From Haplodiscus bocki (Eukaryota): a DNA stretch of 64,000 nucleotides. Shown here piece by piece: positions 1 through 64,000 of this stretch (positions within the stretch are counted from its first letter, which is position 1; every line of letters begins with the position of its first letter). A program made the position numbers and the translations under genes. The stretch is taken from NCBI GenBank assembly GCA_965655095.1, contig OZ296659.1, forward strand, positions 45,260,001 through 45,324,000, read 5' to 3'. Under the pieces are notes generated by a model. It was not told the DNA's origin. It searched no databases and saw only the letters and a list, made by a program, of their open reading frames with translations.

Positions 1-193
1 TAATGATAATTATTATGGTTTATACGTTTTCGGTAAAATTTATTAGGAAATTTTTACAGCTGCCCAACCAATTAAAGTAGAACAAAAATTTCATGCATTT
101 CTTCCTGATGATATAAATGGACATGCTTCAATATTAACAAACAATTTGGTTCCTACAAGCAGTGATGGACAAAGGCAATTTGATGTAGCCTAA
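1..193 (+). pseudogene. C-terminal fragment of a Polinton major capsid-like protein
   Basis: Translates ...INGHASILTNNLVPTSSDGQRQFDVA*, resembling (from recall) the C-terminus of adintovirus/Polinton capsid ORFs; adjacent to integrase and PolB. Confidence 0.5.
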
Positions 194-229
194 GTGATAA
201 TATGCAGTTGTTTCATAACACTTGAGTTT

Positions 230-880
230 CCTTTGATTGTTAAGAGCGTCTTTTTCAGTAGACCTGATGCTACTTGTCGTGTATATTATCTATTCGCTAA
301 CTTGGTTTTGTATCCTCAACAATTTCTTAGTTTTATAAATTTTTGATGCCCAACTAGTCGAATCAATTTTCGAGAACGTTTTCTTTAGATCTGCAGCTCT
401 AACGAGGTCCTGAATGTTTTATTTCGAGTTTAATTTTTTTCTTCTGTCTTATAGATTTTGATATACATAACCTTCATTTTTTTAACGGAAGCTCGTATTG
501 GTGTCAATTTAGTAAGGGTATGTATTCTCTTGTTATTTTGTTTCAACGCAAACAGCATCTACTCTTTAAAAAACAGGTTTTTTAGGAACATCTCTGATAC
601 AACGTTTGAATACTTTTGCGAAAACGCCTCCTTTTGATATTGTTATCGTTTGAGCTTTTTTATTTTTGAGAGGAAAGGTCCAAACAAACAAGCTAAAGTT
701 ATCGATTGCTTCTAAAACATTTCATATATTTTCGGGACCATATGTTTTTAAATTTAATTTATCTAAGCTCTAAGTATCATCGATATAAAACATCAGTTTT
801 GTTGGTGATATTGTTTTTCTGGTCCTTCGGCATGAATTTTTTTTCTAAAAACATCAATTGTTCTCTGAGACGTTTATTGT
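230..880 (-). pseudogene. Polinton retroviral-like (rve) integrase, degraded
   Basis: Minus strand reads SKGGVFAKVFKRCIRDVPKKPVF (AERFNRTIR-like), NKRIHTLTKLTPIRAS and DLVRAADLKKTFSK, with stops and frameshifts. Confidence 0.75.
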
Positions 881-932
881 ACACGAAAAGTACAGAGGGT
901 GCTTTGGATCCTCACCTAGGAGGATTATAACT

Positions 933-2200
933 TCAGGGCACACTATTAAATTTATCAATATAACACCGCTTATCATCAAAGGTGTTTAAAGCAATCTTTG
1001 GAAATTTAACTAACGAGATTTCTTGTTTATTATTTCTGAAAGAATAATTAACGCCATATAAATGATCCTGATTCTCGAAACATTTTATTAAAAGTTCTGA
1101 AGTGTATTTAATATGATCTTGCACTTCTTTATGGTTTCAATACGAAAATTTTTGTTTTAAATTGAAAAAATAAGATTTACTCGTTAGAAATATTGCTACT
1201 TCTGATTCTAATTCCCGAACTGTTTCCAGTTCCAACTCCGCGATAAGTTTTTGATATCGTTTGAATATTGTACAAGTGCTGGATCCAAAACACTAAAATC
1301 GAAAGCTTCTTTGAAAAGCTTCAAACCTTCAATCAATCCTTTATTTGGTTTCAATGAGAATAAAGTTGAGTCGGCATCAACAAAACGAAGTTCCAATTTT
1401 TTATCTCCAAAAAATGTTTGCGTTCCATCATAATATCAATCAATCATTATTAGTTTTGATAAATAAAATACACAAAACCCCACATAAAAAAGTTTTATAA
1501 ATTTTTTACTTTTTTTATTAAATGAATAAAAACTAAGTTTTTCATATTTTGCAGTTTTGTCATGAAAAGAAATCATTTGGACTGTCGGTTTAGTATTATA
1601 CAGCTATCTGATTCATCCATCAAAACAAGGTTCAGGCGTTGTCGAATGTTTTCAAACGTTTTTCCGTATTGCGATTGATTCACTAATTTGTAGAAACTTT
1701 TTTTCAAATTCGAGTTCTGCATTGGTTCTTCATTAGGAAATATATTTATTGTACTTTGCTAACCAATCAGATTAATTAAATCGATAAACATTGTTTGTCT
1801 TAAAACTTTGATTCAGTGCCTTAAATAAAGTTTTGAACTAAAAACAAATTTTTTCAATTTATTCAATTGTTCAAATGTTGGTGTATTCTTTTTTTGGAGA
1901 TGACATATCACCTTAAATAAATTGGGTAAAAAGTTTTTATATTGTTATTCTTGTTCACAGTGCTTATCTATTTTGTATTTTTCAGCTAAATTACTTCACA
2001 GGAAACAATAGTTATCATTATTTCGTATGTTTACAATTGATTCTGAACTGCAAAATAGTTTAGGCAATTTGCAATAACCAGATGTCGTTGTATCATGACC
2101 ACTAAACGTTTTTTTGTTATTTTTGTTAGACTATCAAACGTCTAAACACTTTCTCCGTCTTCGATTTTCCTGATTTGTTTACTTGTCTCATTTGCTTCAT
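933..2200 (-). pseudogene. Protein-primed family B DNA polymerase, degraded and internally deleted
   Basis: In order: SIVNIRNNDNYCFL (terminal-protein region, ~2000-2050), YKLVNQSQYGKTFENIR (motif B, ~1643-1692), FVDADS (motif C), KIALNTFDDKRCY (C-terminus). Confidence 0.85.
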
Positions 2201-3624
2201 TCACCTCATACTGATTTTTAACTTTGTTTGATAAAGTAAAAAAAGATAATGTTCCATGTGTTTGATGAATAAAATTTACGACAAAAACACTGTCAAGTTC
2301 GATTCTTTTTTTTATTCAAAAGGTGGAAATAAATTGTAAATTCATTAATGGTTTTTTCAACTAAACCAGTTACTTGATCGAAAGGTTGATTGAGATGTGT
2401 ATATGTTATATTGGTGAAGTTATTGTTTATTCTAGAGGAAACTACATTTTCTTCATGTGTATTAATTATAGATTGGGATCGTTTAGTATTAACTTTTATA
2501 GCTTGCTCACAAAATTCACAATACCATATTTTTTTGATTTTTTTTGTGTTCATCGGATTGTAAATGTGTACTTTCGTCTGCTAGATTTTTTACTCTTTTA
2601 CCTTGTTGGCCGTAGTATTGGTTATTTGTAGCGAGGGGTATGTTAGTAGATTCGTGGTTATAAATATTCTTCCGTTTATTTTGTGGATTACAAGTTGGAC
2701 AAGTCTCCATTATTTATATAGTATTGATTTGTTGACTGGTTTTTTTTCAATTATGAAACTCTCAATTTTATGTTCACATGCAAAGCAATCCTTTCTTCGT
2801 TTGAAATTCCACATATTCGTTCTGCGATCTTTTATTGTAGAAAACCGAAAGTTGATAGCTATAAAATAGTAAGTTTCTTCTATCAATTACTGTGTTATGT
2901 TTGGTTGGATCATCAGATAATGTTTTTAAAAAAACTGTACATGTAATTTCGCCATGCGCAGTTTTCAATAATAGGAAAAATTTCTATATGATAAGCTTGA
3001 ATTGTTTGTTAATTTCATAATTTCATTGGGTTTGTAATCATCTTTTTCAATTTCACCGTTTTGCTTAGGCAATCTATCGGACTGGCATGTAAACATTTTA
3101 AAACCTTTAGTTATTGTAATATAGCATACTTCATCAGATGATGTCTTACGTTCGAACTTTATATCATATTGAAATGATGTATACTCGAAAGTATCGGGAA
3201 ATTTATCTTTACAATCTTCATTAACATCTTTAAGTGAACTATCTATCTGAGTAATTTTTGAATTATCAAAACCGTTTTTCTTAACAATGAAAACAAATTG
3301 GCAATTTTTTCTGTGCGCTTGTAAAAAATAGAATTGATATGTCCAGTTTTATTTTTAAAGTTCATTTTTTCATCTTATAAACTTTAATACCATGTTCCTT
3401 TATCATTTTTGTTTGCTAAATTTGACATAAGTTCACAGTGCTGACAAAAACATTGGTTATTTATACGAGGTGGGTATGATTCAAATTACGAGTTGTACAA
3501 GTTAAGTTCTCCATTCACTCAACATGATTTTATTGAGATGTCTCTTTCATTTTCATTTTTTAAGCTAAGTGTAAAGGTTATATATTTATCAAACGCAATC
3601 AGATATAACAACCTAATCCTATAC

Positions 3625-3845
3625 CTTTTAGTTTTCTTGGTTTTGTTCTGAGTTTTTTTTCAGTTTTTTCTTTTTTTTTCGGGTTTTTTTTGTTTTCTTT
3701 CTATTTTTTTCTTTTTTTTTGTTAAATTTTTATTTTTTTCAAATTTTTCTTCTTTTTTGATTTTTTTAAATTTTTTAACTCAAATTTTTTCAAGTTTTAT
3801 TTCTATTATTTTTTTCGGTTTTTTTTAACTTTTTTTGAGAAGTTT
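3625..3845. repeat. T-rich low-complexity tract
   Basis: About 220 bp of interrupted poly-T runs. Confidence 0.85.
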
Positions 3846-3931
3846 TAACTCTATTAGTGTGTACTCCTATGATATATTAAAATTGTACTTTGCTATTTAC
3901 CCCTTTTGGTACGGTGTATTATAATATTTTC

Positions 3932-4630
3932 TTACATACTAAGGGACCCACTACGGCCATGACCTTTTTTACTTGTTTTTGCTAAGATTATGTTGAATTT
4001 AATGATATTTCAGGCAATTTTGTCTGATTTTCACTCTTTTTCACTGTTTTTTTGAGTTCTTGATGGTATTTTTTTCAGTCATTGTTTCCGAAAATTTTGC
4101 CATTCTTTAGATTTTTTCAAGACCTTTCATATGGTATATTATATTTTTCTGTAGCTCAAATATTAAATACTTTTGGCAAAATAGTAATCTGGTTTTGTGT
4201 TCCACGTTGTTTTTTGATTATGTTTTCAGAAATTAAAAATCGAATTGAGATTGTAAACTAAAATCAAAATCAAAATTCTGTCGACCTTTTTCACCAATTT
4301 TTTCGCCTTTTTGGTCGAAACTTTTTGATCTACGTTGGTGTAGTGGTCTAAAAAAACTTCGAATAAATTTTTTATTACGCAGCTGGAAAAGAAATGTGTA
4401 AAAAATTTTGATAGTGAAGAAAATTTTTTTACTGCTTTTTTTTCATTATTTCTGTGTACCCGCATTGACACAGTATAATTATATTTTCCTGTGTACCCTC
4501 ATTGATATTTTATAATACAAATCATTCTTTTTACATACTATGGGACCAAATACGGCTATGGCCTATTTTACTTTTTTTTGCTAAGGTTTCGTTAAATTTA
4601 ATGAAATTTCAGTTGATTTTGACTAACTTT
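3932..4630 (+). repeat. Diverged ~100-bp direct repeat pair (3932-4031 and 4531-4630)
   Basis: ttacatactaagggacccactacggccatgacc... versus ttacatactatgggaccaaatacggctatggcc...; also a short tandem pair ctgtgtaccc(g/t)cattga at ~4452 and ~4490. Confidence 0.8.
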
Positions 4631-5849
4631 TTCTGTTGTTCCTTGTTCTTTAACTGCTTTTGCTTTATTTTGTCCCCGTAGTTGATTTTACCATATACTC
4701 AGGTCGATAGGGAAGTTGCTTGCTAAATCCTTTGAAAGAGCTCCCATCAACTTGTCCATACTTTCCTGTCTGTCACTTCAATTAACGAAACCAAACTTGA
4801 GCGTCACTCCAATAAAAAGCGCTGCTTGAATTTTGTGCCACCTGTATTGGGGAATCTCCGTTGCTCTTCGAATGAATGAATCAATGAAACTTCAACCTCC
4901 GACAACCTGGAAACCCAAAATGATCAGTTAGGACACATTCAAGAAGATGAACGATCAAGAACATAGAGCTTCTATGAGCTGTTTTCTGCGAAATGTTCGA
5001 CTACGTGCTGCGTCGCACAAAACACTGGCGAAGCTGGAAATTCATAAAAAATACGTGAAAAAGCTCGGTACGTTACCAAGCAGTTGGTCTGACAGATCAT
5101 CTAACTTGCACAGGAACCTCCGTGCAAACCACAAAGTTCAACCAAATGATCGATCAACCAGATGCCACTCACTGCAACAGGGTGTTGCAAAGTTGGTATT
5201 TTTATCCAGCAGCATCAAGCTAGTCAACAAGAGTAATCATCCTAGACAGGTGGCCATAGACGCGTATCCGGGAACAACTACTGCTGGGAAAGCAAGCTTA
5301 TTATATGTAGACATTGAAATTAACACTGGTGCAGTGTTATCGCAGTGATCTATTGAAAATTATCTTACGGAAAGAGAAGCAACTCATGATTTTGCATCAA
5401 AAAACAGTGCTAAAAAACTTTCGTTCTACCCAGAACAAATGCAAACACGCCTTATCTTTAGAGCAACTATTACAAGTTTCAGCTGTTTTTTTTCTACAAC
5501 AATATAAATTGTCTTTCTAGGTTACTCCAATAAAGACTAATGGAATGTTAACAAGCGTGGTTTGCTTTCCCCTAGAAGAGACCCTCAAGCTCCAGATGTT
5601 CCATGCCCGATTGAGTCAACAATAAATATTGAATAAATTCTTATCGATTACCTTGATCAAAGTTTAGTTTTTCAGGTTCCTTTCGAAGCTGATCATTGAG
5701 CAACAGTTGTACTAACACCCCAAAACAAAGGATACGAAGCCGAAAATCAAATGCAGTTTTGCTGATGAAATTTTGAGAAAAGCCTTTCTGTGGAAACTTT
5801 GATGGTTGGTGTACATAAATGTGCTAATGCTCCTCAAATCCTGAAAAAA

Positions 5850-6293
5850 ATCAATTCCCCAGTAAACAGAGCATTGAGGAAGCTCATCACTTTGAGAATG
5901 GTCTGCATTAGAATCTGGAAGTCCGGAAATATTCTAAGGTTGAGTGGCTTGAAATCGACCGAGTTTTATTCTTCGACAATGCACACTGGAATCCAAAAAA
6001 AAACGTTAAAACAGTCCTAGAGTTAAAGGTGTGAAGTTGAGAATCAGAGAAAAATGTCTTCCATCTCAGCTATGTGATTCAAACAAGCGCTTTTGAAAAA
6101 AATGCTTCTAAATCTAGCTGGCGACTTGTTAATAATATCTGCAGCTTCTAAATTGAACTTGCGGAAAAATCAGTTCTAAGAATTTCTTCTGGAGAAAAAT
6201 TTTAGGGAAGAAAGAATTAGCCGATTTCCCTATTTACAATTTTGTCCATTAGCATAGTTTTTGCAAGTAAGGCGATTGAATCGAGAAAGGAAG
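5850..6293 (+). mobile_element. Possible APE endonuclease region of a CR1/L2-like LINE (part 5' of the Polinton A insertion)
   Basis: Degenerate motifs in APE order: NRALR (NxRSL), KVEWL (ETWL), RVKGV (RGGGV), ADFPI (GDFN). Highly decayed. Confidence 0.35.
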
Positions 6294-6353
6294 AGTAGTA
6301 TAGAGGTTTGTATGATTCGCAACGGGTCCCAGGATTGATGCAATCCTTCAACG
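6294..6353 (+). repeat. Left terminal inverted repeat of Polinton A
   Basis: agtagtatagaggtttgtatgattcgcaacgggtcccaggattgatgcaatccttcaacg closely matches the reverse complement of 21018-21077. Confidence 0.92.
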
Positions 6354-8854
6354 CGAGAGATGATCCTCCCTCCAGACAAGCGTAGGTTACAAATTCAGGT
6401 TGTGTGACTGTGCACATTTCAAGTGTTTATTTACATAGCGGAAAAGCTGAAGTTACAGTGACCCAGTCCAACTAACGGTAGCTGAACCACACATCACCTC
6501 CTCACTAACTGCGCTATGTCCCAAAACAGAAGAAATGTTTAGGGTGATATCAAAACAGTAGATACTCAGGCGGCACTATTACAAAAAAAATGCACTACTT
6601 GATAAAAGATTTAAACTGAGAAAAGCGAAACGAAAACACGGAAGATCTTAAGTCCTACATAGAAAGGTAGACTTTTAGATATTTACGATTTGTCATAGAC
6701 GATTTTGATTTTCGCAAAAATTGGCTCTCTCAAGTGTTGAAAGAAAATTCAAGTGTCTCATGGTTTGATCAACAAGAAGTCAGAGGTTCCTTAACATCAA
6801 TTTTATCCGAAATTTTGCCAAATCAACACTCATTGCTCTCTAATTTGAATTACAAAAATTAACCCAACTTCAGAAAAAAAAACAAACAATCAACCATCTA
6901 TCGAATTACAGAAAAAACACTATTTCTGAACGGACGACCTTACAATTTTGAAGAAATCCAAATCGAAGTGCCAAAGCTAATCATCATGTCAGCCGACCAG
7001 GAATTAGTTGAAGTCAAAGACAATATCTCGGATGACAAAGAGAACACTAAACCCGTCAGTACCACGAAATCCATTCTCTTTTCAAAAAACAACCTCCGGA
7101 AAAATAGCTGACAATTTGAACTGGAAATCGAAAGGAGATAACGCTGAGAGCAATTAGACACAGAGTTTACGAAAAGTACCTGCCTAAAAAGGTAAAAAAT
7201 TCTCTTCTACGAGAAAACAGATTACTTTGAAAGTGCAGCACCTCACAACAAAAAGAAATACCAAACGAAACCAATTCCGAGTCCGCTATCAAGCAAAAGC
7301 TATGGCAGCCGATGAAGATGGGTTCTATGGCTTTGCTGAAGTTATAAGGCCGGCGCACAAATGGGCGAAAGAACAAGCAAAGTCAAGGCACTAGCCCATA
7401 TGTAACAACAATTATTGGGCTCAACCTTACATCGGAATATAAAGATGGTTCGCAAAATTGTTAAAGGAAAGCACGCGAGTACAACCGTGATTTTGAATCC
7501 TGCACCATGGATTAATGTGTACATTCCTATCCACTTGCCGAAAAACGTTCCTACACTGTCGCATCGAAGACTCTGGCATCAACATTTCTGGGAGAGAAAG
7601 TGACCTTATCAACATGGCCACCACAAATGATAAAGCCAAGCGTATGCTTACATTTTGTAATGAACACTTGGTTTATTTATTTTCGGTGTTTCATTTCAGG
7701 TAATTTTGTACCAAACTTTTTTGTTGTTCTTCTGAATCCTTCAGAGTTCTCTTTATGAGGACAAAATTATCCTCAGTGGTGTATCCGGCACCTCACAGTC
7801 TCAGATTAATTCATCCCAGGGACTCTTATACCGGCTCTAATTAAACGGGCGATGTGTATTGCTGGAATTTCTTGATAAAATTTGATTCGTTTTCCAACGT
7901 AACGGACTTGTGAAGAATATTTCGCTGATAGTTTCGACGAGCAATTCCATTTCGATATGGTTCTTTTTCAGTAGCAAAACTTTAATGGTGTTTTGAGCAA
8001 CACTTTTGTGCGGTACTGTTTTGAGGAGCAATTTGATACAGTCCTCTTTCGTTAGCGACTTTTTTGCGATGCTATGGACAACAAATTTGAACGATACTTT
8101 TTTTGGAGAGAAGTTTGATAGGGTTTTCCTTCGATAGCAACATTTTAACCTTGTACTGGGCGGAATATTCTTACGATAATTTTCTGACGAGCATTTCGAG
8201 ACGGTGCAATATCTATTGGGTTTTTCAACGGTAATTTGGGCATCATTCTTGTATGATACTTTTCTGACAAGCATTTGGATAGACATGGAACAAAATACTG
8301 AAAAACAGACAAAGACAACAAACAAGATCCCAAAAAAACTTACTCTTTGTCGCTAGAGATCAATACCACACCACTGCGTTTATATAAAGGCTCAAACAGA
8401 GAAAATGAGCGAGGAGGTTCCTGCTCTGAAAGATGTTTTACAGAATGAATATCCAAATTAAAACTCTCCCATGAAGTGTCGACTTACTCAGCTTCGTCAT
8501 CAATGAAAAGAGAATAGAATCGGCAGCCTATAGATTAATTTTTCGTAACTTCATCAAGGGCCGCGATACCTCCGAAATCACTTTTTGACTAGATCCGTTG
8601 AATAATATCAAGGTCTAGTGCTGAAAATCTTTCATCTGATCAAAGAGACAAGGTGATAAACTCATCAACTTCAATATAATCCCCCACCTGATAGCGTTGC
8701 GTTGATGAGAGCAATCTTGCTAGTCGTAAAACAGTAATTTCTCTAACAATTCTCGACCAATTCAGCGTCAAAAAATTTTCCTACATCTCGTTTTTTTCAA
8801 TCCGGTCATGTTCCTCCGCAACTGCTCTCAAAACAGGGGTGTAACGAGTTTTCA

Positions 8855-11800
8855 AATGTCCAAAAGGTAAACAATTTATGACATCTTCTAGACGGAATGT
8901 CTTATGATCAATGTCAGACAGGGAAATTCTTAAGGTTTTGGAATGCCATGAGACCAGGTTTCAAAGAGCTTCTTCTAATGTTAACTGAGCGCATGATACC
9001 ACCTTTGTTCGAAACGTTTTTGTAAACCTGATAGATTAGGATTAATGCTTGAGCAAAGCGACAAACACCTTTGGCTGACAGTTTCTGATTGTCTTTAGAA
9101 AAGATAGATTAAATCTTCACTTCCAATTAAACAGACTTCTTACTACTGCTTCCACTTATGTCATTCATGAACTTCAAGGTAACAATTTTTTTGCGGAGGA
9201 ACAAGGAAGGGGATTAGCAGGGTAGTTTGAAAAATTGAAAGGTTGTTACGAAGAATCGTTTCCCAAGATTATTTCGTTGAAGTTTTCGCTACGTCTCAAA
9301 GAGAGCAGACAATCACTAAAAGACTGAAGCGAAAAGCATCCAAACGTAGCTTTCATCACTTACGGAATCAAAAGAACGTTCACGAAAAGACACCACTAAA
9401 CCAAATGATCGCGAAAAAACAAAACGGAACTATTAGTTTCAGGAAAGACAATAATTTGCGCTTTTTGGAAGCAACTCAACGAAACTAATTTCCTAATTAA
9501 AGTAGAACATGTGATAATTTGCCAAGTCGAAGTTACCAGCACCCACAAGACCAGAGAGTCTGGTTCTCGCGACAAGTAACAACGGTGTTTTTGTCAGCGA
9601 AAAATTTATTGGATTTAATGAAACTATTTTCTAGGTTTTCCGGAACACCTTCTCAAGGATGTGGAGTGTTGACAAAAACTCGATTGCATTTGCTTTCGAA
9701 AGTTTTACCGTAGAATGAGTTTGTCATCAATTTGTAAAAGTATTCTGAAAAATGGTTTGTAGTTTTTTAACACATTTCGGTCTTCAAGTTTGTTGACTGA
9801 AACTTTTCAAGGTACTGAATGAACTTCAAAAAGTTTCTTTCCAATGGTTACATGCATTCTAAGGTGATGAATTGCAAAGTTTAAATGCTGTTTTGATTCG
9901 AGGTTTGCACAGGTTTTTTGTTAGACACTCGCTTTTCCCCGTGCTTTTCCACGAGAGATAACTGGAAATCAGAGACTTTCATGATCAATTTTTCCTTTTG
10001 TCGGGGTAAGGAAACGTCTTTGTAATTTATGAAGAGAATTGAGATGCTCTCAATCGACTTTGAGGTGAAGGCCACCGGGGGAATCAATTGAGGTGTTCAA
10101 GATTAGATACAATGACAACTTGTTAGCTACTTCAAAAACACACAATGGCCTATGATACTTCACCATGGCACCACCATATGAGTTAATAGATTCTATCATT
10201 AGAACGAGCGTTTTAGTTCTCACTTCGTCCGAAATTGACAACGAATCGTTATTGCTTGTCGCAAGATATTCGGGGGAAACAGAAGCAAATCAACCCTTGC
10301 ACAAATTTTCGGCAAATTCTAATTGTTCTCGATCTGCAAATCTTTCCAGAGAGGCAATAATAAGTTTGGGAAATGCATCGCCAGAGAGAAGAGAAAAAGG
10401 GGCATTAGTGTGCACTGTCTTATCCATAAAAAGATTGAGCCAGTTTGCGGAAAAACTCAAAAACACAAGCCAACAGGAGATTACCAGTATAGAGGTAGAA
10501 ATTATGATAATCTCCGCGGTTTTCACATTCAAAAGTTTCCAGCACTTTCTGCACATGGAGAAGACTGTCTGAGGTGACAGGCAATTTTCCACCGTGCAGA
10601 GAGTTAGTCCAGTAACGGAGTTCACGTAATCACGTTTCCAAAGTTTCCGCAGTAGAATCGAATTAACTGTAGGGACAGAAACTTTTTTGACACAGAAGTT
10701 GGTGGTCCGATTCATTGTATCCGGAAGTTTTCCTTAGACGAGAAACTTACTAGCTTTTCGAAGAATCCTTAAACTGGCAAAAGGCGACGAATCTAAGGTA
10801 TTCGTATACATTGCTTTTCAACGCCCCAAGTATAATTATACCTCGCAACTTAAACACCTATAGAAAACGTTCAAGACTTTTGACCAGTCACAGGGTTAAC
10901 ATGAACCGTGGAACCGTTCGAAAAGAGAGTTAGATTTTCAAAGATATGACGTAGATGATAGTTTGACAATTTGTGACCTGATAATCGGAAACAATTAACT
11001 GTCCTCATTTTCAAGATGCATTTGCTATGCGACATGCCGGTGAAGTGGCAGTGCACTGAAACTTTGTCTTTTTCTGTCAATGGAAGCTCACACAGCCAAC
11101 ACAACGAACTATCAACCAAAGAAACAGAACCTCCTAAAAATCTCTAATGCTGATTTTTTCTGATAGATATCACCTGCAAAACCTGCCAAAACATCTACAA
11201 TTGTTTCCATACAATTTCCCAACCGCTCAAGTTTTTTGCGAACGCCGGTTTTGTGTTGTACAGTTCAGAAACTATCAAACAAAAATCACACGGGTGGTGA
11301 ACTTCATTGGACTCCGTTGAGCCACAGTTGACGTCGTTTTGACGTCCGCAGGCTTTATCAGGGTTTCAAAATCAAAATAAATCACGAAATGCGCGAACCA
11401 TTTAGACTGATAATTGGTTAAATTCATAACTTTTTTCTCATTGCTCGACATTTCGATTGTAGCATGCTCAATTCCGAAACTTGTTTTGATCTTGTGTTGA
11501 TAAATGAGTTCGCATGAGCAAATATCGAACCAAATGCGGCCGATTCGACTCATGCAATCGGCGGACTTGCTGTGGTATGTTACTAACAAGAATGTTTAGA
11601 GCTTCATCTAGAACATGGTGACCAATTTGTCCACCAGTTACGACGAACAGGTCCAACATTAACCAAAAATCTCTGATTTTTGAAAGGGGGAGAGGATTCA
11701 AGCTATAGTTTTGGAACCGAAGAAGATTCGCTTGACTTTTCTTCCGTTTCCCGAACCTTGGTATCTCGTTGGAACCCATAGAGGTTACAAAATCTCCCAC

Positions 11801-12400
11801 CGGATGTTGGGCTACTTTATTTGAAGTTTTAATATGTCAGTGCTAATGCGCAAAAGACAGGAAGCCTTTTCATGAAGACCTGAAATGCCCTGCGGCTTTG
11901 ATAAAATACAAGAAGCAGAGATTGTCATCGCGTTGCCTGATGTTGAGGTCACAATTCAAACTCTGTAGAACTGCTGGTAGAGCTAATTAGGACGATACCC
12001 TATGCTGCAATTAACACACTAATTGCATGTCAACTCCGTCATTTTTCTTCAAGATCAATCTAGCTCCGTGAGAGCTAAAAGTGCGTAATTTGAAAGCATT
12101 TTATGAAGCACTCGTGAAAATTTTTCATCAGGAGGACGTTAACCAAAAAAAACCTTTTCCTTTTTGGAGCTGGCAGAAATTCTTGTTAGAACACAAATGT
12201 TTACAAAACATAAACGGCATCGTGAAGATAAAACGTGCTGTCTACGCTAATCTCACGAAGTCTCAACACAGTTAGTTAGGGAGCTTTTGGTGCCAATTTA
12301 AAGATAGAAGCGTACAAATACTCTTTTATCTAGGCCACTTATCCAAACAGAGAAGTTAGTCATGTGTAACAAGTTAAGACTCTCCTTTAAAAAACCAAAA
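8855..12400 (-). pseudogene. Protein-primed PolB of Polinton A with HNH/endonuclease-VII-like insert
   Basis: Ordered motifs on the minus strand: LNIRQRDDNLCFLY, HFVIYFDFETL (ExoI), CWLC...VHCHFTG (endoVII-like), INSYGGAM (motif A), FYKLMTNSFYGKT (motif B, ~9700-9740), LSAKGV, ISLSDIDHK...LPFGH. Confidence 0.9.
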
Positions 12401-15400
12401 GCGTGACAAAGCACGTGCGCTTTGTCTTGACAGAACAAATCAATCCATCAATCGAAAACAGATAAATATCAGATTTTCATCAAACTCAATAATTTTTCAC
12501 CAAACGTTAGTCAGCGAGACTTCTAATTTGCTTCCCTGGACTACCACGCGTCCAGACGCAAGAGCGATCAGACTGATCCGTGAAAAACATAAAACCGAAT
12601 CCCTACTAAAAAGACAAAAATCAAGTACCGAGAAATGTTTTCAGATTTACTCAATCCTAAACAGCAGGAATTTGATTTCTTCAATAAGTATTTAGAAACT
12701 ATGTGCAGTCATTTTCGAAAACAAAACAGTTTCAAAGATCAGACAATTTCGAGGGTCAAAACATCACTTCAAAAAGTGAATTTAAGAGATGTCTCCGTTT
12801 TTTTGGACGCTTGAAAACAATCGTTTGGTTCACTTGGTTTGGCTTTCTGGGTGTTTCGCCTGTGAAACCATGACTATCTTGGAAATTTTGTCTTTTGGAG
12901 GGGTGACAAACTTCAGGCTTGTGATTTCTTTTTTTGCGTGAGACTTCTTCTGTTGAGTGTGGGGTTTTTTCGCTCCGTACAAGGTCTCAAAACCATTCAA
13001 TTGCTTTTACATTACTGCAAAACCCCTATTAGTTCTCGGACATGGGAATTTCCTCACAATCCAGCTTGAACAAGTTAGTGCTTTCAAGTGAACGTAAGTC
13101 ACTTGTTTCTGTTGAAACGTTCTGTCCAACAAACCTACTGCTCCAAGACAATCGACAAAGGAAGTCGAACCAATTTATGCTCTGAAAACGTCAAAAGTGT
13201 CTTTACGAACAAACACTGAACCTTCAAAAGACAACTCTTCATCGAAAAAAATTCGATCCCTTGAAAGTAGCTAAATAAGTCGTGAACCAAGATTCATAAA
13301 AAGTAAAACGATTATGATCAGCAGACCCGGCGAACGTTTGATTTTTAATTCTTATCGTTGCATTCAAAACTTATCGCTGTATTAGGAAAAGATATTCAAC
13401 AACTTTGAAGCTAAAGAAACTGAAAACTTCCCAAGGAAACAAATTGTGTGTCTATATGGAAAACGAGATCGGATAATCGGGAACAAATTTTTCGGGACAT
13501 TAACAATAACAAACTGAAAGCTTGCATGTAAAGAAAGAAGACAAGTCCACTTATCTCCGATTCCAATTCATTCCGGAGAATCAAGTATAGTAAATTGGTT
13601 AAAATTAGCATAAAGGGAAACAATTTCACAACCTATTTCGGTTTACTTCCTGGACGGAGAGAAAATACAAAAGAAAACATATGTCATACGACATTCAGCG
13701 ACTAAATGGGAACCTACTTTACGAGTTAAGGGAACTGTTTGAGTCCTTGGAAAGAAGTATGTAGACACCTGTACGACATATTCGATGAGGAATTAACCTA
13801 TGACTAAGCGTCTAGATGGTCCAAGACAATTAGATCGGTGGGAGCGAGCCATCAAAAATCATTCCATCTATTAAACTTACTTCATTCAACTTGTCAATTA
13901 ATCGCAAAAACAGTTAAAATATTATACTCTCTCTTAGAAAAGTCTTTGAGAAATAAGCCATTTTTCTACATCGACCATCCACAAAGACTTCGGGTATAGT
14001 TTCTTCAATAAATCCTAGACTGAACAACCGCATTTGAGTTACCGCGAAAGCGGATGCCATGAATGGAACATTGATATTTGTCAGACTATACAAAAAAAGA
14101 ACGGATGGAAATATTTTAAATATCAGCGTGTTTCCCTAACGAAAGCAAATGAACAGGAATTTATAAAAAACAACTAGGGACCCAGCGACGTCGAAGAAAC
14201 AAAACTTCCTAAAACGAGCAGAGTGACGAATCACCAATGAACTCTCATCAAATTCTAACATAACTTCATACTTCATGTGGATAAACTGGTTAATTTGAAC
14301 GCTCAATTTATTGCTTGATTTCAACATCCAACCATGGGTTTTTCCAGACGTGATATAGAGTTTTCGCATTGCCAACGGACTAACAATTTTCCCTTCTGTC
14401 AGTGCCAGGATGGTTGAGTCGATGCACAATTTTCCAAGGTTTCATCTAAAATCGACAACAACAACCAGTCGCGGATTTTGCCGGGATATTGCATAGTGGT
14501 TTTAGAAATTTTTCAAAAAAGTTTCTTAAAAAAACTATATCTATTGCCGCGATAGAGAAACGCATTATCGAGTGCTATCAAACGGTAAATCTCAGGAGAA
14601 AGATTATGATGTACTGTCTTTGTATTCAACATAGTTTTATCTATTGCATAAACCAACGAACGTGACACGAAAACGTAAAATGATGCAGAAGCTGAGACAC
14701 TTGGAAGAAAAAAATTGCAAGATCGGAAAAATTCACTTTTGCAGCAGAAGATAAAAATTCGAGACAAAATCTCACGTGTGAGTTCTAGGATTGTTAATAC
14801 CCTCCAAACAATTGAATTTTCAACATTTTTACTGACTCGCTAATGTAACATCCTAGAAAGTGCCAACACCCAGACTCGCCGGAAACCTGCTACTCTCAAA
14901 CCAAAATTCTGCTGCCTCCCGAAAATAAATTTGTATTTTTCTGCAATTTGAAAACTTTCTTCGAAAAAACTATTCTTTTTTCTCATAGCAGGAACACGTT
15001 TTTCGACAGAAAATTTTCGAATCATGAACTTTTCTGAAAATTAACCTGATAGTTTTTTTCTTGGTTTTTTTGGCCAGTATCTCGAAATACGTCAAACGTT
15101 TGAGTTACATAGTCTTTCATTTTATGTGCAGACGACACTTTTTCAGATAATTCCGAAAAAATTACAGCCTAAACGGGAATTTTTCCCATTCTACCTAATC
15201 TGATCTAAATGTTAACTCTGCCAATTCTGCCGTTTTCTGCTCGCCGCAGATTTTCTTGGTGTCTGCCAACACTACGAACTATTGTCTTAGACATTTTCAC
15301 TGCCGGTTATGGTAAAAGAATTTTTCGCTATTGGCACAACCCAGTATTTGGCTAAAAACAAGATGGTTTTAAATATTTTATTGCAGGAAACTTCTAATAC

Positions 15401-15559
15401 AACAGGAAGCAAACGTAGTTTATAGAAGATATAGTGTCGACTCGAACTTCTTCAAAAAAAATAGGGAAACTCTTTTGAATTCAGCTCATTTTGATCGAAT
15501 TCATTCTTGCCAAAAAAAGGACCAGATTTCCAATCACATGTTTTATGAATCGATTCAGT

Positions 15560-15968
15560 TTATTTTCATCAACTGTCGGTATCACAGAATTTTACGCTCT
15601 AAAAACTTAGTCCGCATATAAAATACAGAAGAGTCCGCATAGGTTTGAAATATATTTGGGGCTGATGACTCACAAGTTTCAGTTACCATATTTGACATAA
15701 ACTATGCGGAAACCCACCTTACTGTGAGTGTAGAGTTCTCACTCGAAAAAATCGCTAAATGAAACGTCTCCATTTCCATTTCAGATCAAAACCCAGTGTG
15801 ACTTTTCTGCGCCTGAATTGTCTAGGTTCACTGTCATGAAAGATTTCTCATCAATTGAAACGAGAAAATTGTCCACGGCAAAACACCAATGAATTCCATT
15901 TTCAGATGCTCACAATTACTGATATGTTGCCGCAATTTCAAATCACTAAGTTTTATTCGGCTAACCAT
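15560..15968 (-). pseudogene. Adenain-like cysteine protease of Polinton A
   Basis: EFIGVL...VNLDNSGAEKSHWVLI (catalytic His region) and LCGLFCILYA (catalytic Cys region, ~15610-15640). Confidence 0.8.
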
Positions 15969-17285
15969 CACTGCTCAGAGAAAAATTCTTTGAAAACTTC
16001 CGATATGAGTCAAGGTATAGTGTTGATGTCTTTTCACCTACGAAAAACTGCTCTACACTGTCCGTAAATTGAATTGAGATTTGTAGACTAATGGAAATAA
16101 AGCCCTTGGTGAGTTCAGGATAAAACAATTCAAAAGAGATTTCCTGGGTACGTGTCCAATTTAAAATTGAAACGTATTGATTGGGAAAGTCATCCAATGA
16201 TACACCTTTTGTGTGCTGTTTAAAAACTGAATCTTAAAGGGAATTGAGATAATTCTTTTTGTCATTGGCCGTCTGTAAAGGAGTTCCAGCATTTGGGTAA
16301 CCATTTCAACATAATTTAGTACTCTCTAAACCAAGCTTCTAAAATGATGTAGTTTTTCTTCTTGGGGAAACGCTTCCTGGGAGTCATTGCAGCAGCAGCA
16401 AACATTCGAAGAGGTTCACAGTTGAAAATTTTTTTTCGACGCCAACTTTTACTTCCGGTGGAAATGAGGACTGTTTCGATAGGATTTTGATAACTCGGTA
16501 AAGAGCGGGAACTTTGGCGATGTAGTTTCGATGGCGGAATATACTTCGTCACTCACAGTCATTATGCGCACAAACAAAAATTTTTCGGTTATTTCAACCC
16601 ACAACACTTAAGCTTCATCATCGTAAGCCAGACAGTAATCAGGACATTTCCTGAGAAAACGGACCTAAATGTTGAAATCACCGATGAAATGTCAATCAAA
16701 TGAATAAAAATCTGTAGCGTGTTTTCCGATAGACGAAGCAAGGTTTTATTCTTTCGTTTTCGTTTTTGGCTTCGTAAAAGGAGTTGTAGTATAATCGTTG
16801 TGTTCTCTTTCATTGGTGTAGGCCTGGAATCTCAACCACGTTTTTTGACTTCCTTCTTGTGCAAAAATTTGTTTTCAGTTAATGCTTCTTCAGCAAATTG
16901 ATTTCTGGTTGAAGAAGTTAAGTTAACATTTGCGGTAAAACTACACCCAGAGAACAAAAGAAAAAACAGTGTTAATGAAAAAAAATGGTACATCGGCTTT
17001 AACAACGTTTGCTGCATCGTAGTCAATTTTAAAGCCAATGAAAATGGGAGTTTTACTTTTGACTTCAAGTTAACGTTTTTGCAAATCAAAGAAATTGGTG
17101 AGACCTCCAATTACCTCAAACTCTCGAATGAGACCATTTGGTGCACTGACAGGATTAACTTCTCCATCAACTGAGGTTTCAAAAATAATATGTGACTAGA
17201 GACGTTCAAAACTATTCGGCGAGCAATGCGAAGTTTCAAAAAGCACAACAAAAGGCAACATTTTTGACTATGGAGAAGAGAATGG
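15961..17285 (-). pseudogene. Major capsid protein (double jelly-roll) of Polinton A
   Basis: APNGLIREFEVIGGLTNFFDLQ, IFNCEPLR and the C-terminal TQEISFELFYPEL...VGEKTSTLYLD are collinear with the element B MCP. Confidence 0.8.
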
Positions 17286-17299
17286 CCGACATCTCTGTG

Positions 17300-17620
17300 G
17301 TTTTGATTTCTTTCGACTATTTTTTTGCCTGTTCTTGCACAGTTTCGGTAGGCACCAGACGCCAGTTCTGTTTTAACAGTTTTTTTCCCAGCAAACTTCA
17401 AAACTCATTTGCGGGACTTTTTTTCTAGGAAGAGCCATTTGTTCAGGTACGAATTGATTGGAGACTTTTTAACTGGTAGATTTAACCGGCGGCAGAAGAT
17501 CTTTTTTTTGTAAAAATCACGGCAAAAACCTGCTGCTAACGATCCAAACCCATTGCCTGCTCGATCGTTTTGCCAGGAAGAACGTGGTAGAAATGTTTGA
17601 CGCGAGTAATATTTTTGGAT
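17300..17620 (-). pseudogene. Small basic QRGxG-type core protein of Polinton A
   Basis: YYSRQ...RAGNGFGSLAAG followed by a K/R-rich tail; lies directly upstream of the MCP, as in element B. Confidence 0.6.
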
Positions 17621-17699
17621 TTCATAATTCTCTGGTGTTTGGAGTTTAGAGCAGGCTGCCTCTGCCGACGAAGAGACATAGTGACCGGTGGAAGTTATT

Positions 17700-18330
17700 A
17701 ACTCAGGGAAGTGTTGATGACTCCACTTCCGCACTAGTTCCATGATTTGCAATTCTGTAAAGACTTTTGGGTTGTGGTAGGAGTAACATCGAGTGGAGCC
17801 AGTCACCAGTTTGCGGATCCAAGTCAATCAAAAAACAACCGTGGGGCTCAGTCTTCACTTTTTTATTCGAATCTTGTTTGAATTCAACCATCTTCAACCG
17901 TTTTCCAAACTGGTCGGCCTGTTGCTCGTCGCGTGGTGATTTGAAGAGAACAATGTGTCTTGTATTTAGATCTTTAGCGCGTGATAACGTGCTTTGAAAG
18001 AGCAAACTTTGTTGGACGAAATTGCGACCCTTCTCTTATGTCGGCCAGCAACTGCAGTTTTAGCGAAATCATTCTCTCGCTAAATTTCATCGCAAGAGTT
18101 GTCAAAAACCAATAGAATTAGCAAGTTCCTTGATCATAACAAAATCAAGACGTGGAAGGAATTCAATGTCCAACATTTTGGACATCTCATCAAACAGCGA
18201 TCGGTACTTTCCATGAAAACAGAAAGATTTCCGAATTTTATAGTGAAACATCGTCTGAAATGAGAGCATTGAGAACAACAATTACATCTTACCAGATCCA
18301 ACAGGTTCAACCACACATATTAAGAGGCGT
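17700..18330 (-). pseudogene. A32/FtsK-like DNA packaging ATPase of Polinton A
   Basis: ICVVEPVGSGK (Walker A), LLVFDNSCDEI (Walker B), AVAGRH, DLNTRHIVLFKSPRDEQQ, PHGCFLIDLDP. Confidence 0.88.
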
Positions 18331-18920
18331 TCGCTTGTGAAATTTATACTGTCCACAGTATCGATTAGGAAGTACGTATCCGTCTGCAACTGACGAAAGT
18401 GTCACTCAAAATGACATGTCCATGCAAAAATTTTCGGAAAACACGAGTTTCTTTCAGCAAGTTAGGAGAAAAATCAACAAAATTAAAGCTTGCAAGATGA
18501 AAACTACTTCGAATCATGGTAATGCTGAAAAAATACAAAACTTCCATAACGACACGTCACTAGCTCTTTTATCGGAAACTAGATGGTCAAGGCCTACGGC
18601 GTCTTCAACATCAATGTTCCGTCCTTGAGAGGTATGATCAAAACCAACTGATCGCTGAGGAATTAAGAAAGTTACTCCACACTGCGATTTCCTACGGACA
18701 GCAGTTGGGAAGGAAGGAAAGAGGGGACTTCGACAACATCCTCATGAACACTGAGCTCATCAGTTATCTGTTTGGGAAGACGAGAATGCATTGAAGTTAA
18801 AAAGTCAACAGTTTGAAATTTTTTTCCCTTCATATATTGTTTCCAGACTTGGTTTGACATTTTGAAGTTTAAAAAGAAACAGGAAAATAGTCGATCGAAG
18901 AGGCACTTGCTTGCAATCTG
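18330..18920 (-). pseudogene. Probable minor capsid (penton) protein of Polinton A
   Basis: RLPKQI...EVPSFLPS and VFRKFLHGH resemble the element B mCP (FLPVQI...EICFPS; FWRVLMHSSH). Confidence 0.45.
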
Positions 18921-18922
18921 TT

Positions 18923-19920
18923 TTAATCGGCAACTGATACATTTTTTAGAGTCTTTTGCAGGAATATATGTTCTCCTAGTTTTTTATTTTCTTGTTTCAC
19001 TAAATCAATAGAAAATGTTTCGAAGTCAATATTCTGCATCTCCAGGCTGTTCCCTGAAGATGCAAAGAATAGTTTTGGGACATAGTGAGATGGAGGCTGT
19101 CTTTGTCTCTCAGTGCCGCACATAGGACAAAACTGTTGAGAATGACAAAGCCAATTTACAAACAATTTGGTTTTTTCTTTAGCTCAGTGGTACAGTGGAC
19201 AAGGAACTTGGACCACTCCGAATTGCGGTTTTCAGGCAAATTGAAGCTTTAGGACAGTTGTGTTGGCCTAAATCAGTAACATGACGGAAGTCATTACGTG
19301 AAAAGTTACACCTATCCATTCTTTCGGAGAGCACAACTTTATTTGGGAAAGGTAACATTTGGCTGATGAGATAACAGAACAGAAAAATTTAGTCATAGGC
19401 ACCCAAGAAAGTACATTGCCACCCACGCGCAAAATTTTTTCGCTCTTCGTGTAACTGAAAAGAAAAGATATGGTGGTTTGAAAAGAAGTTTACCCTTTTC
19501 ATCGCTCCACGAACAGATGTTCCTCCAAAAGCAAAAAATTTTTTATACGACGAAAAAAGCGTTCGAGGTCAATAACTACCGATTAGTGAGTTAACTTTGC
19601 AACTTATCAGAGGAAGCGGTACAAATAAACATGAGTTGCAGAGCGATAGAATGAAGACTGATTGTGCGGGCTTGACAAACGTCGATGTGCAAAATACCAT
19701 CGTTATTGGTCAGCATTCAGCAAGCAGCAATCATAACCAACAGAAACCCTAAATTCTAAATCGTTTGAACAACCAATCCAAACTTTGGAAACTTTCGTGG
19801 AGAAACTTGAAAAAAAGGTGTGGTCCAGGAAAGGAATATCTCGAAGTCACGTTTGGATCATAGGTGCTTGTCAAAATCGCTGCTGCCTAACGAGAGCGTT
19901 CGGCAAACCTTGAATTTTTC
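18923..19920 (-). pseudogene. Integrase of Polinton A, degraded
   Basis: PRKFPK (compare RRKFPR in element B), NNDG, WSDEKG (WTDxG) and C-terminal SHYVPKLFF...LGEHIFLQK. Confidence 0.55.
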
Positions 19921-21017
19921 TTTTGTAGGATTGTTTCATTCACCCATTCCTCAGAAATCTGCCATGTAAAAGAAGGCTGAGATGACAAACTCAAGACACA
20001 GTAAGGCGACATCTGTTTGAATTAAACCAGGTAACCTAGTGTTGAAAAAAACGGCTCCTTTCCCGACGGTTTGAAAATCAGTTTGGACAGGAGTATGAAA
20101 TTGGTTGTTTTTGATGCAGAATCACAAAACCTATCAAACATTTGGGAGAGACATTCCACCTGCTGAGAACGGAAAACTTTAGCAAAAAAAAGAATTAACT
20201 TTTGAGGGCAGCCTAATCCTCATGAAAAACACTTTTGAATCGTATAATATAAAGAAAAGCTTCTATGCTTTTTTTCCGAGCGAGCTGATAGAAACATATA
20301 TCTTGAGCATTCGAACTAATCAAAAATTGATAATCTGCCAAAAACTTAGTATATTCTAGGAGAACTCTCGTTGGCTTGTAAGAATTTGGACAATTGTAAA
20401 TTTAACCAAAATTAGGTTACGGAAGTTTGTTCATTAGAAGATTCATTTCGTATTCCAGGACATTTCTATAAAAAACATTCAACATAATTCTTGATCTCAA
20501 TTCTATTGTCAATCGAATAGACGTGTAATATAGTTGGATTTTCGTTCTCTGAGTCTCGCAAATCAGCGGGGGAACAAAAAAACGATCTCTCTCTGCAAGC
20601 ATAACTGAAGCAAACTTGAGAAACGTCAGTGTAGTTTCCAATATTCAATTTTAACTCAGGTGTACTTCACTTCACTCTCCCATGTAAGGGTCAAGGCAGT
20701 TAGAGGCTGCAACTTTCACATCTGGAGAGAAGAAACCTTCACCTTCTTTCAATCAATACTCGTCGTAATGTTGACGTACAATGTGTAATAGAACTTCTCG
20801 TTGGCCAAACAGGTGACATTGTTGTTGATTCTGAACCGTAATTGGATTTATGTTCAGTCTCGTAGAGCTCACAAGCGAAAGACTATGACGAGAGTCGACG
20901 ACAGAAACCCGGAAATGAAACCGAGCAGAATTTAGAACTGCTTGCTATTCATTCCGACGATTTTAAATGAAAAATTCATTTGAAATCTTTCCAGAAAAAA
21001 TGGGATTGGGGTTCACC

Positions 21018-21077
21018 CGTTGAAGGGTTGCATGAATCCTGGGACCCGTTGCAAACCATACAAATCCTCATACTACT
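21018..21077 (-). repeat. Right terminal inverted repeat of Polinton A
   Basis: cgttgaagggttgcatgaatcctgggacccgttgcaaaccatacaaatcctcatactact. Confidence 0.92.
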
Positions 21078-21083
21078 ACGAAG

Positions 21084-22500
21084 ACTTTCAGCCAACATTT
21101 ACCGCAAGAGCACCCAATCGTGTTCAGCTTTTATTCAGTTTCGATTTCGCTAGTTCCTTTAAAGTTAGCAGGCCCTTTGGGTCATTTTTATTTGTTATCA
21201 GGTGGACACTGAGAGATGAAATGTCAATCATTTTGCCACACAAAGTTTTATCTGTTGTTTTGACGAAGACTAGTCTTCCTTCAATTTTGAAAAAAAAACA
21301 TGTCACCCCACCTTTCAAAGATGAAGGCTGACCAACCTCCAATTACTGACCAATTACAATAACTAGCAGCCCCTCTAATGCTTTTCGGAAGAGTTCTGAT
21401 CAAAGAAATTATGAAACTGTTCAACTGTTGAGAACTTCAAACCCGTTGAAATCAGTTTCAGACTCCATCAACTCATGATATTATCTCGTTTTTTACTGAG
21501 TCTGTTCGCAAATTTGGCAGTTTAAGTCGTACATATAGTTTGCTTAGACCATGCCAGAGCTGCTGGTTCGGTCTCTCACAGAAAACTTCCCAAAAGTTGT
21601 CTTTTGGGTAAAGGTAAAGAGTCAGAAGAGGCTGTCTATCAATTTGTTGTTGCTGAACTTACGAATTGAATAACCAAACCAATTTACTCTGATATTTTTC
21701 ATCTACCGTATAATGACCGCTTCACCTACCTGTCATCATCATGTATAAAACTCCGAATATTGTTTCCGATTCTACTGCCGAATTTTCGATTGAAATGCAG
21801 TTAAAGTTCATTCTCGTTTCCTGACTGCTACTTAATGAATCTTTGCATGTTTACAGTGAACACGTTTTTTCTGTTAGGCAAAAAGAACTCAAAAATCAAA
21901 AAAAAATTCATAGGACAATTCATCTGATAACAATGTAGAACAGGGAACACTGTTGGTCGCCATATACATTAATGATATCAATGGGAGTATGGGGAGAAAT
22001 TGCTCTTTGATAAAACATGCTTGTGATCCTGCAATTTTTCAGAGCAGAGTTTGGTTACGCTTTTGAAAGACAACAGAACTGCGTTAGTGGTGCTTAAAAA
22101 AACTGTTGCCTAATGCAACTTAAACGGAGATCAAATCGTCACGGTCAGTACGAGAAGGCATGCTTTGGTTGACTAAGTAAGTGGTGGTGATTGCCAGTTG
22201 TCAAAAATGGGTAGCCAAAAACCTGGGTGTCTTTTTAAAAGGTAGTGTTTCTTCTCTCGGAACTGAAGAACGAAACATCTCGAAGCAATGGCAATAGAAA
22301 TCAAAACTATTCACTCAATTCATAAAAATCTACCGAAGAAAAGCCTGAAAATGATTCTCATTTCTCTGGTACTTAGCCTTTTCGAGAACATTGGTTTTTG
22401 ACACCTTTTATCTTTTCTCGAAAAACAGCAACAGCAATCATAAAAGGTCAACTTTTCACTAAATGCCTATTTTAAATACCGGTCTTGTCCTGTGTTTTAT
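21084..22500 (+). mobile_element. CR1/L2-like LINE ORF2 remnant (end of APE plus RT)
   Basis: APNRV (PTR), then EQGTLLVAIYINDI (PQGS...IYIND, ~21938-21980), WCLKKLLPNAT and KNLGVFL. Confidence 0.6.
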
Positions 22501-22757
22501 AGAAGTTCCCCTTGGCTTGATTTCCATTTGTTTTGAAATCGTTTGTTTTTTTCAAACGCAGGCTTTGAATTTTAATGTTTTTCTCTAATCTTATGCGGAG
22601 TAATTTAAATGGAGTCTAACTCCAAGTGGATGGGTTGTGTGGCGGTTTCTTCCGGCATCATCTGATCTCGTCGATGTAATCAATTGTGGGTTTTAGATTG
22701 AATAAAGAAAAATGTGGTTGAGTCAGCTGGAAATCTAAGAAAATCAACTCTATTTCT

Positions 22758-23193
22758 AACAAGACATTATATTGAAGATGCCATATAAAAGGATGGAAAC
22801 GTTTTTTTTTCAAAAACTACTCTTCATATATTTTCTAAATTTTCCAAATTCAAAAATTTTCTGCTTGTTTTGCAAAAAAAATTGAGGTGGAAAAGACTTT
22901 TTTTGAGAATAAATATCATTTGGTACGCATTCTACAGCAAATTTGTCACCTTCAGCGATTCAGAAAAATTCAAATTTTTGCTAAAAAAACATCTATTCTT
23001 TCAAAATATTCAAATTTCGACGGTTTCGAGCATTCCTACTGTTTCAGTCGCCTTCCACGGCAACTGAAAAAAATCGAAATTCAGAATCTGGGCATTGCCC
23101 GTACAATTGGCAAGTAAACGTTAAAAAAGCACTACTTTTGAGTGTTTGAGCGGATGATTTTCCTTTCATATTAAAAGTGCGCGGAAAGTAATA
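22758..23193 (+). mobile_element. Non-autonomous interspersed repeat (Helentron/HINE-like), copy 1
   Basis: aacaagac start, internal gcattctacagcaaatttg motif, gcggaaagtaataa end; shared with four other copies in the window. Confidence 0.7.
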
Positions 23194-23384
23194 AGTTCCA
23201 AATTTAGGCCCAAATTTAATCGAAGTCTTCGTTTAGATATTTTTGTAGCTATCTTTAGTAGATTCTCTCAACTCCGGGACTCCATAGGACAATAGGCTTC
23301 ACTTCGCTGGCCGTTAAAATTTTTCAAGCAGAACGTCAGCAATAAGACATTCTCACTTCGCGGGAAACCCTAAGGATGCACACG

Positions 23385-23517
23385 GTGAGTGGGTGATTTT
23401 GCTTCATCGTCTTTGGGGCGGAAAATAAAATGTGATTTTACTCAAAATTTTGTTCTATACAGGCTATACCTTCCTTCAAACACTTCTTATGTTATACCAA
23501 CTTTTTTCAACTTTCAG
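23385..23517 (+). other. Probable 5'UTR intron of the anoctamin gene
   Basis: Consensus donor ACG|GTGAGT at 23385 and polypyrimidine tract plus tttcag acceptor ending at 23517, about 110 bp upstream of the ATG. Confidence 0.55.
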
Positions 23518-23628
23518 ATATAGATTGAAGGCGCAGCTCGGTGCGCTTCGACATTATTAGAGTTCAGGGGCTGCATATCTGATTCATTTGCTTTGATAAT
23601 TTGTAAATACGATCAAAGTCTGCATGCC

Positions 23629-25656
23629 ATGGACCAACTTTTGCCTGCAAAGTACTTAATAGTTCTATCCCACGATGTTCCGGGTGCAGTTGAGACGTTT
23701 CTGAAAGAAACTTTGAGAATTAATGGCCTACATGTTGAAAAAGGAAGCCTTGGTGATCAGAAAGTTCTCTGCGTATCAGCTCCCTTCGAAATTTTTGCCG
23801 CCAAGGCTGAAGTCATAGGAATTGAAAAGAGTTTTAAACACGAAAATGAATTATATCTCATGCCTTTCAAAATGAAGTTATTGGAAAGTTACGAAACATC
23901 CGATTACTCGAGTTTCTTCACAGCTGCACAACAAACGCTTTTGCTCCGACTTGTACTTCAAAGCATTCCAGTGGAAGCCAGGACTTTAAATGAAATGGGA
24001 GTTGTTTTGAAGAAAAATTTAGCGAAATCGAGAAAAAATGATTTGCTCGAAGTTGAACTCCTTAGCGCCCTGCAAAACTGCAAAAACCGTGTTATAGAGG
24101 AACATTTTCCCCTTCACGATGACAGTGCCAGAAACAAATTGTGGGAGAAGTTCAAATCGGAACCTTGGACTACTCCTATTGCTGAATTGCAAACCTATTT
24201 TGGTGAAGAAGTAACTTTCTATTTTGCGTGGGTCAATCATTTCATGCGATCCTTAATCTTTCCTGGAATAATTGGCCTTGTGCTCTATTTTATTCGTCCA
24301 AAAGGTGCTGATGTCGACCATGCAAAATGGTTGCCGGGGTTTGCTATGATGGTATGCTGTTGGTCTGTTTTATTCACTGTTATCTGGCGACGCAAACAGA
24401 CATCCTATGCTTTCAAATGGGATACATGTGACTTTGAAAGAGTAGTGGAGCAACGCCCTGAATTCTTTGGAGACGTGCGTTCAAGTCCTGTAACTGGTCT
24501 TCCTGAACTCTACTACCCAACATGGAAAAAGATGTTTCGATATTGCATCAGCTTTTTAGCGGCAACGCCAATGTTGATGTTGGCAGTCAAGGCCATGTTA
24601 TTATCGCTCAATTTGAATGGTTATATCAAAGATCCTGATAGTATTTTTTATGTTCACTTTTTGTGCCAATACGCAGAACCAGGAGCTATTTTTGCCCAAG
24701 ATAGTCCCTATAACTTATGGATTGTGCCAACTTTAATGCATTCTCTTATGATATTCATTCTTGGATCAATTTATCGCCATATAGCTGTTTGGTGCACTGA
24801 TTTTGAGAATCATCGCACTGTTGAACAGTGGAATAACTCGTTCATTACGAAACGATTTTTGTTTGAAGCTTTTGATTGCTACACGCCATTGTTTTATATA
24901 GCTTTCTATCGCCTTGACATCAACTCTCTGCGTAGTGAGTTGGTAGGATTGTTTTGGGGCGATGAAATTCGTCGCCTCTCCGTAGAAGTACTTATTCCTT
25001 TGGTTTTATCATTCTTCAAACAGCGGGACGCAGATAAGAAATATCAAGAGACCAAAAAGAATGATAGCATATGTACAGCCTCGAACCTCAAACCTACCTC
25101 AGGCATCGATTGGCTGCAAGCTGAGAAAGAATTAGGCAAAGATGAGTACGAAGAATTTGACGACTATCTGGAGATGGTAATTCAGTTCGGTTACGTAACC
25201 TTATTCGCTTCCGCTATGCCTCTATGCTCAATCATATCAGTCATCTTTCTATTCATCGAAACTAAAGCCGATTGTTTTAAACTACTTTTTCTGTACAAAC
25301 GTCCACATTCAAGAAGAGCTGCCAACATCGGAGTGTGGTTGCGAGTTTTGGATATGATGACCATGTTGTCATTGCTGACAAATGTCTTGCTGATTGGGTT
25401 CTCATCGGAACAACTGCAAATGTGGTTTCCACAGTATTATGATTTCTACGAGAACGATCATTGGATCAAGATGGGAAGTGGTCGCTATGTCGTGGCCGTT
25501 GTTTTCATCATGGAACATGCGTTAGCAGTGTTTGCAGCTGTTGCACATATTTTTGTGGAATACGAATCTAAACAAACCAGAAATGAGAGATTACGCAAAG
25601 AGTATTTGCAGAAGCAAATTGAACTTTCGCCCCTTTGGAGGAATTCAAAGGTGTAA
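23629..25656 (+). CDS. Anoctamin/TMEM16 family Ca2+-activated scramblase/channel (ANO10/TMEM16K-like), 675 aa, single coding exon
   Basis: Only long intact ORF; ATG in GCCATGG context; motifs FPLHD, YFGEEVTFYFAW, ENHRT, FDDYLEMVIQFGYVTLF, ETKADCFKL...RP, NIGVW; multiple hydrophobic segments. Confidence 0.95.
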   Translation: MDQLLPAKYLIVLSHDVPGAVETFLKETLRINGLHVEKGSLGDQKVLCVSAPFEIFAAKAEVIGIEKSFKHENELYLMPFKMKLLESYETSDYSSFFTAAQQTLLLRLVLQSIPVEARTLNEMGVVLKKNLAKSRKNDLLEVELLSALQNCKNRVIEEHFPLHDDSARNKLWEKFKSEPWTTPIAELQTYFGEEVTFYFAWVNHFMRSLIFPGIIGLVLYFIRPKGADVDHAKWLPGFAMMVCCWSVLFTVIWRRKQTSYAFKWDTCDFERVVEQRPEFFGDVRSSPVTGLPELYYPTWKKMFRYCISFLAATPMLMLAVKAMLLSLNLNGYIKDPDSIFYVHFLCQYAEPGAIFAQDSPYNLWIVPTLMHSLMIFILGSIYRHIAVWCTDFENHRTVEQWNNSFITKRFLFEAFDCYTPLFYIAFYRLDINSLRSELVGLFWGDEIRRLSVEVLIPLVLSFFKQRDADKKYQETKKNDSICTASNLKPTSGIDWLQAEKELGKDEYEEFDDYLEMVIQFGYVTLFASAMPLCSIISVIFLFIETKADCFKLLFLYKRPHSRRAANIGVWLRVLDMMTMLSLLTNVLLIGFSSEQLQMWFPQYYDFYENDHWIKMGSGRYVVAVVFIMEHALAVFAAVAHIFVEYESKQTRNERLRKEYLQKQIELSPLWRNSKV

Positions 25657-25914
25657 TTCAGGTAAAAATAGAAAAATAATGAAACTTTGTCTCTTTATCT
25701 CCACCTCAGCTTTGTCGTAATCTGAATATTTAAAAAAAATCTATGAATTATAATTTTTATCAGAATATTTTGGTGTATTCATTTTCAATTATTTCAGTCC
25801 AGAAAATCAAATCTTATTCAATAGGAGTGTTTTAAACCTTTTCAGCTGATAGAAATACTGATGCTGACAAAATATCAGAGTTCTCGAAAAGAAAGACATA
25901 AGTTGTGGTTAAAT

Positions 25915-26220
25915 GATACGCTTTTAAAGGTAAAATTTTTTGGAAAAATAGATGGGTTTTTCGAAAAAAAACTTTTTTTAAACCGCTAAATGTGGCAAAT
26001 TTTTGGAAGAATGCGTATCAATTGGTATTATTTCTTTAAAATGTCTTTCCAACCTGTTTTTGATGTTTTTTTTTGGCTTGGAATCAGAGAATTCTTAGAG
26101 TTAGAAAATATGATGAAGAAACAGAGTATTTTGGGAAAAAACGCTTCTATCTCTTGCAGTCAGTCATCTGTACCAAAATGAGAAGGCGAGAAATATGCCG
26201 GTGATAGCCGGCCGTTTTTT
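25915..26220 (-). mobile_element. HINE-like repeat copy 2 (partial)
   Basis: gaatgcgtatcaattggtattattt... ending gccggtgatagccggccgttttt; homologous to 30955-31470. Confidence 0.7.
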
Positions 26221-26399
26221 TAAATCCCGCTAACTTGCCCATGGCGCAACTCTTCTTTTCATTAGTAATAAAAAACGCAGCCAACCTCTAGTTCTAGATG
26301 ATTTCTGTCCATTGAGCTGCTGGTTAAAACAAAAGCTACCTTTGAATGTCCAGAGAACCTTAAGTCTTTCATGAACCTTAAAAATAACCGCTTTGACCT

Positions 26400-27000
26400 C
26401 AGCATATACGGTAGGATATAAAGTAGCATAGACGGTAGCATATAAAGTAGGATACGGTCATCAAGTATTTAGGCATGGAGCTCGATAAATGCTTGAACTT
26501 CAAAAGTCATATGATTAATTTTGAAAAGAAGTGAGCGCATTTTCTGGTGTGAGACAGCGCTTACTAAAAAAAAATTCCTCACTTTAATATTACTTGACTA
26601 ATGTTCTCATTATAAACGGAATATTCAGCACGGAGGACGGGTCGCAGCACCTCTACTACTTCTTTCACGTCAAAAGGAGATTGTAGCAAAATGATATGGC
26701 TTAAATGAACGCGGGAATCGGCTTTTGATGAATTTTTGACTGTTTTTGAATTGTATGCGCACTACCTTTTGAAATTTACTTTGAGAAGCACTGATAATCA
26801 TGATTTGCATGACGATTTAAATCAAGTTTGTCTAAAAGAGAAATCATCAAGTTACACTAAATTGTTCACGAAACGATTTGTGAATGATTTTATTTACTAC
26901 AAGGCTTCTTCGATTCAGGTCAGAAGTTCCAAATTGATTATCTTATGCTCAAAAACCACATTTTATAACAAAATTGTGGTCAGCTGTCTGAGAATGAAAC
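26400..27000 (+). mobile_element. CR1/L2-like LINE RT C-terminal fragment
   Basis: VIKYLGMELDKCLNFKSHM at ~26457-26515 (KYLGxxLDxxLxFxxH). Confidence 0.6.
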
Positions 27001-27724
27001 TGAATTTTCAGTTCATAATTTTCAGATTCTTTTGTCAGAATGAAGCGCTGATACGAGAAATTTTTGTTCTTTTTTGGAATGCTTCTTTTCGGTTGTTTTT
27101 TTTGTTTTTGTTCTTAAAAATCAATTACGAGTAGTAGAGCGCCGTCAAGTCCGTTCCTATAGTGATCAGATCACGGAAAAGTCTTTTTGACCCATATATT
27201 TAGTACGAAGGGCCTAAGGAGTGTTCGTCGACGAAATTGATTCAGAGACTTTTGGACGTACAATCACTATTTACGTCGTAGTCGCTCTTCGATAAAACAC
27301 CCAAACTGGCGATCCCAAGGGGAGTTATACTGGCCTCAAATATAGCAATTTTTTCACTCAACCAGGAACCTGTGATTTTCCCGTTTTCTCTAGAAGGAAA
27401 AAATTCCTTCAGAGTTTCTTTACCTGTTTCTCATTCTGAAAATAGAATAATGGCTGGTTTAATAGGAGGACGTCAAGTCCCTTTCGCCTGTCCTTTCCAA
27501 AAAGTAAATGGTTGGTTCTAAATGGCAAAATTACTTAATGTTTTTTTCTCATTTTGGTAGCCAAATCACTTCGTCAATTTAGAGAAATTTAAGCTTATTT
27601 ACGGTATCACTCAATTGTGAAGCGCAGATTCCCCGTCTGAACATTTTTTGAAATTTAAAAAACAGTTCTACGAAAAGTTTTCTACGAACGTCAGTTCCAC
27701 CATTGATTTCTATATCTTATGCAA

Positions 27725-28170
27725 AGGAGGGGAAATCACGATTTTCCTTTGAAAATTTTTTGTATCACAGTACCGAAAAATTTCGTAGGGGAACCCTTCC
27801 TGGTTTCAGAAAATTTCTGGTATCGAAAATTTTCATGCATAACAGGGGCGGGTACCACGATTTTCCGTCGTATTAATAAAATTTAAAAATGTAGGTAAAG
27901 GCTGGGATTCGAACCCGTACATACCGCTTCAGAGCCTTGTTGTCCTACCCACTTTGCCGTGGAAACAATTGGAAATTCTGACAAGCGTCAGTGAAATCAT
28001 AAGAATTTATGGCCCCACAGAGATTCGAACCCGGACCTACTGGTTGAGAAATTTTTGTCTGCTCAAATTTATTTTTGAATAAAGAGTCGGCAAAAATACA
28101 GTGATAAAAAAAGAAACGACCCCACTATACTGAATGAGATCTTTCTTGCATATTTGAATATGCGGCGAAT
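27725..28170 (-). mobile_element. Repeat carrying two tRNA-derived (Pol III B-box) segments; SINE-like
   Basis: Minus strand: ggttcgaatctctgtggggcca (~28010-28031) and agtgggtagg...gggttcgaatcccagcc (~27900-27953); no complete cloverleaf. Confidence 0.6.
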
Positions 28171-29558
28171 GAGCGTTGTAACTCTACCTTGTTTTTAGTC
28201 GGCGTTTTATCAAGTAAAATGCCCGACTGCTCTTGTGGCTCGTTTTGTCTCGCCAGCCTCACTGCTAAAGGGCCTGCCTGTTTTAGCAAAATATATTCTT
28301 GGCTTTATGGTTTTTCAGTGACATAGTGAGTAATACAAACGAGTTTCGAATCCAAAGGGCAAAAGCTCCAATCCCACTTAAAGCTGCTGCTTGTTACCAC
28401 ATTTTCCAAAAAAAACATACCAACTGCATGCCTGTTTCCTTAAAAATGGACCTGTAGTTCAAATTTTTCCCTCGGTATCCCCGCCATATGGATCTACCGA
28501 AAATTATTCCCAACACTAAAACCCTCCCCCTTTAAAGGAAGCTGTGCCTTTCGAGCTTGTCTTGGTGTAATCAGATCTCCAACCGCAATAGTTTCCTGCT
28601 TCAGTTCTAAAGAAATAATACGTTCTCAAAAAAATTAAAACACTTGAATTGAGAAAATGAGATTAAAATATTCCATTTGAGAAGATATACGAACATTCAA
28701 AAGGTCCTACACTGATTCGAAAAAAATGAAACACCGTGAAAAAATATATATTCAGTAAGTTTACTATTCAGAGGTGAGTGATTCCGTTAAATTCGCCAAC
28801 CGAAACAGTGAAGATGCTCAGGAATCACTCACGTGAGCTGGGTGTGTTATAGAATTAACTTATTAACCTAATGCAATACGCTGTTTACTTTCAGTGTATT
28901 GCCCCACCTCAAAGCATAGAAGTTTAACTGAAGCGAAAGGTTAAACTCGATCGTACATCAAAAAACTATTTATTTAACTCAGCCTTCCCTCCTCCGCATT
29001 CCTTGATGCTTCGGTAACTTCGCATAATTTGACTTCGATGCTCGAGTTCCTTTCAAGCATAGGTTGGAAGTCCGTGAGAGCGCAAAACTAACTTTAGTTT
29101 GTGTATACGCAATGATGTTAGCGTACCCCTCATTCTCTTTTACTGGGTTTTGCTGCGAGACGTCTCATGGGTCGTATTGCAGTGAGACCTACGCCCCCTG
29201 TGCATGCAATCAGTAATGGATTGAAGCTAGAGTTGCTCATATTTTTTTTCAGTTTTCGAGGATCTATTCCAGACTCGGTGATTCCCTTAGGGCCGACTAA
29301 AAAAAACATTTATACGATTTTCAACAGAAACATCATACGTCGCAGTCGACAAATCTGGAGTGTTTTTCCAATCAATCGAATGAATTGGTGTACGAATTCG
29401 AAGACAGCATTTCGATTGAAACCAAGTTATCCAGATTCTCGTATAGCGGTGGAGATCATCCCGAACGTAGAGTGGTGTTTGCGCGAGTATATACACGATT
29501 CAGAAGTAAGACGCAGAAATGGGAAATATTGATACATTTGTTTCGAAGAAATGTGAAA

Positions 29559-30067
29559 ACAAGACGGCCGGCCACCACCGGCATATTTTCGCCCTCTACC
29601 TTTGCTAAAGATACCTTTTAGAAGGAAGAAAGCGTTTTCTCAGAAAAATACTATCGTCAGCGAATTTTGATTTTTTTTTTCACATTTACAATTTCTGATT
29701 TCTTAAAAACTCTTGATTCAGATAGAAAAAAGTACCTTGTTGCAAAATTATTTCATTTGATTAGCATTCTACAGCAAATTTACCGCTCTTACCGATTTTG
29801 AAAAAAAAAGAAGAATTTTTTCAAAGAAACCCTTCACTTTTTTTAAAAAAAAAAAATTTGTACGTTTTGAGAAATCTTACTTCAGTCGCATTCTACAGTA
29901 GATTTGCTAGAATTGGGTGATAAAAAAACTTTTACGGTTAAAACATAGGACACTTTCACTCACATCGGACAATATCAATTAACTAAAACGTTTAAAAAAC
30001 GTTCGATTTCAGCATTTTTAGTGGATGCTTTTCCTTCCCTATTATAAATATAGGCAGAAAATAATAA
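29559..30067 (+). mobile_element. HINE-like repeat copy 3
   Basis: acaagacggccggccaccaccggcatattttcgccc ... gcattctacagcaaattt ... gcagaaaataataa. Confidence 0.75.
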
Positions 30068-30954
30068 CGCCAAAAGACCTAAGTTAGACTTTTGAGTTGC
30101 CGGCGAATTTTTTTTCAAGTTTCCGAAAGTTATGGATATCAGTTTCAGAACACAATCGATTTATTATTAAGCTGGCTAAGGCCGGCTCATTACAATCGAC
30201 GTTTGTTGTTTGGCCGTTGCCAACTCGCAATATTTGGTTATGTTTGCTTGTTTCCCTGTAAAGTGTAGAAGAAACCTTGCTGCGCTAGTGGAGAAGGCTT
30301 ACTCGGCTGGTGGAAATGTTTGAAATCTGACAAAATCTCAATGTAGGAAATGAAATGAAACGAAAAAGTCGAAATAATGATGGGACCGCTGAAGCGGAGG
30401 AATGGATAATTATTTACCTGAGCGTTTTTCAGACGCTGTTTTTTCCTTAGCTGCTGATTAGATTGCATTCATGTACTCTCAAACAGCTCGCAAAAGTGAC
30501 TGAAAGCCACAGATCTCCATTTTCATATATTTTGCGGAAGTAGTCAATTTATTTAAGCTTCGAAATTAAGATATCTTTTTAAACAGAATGATGTTTTCGA
30601 AAGTGATTGTCGTGAACACTAGCCTCATTAAAATCTGCCAATTTTAGTTCACTTACTGACTAATCAGAAAGTCTACTGGCAGAGAGCAATTTCCATATGC
30701 ATACATTATCCGAGAGAATGTTTCACCTGATACTTTGAAACATCGATTACCTCTTAGCGGAATTATTTTTCGTAAGAAATTTTCTTGAAAAAATTTTGCC
30801 TGGGATGCAATCATCATTTTGAATATAAGTTGTGTCAGCTCTGAAAATCAGATGGGAACCAGGGATCTTCATCTTATTCGTTATTTAGATTTTTCAAAGT
30901 GAATGATATTTTCGTGTTTTTCCTGAACATTGGTTGCATTGCAACCCGGCTCTG

Positions 30955-31470
30955 TTTTTATTTTGCGCCATATTTAAAATATGGAAGCAAAATCTTCCTC
31001 TCAAATGCACTATTTCTGACGTTTTTTACCCGATTTTTGCCAATTGCGTTCGCGCCACATCGACAAGTTAGTTCACGCTATTGATCGTGAAATTATTTTT
31101 TTACCAAATTGTAGCAAATTTGCCGTAGAATGTGACTGGAATATTAAGAATTTTGAAAATGTTCAAAATTTGGGGTTTTTTTCGGAAAAATAGATGAGTT
31201 TTTTGAAAAAACTTGAATTTTTTTTCAAAATCGATAAAGGTGGCAAATTTGCTGTAAAATGCGTATCAATTGGTATTATTTCGTAAAATGTCTTTTCCGC
31301 CCTACTGATGAGGTTTTTTTGTCGAAAAATCGGAAAATTTCGAAAGTTGGAGAATTTAGAAGATGTGATGAAGAAAGTTTTTTCCAGAAAAAAAAACGTT
31401 TTTATCTTAAAAGGCTTCTTTACAAAAATGGGAAGGCGCAAAATATGCCGGTGGTAGCCGGCCGTCTTGT
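30955..31470 (-). mobile_element. HINE-like repeat copy 4
   Basis: Reverse-complement homolog of copy 3, ending gccggtggtagccggccgtcttgtt. Confidence 0.75.
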
Positions 31471-31599
31471 TGCAATTATTTCCAATTGGTGAAGTTTAGT
31501 AGATGTCGACCATTGCTAATCTCAAACAATTTGAGGAAACATTTCCTTACTTTGACTTGGAAATATTTTTAGTCGATGAGGTTTTTGGAAGTGATTTTC

Positions 31600-34300
31600 T
31601 TAACACAATTGATGGATAAAGGTCCAATATCCTGTCATGTTGCCAGCTTTGCGAGGCCTCGCTTCGCTCTTCTAAGGCAAATAAATTGCGTCAGTGTTTC
31701 GTGGGTTGCCGCTCAAATTCATCATATAGATTTAGTGTTATTTACTTCGGACATGGGAATTGGCTTGATTTACACGATGGACAAAAATATGCCGGGGAAA
31801 AGAGTTGAGGAAAAAGTAAAGTTGGAGGAAATTGCAGCTGCTGAAAATTTAACAGCCGCATTTCTGTTCTGGCTGATCTTCTAATCGTGATGACGTTGCC
31901 ACGGGTTCGAGAGATGTTGCATCGTTTGAAGGGTTTTGTATGTCGGTTGCTACTGTCCTTGTTGACCAGAGAGATTTCACTTATCACAAAGGTTGCGAAT
32001 TTTAGCACGTGGCATTTCTTGATGATCAATGGAGTTTAAAAAAAATTGGTGGGATGTTGGAAAAAGTGTGGACATGAGTCTCACTTTTTACCAACCTTGA
32101 TCTGGTAGATATTAATCAGGTGCAAGTACCCGGAGCAAAGTTCACATAAGTTGGTGGGAACAGGTTGGGGATTTACATTGTCTCCTTTGCACTTTGGGGA
32201 GAGGACATTAGAAATTTGTCATGTTCAGGATCCGGCGTATGCTAAAGCTGTTGTGCGGAAATATTTGGGATGCAAATTTTGGCATTTTGGTTACGAGGAT
32301 TGTGGAGACGTGATGAGCTATCGCAGGTTTCGGCTGTAAAAGAGTTCACGTTTATGTGCTAAGAAGCGACAGATGTATTACTTATTTCACTGTTTTATTA
32401 TGTATCAAAACTTCGATCCCAAAGGTCGAGAAATTTGTGGTGAATCAGGGACGCATAATCAAAACGAGAAGTAACCAATTTACTCGACGTGTTCACCTCG
32501 ATTTTCGTCTGAGTATCGAAGAATTTGAAAATTCCTGGATGCTGCGTAGCGGTTACGTCAGCTGAGTTAAATATAAAGACAATCTAGTAGTGTATGTCCA
32601 CGTTCGGTCGCTACAGGGCTACACCACTTATGGGTTGATCATGGTCTCTTCAATTTGTTTTTGGCAAATGGTAGATGGTTGTGATTATAATAGAGTTTGC
32701 CAGCTCACATACGGTGGACTGCCGACCATTTCAGACACATGTACTTGTTTGCTGTGAAACATCAATGATGAACTTCACTTTAAAAAAGAGTTCGTTGCTA
32801 TTATTTTCTCAACTTGTAAGCGTAGATCTAGTAAGAGCAAATCGTTTGATGGAAGAGGGGTTTCGCCGTCTCATATGTCTAGCAACTAGCTTTCAAGCCA
32901 TTTTACTGTCGAAGGGTCGAGCCTCCTTACACCTACTTTTCTACGGGGCGGTTTTAGACTTTTGCAATGGATCAAGATATGTTCTGCTATTTTGGGAGCT
33001 TCACCACGGGTACACTTTGCGTCATCGATGTAGCCCCACTTCTGGGGCAGTTTCTGAAACGGCCATATCCCGAGCGTAGCCTGTTTAGTTAACACCAGGC
33101 TCGTCTGGACAGATGTGCTCCGATGGGAAGATCGACAAGGGGGATATCAATGAACTGTCTCAGGTTGTTGATGGAGTCGCTCCAGATGTTCCGCCATTTT
33201 CTATATGTCAATTACATCTCCATTCATGTTTACAAATATCTTTCAGGATCTTTGATCTCAACTGACGAGTCAGAATGCGCTGCGAAGTTTTGCTTCACCT
33301 CTGTGTAATAATTTTTGATTGTTGTCCAATTATTTTGACAGATTTTCATTGCGAAATTACATCTTGCGTAGAAGTAATTGGAAAAATTCCATTTTCGACA
33401 ATGAAATTGGGTCCCTCATCTTGAACCTGGGTGGCTTACTCATCTCATTTTTCGTGGAAGGCAATGGAAAGACACCAATGTATCATCATATATCAAGGTT
33501 TGGTTCCGGTCGGAAAGTTTTCGATGTTTTTGTCTGCGAAACAAATTTGAAAATTGAGCTGTTTTGAGAATAAATGTCCTATCAGAAATGCCATATCTTC
33601 CACCTGTTTCTCTACTTCGTTCTGCTTAGCTAAGTCAAAGAGAGTCTGATTAAACATATTCTTTTTTTTAGATGGAAACCGAAAGTTTTGCCTGGTTTTA
33701 CGCGAAAAACTCACAATGGGTTATTTGAGACTAGAATGTTCTAATTCGGCTTTTGAGTGTTGAAACCTTGGATCAAATTGCACATATAATGCAAATGTGG
33801 TTGGAAGATGAAATTGGGTCCCTCATCTTGAACCTGGGTGGCTTACTCATCTCATTTTTCGTGGAAGGCAATGGAAAGACACCAATGTATCATCATATAT
33901 CAAGGTTTGGTTCCGGTCGGAAAGTTTTCGATGTTTTTGTCTGCGAAACAAATTTGAAAATTGAGCTGTTTTGAGAATAAATGTCCTATCAGAAATGCCA
34001 TATCTTCCACCTGTTTCTCTACTTCGTTCTGCTTAGCTAAGTCAAAGAGAGTCTGATTAAACATATTCTTTTTTTTAGATGGAAACCGAAAGTTTTGCCT
34101 GGTTTTACGCGAAAAACTCACAATGGGTTATTTGAGACTAGAATGTTCTAATTCGGCTTTTGAGTGTTGAAACCTTGGATCAAATTGCACATATAATGCA
34201 AATGTGGTTGGAAGATGAAAACAGTGATTTAAAAATTTTGTGGGGTATTTTTAATTGTTGATTCAAACATAATAGTGAAAATGCATTTGGAGGTATGGGA
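31600..34300 (-). mobile_element. Degraded CR1-like LINE ORF2
   Basis: Minus strand gives PKIAEHILIHCKS...KWLE (RT N-terminal region), PISGVAL...IVFIFNS (GVPQG...IYIND) and a KY-like C-terminal motif; boundaries approximate. Confidence 0.45.
33401..34220 (+). repeat. Exact 407-bp tandem duplication (33401-33807, 33808-34214)
   Basis: The two units look identical and the ORF track shows duplicated peptides 407 bp apart; atgaaa recurs at 33401, 33808 and 34215. Confidence 0.95.
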
Positions 34301-35859
34301 GCTGAGCCGTAGATCTAATGTGTGGAAAACCAATCGAAAACAATGATGATAAAAAGTGTAGGTTTAAATCTTCCAAAAACCGTTCGTATCGATCTAATCA
34401 ACAAGAACAACTGCCCTGTTGATATATTGGAATTCTATTTTCAGAAAATTACTCGAAAAATATGTCAGAGGCTACATAATTCCCCAATAACAGACTTTAG
34501 CTAAAAATAGTTTAAATTATTTTTCCAGTGAGAGTAACTTTTGCCTAAGATGATGCCTGGCATAGCCGAAGCGGAAGGTTGGGATTTGTCACTACTCTAT
34601 TGGATACTATCTGCGCGCAAAAGCCGAGGTATCCAAAACTACGAGAAACGCCTGCTGATCTACCTACAGCTGAATTTTATTTCTAGTCACCCTCCGGAGA
34701 ACCCAAAATCCGGAAACATAAAATATTAGGTACGAAAATCCTGAAACCCAAGTCCAAGTATGCCAATATAGTTTTTCGAAAGCAATCACTGAAAACTTTC
34801 GTGATGCCCTCTTGCATATGTAGAGCCTTATAGGCAGCGCCGATTTGGGCCATACCCCGCTTGTTGTTTTTAAGCATTAAGTGAGACTTATTGCCTATAG
34901 ATCTTAGTTTTTTTTTCTGTTTTTCTTCGCACTTCACAAATGTCTTCGTGATTAACCGTCGCGGTGAGGCTGGTTGCTAAAGTGAACCGGAATGCTCCCG
35001 GCTTATTTAATCTTATTCTTTTGTTTTTACTTTCTACAAAAAGATCTTCTACAAAAAAAGCGTCACTGTTTACACTTAGGTATCAAGTATTTGTAGTCGG
35101 ATCTTAGATTCAAGTATTTGAGTGTTGGGGTGTAAATCTTCTCAAATTTTTCACATTAATTAGCATATTTTTCAACATGGTGACCATTTATCATGACTAA
35201 AATTTGTTGATTCCCAAGGCGTCGAAAAATCGCTACATCATAATTAACCAGTAGACGATTGTATGCTCCGAAGTTTTCGATGCTTTGATTTGCCCGCAGT
35301 TTTTCGTCGCGGTGAGAATTTTTACTGAATTCTACTGAATTTTACTGAAAGTTTTTTTTGCAATCTTACATGCTTAGTGCTTCATCTTTGGCACCCTTGG
35401 TGCCTAAGTTTTCTCTCTTTTTTTTGCAATGGCCGAGTGATTCAGCGAAGCTGAGCGATAGTGAATCACAGTTGTTATTCATTTGGTTCGTTTTTATTTA
35501 CTCTCTCGCTTCCTTCAGCTAAAGCGAGCGGGCGCCACTCTTCACTATTTACTCTTGCTTTCATGTACTTGATATTCTCGAATCATTTTTCTGGCTTCTT
35601 CATTATATGTCTTACTCTATTTGCAGTCGACATTTTGAAACATGAGCCGACTATTAATAACTTTTTTCGTAAGACAACAGACACTTCAAATCAATCCAAT
35701 TTTTGTACCGAGTTGGATTTTTGAATTTTTCTGGCAAATTGTTGTTTTTGATGCAACGAATTGTACCATATCTTTCATAACTTGAAGAATCAAATAAAAT
35801 TCCCCCTTTACATATACTCGAATTATCTTTGCAAAGGCAAACACGGAAAATATTTGAAA

Positions 35860-35945
35860 AATTCGTGATACCTCCCGATTAGGTAGGACAAAAGGGTTCC
35901 GAAACAACAGTTGGCGGGTTCGAACCCCGGTATAGGCTATTTTTT
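35860..35945 (+). repeat. tRNA-derived repeat head homologous to 27895-27960
   Basis: ggtaggacaaaagg...gggttcgaaccccgg matches ggtaggacaacaagg...gggttcgaatcccag. Confidence 0.55.
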
Positions 35946-36499
35946 TTACTTTTTATACAGGAAACTGCTCAAAAATCTACCTATTTTCGAACAAATTTGG
36001 TCCAAATATTTTTTTGTGATAGCCCTTGTCTGAAAGTTATGAAATCTAACGAATCGACAGGTAGCGGGTAGGAATCTCAGAAAAAGCCATGCTTTTAGAT
36101 TTTGTTTTGAAACTGCGAAAATTAATATTAATAACAAAATCAACTCCGTCCTATCAGTATTTTGTAGCCGTACAGGCGGCGCCGACTGTAGCCATTCTTG
36201 ACTTGATTTTCATGAATCACTTTTTTGTTTTGCTAGTAATTAATTGATTTTTAACTTTTATTTATTAAGTAGCTTGTGACTTTGAAAGTGGACTTCTCGC
36301 TATTCTACTTGAAAAAACTTGGAGGAGTCACCAGTGTGATTAATTTGCTTTAAAAGTACTTCGTTGAAGACAAAGGTGCCGGGCAGAAATTCAAAAGCGG
36401 TCGCTCATGCTGGCTGTAAGTAAAACTTGGACTAAAATGCAACGTTGAAGACGATAGTGATTTCCTTATAAAACTCAATTGGAAAATTTGTATTGTTTG

Positions 36500-38600
36500 T
36501 ATGTGATGTGATGTCATGGAATCTGGGTGTTTTTTTCACTCGTGTTTTAGGTTTATTTTTCAAAGGTGACAATTTTAAGGGCGCGTGTGGTCGTTTTACT
36601 TCCTTCTTGGTTGTAATTATATATATGTATCGTTGTTTACGTTATCAACTTCTAGAATCGGACTAGTTTAACGTCTAGCAGGAGTAAATGGATATAATTG
36701 ACATTGGAAATAGCATAGTATTCGAGACTATACGTGACATGGGTCTTTTATCGAACATGGCATAAAAATCCGAACTTTGAAAAAGCTGTTTTTGTGTGAA
36801 GTTATCATTTTGTTGAAAAAGTTCCGATGGTATTGCGGTTTCATTCAAGCATGGGAGTCTTTGCTTCAGAAATTTGCCTCTAATCGGTTCACTGTATTAG
36901 CTTCAATTAACTTCGTGCAAGCAGCAGTGAAAAAAAATACCCGACACGGTTAGGGGAAAAGGTCTTATCTTATGAATTTAAGAAAAAAGGAAGAAATGAG
37001 GAACGCCAACTGGATACGAATGTGCAAATTTTTGCTGGTTAAAGAATGTTCCTTTTAAATTTGAATAACTTTTCTGGTAGATAGTAACGTGGAAACTTGT
37101 GAATAGAGTAAATACATCAATCAACTATTGTACAAGAATAGTTAATAAATTGTAACTGAAAACCAGGTGTTGGTAACTAACTATTGTTTTCCAGATTCAA
37201 AATCATGGTAGTCTCAGCGTCCTCATTACAATCAGCCCCGAAATCCAAATTCGTCAAAATTTACGAAGATTTTTTCAAAGTAAGATTCATTCAATTCGAT
37301 TCTCAGTTCTGGACACGATTTCCTCCTGTAAAATGTTATAGCTTGCAAATGTGTACGTTTCAGGGTTTGGATCCATCGGAAGGTCGTCCTAATTTCTGGA
37401 ATACTTTATTCCTCATCAGGGTCGATGTGGCTTACTTGGAGTCTGAACTGGCTGCCCTCTCTACCGATCAGCTCTATATACTAAAGGTAGGAGCAAGGCA
37501 AGCTGCTAATCATGTATTGTCACATATTTTGGAATGCCACTGTATTTTGCTTCTTTACCAGTGATTTCATTTATCTCATTCGTGCAATTTGAACTTTCGT
37601 CGTAAACACAAGGTTTTTCCAAAAAAAATGAATTGAAGGTTAAGAGAAATCCCAATGCACCAGACAATTTTTTATCATTCGGCATTGAAAACCACACTGA
37701 GAGCGACCGCTTCTTAACCTTCACAGCTTCTTGGAAAGAGATGTTTTTGTGATATGACATCTTCAAATTCAAATTTTTCAGGCTTTGAAAAATCAAAGCA
37801 AATGTTCGCTGCGCGATTTTTTTTTTAAAAAAAATGCATTTTTCTCCATTTCCGAACCCCAATAATTTAAGGAAGCGGTTGTAGTCCAATCACAAGCTAA
37901 TCTTCTTCAATCAGTTGTTTATGGGTACAATATTTCCCAAATAATTATTCTACTTTTAACATTGCGGCATCAAAGTTGGATGGAAATCCCGCTAGTGGAA
38001 TCTGTAAGATTTTGTATTAAACGGAAGAAAAAACACCCACACGCGCTGATTGAGTTTCTTCGAGTTGTATTGTTCTGCAGACAAATCATAGACACTGTGA
38101 TGTTTTCTGTCAATAGATATTGAAAGATGATCAAAAGAAACTAAAATAAATAACTTTGAGGAGGCAGATTTTGATGAATATTTCTGGGGAAAAGTGATTT
38201 TGAATACGAAGAAAAATCAGCATTGATTGCAATTGTTGCCATATTCGGCCTATGGAAGTGGAAGAAACTACATTGTAGCAACTATGTCAAGTTTTTTTCA
38301 CCAAACCACTAAATCTATGTCACGATAATTCTGCCTCATTACCTCACTGCATGCAGTTACATAAAATTTTGCTGAAGTAGAATGTCCACGTTAGCTGCAT
38401 GTCCGCTTTTAAGTTGGATCATGACTGACCTTGCATATAGTTTTTTCAAGTAAATTAATATCGTGAAGTTGTTTTTTTTTCCAAGAATTCTCGTTTTCAC
38501 ATTTCAAATTAATTGATTGACAACGAATCTGGAAAAATACAACCGAAAAAAAATGGAGTTCTTTCACTTTTTCTCAATTAGACCTTCAGTGCTAATCTCG
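36500..38600 (+). pseudogene. Highly degraded protein-primed PolB (possibly of Polinton C)
   Basis: LFLIRVDVAY (ILEVDLEY), GIENH...RFLTFTASW (GLxxxKIHRxLxFxQSxW), FFLKKMHFSPF (FFKLMNNSxFG) and IDTV (DTDS), in the expected order. Confidence 0.4.
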
Positions 38601-40449
38601 GGTCCTGTCCCATATTTTAATTCTTATGTAGTTCCAGTCATTTTCAGCTAGTAATTTAAGATATTCTACAAACATGAAATTTGTCCCAATTTCAACGACC
38701 GAAGGAAACATATCCGAGGAAGTGTAAAAAGCAGCACAGATTCTTTTATAGGACGAAGTGACTCGAGTAAACCCCTCTTGTTTTTACGTTTACTGATGTT
38801 CAATTCCATGTCCGGTGCAGCAATTTTGCATTAAAACCCAGAATTGATCAAAAAATAATTATATCTATCGGTACAAAGTCGCGTTTTCGTTAAGTTTGTC
38901 ATGTTCGCTTGTCAAATTAACTTAGACTAAATGAAACGACCGAACATTGTGTTTTTCAGTGTACAAAAAATTCAAATTAACGAGAGATGATAATGAGAAT
39001 TTTGCTTGAAAAGCATTGATATCGGTGACGCTCACGTTGTATTCCGGGATTCTTTTTTTACGACCCATTCTGTGATCCCGATACCTGGAAATGCGTTGTG
39101 TTTGAGCCCTACTAGTGTAGTAAGTTCCTATTTAGCTCGTTGTGTGATTCCTGTGAGTTCATAAGGTTTTCATTCGATGTTTACGTGCCAAATACGTCAT
39201 TTTATGGAAAATACCTCGCAGGGTTGCCTTTCGACAGCCTACTTTCCTCCCCATCCACTGGGAAGCTGAATTTCTGGCATTGGCGAAATGGCACTGAGCT
39301 AAATTGATCCATGTTTAGCTATAGTGGTGCTTCCGCAATTTTTCTCCCGTGGTGATAGCGGCAAATCCACTGGTACTGAGATTTGAGTTGATTTATTCTG
39401 CAGTTTGGCGAAAATATGGAAAAATGGCGGAAAGTTTCTGCAAGTCTTATTCCGTTTGGTTATCTTTGTAGGCACAGAGGTTTTCTTGCTTTTGAATTTA
39501 CCTTTTTCAAAGCTTTATTCGAGTCTCGCAAAGGACCGAATTTTGATAGAAGGAGAAAAATCTTGGTTGGTAGTTTTCAAAGGTCTCCTGGAAGTTTGAA
39601 TTTGCCGGTTGAGACCTTGATGGAAGAGATCCACCCTGTAGTGTCGGAGGTTATATCGTTTCAAAATATCGAAAAATCATTTTTTTTCACTCTTAGGCAT
39701 TTTCAACTTATAAGGTTTTGAATGCTAGGAAAACAACTGGAAAATAATATTTTTGGGAAGCCCTATGCAAGTGGCATTTTGTCTTTCGAGACCTTCATGG
39801 ATTGAATTCAACAGTTTTTCCAAGCCAAATTATTGTGAATTTCGGAAATTTAATAAATGCCTTTTTTTGGCTGATTGGGCTTATCAGGTTTTTAATGAAT
39901 TCAGGGAAACCGCATTTAGTGATACCATTGAAAACTTTTTACAATTGGAATTTCGTCATTTCAGACCTCGAAGAAAAATTCTAACCGGCAGTTTATGGGA
40001 AAAGTCAATATGTATTCGGATCGAAATCAATATCTCTTGCGTTTTTGTCTTTCCTGGTCCATAGGTTTCCGATGCAGGGAAAATGTTTTTCCTGATTTTG
40101 TTAGATCGAGGCCGGTGTTGACGGAGTATTTAGAAAAAAATGCACTTTTTGAAAAATGAAATTTAATTTGTATAGTTTTTATAATTTTCGTAAAGACCAA
40201 AAATTCTCGGACGTCACAGAAAGTAAAACGTTCGAAAAAAAACGAAAACAACATATCCAAAAATCTCAAAATTTCTCGGAAAAATTTCTCTCTTGCCCTG
40301 CACAAATTACACAAAAACCAGTCAAAATGTTCTATAGCTCAACTTTCAGCTGCATGAAATTTTACAAAATGTCAAGGAGAAATCAAAATGGGAACTGTTG
40401 GAAAGTTTTATTTTTTGTAGCTGAAATGGACGAAAATTGAAATGAGTTG

Positions 40450-41400
40450 AATTAAAGTTTGGTCGTTGTGGATCGAACGTGGGCCTTCGTTGCGACCGAA
40501 GGCGGGTAATTGTCTGCCATTGTCGTAGATCACTAAGCTATAGACGCAAGAAATCGGGACGATGAAACAAAGCTACTGCTTACTTGAGAAAGTAACTTTG
40601 AATTGAAAAACTAGCGTAGAAAAAAATCTACATACTGAATTGAAGATTTGGTTCTGGTAATTTACGACGTAAAATACTAATAATACCGTAATCATCAGTG
40701 ACAACGGCACTAGCTTCGTGGGTTTTGCGCGTGAATTCAAGGAACTGGCCAAGGAATGGAATCAGACAGCCTTTCACCTCAGTTTGGCACATCACCGTGT
40801 GATCTGGTAGTTCAATCCTCCTGGGGCACCTCACTTTGGTGGCGTATGGGAAAGACTGGTTCGCAGTTGCAATAAAGCGATGTATTCCATAATGGGATCC
40901 AGAGGCTTGACTCTGCCAGTACTGACTACCACTTTGTGTTTTATGGAACAAACACTCAACGGACGACCACTTCTTCCTGTCAACGATGATCCTGAGGATC
41001 TGGAAGCTTTGACACCGAATCATTTTTTTCTGGGTTACAGAGTTGTGGCATAACCATTGTTACATGATGCAAACAGATACGTGGATTGCCAAAAATGTAC
41101 AAAGTAGCTCAAAGCTACAATGAGATGATCCGGAAGCACTGGAGTAATGAGTGTGTACCTCAGTGCACCGTGCGCTCCAAGTGGTTGAAATCAGAGCGAC
41201 GTGATCTCAATGTTCGGGACTAAGTACGGATTGTCGATTAATCGATAAAGAAAACATTCTATATGATGGCACGAGTTTTGGAAGTGAACCCTGGATCCGA
41301 CGGCATTGTTAGATCTGCTAGGATCAAAACTGAAAGTCGAAAACTCCAGAGACCACTGACGAAACTAACAACTGTATTCTACCAATGTTTTCGGACTGAA
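40450..41400 (+). mobile_element. BEL/Pao LTR retrotransposon 3' fragment (integrase core plus C-terminal domain)
   Basis: IISDNGTSFVG, FNPPGAPHFGGVWERLVRS, LNGRPL, LEALTPNHF, ARVLEVNPGSDGIVRSARIKT, RPLTKL; followed by a purine-rich tract and a probable LTR start near 41414. Confidence 0.9.
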
Positions 41401-43749
41401 GACAGGGCCGGCAATATTGGCGCCACCACCTAATTTTCAACATAAACACCTAATTAGTTAAATTTGGTTGACAGTTGAAGAACTTATTGGGGCATGGCAT
41501 TGAACCTACTGTATTTCCCTAGAATTCTGTCAGATGAGACTTTGAAAAGCCTTGAATAACTTCAGAAACCTTCATTTTTTGAAAACTTAGTCAAAAGGTC
41601 AGGAAACTCCTATTTTGACATTCTTTTTTTGGACGCCCCCTTTCAAGGTTCAATATTAAGAAATGTGACCATCCCCAACTACAATCCTTGGATTTTCTGC
41701 AGAACTTGGCCTAAGCGATTTCTGAATTCCTCATTTATTCTTCAGTTTGACTCGTTTCAAACCAGCTGACTTGTATTGTGACCTTGTGAATCGTTACTTC
41801 ACCCAAAACAATGCCGTTTGTATGACGTTAACAACGCGTCACTCATACTATGCTAGAAACAAGCTCCTTACTCTAATAAACAATCTAATTGTAGGCGATT
41901 TGGCAATTTTGCCTTCTTTTACTTTTTTGGACCTATTTAAACCTGAGAGTATAGAAAATTTCTAAAGTCGAGCCTTTGACCTTCATATAATACAAAATTT
42001 TCCCTTTAAGATGCGAAAGCCGCGCTAGTAGTGCACTTTTGCTTTATTTTTCTAGTAAATTGCACTATAAACTGTCGTACCAGACGTCTCAAATTGAATC
42101 TCATTATTTAGAAAATAACCGGTTTATGTGAATAACTTATCGATTTCATTGACGTGATAAAGTTTGTTTTTGAATTTTTTGTTTCTTCAAAGAGTACTAA
42201 AATAAAACCACGTAATATTGCGAATACAGAAATCACGTTTTAGGAAAGCAATTCCTCTATTACTTTCGCTCTGCAATAAATTGTAATTTAGTTTGCTTCA
42301 AGGACATGTGAAGTTCAAAATTTATGGAGAGTCTACCTAATTTAGTACTTTTTCACTCATCTTGATTGTGTATTTGTACTAGTAACTCTGAACTTGTTGG
42401 TCTTTTAATATAGGAGGTGCATATACAACGCCATAATGGCACCAGAATATATTTTATCACGTTTGTAATAATTAACTCCGGATGTCAATAATGGTAAACG
42501 TCAAACTTGGTGACTCATATTTGTTTTGTATGCTAAATTATCTTATCTCTACTTCGGATTGTCTACACACTGGACTCACTCCTTCCAAGTATCACGCGAA
42601 GAATTTTTATCGACTATTCAAGTGAAGATGTGAGCTTTGACCAGATATTACCAGCTGTAAAAATTCAAAACTTCTGATAATAAGTCAAAAGAAAATTTGA
42701 TTGCTCCAATGCAGAGTCGAATTTTTCTTCGAAGCATTTCTCCAGTTTCAGGCAAGAAAGACATGGATTTTGATCAACGGTAGGATCTTATCAGTACCGC
42801 TTGCGGCTAAAAGATTTTTAAGACAAATTTTCGACAGCAATAGCCAGTGGGCTCTTTTCCAAAAGTGTTCAGATACAGTCCTTTTTGAAGCTGGACTGCT
42901 TGAGATTGTTCGATCAGGCAGTCATTAATTAGGGCCCGCGTTATTCTTGGATTTCTTGTGCTTCAAGGCAGCAGTTACAATTGGTCCTCCGGACCCTGCT
43001 TAATCTGACTAGTTTTGCGGGAAACCTTTCTTGCATCAAGGCGGGCAAGTCAATCGTCGGTGTACCAAAAGAAGTAACAGACGATAGTTGGTACCGGAAT
43101 CCAAACAGAGACAAGGAACTGACGAAAAGTGAACATCTTCCAAAATGGCAGACCTTTGTGGATAATATGTTCGTTTTTTTTTAGAGTTTATTAACATTCT
43201 TGGAACTTATCCTGGTTTTAGTTTGAAGATCTACGAAGGACCTGACTTCAGATGGGTCAATTTGGTTGAACACTATCAGTTGTATCTTTCCCTTTCGGAT
43301 AAAATCAACGATCTTCGCAACCGAGGACTGAATCTTTTGAAGTCAAGACCAGCTGTGACGCTCAGAAGGAAGCTTCAGTCTGTACAAAACGAAGTATTAG
43401 TATTCCTTTGCAAATGGGTAGAACTCAACGAGTGTCTTTGAACTATTATGAGCTGAACTATATGTCCTGAAACCAAATATTTCAGCTGGCATACGCCAGC
43501 TCCTTATGATCGCCCATCGTTCTTTAACATATCGTTCACAGCTCGCAAATGTTCCGGCCTTTTTCTCTTGCTGGATTCTGTTACGTTGATCTTAGTTGTT
43601 TCTGGCTCAAATATTTTTATGGCAATTTTTTTTTGCGTCGAATTGTTCGTTTTAGCCTGTTGAACTACGTAAGGGAATCTAATTTCACAGTCGAAGACTG
43701 TCCACTTTCATTTACGACGTTCTTTTTGCAAAAAGTTGTCCTTTCATAC

Positions 43750-46700
43750 TACTTGAAGTTCGGGTTATTTTCAAAGGCTTTCTCTTCATTCAATTATGTT
43801 TTTCTTTGCATCTGTTGGATTAAAGCCATCGTGGGCTCAATGATAAGCGCATCCAGAAGCATTAAAATTTTTTTCGATAAGTTTTGAAACTGTTGCATAT
43901 TTTCTAAAAGATAAAACTTCAGCTTGTCAGGAAAATTGAGTTTGTTCCTCCAAGTTATCGACGAATTGGATACCGTGTCGGTTGTCAGCTTTGCAAACAC
44001 TGCTTCGCATTTGCGTAACATTTGCGAGTTGAGCGAAGGAAGTGCGTTACGCTCGACGAATACCTTTTTTCCACTGGGTCAAATTTGCAATATCCAAGAT
44101 TCTGAAATGGTTTTCGATTTGAGTAGGTTTCGAACTGCAACTTCTCACTCAAGACGCTTTTCGTCTACCGACTGCTGTATCGACTCCTGAAAGATTACAG
44201 AAACAACTCGTAAAATTGCATGATACTGCTCCGTTTCTTTTCGGAATTCTTTTTTGAGAATAGTTTAATCGTGCATTATTATTTTCGCCCTTATTCGTAA
44301 TATGGAAGGAAAATCATCCATTCAACGCGGACGTATTTTTTTCACGGTCAGTTACCAATTGATAATGTCCGACCTAAATGTCCGATTTTGAGTTTGAGAA
44401 TTTTTGCCACCAAGTTATCGCAATTTGGCCGTAGAATGCGACTTGAAAAGTAAGATTTCCAGAACTGTACGAAGCTTCATCTATTTTTGGGGAGGGAGAG
44501 GAAGGGTGGTTTGGGTTTTTCAGAAAAGCGTGGTTTTTTTCGAAATCCTTAATGGTAACAAATTTGCTATAGAATCAGTAGAAAAGGATAACACTTCTGC
44601 AAAAATGTTTTTTTTTACCACCCAATTTTCGAAACTCAAAAATCTCCTGAAGAAAGAATGTATCTGGAGAAAAACGCTTTTAACCTTCTAAAAAGCATGT
44701 CCCATAAGTTAGAGGGCAGAAAAGATGCTAATAATAGCCGGGTGTCGTGCTAAATACTATCAATTGGATAATGACCGTTCTAAGATTTTTTATGGGAGGA
44801 TGGCTTTTTTTGAGTGAAGCGGTCTTCATATTTAATGATTTTCCCGCGACAAAACCTTAAGTGTAAGTGAACATTTAATTTTTCCATTTACGTAAGTAGT
44901 TAAAACTGTTTTTCTCACCGATTAATGGTCGGCTACAGTTGTCAATCACTCATGCATTTGCGCACCCGATGGTTCGGCGAAGTGGCGTGCATAATCTTAT
45001 CACGTTTTTCTTGCGAAAAAGTGACTCGAAGTTGAAAAGTCGCAGACGTTTTTTTCTGTGTTCGTTAAAATCGGTTTCTTCATTAACTGCTTGTTGTATT
45101 CGGCCCACATAGCATTTATAAAACTACTTGCAGGTTCTATCAAGTTGCTCTGAAACATTCTTGAATTTTTTGGGATTGATCTGGACTTCAAATTGAAGGA
45201 ATGAAGTTGTTTTTACTTTGATTGCTCGTTGAGGTTTTTTTCTGTTTGGGTAATGGTCAGATAGGCTCCATTGAGCGTCAATTCAAGGAGCAGTACACCA
45301 GAGTTTTTGCGGTGTGGCTCGGTGTTGTTTTTCAAAATTTCGAATGCGATTGAGCTTGACTTCTGATCGAAAAGTTGAAGATGTTTTTTCCTTACGTAGC
45401 TCATTAAAATCAGTCCCATCTATCAATTATGGTCAAATTGGCTGCAGCCGCCGTTGGTTCGAGTAGCTCTGGCCTGGATTTTCTGCGAGGGAGCTTAGAA
45501 GTCCTTTTTTCACGTCTGATTTTGAGACTCAAATTTGAAAAATGGAGTTGTTTTTTCTTTCGTTTTTCGTTAAAATTGTTTTCCTCTGTGACCGTTGGTG
45601 GAAATTAGCCTTTCCAGTGCTGTTTCCTTTACTTGGGTTCTGAAGCGCTTTAATGCGTTTGTGTTCACGTTGTCGAAAAAGTGACTTGAAACTGAAGTTT
45701 TGAAGTTGTTTTGACTTGCGTTGTTCGTAGACTTTGTTTTTATCACTGACAGGAGGTTGTCGTGTGTACACTTTAGTCTCTTCCGATTACTCTCTGGTTG
45801 ATGCTTCAGTTGAAAATAGAGAAAAGTGTTTTGTCTTTCTGGTTCAAGGAATTGTTCTTTGTAGGTGAAAAGGCTTGAGTGTTCTTCACAGCCAGTTGTT
45901 TGATCAGATCATCCTGATCCAGGGTTATTTCGATTTCTCTTGTTTTTGTTCCTTTGCACCCTAATATCTGATTTTCAAGCAAAGAGTTTTAAAATTTCGT
46001 CAAACGCCTGCTTAATGGTGATTAATGGTTGTATTGTTGCCATCCAGCGCTCAATCGACTACCCGGTTCCTCAAGAATTAGTGTAGTGTCAGAGATTGTT
46101 TTTTTGTATATTTTTTCTGGTGATACGTTTTCCGAACACTACTTGATGGCACATTTCCACGCTGTCCGAGAGCTTTCGCATAGATGATTTTTCACGCTGT
46201 GCCATTTTTAAGCACTTCGATCCGCTGTTATTGCTTATTGCGCAGCTTTGCAGGCTATGCAGTTCAATTGGAATGCAGCAGCATGATTTTCAGTCATCGA
46301 AAATGATGTTCAGTCTGGGGTAATGTAGTTTAAATTATTTTTGCAATAAATGTGGGCTCGTTCGTTTTCCCGCTGTTTCAAAATCTCTCCGGTAGGAATT
46401 TGTTTTGGAGATGTTTGTGACGCCCAACTTCGCTTTCGTGTTAAACTTAACTCAGTAAGTGTTTTTTCAGAAGCTTTTGTCGCTTTTTTCCGCTCCGTTC
46501 AATACTGCCTAAATTTCCGAGTTTTTAACCAAAGAGGAAGCCGTATCGAGAGTTCGAACATAGGACCTTGCATCGGCTTTTCAGCTGTTAAATAATACAC
46601 TGGTGAAGTTTGGCGGAATATTCATTTCGCTTTCTTGTTCGGGTTCTTTTGCTAGTGCGTGTTTGAAAAGTTCGAAATGAATGGTATGCGGAGTTAATGG

Positions 46701-49700
46701 TATAACTTCACTAAATTTGTCGGCCAATTGCCGATTTTTTACTATAAAATCGTTTCCTTATTATTTTTCTTGAGTAATTTTTTTCCGAATTTGTCGACTA
46801 TAGATTTAAAAGCTCATCAACGACAGACTTTAATTTCCAAAAGTTTCAATGGAACAAAATTGCTGTTTAATGGTCAATTTCAGAAAAATATTTTGACCTC
46901 TTTCTCCAAAGGTGTTTTTCCCAAATTTTTTCGATCCGATCGCAGCTATCGAGTGCTCAATAAAAAGCCGGCATTCTAGAGAATTCGCGCAGAAACAGAC
47001 AGGTCCTGTTTCAGTCTGCATTACTCTACATATTGATTGTTTGTATTGTATTGTAAAACTCTGTTACTTGGAAGTTTTTTCTTTCGAAGATTTCAGGCTC
47101 GACTGCTGACAACTAAGACTCTCTTGGAGGGTATATTGGGGTAACTGGAAGAGGCGGATGTGCTGTTTCTTACTTTCCACGGGAAATTTCTTGATTTGTT
47201 GTTTGGAGTTCGGAAAATGTTTTTTTTTTCAATGTCGGTTTTCTGAGAAACTGCTTGCTTAATTGCGACTTTCTGACTGTCTGATGCTCATTCGAAAGTC
47301 CGCAGTGTAAAGAAGATTTGAAAAGCAGGCATATCTTTTTTTACTTTTTCTCTTTAGGCCTGAAATATTTTGACTAGGGTTTTTGTATTTCTGAAAATAT
47401 AGCTTGCATCTTGTTTCAAAGTTGTTTTTCTCAAAGGACTGCTGAGGGATTTCAGCCATTTTTTTTTATTAAAGAACGCAATGTGGAGTTTCTGGGAAAA
47501 AGAAGTCTTGTTTCACTTGCTTATTTTTCTTGAATTTTTTGGACTTCCTTTTTGGAAATCTTTTGCCTGCGCTGTTTTTGAAAGTGATTGTTCTCGAAAA
47601 CCACGTGTCTAGTTGCAGTCATCTAGCGCTCTTTCAAATCACCTAATATGGAATTTCTGAGAAGACACAGACATGCACCGTTTTATGCTTTTCTGGGATT
47701 TTTTTAGATTTTAAATCTTTCACTTCTTTTTCAAACATTTTTCGGGACTATTGTTTGGATTGCGGCCATCAAGTGTTTAATTTGAATCCTGATAAGTAGG
47801 GTTGATTTTGAACAATTATTTCCCGTTTTTTCTCAGTGACAACATTTTTCTGTTCAAATTGCGTTGTTGAAAACTTAGAATCAATTCTGCAGTTTTCGAC
47901 CTTGGCCACTTAGTCGATGCCTTTCGTCAACTTCGTTGGAAGTGTATGCGAAGCGCAGCCAGCTTCGTCTCTGTGGAAGGACCAGTTGGTTATGGCGGCT
48001 TTTGATGGTTGTAAAGTGGGTTTTGTTTTGTTTCAGGATACCATCAACAGTATCTTCTACCACTGCGTGGAAGCCTTGTCCGAAAATCATCCCATCAGAA
48101 TCATTAATTCCATGCAGGTACTGAAAATGTTCTCATTTCCATTAACGATGTATGTATGACGTTTTAAGTTTACGCGTTGATGCCGGATGATAATCATTTG
48201 TCAATCTTATTCTAGGGGAATTTGTGGACAAGAAACCGCAGTTTTGTCCCAATCTATCTATTGATATTTGTATATTAAGTTAAAGCTTAGTCTGGTCAAA
48301 TAACCCTACAAGAATGCTTTGAAGATGGCTACAAGAAAGAACGTTTTGAAATACTTGGAATCGTCGACTTCCTTACAATTAACACGCGATACTCTTTCTA
48401 GCGAAGAAATGCTGAATATTGGCACAAATATTTTATGACTGGAGCTGAACGCTCACTGGAGTTCTCTTTTTCTGCGTCACGTCGCTGTTCAAAACGCATG
48501 TATAATGAGAGTAGCAGTAGTGGTAGAATAGTCTTTTGGCCAGGGCATTCCTGAAATGTGTTGCAGTGTGTTGAAAACTGCCTGCTGTGTCAAGTGACAC
48601 TGTTTGACGCTGTGTCAAATTGCCTAGCTTCTGAGGCAATCCCTAAAAACATGCTTGAGATGTATTACAGTTGATGTCTCGTCTCCACTATGTAATTTCT
48701 CCATGTGTGGCAAAATAAATACGGCTTTTGTTTGTTTCAGACTCTCAGTGTTTTGATCAGAGAAGTGACGAGAAAGTACAAAGGGTCTAACAGCGCCTAC
48801 GAACAAATCAACATTCTCATTGGATACGACTCGTCCGAAATGGTCGTCCCGGTGAGAACAAAAGAGTATCCTACATATCTATGAAGTCTTTCATTTCAAC
48901 TATTTGACATTGTAGTTTTTCGAAATAACCCCAGGGTGGCAAAAATTGCCAAGAAAAGCGAAAAATTATCAATTTTTGAAACTTTGGTCCTTTCCGGATT
49001 TCTGAAATCAATTTTCTTCCTTCCTTCGATTGGTCGCGCTGCCGGTCGTGATCAGAATTGTTGCAAAGGCTATTTTACTTTCACAGTTTTTTTTCGGGTT
49101 TCCAAATTTGAAGTGTTTGAGGAATAATGGCGCGTTGTTCGCGGAAAAAAAGTCAATTTTTTCCTTTCTCCGGAAAATGTCTTTTTTTTGTCAGTTGATC
49201 GGCTTCGCAGAATTACGATTGGCGTCCATCCACTTGAGATGGAGGAATTGAGATCCCTACAGTGCTTTGTTTTGCAATTTTGCCTTTCTGGATTGTACTA
49301 CTAAGTTGTGCCACAAAAATATGCATTCGAAAATTTGAGTTTTCTTCTTTCTTCAAAAAATGAACATTAGGCACACCATAGGGACGTCAAAGTTACCGAT
49401 TAGCTTGCATAGTGGTCAATGGTGAACCAAAATGCTTTTTGAGTGTATGCGACCATCCAATCAGTTTTGGGCTCTTGGAAGTTTCCTTGGCGGGTTACCA
49501 ACAGAAAAACTTCCGCAAAATTCAGGTAAAATCTGCTGCTTTTGGACAGTCTCTTGAACAGTATGGTGACAAACTGGGTTAATTCATACATGTTTTTTTT
49601 GGTTGCGTTGCGGGAAAGTCATAGTACATAGATTGAACCGTCAATATTTTTTCACGGTTTTCTCTGTATGAAATATCGTAGAAAACTACAGCAAGATGTT

Positions 49701-49900
49701 TCTTTTTCAATTTCACCAGACGTGATTCTTGAGGCGCTTCCGAGCAGTGGTCTCATGGTTTTATGTTCCTGCTGTGAATCATAGGATGGAATCAAATCTC
49801 TGTGTGAATCCAGAATAAATGGTTTTTTTAGCAGGACTGGTGCGATTAGAGGTTTTGTTATGAGAATGCTCAGTAACTTCAATTTTTTTCTGGTGTTGAT
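43750..49900 (-). mobile_element. Very degraded Polinton C structural/integration module (ATPase ~49400-49900, INT ~48150-48900, mCP ~46900-48100, PRO ~45950-46350, MCP ~43750-45420)
   Basis: LTQFVTILFK...TQKAFWFTID (ATPase); NVDLF...LSRH...EKLHSGDE (INT); SGSKC...IIYAKALG (protease); HLQLFDQKSSSIAFE...LLLEL and FINAMW (MCP N-terminus). All matches are weak. Confidence 0.45.
44276..44750 (-). mobile_element. HINE-like repeat copy 5 (interrupts the putative element C MCP)
   Basis: attattattttcgccc...aatatggaagg...aaatttgctatagaat...gccgggtgtcgtg. Confidence 0.7.
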
Positions 49901-52899
49901 TTTTTTTGACGCAGATCGCTGCGTCATTTCCCGCTTACTCGCGGTTTTTTTTGTTTTACTGTCTATTCTTACTGTCGTACTGTTTATTCTTCTGTATTTA
50001 CTGTCTGTCGACCCCCTCAAGCTGAACCGAGTGTCATCGCTTAGTCTTAGATTTAAGGTATTTTTGGTAGTCGGAGCGCAAGTTTAAAAAAATTCAAGTG
50101 CTTAAGCTCCTGTATGTACACATGCGCAAGTGGACTATTTTTGCGATCCGTTCATATTACACTGAAAACACCACTGTCGGTAATTTACACAAATTTTTAC
50201 ACTAGAGTGTACACTACAGTGTAATTTTTTGTGTAAATTTTTGTGTAATTTTTTTGATCTATGTTTATGTAAATGTGGAATTATTTATACACGCTTTCAT
50301 ACATCTATTCAAAAGAGCAGACGGTTGAATACGTGTATATGATTGTATATCCGTTACGCGAGACGTTAGTCGAGCATCCCACGAGCTTCGTAGAAGCGAG
50401 TCAAAAAAGGCGAAGCTCGAAGAGCTGAGCAATATTATAAGCGAGAGGCGATGTTAGCTGAAAGCGAACGAGCCGGTGAATGAGCGCAGCGAATGAGCGA
50501 GCGGGTATAATGTCGGATTTGCTACTGGCTTGAGCGCTAGCGAAAGTTAGTGGCAAAACCGCATTATACTATATTATTTCCGTTGGCTTTGTCTTTAGAA
50601 GCTTTTTACAACTAATTAGTCAAGCTTGTGACTGCTCGAGATTCTTCAGTGAAAAAGTGAGAAAAGTACAATCTATTTACTAATTCAGTGTAAATCACTC
50701 GATTACTCGAAAGAAAATATACGTTTTATGAAAAATGGAGCAAAAGACACGAGTAAGGCAGAAAATCGTGAGAAAAAACATAGTTAACAAGAGTTCAAGA
50801 CATTAGACCCTAAAAATTTATAAAAGTAGAAAACTTGATGAATAGGAACTAAGCAAAACTACCATCATGTCGAAAAGGTGCAGACATCAGACGCAAAGAA
50901 TGGCCACCATTTCAAAAAGGCTAAAAACAAGATGCAAATGAATATGATAAAGTTGAGACACAGAAGCGGAGATGTGCTTCGCAACACTTGTGCCAACGAG
51001 ATTTTGGTCAAGAAAGCGAAGGAGTGTCACTGATCATAAAAGGAGCCATAATACGGAAGCTACTGAAGAATTAAACTCAAATTTAATCACCTCAGTTTTG
51101 TCTCATATATTTTTATACAAGTGAAACAAGTACCAACGAGCATAGCAGTTAAATCGCCTCAAATCTAACTGAAACATGCGCGCACGCAGTAAAATACGCC
51201 ACCTGAACTAATTTCTTCTACTGAGCGAGAGTGCCTGAACAAATTTCGTAAAAAGCCAGAGCGAATGAATAAAATCTGGGCAACATTAAATTTTAGGCAC
51301 AAATGCGAATTGTGAATAATTTTGTTTTTCTTTTCAATGTTGACAAATATCAGAGCGCTTCTGCTCGTTTCTTGTGATTGACTGAGTATTTATCCACCGA
51401 ACTTGATTTAACGCCAACCTCGTTAAATTTACGTTTCTGACGTTTTTTTTGTGTAAAATAGGATAAAACGAGATTTCAGACTCACCAGGGCTATGCCACG
51501 CCCTCGATGAACCGACCAAAAACGCTACGCGACGGTGGCTTTTCGAGGGATTCCAAAAATACCGGTGCCATACCTAATTTTCTCTAACAGTGAAACGAAG
51601 CTTCCATTTTTTTAAAACCAAGTTTACACAAATAGTTTTTGTCATAAATCCCAGTCATCTTTCGCCCCTCCACCACTCCAATAGCAGCTAAGTGTGCCAA
51701 ATTACCGTGTACGTTTCATCACGAGAGTGCAGGGGAGGCGACTTTTTGACGGACGGCTTTGGTGTCTTTTCATGCGTCTTCTCGCATTTTCTGTTGAATT
51801 CACAACTGCACAGAATTTGTTCATCTGATCTCGCTTTGTTGCAAGTGTTTCTTCAAACCTCATCCATGGCTGTCGAATGGTTGTTCTTGTGTGCTGGAGA
51901 ACAACAGCGTTACATTTCAGACGTCTGGAATATATCCAATTGAGAAATTGAAAAGCTCAATAATTTAGTTGCCTTTCTTGAAAAAACAAAATTTCGAATT
52001 GCATTCATCCGGCTCAAATTCGATCTCGTGCTTCCTCAAGTGTTATGGAGTGGCAGGGAATAGCTTTTTCTTTTTTGAGGATTTGTTTGACCTGAAATTG
52101 AAAAATCAACGTTTTTTACTACCGTCGCTCCTTGTATGTTTTTCTGAAGAACTGGCGATCGCTTTTGGTCCTCACAGTCCTTTTTGAACTACCCGCTGCC
52201 TCTAGCTTCTGATGGGCTGCCGGGGTGGTCTTCAACGTTCAGTGCGAAACATGTTCTTGTGTCCTAAAAGTCTTTTTCTTGGTGGAAACTAGTCGAGTTG
52301 GGTCCATCCTGTGTGGATTCAACTACTCGCTTCCGTGAGTTTCTGATAAACTGCCAGAATGGTCTCTATTAACTTATATCGCGAAACACCGTAACCTGTG
52401 TTTGGAATATGGAAAATCTTTTCTTTTTTGTTGAAGGTGTTTGAGGACTAACATTCGGATTGGATCCATCCGCCTGATTCAACGTTTTTCCATCGGTGTG
52501 CGGCCGGAATTGCAGCTGTTTTTTCTTGTATGCATTGAATATTTGTTGGTCACAAGTTTTTTTGCGGGTGCTTCGAGTGCTGATTCTTCTGCAAAAAGAT
52601 GCGGACGTCTTTTCTCAACTTTAATGGGCAAATACCGTTGACGCATACTTGTGCGGCAAACCATTTTAGCTTGTAATGGGCGAACCTGTGAAGTTCTCAT
52701 TGTAGTCTTTCCTCAGAAGCATTTTTCTCAGAAATTTTTCAAGGCAGTTTTCCATATAGGTTTTTTCGATTTTTAGGACTCAAAGGTCCTTCAGAACGCC
52801 GAAATTGGTCTGTTACTTGTGTTTTCGATCAAATATAGTGACATCTACTTCGATCCAGTTTTTTCTTGTGCCATTAATTTCTTGTGGAAATATTACATT

Positions 52900-55800
52900 G
52901 TTGGTCAAAAGTACTATCGGTGACTAATGATCAAATGTCCCTTACTGCGCTTCGATCAACCAAAAAATGGTTGTTCTAATCAATTAGTGTTTAATCGGTT
53001 AGTTATTGAATGTGCAGCAATATCATCACCATGAATTTCCTGGCTTTCGCGAGTTTTGGTTGTAATTATCCATTATGTGGAAGACATTATAATGACTGTC
53101 AGCAGAAAATCTGTTTCGTGTCACGCGCTTTTGCAAAGCACAGCTTCGCCTCAGTGTCTGAGTTCTTAGCGCTAAATGCCAAGGGCCGTTGATGTCGCCT
53201 ATGTTTTCATTCTCCAGAAATTACACATGAGGTTCACATTTTTGGACCTTGGCATGAAGACACAGTGCAGAACAGCTACCGTCTCGTATACCAGAAGACG
53301 GTGCCTCGCTGTTAGATAACCAGTTTGTCTTCAGAGCCTTCTTCTACATGCCGTTTGTTTTTGTTTCCAAGCCAGCAAACCGCCAGCCTAATATAATCGA
53401 CACTTGTATTCTCGTAGCATGCACAACTCGCACAAGATGAATAGTAGAACGCGTTTCGCTCTCCTCCTCCTGGGCTTCGCTTTTAGCCTCGGATTTGTTT
53501 TTGCTCATTTTCTTGGATCGAATCGTTCCTTTACGTCTTTAGAAATCCATAGGGACAGCAACAATTTGAAAATATGCCTTTACGTTGACTCTTCGCGGCA
53601 CGCCACAGGAGATTCCTGTTACAAAAGTCGCTTTCCCCGTCAATTGAAGACTATACTGCTTAGTGACAACCATCAGTTGATAAAAGTTTTCGAAAATCTG
53701 GATTTTCTGGGAAATAGAATTCATCGAGCTTTCCTTCTTCTTGTAACATGAATTTCGAGAAGTTTTCAGTCGTGTCTCCTTTCAAGCTCGAAGAGTTTTT
53801 CTACAATTCCATCATTTGTTTCGCTTGGATTGAAGTCGTCCAGTGGCCAATCTTCAAACCGTCAGTTGGAAAGAGTTGATGGAGGTTCAATGCTTCAGTC
53901 TGAGGCACGCTGGCATGTACTTGCCTCAGCTCGACTTTTTCGAACAAGCCAGTGTAGTTTTTCGAAACGTGTCAATCGCATCTCCGGGCACGTTTTCAAA
54001 AGGTCTTTCAGGACCTTTGATATGTACTCCTCATTTCTTAAATCTGTATTGACAAGTCAGAATGTAATGTGAAATCTGCTTTACCTCTTTGTTCATAGTT
54101 GTAGTTCTCGAATTCTAGCGTTTAGAATGTGATCATCCAGTGTTCCTTGACACAGCTGCATTATGTGGAACTTAAAGTGTCATATTCCTGCTGACATGAA
54201 ACATTTTGACTCATTTTTTCAATCCATTTTTTTACTTTAGTCTTCCAGACTTATTTTCCTCGGAGATTTTGCTGTCATCAGATGCGTGTTTTGCTTTCTG
54301 ATAAATAGATTTCTTTCGAAGAGCAATATTTTCCAGTTCCTTTTCTTAACAAGCATTTCTGTTGAAGAGAACTTCACGAGAAAATTGGGCTGTATTCCCC
54401 GGTAATCGATGCCCTTTCTCACCTGCGTCCTGGCTGTTTGGGAACCACAGGTTTGCCTTTCTCTGTGTCAGAAACTTGTTACTCTTCTGCGAAATTTCGA
54501 TAAATTATTTTTTCTCGAATGTTTTCTTATTACCTGAATTGAGGACTAGTTTTTTCTAAAACGAACTTTTAGTTTTTTCCTCATTCGAACGTACTGATCG
54601 TGTTTTTTCCAGGACTTCAAAATAACACAAAATCAAATCGAAATGTTCGTAGTGGAACATTTCGTTGTATAATCCGTAGTCGGAGAATTCTAACTCGATT
54701 TTCAACCTCTTGTCTTTTCAAAAGCTACTGGTTGGTTTTTATCAACGATGGTCTCCTTCGGCAGCTTTGATATGTAGTTTTTTTCTCAAAACTTTTTTGG
54801 CGGTTTTCTTCTCGCATCAGAACGCTGAGAACAGAGCCAAAAAATAATTTGTGGATAATTCTCACGAAATTCGAACTCGTATCTGTCCTAAATTACCAAC
54901 TGTGTTTTTTCCATCACCACCTCCTTCGACAGCTTTTTGTAGAATATTCAGTTGTTCAATAAAAAAAACAAGGTTGGTCTTCTTTGCATGGGACTCCTGG
55001 TGGTTCGATTACGAAAATGGTGTTTGTCGCGATTGTGTTCTATTATCCAAATACTTTATCTTATAGAAAACCCTGCATATATCTTCCATCGAGGTCTGTA
55101 CCGACAGGTTTGTTTTTAGTTTTTTCCTAGGAAAATCAAGGGTTTCGTTCCTGCGTGGGAATGTAGATAAGCTGGACTTGCTGAAACTACAATTTGTCTT
55201 GATTATCCTCATTAATCAAAATTATTCTCGAAAACTACTTGATGTGTTTCATCCAACAATGTCTCAAGCGAAAGCCTTGTATTGTCAAAGTGTTATTCCA
55301 ATACATGTTTGACGGTTATGTTCTCATCAGAAACCTGCTGAAACTAGAAAGCTGGTTCTCTCAAAAGGCTCGATGAAATTTTTCCACCAAGATTTCACTC
55401 GATTAGTTTCTGTTTGAAATGGGTTCTCTGATAATTTTAACTTCGGTTTTTTGCTTCGGATCCCTGATGCGGCCAAGTGGCGTGAACATGCAATTAGTTC
55501 TGATTTTTCTCTAATCAAGTTTCTCTTTCTTCACAACTACCAGCGCTATTCATCCCACCTGGTCTCAATCGACTGCTTCATTGTAGAACGCGATTGCACA
55601 TTACAAAGTAAGGGTTGTTTTCTGCATGGGAATCCGCATATGCCGAAAATGGGAAACTGCGTTTCAAACTACTTTTCCTCCAGGGCTACCGGCTGTATTT
55701 TTGTCTGGAAGGTTTCAATTGGCGGCTTCCTGTTTTTAAAACCGTCGGCGATGAAGTTTCGTAGTAGATTTTGTGTTTTCATCGTAACCTTGAGAGGTCG

Positions 55801-56400
55801 ATGATAGAAACAGCCGAATTTTTGAAGATTTTCTCTGAAATTTCAACTCGTTTCATCCAAAATAATGGGCTGTTTTCCTTCCTCAAGTTTTTTTCGGTCA
55901 GTGGTTGTTCCAGGAGAGATATAAGATGAATAGAACTTTGGTTTTTGTTTCTTGCAGTTATCAGCTGCTCGTGTGAACCTCCAAGCAGCATTGGATTTTT
56001 GTCGTTACAAAATAATCGCTAAAAGACATGGGTTAGTTTTCAAATCTTTCTTTGGATTTGCGTACAAGCATTATGCAGCTTTCTCGACAGAAAATATCGC
56101 AGCGCTGCTGCGTATAATGCTAAACATTGGTTTGAAAAAATAAACAACAGCATCCTGAAAGGTCATGTTTGATAAACCAGTTTCAGAATGAGGCCTTGCG
56201 GTAGGTACTACATCGTTTTTGGTGTTTTAAAATAGCAATTTGCTTAGATTTTTGGTTTGTTCTATGGCGTAATTTAAACTGACATTATTGACCAATTGAA
56301 TGCCTGAACCGGACAGTGATATCTACTTCTCGCATTTCAATTTCAAACAAGCATTTGAAAGACAGCTTTTGTTTTAATTCTGAGTGTGTCATTCACGTCT
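52900..56400 (-). pseudogene. Degraded protein-primed PolB of element B
   Basis: SAYAD (YADFE), SDYGLY...LILCYFE, FENFYQLM (motif B, ORF 53539-53724) and AKA (KAKGV-like), in order. Confidence 0.5.
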
Positions 56401-58739
56401 GCAATCATGGTTTCAGATGTCTCGGTCTCTTTGATATGAACTGCTTGACGGACCTTGATCTTCATGAGTAGTCAGAGGCTGTCAGTTGCACTAATAAGTG
56501 AGCAGAAGTGGGGGGACAAAAAAGACGAGGTCTGCAAGCTGCATTCGAACCTGCGCGGACGGAATGGAAAAGTAAATACGGCTGGCGGTCGTATCCGCGC
56601 CGCCACGCGAGCTATTACTCGGCGGACCGGGAATCAGTGAAATCCGTCACCGTACTGTCGTTGCACCCGGTCAGAGTCGTTGACGTATCGCTAATGAGAA
56701 AAGCAACTCCATTGGTTGGTCGAAAATTTCTTGTTCGGGACTTCTGTCAATCATTACGAGCTGAGAGCTAACAGAAGCAATATTGAAAGTTGAAAAAGTG
56801 AATCTAACAATGAAAACGAAGCTTACAAACTCACGGAAGAAATATGAAATGAACGTCGAACAAGTAAAGAAAATCTGGACCCAACCTCTGGAATTATCGA
56901 GTGGTACAGATGCGAATAGTTCTCCAAACCTTTCAACAAACTTGTTCCAATGTTTCGAGGTTGGCCTGAGTGACAACTCACCGACAATTTTTTCAATGAT
57001 GGACAGTAATGAAATCGAGACAATAACATTTGGAACATCTCTATTGGACAAATTTCGTGAGAAAGGGATTGTAGCACACGCAGAGCCATCACAAAAAGGC
57101 TGGTACGTTTCGTGTGTACCGGAAAGAGTTTAACGAATTTCACTTCCCAACGTTGAAGCTTCAGGAAACGCTCCAACTAATTGGATTCATGTGAAAAATT
57201 TCAGAGAGAATATGTGACAGATGAATTTTCACCATTTGAATATTCTGTCGATTTGGGAAATGTGCAGAGTTCTATCTAATTTGACGAAGTTCTTGGTGAA
57301 GCCAGGAGGTGGTTTTTCAATGTTTTGGAATCACAAGAGTCCTTGAAGAAGAAAGAAATGGGGACATCAGGTCAATTACAGTTTGCTAACTATCCAACTC
57401 CTCTGGGGGACCGAGAGACTATTGACAAGTTCTGGGAGTTATGTCAAACAGCTAGACGAAAATTGTGTGCATCTGTCACTGCATATGATGAAGGAAATTT
57501 CAATCTTTCATATATTCAATTGAAACTCGTTACACGAGCGGGAGTTCGGACAACTTCACACGAAGAGGCGTTGTAAACATCAGAGTTGGAGAGATTGACA
57601 GATTCTTAAAATCGCATGTTGAGTTTTTAGTGAGCGAAACTTCCAACATCAACAAAAAATGAGTTCCTCTACAACTATTCCTTCAGTTTTTGTGTAAACT
57701 TCCTTATGAATACTTCGAATTCTTATTTTCCGCCTTGTTCTAAATCAATTCATTTTTTGAAATTCGTTTTCATTGAAGTTCTCGATAGTATGATACCAAA
57801 TGAGCCAAGAGAACTTGAGTTTTGTCTTTTTTGCACACGTACAGTCTTGTAAAGTTCATCACCGGAAAGGTTACACTTTTTTTCTGCATAACTTGCCAGA
57901 TTTCGCGCATTTGCAAAAAAGAGTTGACGCGACTCAGTTTAATAACAATCCCTCCGAATATTGATCGAATCAGTTTGATGATTTGAATACATCACGTTCC
58001 TTCTTTAGAGAAGGAAAATGCTTCAGATCCAACGTTTGCTAAAATTCCTACTGAAAAGATTACTTCCTCGCGGCTGGTAAATGTATCAATCCTCCTGTTG
58101 GCTTGCATGATGTTACCTTGAAGACTTATTTCGGTCGTCTCATCGGAGTGGATGACTCTGAACTCGAACGTATATTTTCTTTCTCAAAAATTATGCTGAT
58201 GCTCTAATGAGGGACCCAGTTACTTTTATATGTTGGCAACACTCTCTCCAGAATTACAATACATGCTACCTGGGACATGCCACGGGCATTTTCTATTGTT
58301 GCTTCCTGAAAGTCGTTGTTCGTGATTTTTTTGAGTTTCCGATGTTTCGTCTTGGCAAGACCTAGAATAAGTTCAAGTCATTTCCAAATGAAGAAAGGTA
58401 GTTTCCAGTCGGTCAATCTTGCTGAGTATGCAAAAATAACCAAGTCGAGTTCCGCGAAATCTTGCTAAGGAGATAGTTTTCAACACTGCTTGTGGAGAAC
58501 ATCCGCCTTAGAGCGTATGTGGACGGAAGTGTTCCCGATCAGCGAGTTTTTTTTTGTATTTTAAAGTATTGTAGTTTTTATTCTGATCATTTCCTCCGTA
58601 GTTTGGATCATTCTTTCAAGCTGCGAGAAGAAAACGGTTTGGGAAGCGCTGTTAATGAGTGGCTAATATGCTTATGGTGTGTTTTATTCTTCCTATACCA
58701 AGATATTAGTTCAGAATTGAAACAAAGCTTTCCCAACCA

Positions 58740-59480
58740 AAGATCGAGTGTTCATGCCCTTGGTTAAACGAGCAGCATCTGAAAAGTCCTTTTCGCTTTT
58801 TCAAATGTCAAAAAGGGGAACTTTTTTCCCAGACTTCTACAAAATTTTTTAGTTCAATTAGTACTTCCAGAAACTGTACACTGAAATGCAAAAAGAAAGG
58901 AGCAATTTTGAGCCCATTGGTTTTCTAGATTTTGATTTAATCGACAACATTCCGAAGGATAGAACCAACAATCTAGTCGTTTTCGGCGACTCTTGCGACG
59001 AAATTTCTAGGTTTGAACAATTCGAGAAAATAGCTAGGAAGACATCGGAAACTCAGTTGCATCTATTTGAAACATAACTTGTATCATAAAAGTGCAAATG
59101 GAACGGACACTGAGTTGCAAAATACACACTTTGTGCTGTTCAAGTCACCAGGCGATTTTCAACAAATTGATGTACTAGGAAAAGAACTTAGATTGGGGAA
59201 CAGTTCACGGATCTGGTGTGCTGGTGCTACATCGATTCCATATGGTGATTTGATGATTGATTCTTGACCAAAAACAAACGATGTGTTACGCCTCTGTACC
59301 GGTGTTTCCTCATTCCCGTCTAACTTTTATTACCGAGCAGTAGGTCAAGAATAACAGATAAATGATCAAAAATCTGGACTACTTTATTCTAAGGCGCTTT
59401 CTAACTTCCAACAGAGAATTCCAGAGATTTTTTCTGAGATTTTGTTGCAAAGTTTTCTTAGGTTTCTCTGAGTGTTGTAA
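58740..59480 (+). pseudogene. Packaging ATPase of element B
   Basis: Decayed Walker A (LVKRAASEKS), LVVFGDSCDEI (Walker B), KHNLYHKS...ELQNTHFVLFKSPGDFQQI, PYGDLMID. Confidence 0.88.
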
Positions 59481-60139
59481 AAATCCTCTACAGAGAAATC
59501 TCAAAGTTATCGGGAAGACTAAAGTTTTTTGATTGAAAAACATAGTTAGAAAGCTGGTTTCCAAAAACACGTCTTGAAAAGCTCGTCGTTTCCTATTGGC
59601 TTCGCAAAAAGGAGTCTACTCTTTAACATTGTCGATAACGCTGTATTACAAAAATTTTCAGAATCGATAGAAATGGGAAGCGATAAGTTTGTACCATTTC
59701 TACTACACCTATGGGAACAGGGAACATTGATTTATCCTTCAATTGACTGGTGGAGATGCTAGGATGCATTTTTTCAAACGCAAGCAACCGATTGACCTTA
59801 TCTTTATAGGAAAGAACTTAATTGCATCTAAAAAGTACGAATGATACGTTGTCCACCGACTCAGAAAGGTCGGTTGAAAGAATACCTTCTCATTGCATTT
59901 AGAAAGAGTTCGAATGCAAAAAAATAGAATTCTGATTTTTTGAAAAAAGCTATAACTTTCTCACTCGGTAATACAATTGTTTTGAATAACATTGACACGA
60001 GTGCTTTCAAGGGTTTTCATTCGTATTTTAGACGAAAGATTGGAAGCTTTGATCAAAAATTTTCGATAATTCTGAAAATGACTCGCTCTGTAGCTTTAAC
60101 TGATGATGACAACAGTTGGCTGTCTTTTTTTTCTGAGAC

Positions 60140-61030
60140 TCTAACTTCTAAGTTGAATAAACTGTACAGAAGTGGTCCAGCACTTTTTAGATGTTCGAGA
60201 ACCTTAGTTAAATTGAGTGGACTGTCTCGTGTAAAAGTCAGTCGTTTCCTCGCCAGTAAACCTTCTTATATGAAATACAGTAATCGACGACGTAAATTTC
60301 CGAGACTTTAAGTGAACGATAAATGGTGTATGGACTTGGCACAAGTTGACAAACTTTCGTAATTGTAATGCGAGCTGCCTTGTTGTATCTGTGGACGTTT
60401 TCTCTCGCTTTGTCCGAGTTTTGCCGATGAGGAATAGGAACGCTGAGACTAACAGAGCAGCATTCATCGTTACTTGTTCCGAAAGAGGAAACAAGCTTAT
60501 ATTTCCGACAAATTTGTGGACGAATAGAGGAAAAGAGATATTTTTTAATTTTCGAGACTTCTGTCAAGATGCTGGAATTCACAAATACCATACTTTCAGT
60601 GAGTCGAAAGCTTGTTTCCCTGAACGTGCCCTTAGATCTTTGAAATCTATGATTTACTAGTATCTGGAAGAAAGACAAATCGATCGTTACCTTCCAAAAC
60701 TTCACAACAACTCTTAACAACGTGTCAACCAATCCACAGGTTTACCGCCTGAGAGAGTACACAATGAAGTCATGGAATTTTTTTTGTTTGTTAAGAACTA
60801 GCAAACCTCCTTCCTTGAAATTTGGAGAATTTGTTCGTAACGCGGAAGTTTCTACGTCGTTCACTGAAGGATATTACCCTCAGTTCACTGGCGAGATCTT
60901 CAATAGACATAAATTATACACATAAAAAACGGTACCTAGAGTTTCATTCGAGCTGGAAAAACTGAACGGGAAAAAGTCCTAGGTAAGTTTTTTGGTGAAG
61001 AACTTTCCAAACAGTTTTCTCGAATTATAG
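60140..61030 (+). pseudogene. rve integrase of element B
   Basis: LYRSGPALF, RRKFPRLKV, WCMDLAQVD, VSVDVFSRF, WTNRGKE, ERALRSLK, KFGEFVR, GYYPQFTGEIF. Confidence 0.92.
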
Positions 61031-61044
61031 CCAATCATTTAGCG

Positions 61045-61835
61045 ATGAAAACCTTTTTTTTTGTTGACTTGCATTCCCCCGCTTCCAAATTCTGGCCTCA
61101 GTACTCAATTGCAGCCTTCATCAAATTTTTACCCGTTCAAATTAATCTGGACGGAGAATGGGAAGTGGCTTTAACTGAAATTTGTTTCCCTTCGAACTTT
61201 TCAAATTTACTGAAGGTAAATTTTGGAATTAGTGCCTCCAAAGGGGGGAAAGTTTTAGATTCAGAAATTTACCTTCTTTCCCTACTATCCAACAATCAAG
61301 TCTATTATCTCTTCAATGTTCGCAAAGGTAGTCGCTGGCTCGCATTTCCACAAGTACCACGAAATGGAATCCAAAGTTATTGATATTTCAGTTGATACCA
61401 TTAGTCAATGGGTCTTCATCAAAACGATACCTGGTTCGACATTATTTGTGGACAGTGAAGATTTACAACACACTTTCGGCTTTATGACTTCGAATGAGTC
61501 TCTTGAGGTTGATGATAATCTTTCAATCTCTCGGTTCGTTCATGATTTTCACCTCTTCCATTCAATAGTAGTTTTTACGGATTTCATCGATGATACTTTT
61601 TTTGGCAGATTTGAAAGTGCCTGTATTGAAGAGTTTTCCGATTGATAAACTTCACTCTGACACCACACAAGGGCTAATATCAAAATTTTTCCTGGATCCT
61701 GAGTTTTGGAGAGTCCTCATGCACTCATCTCATTCAATACCTGTTGACCTTAGATCCCACAGTGGTGAACTAATTCCTTTCTTCTCTATTGGATATACCC
61801 ATTCATCTCTCCTTTTCAGGAGAATGCAGAAATAA
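61045..61835 (+). pseudogene. Minor capsid (penton, single jelly-roll) protein of element B
   Basis: FLPVQINLDGEWEVALTEICFPS; HSIVVFTDFI; DLRSHSGELIPF...LLFRR; frameshifted. Confidence 0.85.
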
Positions 61836-61882
61836 TGTCAGTCACTGACTACCCCTCTTTTCATTTCTTACACTACTCTTAA

Positions 61883-62244
61883 ATGGCTGGTTATACAAAC
61901 CTCGGTTTTTTTGAGGTACTCCTAGACAAAGAGGAAGGGGGTTGGAAGCTTTAGCCGGTACGATTGCAGGAGCAGCTTTTCCTATTTTTCGGAAGTATGT
62001 TCTACCGGCTGCAAAAAAACTAGGGAGGGACGCAATAGAGAGTGCTCTTCCCGATTTGGGGGTTCCTCTGGCAGATCCTCGATCAAGAAAGTGACTAAAA
62101 GAACAGCAAAGAAAACCGTGAGAAAGCAGCTAGGTGGAGAGAAAGAGAAGAACAGGAATCGAAAAAAAACGGAGAACGAGGCGAGGCGTTAAATCAAGAA
62201 ACAAGCAACAGCGTAGTCGGGAACATTTTTTCAAAAACATGTAA
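61883..62244 (+). pseudogene. Small basic QRGxG core/maturation-substrate protein of element B
   Basis: PRQRGRGLEALAGTIAGAAFPIFRKYVLPAAKKLGRD...KKTVRKQLGG followed by an R/K-rich tail. Confidence 0.75.
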
Positions 62245-62246
62245 TC

Positions 62247-63481
62247 ATGTCAGCTCCTCGATCAAAGACACACTTTTCTTTGGACCTATTTGGTTGATTA
62301 CCAATTTGGGAACCATTTGATTGTTCCAGTACCCAAAAAATTTATGGTGCGATTTTCCTAAATGAAGCTTATTTGGAATTCCAGTTCGAATCGAACAGAA
62401 ACATGATTATTGATTTGCAGGAAAGTTTCCTGTTTTTGGAAGTTAGACTTAGTGACGAAAACGCAGCGTTGAAAGCTGCTGATGATGCAATGTTTGTCAA
62501 TAATAGGATGCACTCTTTTCTTCAAATTCCGAGGTTCATTTTAGTAATGAACAAGTTTTTACTTCCAATGGTCTCTCTGCCCATAAAGCTTTCGTCTTCA
62601 ATGAATTTTCTAGTACGAATGGAATCAAGAGTTTATATTGTGCATGTCATGATTTTGGGTACGACCAAGATCTGACACCATTTGGAGACGAACCCTTCTC
62701 TCGGAATGCAGAGAACGACGAAGTTTCCTTTTATGGGAAGTTAGCCATTGATTTTTTCACTCGAGATAATTTCTTACTCCCCAACGTCAAAATCCGGTTT
62801 CTTTTGGTTCGTATCAGAGTAAACTTCTATCTCATCACGAATCAGATCAAGAACTTTTTTTGCTCCATCCTCCAAGCTTCCCTTTTTACACGACAAGTTG
62901 CAATTGAGGATCGCATTTTCAAAGACTTGCATAGCTCGGTGCAGCATCGTCTAGCTCTGTATAACATCTCCGAAGTGGAGAAAACATTTGTTATACCGAT
63001 TGGGCAAAACCAATACATTCATGAGAACATCTTCTAACAACGCTCCCATTAGACAATAGGTGATTCCAATGAATGCCAACACGGCGTTCACTGGCTCAGT
63101 CAGAACCAACCCTTTCCATTACCAACATTCAAATCTTCAACCAATTCGGACAGTATGAGGTAGTCATGTTGTTGTGTATATGCATACTACAGATAATGTA
63201 AAGTCTTACATCACTATCATGAGAGCTTTAAGGGTTGTTGAAGATGGTCCTGGCATCCCCTTGGAGAAATACCCTCATCGCTTCAGTCAAGTGTTTGATC
63301 TCACTTCCACTCAAAAAGCACACGTTCAGAATCATTACCATGATATCTGATATCGCAGCCTGTTTGAAATTGGTATTGTTTTTTACGTCCCCACTTCCTT
63401 CAGCGACAGATGTTGCTGTTTTCGGAGAAGACTGAGGACTATTTTCGTAGATAAACTGGGACTATTGTGAAAAATGGATAG
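62247..63481 (+). pseudogene. Major capsid protein of element B
   Basis: SLDLF, LEFQFESNRNMIIDLQESFL, FVNNRMHS, ENIF, NTAFTGSVRTNPFHYQH, VFDLTSTQ; several stops and frameshifts. Confidence 0.88.
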
Positions 63482-63873
63482 TGATCCAATTGCTAAAAAA
63501 TTTTCCAGCATTGGAATTTTGAAACACAAGTTTATAGGATCCTTTCCCGCTGATATGATTGCTGAAATTCTGCCTCCTGCTTCTGTTTTATCTGAACACG
63601 GAACGCAGCAAAAGACCCGGTTCACTTTGGGTAATGGTAGCCAAGAAGGTGGAAGTATATATTTTGGAGATTCCCTTGGGAATGATCCAATGTTTTATCG
63701 CAACACAATCTGAAACATTTCATTCTTCTCAAGATTTCCAATCGTGTAGAGTTACAGGAAGCACCATTGTGTGGCCTTTATTTTATTTGTTTCGCAGTTC
63801 CTTGCTCTCAAACTTTCGTCTGTACAATGTCCATGATAATTTCAACTTACGTTTCTTCGCTGAAACACTCTAG
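63474..63873 (+). pseudogene. Adenain-like cysteine protease of element B
   Basis: KFIGSFPAD, NTERSKRPGSLW (His replaced by Leu), IYFGDSLG, LQEAPLCGLY; frameshifted. Confidence 0.85.
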
Positions 63874-64000
63874 ACTGTATATCTACGTGACGATGGAAGT
63901 TTCTGCTTGTTTGTTTTACAACTTTGGTCTCGTGTCTCGTGATGATTTTTCTCCAAAAGTTCTTTTGAATTCCGATGTAGAGAAAAAGAAAATACATGGA

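Follow-up and report, generated by a model that had tools for sequence, protein, structure and literature searches.

A decayed Polinton in Haplodiscus bocki from a lineage with a probable spliceosomal intron in its polymerase gene

We analysed a 64,000-nucleotide stretch of Haplodiscus bocki DNA (contig OZ296659.1, positions 45,260,001 to 45,324,000; hereafter the window) and find that it very probably holds a Polinton/Maverick insertion that has undergone neutral decay, two deletions and the insertion of a nested MITE, and whose lineage carries a probable intron in its polymerase gene (we put the probability of this reading at roughly 0.88). The rve integrase of Polintons generates a 6-bp duplication, and we propose that such an integrase inserted a polintovirus (adintovirus-type) genome here, creating the duplication that flanks the element. 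The window copy would be one of at least 12 copies of an old family, here called A. It is an ordinary fossil of a known group, to which the lineage adds a modest variant.

The element is bounded by inverted arms at 6294..6353 (+ strand) and 21018..21077 (− strand), each starting AGTAGT, so that the right arm ends ACTACT and the ends are of the AG...CT type of Polintons/Mavericks. The 60-bp arms are identical at 52 of 60 positions, and self-comparison of the ends returns a 65-nt inverted match at 85%. Outside them lie the two copies of a 6-bp target-site duplication (TSD), at 6288..6293 and 21078..21083, where aggaag and acgaag agree at five of six bases (chance about 0.006 for one pair). Eight of 14 end pairs have a TSD matching at 5-6 of 6 bases and their summed match was never reached in 100,000 permutations, three of the perfect pairs depending on a terminus placed by eye; in the related family C, both copies have a TSD matching at 6/6. 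These arms and flanks bear out the preliminary description of a Polinton integrated end to end with TIRs and a 6-bp TSD, and confirm its account of the two 60-bp repeats and of flanks differing by one base. Elsewhere in the genome the 60-bp repeat also sits with Polinton genes, contrary to the possibility, raised in that description, that it is a dispersed repeat unconnected with them. The genome-wide TIR search for paired copies proposed there recovered sister copies, nine of the ten fetched being colinear with the window. The pair L031/L032, tried as sisters, was rejected and belongs to a different family, B. A degenerate subterminal tandem array with a period of about 27/81 nt spans 7850..8350; its periodicity in this copy is weak (0.36 at 81-82, against 0.31 for a control stretch) and clearer in two sister copies, and the corresponding position of a young related family holds an array of 71 units of 27 bp.

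Between the arms we find remnants of the packaging ATPase, a core-like gene, the major capsid protein, the protease and the polymerase, every one on the minus strand. The preliminary description noted that the ORF track misses the element, and indeed no stop-to-stop frame in 5000-22500 is longer than 171 aa. The major capsid protein gene is full length yet broken (15970..17264, −, E 3e-71, 434 of 440 residues covered); the model of a relative's capsid has a double jelly-roll fold (Foldseek E 1.6e-14) and resembles the capsids of PBCV-1, iridovirus, Sputnik and mavirus, and among Atlas neighbours of the capsid PF21738 is found on 30% of one cluster. The ATPase remnant has lost its tail (17797..18359, −, E 8e-40); its relatives clear the Pox_A32 cut-off, and a word-based search with the ATPase fragment gave no match. 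Next to it, at 18358..18627 (−, E 2e-12), is a remnant like the short conserved frame found directly upstream of the ATPase in relatives. The adenain-like maturation protease remnant (15535..15882, −, E 5e-19 to a natural relative) is identified by a two-step link, in which the relative matches (E 3e-12) a protein above the Peptidase_C5 cut-off; a PDB search with the window protease frame gave no match. A basic core-like gene (17286..17659, −, E 6e-11) lies between the minor and major capsid genes, which is the PW position of vertebrate Mavericks and the source of its name. The minor capsid (penton) gene is represented by its final ~50-60 codons (17620..17786, −, start boundary approximate; profile iE 3.6e-4, tblastn E 3e-4), with no match in an Atlas search with this part. 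The position of the gene between integrase and capsid fits a single jelly-roll penton, and for the penton of a relative the mavirus penton ranks first (Z 6.5, rmsd 3.6, 116 aligned), a weak match from a low-confidence model (pLDDT 54).

Three accessory genes have left remnants. One at 19242..19403 (−, E 2e-10), from a ~236-aa gene whose relative is without a Pfam, PHROG or convincing PDB match, is presumed from its motif to resemble a DEDD nuclease. Another, at 12795..13370 (−, E 7e-9), comes from a ~245-aa gene whose relative gave no Pfam match, and the third is a faint remnant on the opposite strand (14542..14840, +, E 2e-4) of a gene of ~224 aa in relatives that is plain in three of nine sisters (E 9e-21, 6e-10 and 2e-19). 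The earlier statement that all genes lie on one strand is right for the core genes and fails for this last one. A nested 395-bp MITE with short inverted ends (14871..15265) is flanked by an 8-bp duplication matching at 7 of 8 bases; we take it to be probably hAT-like. The genome has 349 first-look candidates for this MITE, of which 40 were scored, and sister L021 is without it. A Pfam scan of the window frames (24 ORFs, and 15 long frames in which stops were written as X) found no Polinton domain; because these frames are too decayed, the missing domains reflect decay and are not evidence of absence. A phage-collection search and two viral-contig scans gave no match, and a metagenome scan returned two short contigs only.

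Comparison with sister copies places the junction of a ~2.0-2.5-kb deletion at 17786..17797, which took the ATPase tail, the gene in the PZ position, the integrase and the greater part of the penton gene. A second deletion of ~0.6 kb near 12180 took the polymerase start, the first ~200 codons, which in relatives form a C2H2 zinc-finger region. For each block, all four sisters measured retain it. A profile built from 28 intact integrases finds no integrase remnant inside the element, while the same profile does match at 60.1-60.9 kb, within a different element; relaxed tblastn inside 6294-21077 reaches a best E of only 0.88. At the level of the family the rve integrase is present, with seven of nine sisters matching at E 9e-28 to 2e-99 and relatives passing PF00665. 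The window copy lost its integrase by deletion. It is incomplete, and is unable to produce virions or the machinery for its own transposition. Among the gene remnants listed in the preliminary description, those of the ATPase, core, MCP, protease and PolB stand, the integrase does not, and the minor capsid does only in its last codons. The ancestral layout, which is seen in sisters and in the young related family C, ran on one strand as ATPase, PZ-position gene, integrase, penton, core, major capsid, protease, accessory genes and polymerase, with one accessory gene on the opposite strand.

The polymerase is of the protein-primed family B type, and in the window it is broken as well as truncated. 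Its first coding block (9490..12088, −, tblastn E 5e-57 with P0122) has many stops and frame changes, and its second (8544..9359, −, tblastn E 3e-12), which holds the YxDTDS motif in relatives, is also decayed. P0122 matches PF03175 at 1e-13 and a family-C frame does so at 1.6e-12, placing the enzyme with the polymerases of Polintons/Mavericks and with the pfam03175 type of Alpha adintoviruses. Between the two blocks lies a 130-nt insert (9360..9489, −), at the site of the GT-AG-type insert of relatives; its splice ends are decayed here, with neither GT nor AG kept near the projected ends. Across 35 loci, an insert of 125-208 nt is found at one codon boundary just ahead of the YxDTDS motif in 27 and is absent in eight. 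In family C (16 loci), the insert starts with GT in 15 and has AG at its projected end in 12, with T-rich sequence ahead of that end; in 10 its length is not a multiple of three. In family A, GT lies no more than 1 nt from the projected start at 6 of 11 loci, and AG is equally close to the end at 7 of 11. Family C thus shows the sequence features of a GT-AG intron, namely GT, AG, a pyrimidine tract and no frame constraint, and insert-free homologues exist.

In the polymerase tree, all insert-bearing rows group with P0122 and P0274 in one clade (support 100/100) that includes young families and to which the insert is confined, and the P0122 and P0274 frames leave homology at the insert point. 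This tree was built without L074 and L078 (too short) and the capsid tree without L023, and both consist of sequences other than labelled reference Polintons. We infer that the insert is probably a spliceosomal intron. The polymerase gene of this lineage would then contain one phase-0 intron, located after motif B and ahead of the YxDTDS motif, that arose a single time in the common ancestor of A, C and two database relatives, and a working enzyme would need nuclear transcription and host splicing.

The insert could instead be something other than an intron, in that the enzyme might be made in two pieces or a small mobile element might have killed the copies. An ATG following the insert would permit a two-piece polymerase; however, the same methionine is present in the insert-free relative L066 and is therefore ancestral. 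Moreover, the insert has GT and AG ends and is placed precisely at a codon boundary, and it occurs in young families whose frames are otherwise open and whose TSDs are perfect; families A and C have it in the same position, with a different sequence and length in each. We consider this alternative improbable, and the spliceosomal intron remains our reading. The window copy, in turn, had been described as a complete fossil virus genome with a full virion module, whose short TIRs and co-oriented genes might mark an undescribed lineage. It does retain both ends and the TSD, and its core genes are co-oriented; nevertheless, the 2.0-2.5-kb and 0.6-kb blocks are missing relative to sisters, the integrase is absent, the penton nearly so, the ATPase and polymerase are truncated, and one accessory gene has the opposite orientation. 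As marks of a new lineage, TIRs as short as 46 bp and modules on a single strand both have published precedents (PMC8097293, accessible text), and we regard a complete genome of a lineage so marked as very improbable. The relatives carry uninformative database names, and on grounds other than TIR length and co-orientation the lineage may well be uncatalogued.

A stronger challenge concerns when the copy died. We propose that it decayed neutrally after landing, accumulating ~20% private substitutions along with numerous stops and frame changes, losing two internal segments and receiving the MITE. It might instead have landed already dead or deleted, as a non-autonomous element moved by a helper family recognising the same ends. 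Plain post-insertion decay does not predict that the ends are less diverged than the interior (8-16% vs 24-29%, P ~0.001-0.02), an observation that favours this alternative, as do the lower identity of the window copy to its sisters (72-77%) than of the sisters among themselves (76-86%), the presence of short, internally deleted copies with TSDs (0.8, 3.5 and 7.6 kb) and the long open frames kept by related families in the same genome. Against it, the stops are nearly all private (19 in 948 well-aligned codons, and only 8 shared over 35 copy pairs), the large deletion is shared by none of the nine colinear sisters, and the sisters were picked by an end-seeded search, which biases towards conserved ends. 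Private differences amount to 19.3, 21.4 and 21.1% at codon positions 1, 2 and 3, in keeping with neutral decay. Death before landing appears to us unlikely, though the least so of the alternatives, and decay after insertion is the history we prefer. The stops and frame changes might also be assembly errors, of the kind reported for protist elements (PMC10120064, accessible text), and mis-assembly is possible for high-copy repeats. Yet contigs from four runs and two samples closely match the window over kilobases, one 5,882-nt piece without a difference (these runs may themselves be the source of the assembly), and reads of the window copy are not confusable with those of its sisters because it is 23-28% different from them; this explanation is scarcely credible. 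The suggested check for an empty-site allele gave no element-skipping joint among 15 listed of 22 joints, from four contig sets, two samples and one study, which is no proof of fixation because contigs drop rare variants.

The 60-bp end of family A recurs in the distant family B of the same genome, as the innermost part of that family's longer TIRs. Family B shares just this end with family A (87.6% mean identity), their capsids being 25-30% and their integrases ~40% identical, and its TSD is clear in one of two pairs, only when lost terminal bases are allowed. Its polymerase has no Pfam or PDB match, and we assume its class, different from that of family A, from motifs seen by eye. To the fuller reading, of an uncatalogued clade with young families in which the polymerase intron was gained once and kept and whose 60-bp end was captured by a distant family, we give about even odds. 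If this is true, the family-B end would document the passage of an end between polintoviruses resident in one genome, and the end would have been copied to both family-B TIRs, as adenovirus-like replication would do. In the accessible passages of the literature searched, we found no report of this end capture, nor of a Polinton polymerase with a spliceosomal intron passed on by descent.

The accessible text on vertebrate Mavericks (Barreat & Katzourakis 2021, PMC8097293) gives TIRs of 46-1,447 bp and element sizes of 12.7-24.6 kb, names (AGT)2//(ACT)2 as the motif most often found at the ends and describes same-strand modules for X. tropicalis. Our family falls within both ranges (~17-19 kb in size) and shares the end motif, the 6-bp TSD, the degraded state of most copies, the same-strand modules of X. 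tropicalis and the order of the gene runs atp-pz and int-mcp-pw-MCP-pro, with PZ and PW named here by position only. It differs in that the polymerase follows the protease rather than preceding the ATPase, in the probable polymerase intron where intact vertebrate elements are described with intronless ORFs, and in the N-terminal C2H2 fingers of its relatives' polymerase. With Alpha adintoviruses, as presented in the accessible part of Starrett et al. 2021 (PMC8502044), it shares a pfam03175-type polymerase, rve integrase, FtsK-type ATPase, adenain, hexon and a putative penton. Pfam searches of P0122, P0123 and the family-C frame gave no match to the N-terminal OTU domain. Nematode Polintons with swapped polymerases (Jeong et al., bioRxiv 10.1101/2023.08.22.554363, accessible text) similarly combine co-residence and very different polymerases with a common TIR sequence, but other genes are also common there, whereas family B shares the 60-bp end only, and the shared piece here is internal to its longer TIR. 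Dinoflagellate introner-bearing Polinton-like proviruses (bioRxiv 10.1101/2025.03.18.643946, accessible text) likewise have spliceosomal-type introns in full-length elements; the introners there are recent, whereas here one position is inherited and the insert sequences differ.

The window copy itself is one among many dead Polintons and matters little, and the probable polymerase intron is a lineage trait of modest importance. In their accessible text, PMC8097293 defines intact elements by intronless ORFs and PMC10120064 states that endogenous viruses lack introns. Because elements are treated as intron-free, ORF-based surveys would call the polymerase of this clade as one without its catalytic end, and would also class working elements of the intron clade as defective. 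An inherited intron would argue for a nuclear life cycle, and the shared end of two distant families provides a test case for TIR exchange and homogenisation among Polintons.

The stretch at 6294-21077 (14,784 bp) is a genuine, old and incomplete Polinton copy, an account that we hold as a whole at about 90%, and its assignment to the Polintons more firmly still. Its two arms are identical at 52 of 60 positions, with AGTAGT at the start and ACTACT at the end, and its flanks, aggaag and acgaag, match at five of six bases (about 0.6% by chance for one random pair). Each end was searched against the 1.5-Gb host genome, which gave 107 and 182 candidates, of which 40 were scored per end. Among 14 end pairs, one of which was afterwards found to hold no true terminus, the target-site duplication (TSD) matches at 6/6 in five and at 5/6 in three; for three of the perfect pairs the terminus was set by eye, terminal bases being lost. 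The matches total 63 over the 14 pairs, a value that none of 100,000 re-pairings attained (maximum 36). The inverted repeats starting with AGTAGT and the 6-bp TSD proposed in the preliminary description are borne out by the arms, the flanks and these end pairs. In six sister copies of this family (family A) the arms measure 55-65 bp, indicating that a short terminal inverted repeat (TIR) is typical of the family. Three family-A copies with internal deletions (L013, 0.8 kb; L038, 3.5 kb; L037, 7.6 kb) retain both ends, with TSD matches of 4/6, 6/6 and 5/6, respectively. On one small contig (G000:C1072:9347-23561) the family-A right end occurs six times in the same orientation, through either tandem amplification or an assembly artefact.

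Because Pfam run directly on the window frames detected no Polinton domain, intact natural relatives were gathered as probes, comprising integrases, penton-like proteins, polymerases, ATPases, capsids and frames of family C, a group of young relatives in the same genome. Matches to these place, on the minus strand, an accessory gene remnant (19403-19242), a packaging ATPase remnant (18359-17797), the tail only of a penton gene, a basic core-like gene (17659-17286), the major capsid gene (17264-15970; 434 of 440 residues covered), a protease (15882-15535), a gene of unknown function (13370-12795) and the polymerase (12088-8544). The relatives themselves match PF03175 (polymerase), rve (integrase) and Pox_A32 (ATPase), and the protease is tied to Peptidase_C5 by a two-step link through relatives. 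The model of a capsid relative (pLDDT 66) has a double jelly-roll fold (Foldseek E 1.6e-14), and that of a penton relative gives a weak penton match (Z 6.5). On the opposite strand, family C and three of nine sisters carry an accessory gene, of which the window shows a faint trace. The element also contains a nested 395-bp MITE (14871-15265), flanked by an 8-bp duplication.

Of ten end pairs fetched, nine align colinearly with the window element. Two blocks carried by sisters are missing here, one of 2.0-2.5 kb (window position ~17790) and one of 0.6 kb (~12180), each measured in four sisters. The larger block covers the integrase and the PZ-position gene, along with the end of the ATPase gene and the bulk of the penton gene; the smaller covers the polymerase start. 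Contrary to the earlier claim, the copy is therefore incomplete, nor does it contain the claimed integrase: remnants are present in seven of nine sisters, none was found in the window element, and this feature of Polintons has been lost here through deletion.

Over the right-hand 2.3 kb the window copy is 72-77% identical to its sisters; identity among the sisters is 76-86% (45 pairs). Its private differences amount to 19-21% at every codon position, and stops, which make up 2% of its well-aligned codons, are seldom common to other copies. This evenness and the rarity of common stops point to neutral decay from intact founders. Divergence is lower at the element ends than in the interior, and sampling by ends, end-to-end conversion and transposition of a copy that had already decayed may each play a part in this. 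The element is covered, junctions included, by contigs of four runs (two samples, one study), and none of the joints listed for them skips it.

In family C the polymerase frame ends before the YxDTDS motif, which sits in a second block. Searched with insert-free relatives as probes, 27 of 35 genomic loci carry an extra 125-208 bases at one codon boundary and eight carry none. The family-C insert starts with GT in 15/16, has AG at its projected end behind a T-rich tract in 12/16, and has a length not divisible by three in 10/16; the family-A insert is 125-136 nt long with decayed ends, and lies at 9489-9360 in the window copy. Four database proteins (P0122, P0274, P0275 and P0277) lose homology at the insert point. 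In a 37-row polymerase tree (midpoint root, two short rows left out, family-A branches long), every insert-bearing row groups with P0122 and P0274 in one clade (100/100), and the insert-free lineages fall outside it. A single intron gain is the simplest reading of the insert, which we infer to be spliced out.

Part of the genome's matches to the 60-bp repeat belong to a distant family, B, whose interior has no nucleotide similarity to A. B shares 25-30% capsid and ~40% integrase identity with C, and has a different polymerase (class judged by eye) on the opposite strand. Compared over 62 bp, the ends have a mean identity of 0.90 for A-A, 0.87 for B-B, 0.88 for A-B and 0.70 for A-C, the last being lowest although by protein C is a close relative of A. 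The repeat is not terminal in B. Beyond it, on either side, comes a 28-bp tandem array, and 9/17 stretches have another AGTAGT end 373-769 bp further out. The A-type end thus marks the inner border of the long TIR in B, and it may have been captured at one B end and then copied to the other. Family-B loci include L031/L032, L045-L049 and L113-L145; at L116 (G000:C3:72146620-) the family-B end occurs three times at 4.4-kb spacing. One family-A copy, L033, contains the family-B array (4497-4889) and has capsid/protease matches on both strands, reflecting nesting or rearrangement.

Polintons are abundant and diverse in this genome: of 138 weak matches to the adenain family at E up to 10, about two dozen pass the cut-off, and the polymerases fall into at least five lineages. 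Family-C copies (L059-L064; contigs C12 and C6) are ~19.3 kb long and 97% identical, with 72-bp TIRs, perfect 6-bp TSDs and, following the polymerase, a 27-bp x 71 tandem array. Another Polinton fossil, different from the first, occupies 58721-63455 of the window on the plus strand, with the same gene order: ATPase (58721-59444), integrase (60108-60946), penton (61063-61823) and major capsid (about 62160-63455). By its capsid it is the sister of family B (98/96), and the probes used detected neither a polymerase nor an A-type end in the following 20 kb. This fossil may be the source of the integrase in the preliminary description. Also in the window, 2.4 kb past the element's right end, an uninterrupted 710-aa anoctamin frame (23524-25656, plus strand; Pfam E 9e-107) is apparently an intronless host gene. 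A near-perfect 300-nt direct repeat with 407-nt spacing (33394-34100) reflects recent duplication or an assembly effect. Another dispersed repeat, probably a DNA-transposon derivative, has several copies in both orientations at 22891-31471 and 44298-44613, with a 32-nt inverted pair at 29558-29589/31440-31471.

Short TIRs and co-oriented genes had been taken as signs of a possible new lineage; both are already known, since published TIRs span 46-1,447 bp and X. tropicalis modules lie on the same strand (PMC8097293). The same study reports (AGT)2 as the commonest end, gene runs atp-pz and int-mcp-pw-MCP-pro, and degradation of most copies, and the available part of PMC4028283 lists the core gene set. 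The pfam03175 type is the defining mark of Alpha adintovirus polymerases (PMC8502044), which fits the element's polymerase relatives. Polymerase swaps between Polintons that have TIRs in common have also been described (bioRxiv 2023.08.22.554363). Introns are assumed absent in the available text of Bellas et al. (PMC10120064), introners in dinoflagellate Polinton-like elements appear in that of bioRxiv 2025.03.18.643946, and the accessible portions of PMC11131425, PMC11296320, PMC12220804 and bioRxiv 2025.02.07.637071 offer no information about polymerase introns of the spliceosomal type. In both mechanism and descent the element is a Polinton, and its family is probably an uncatalogued one, set apart from those described by a probable polymerase intron.
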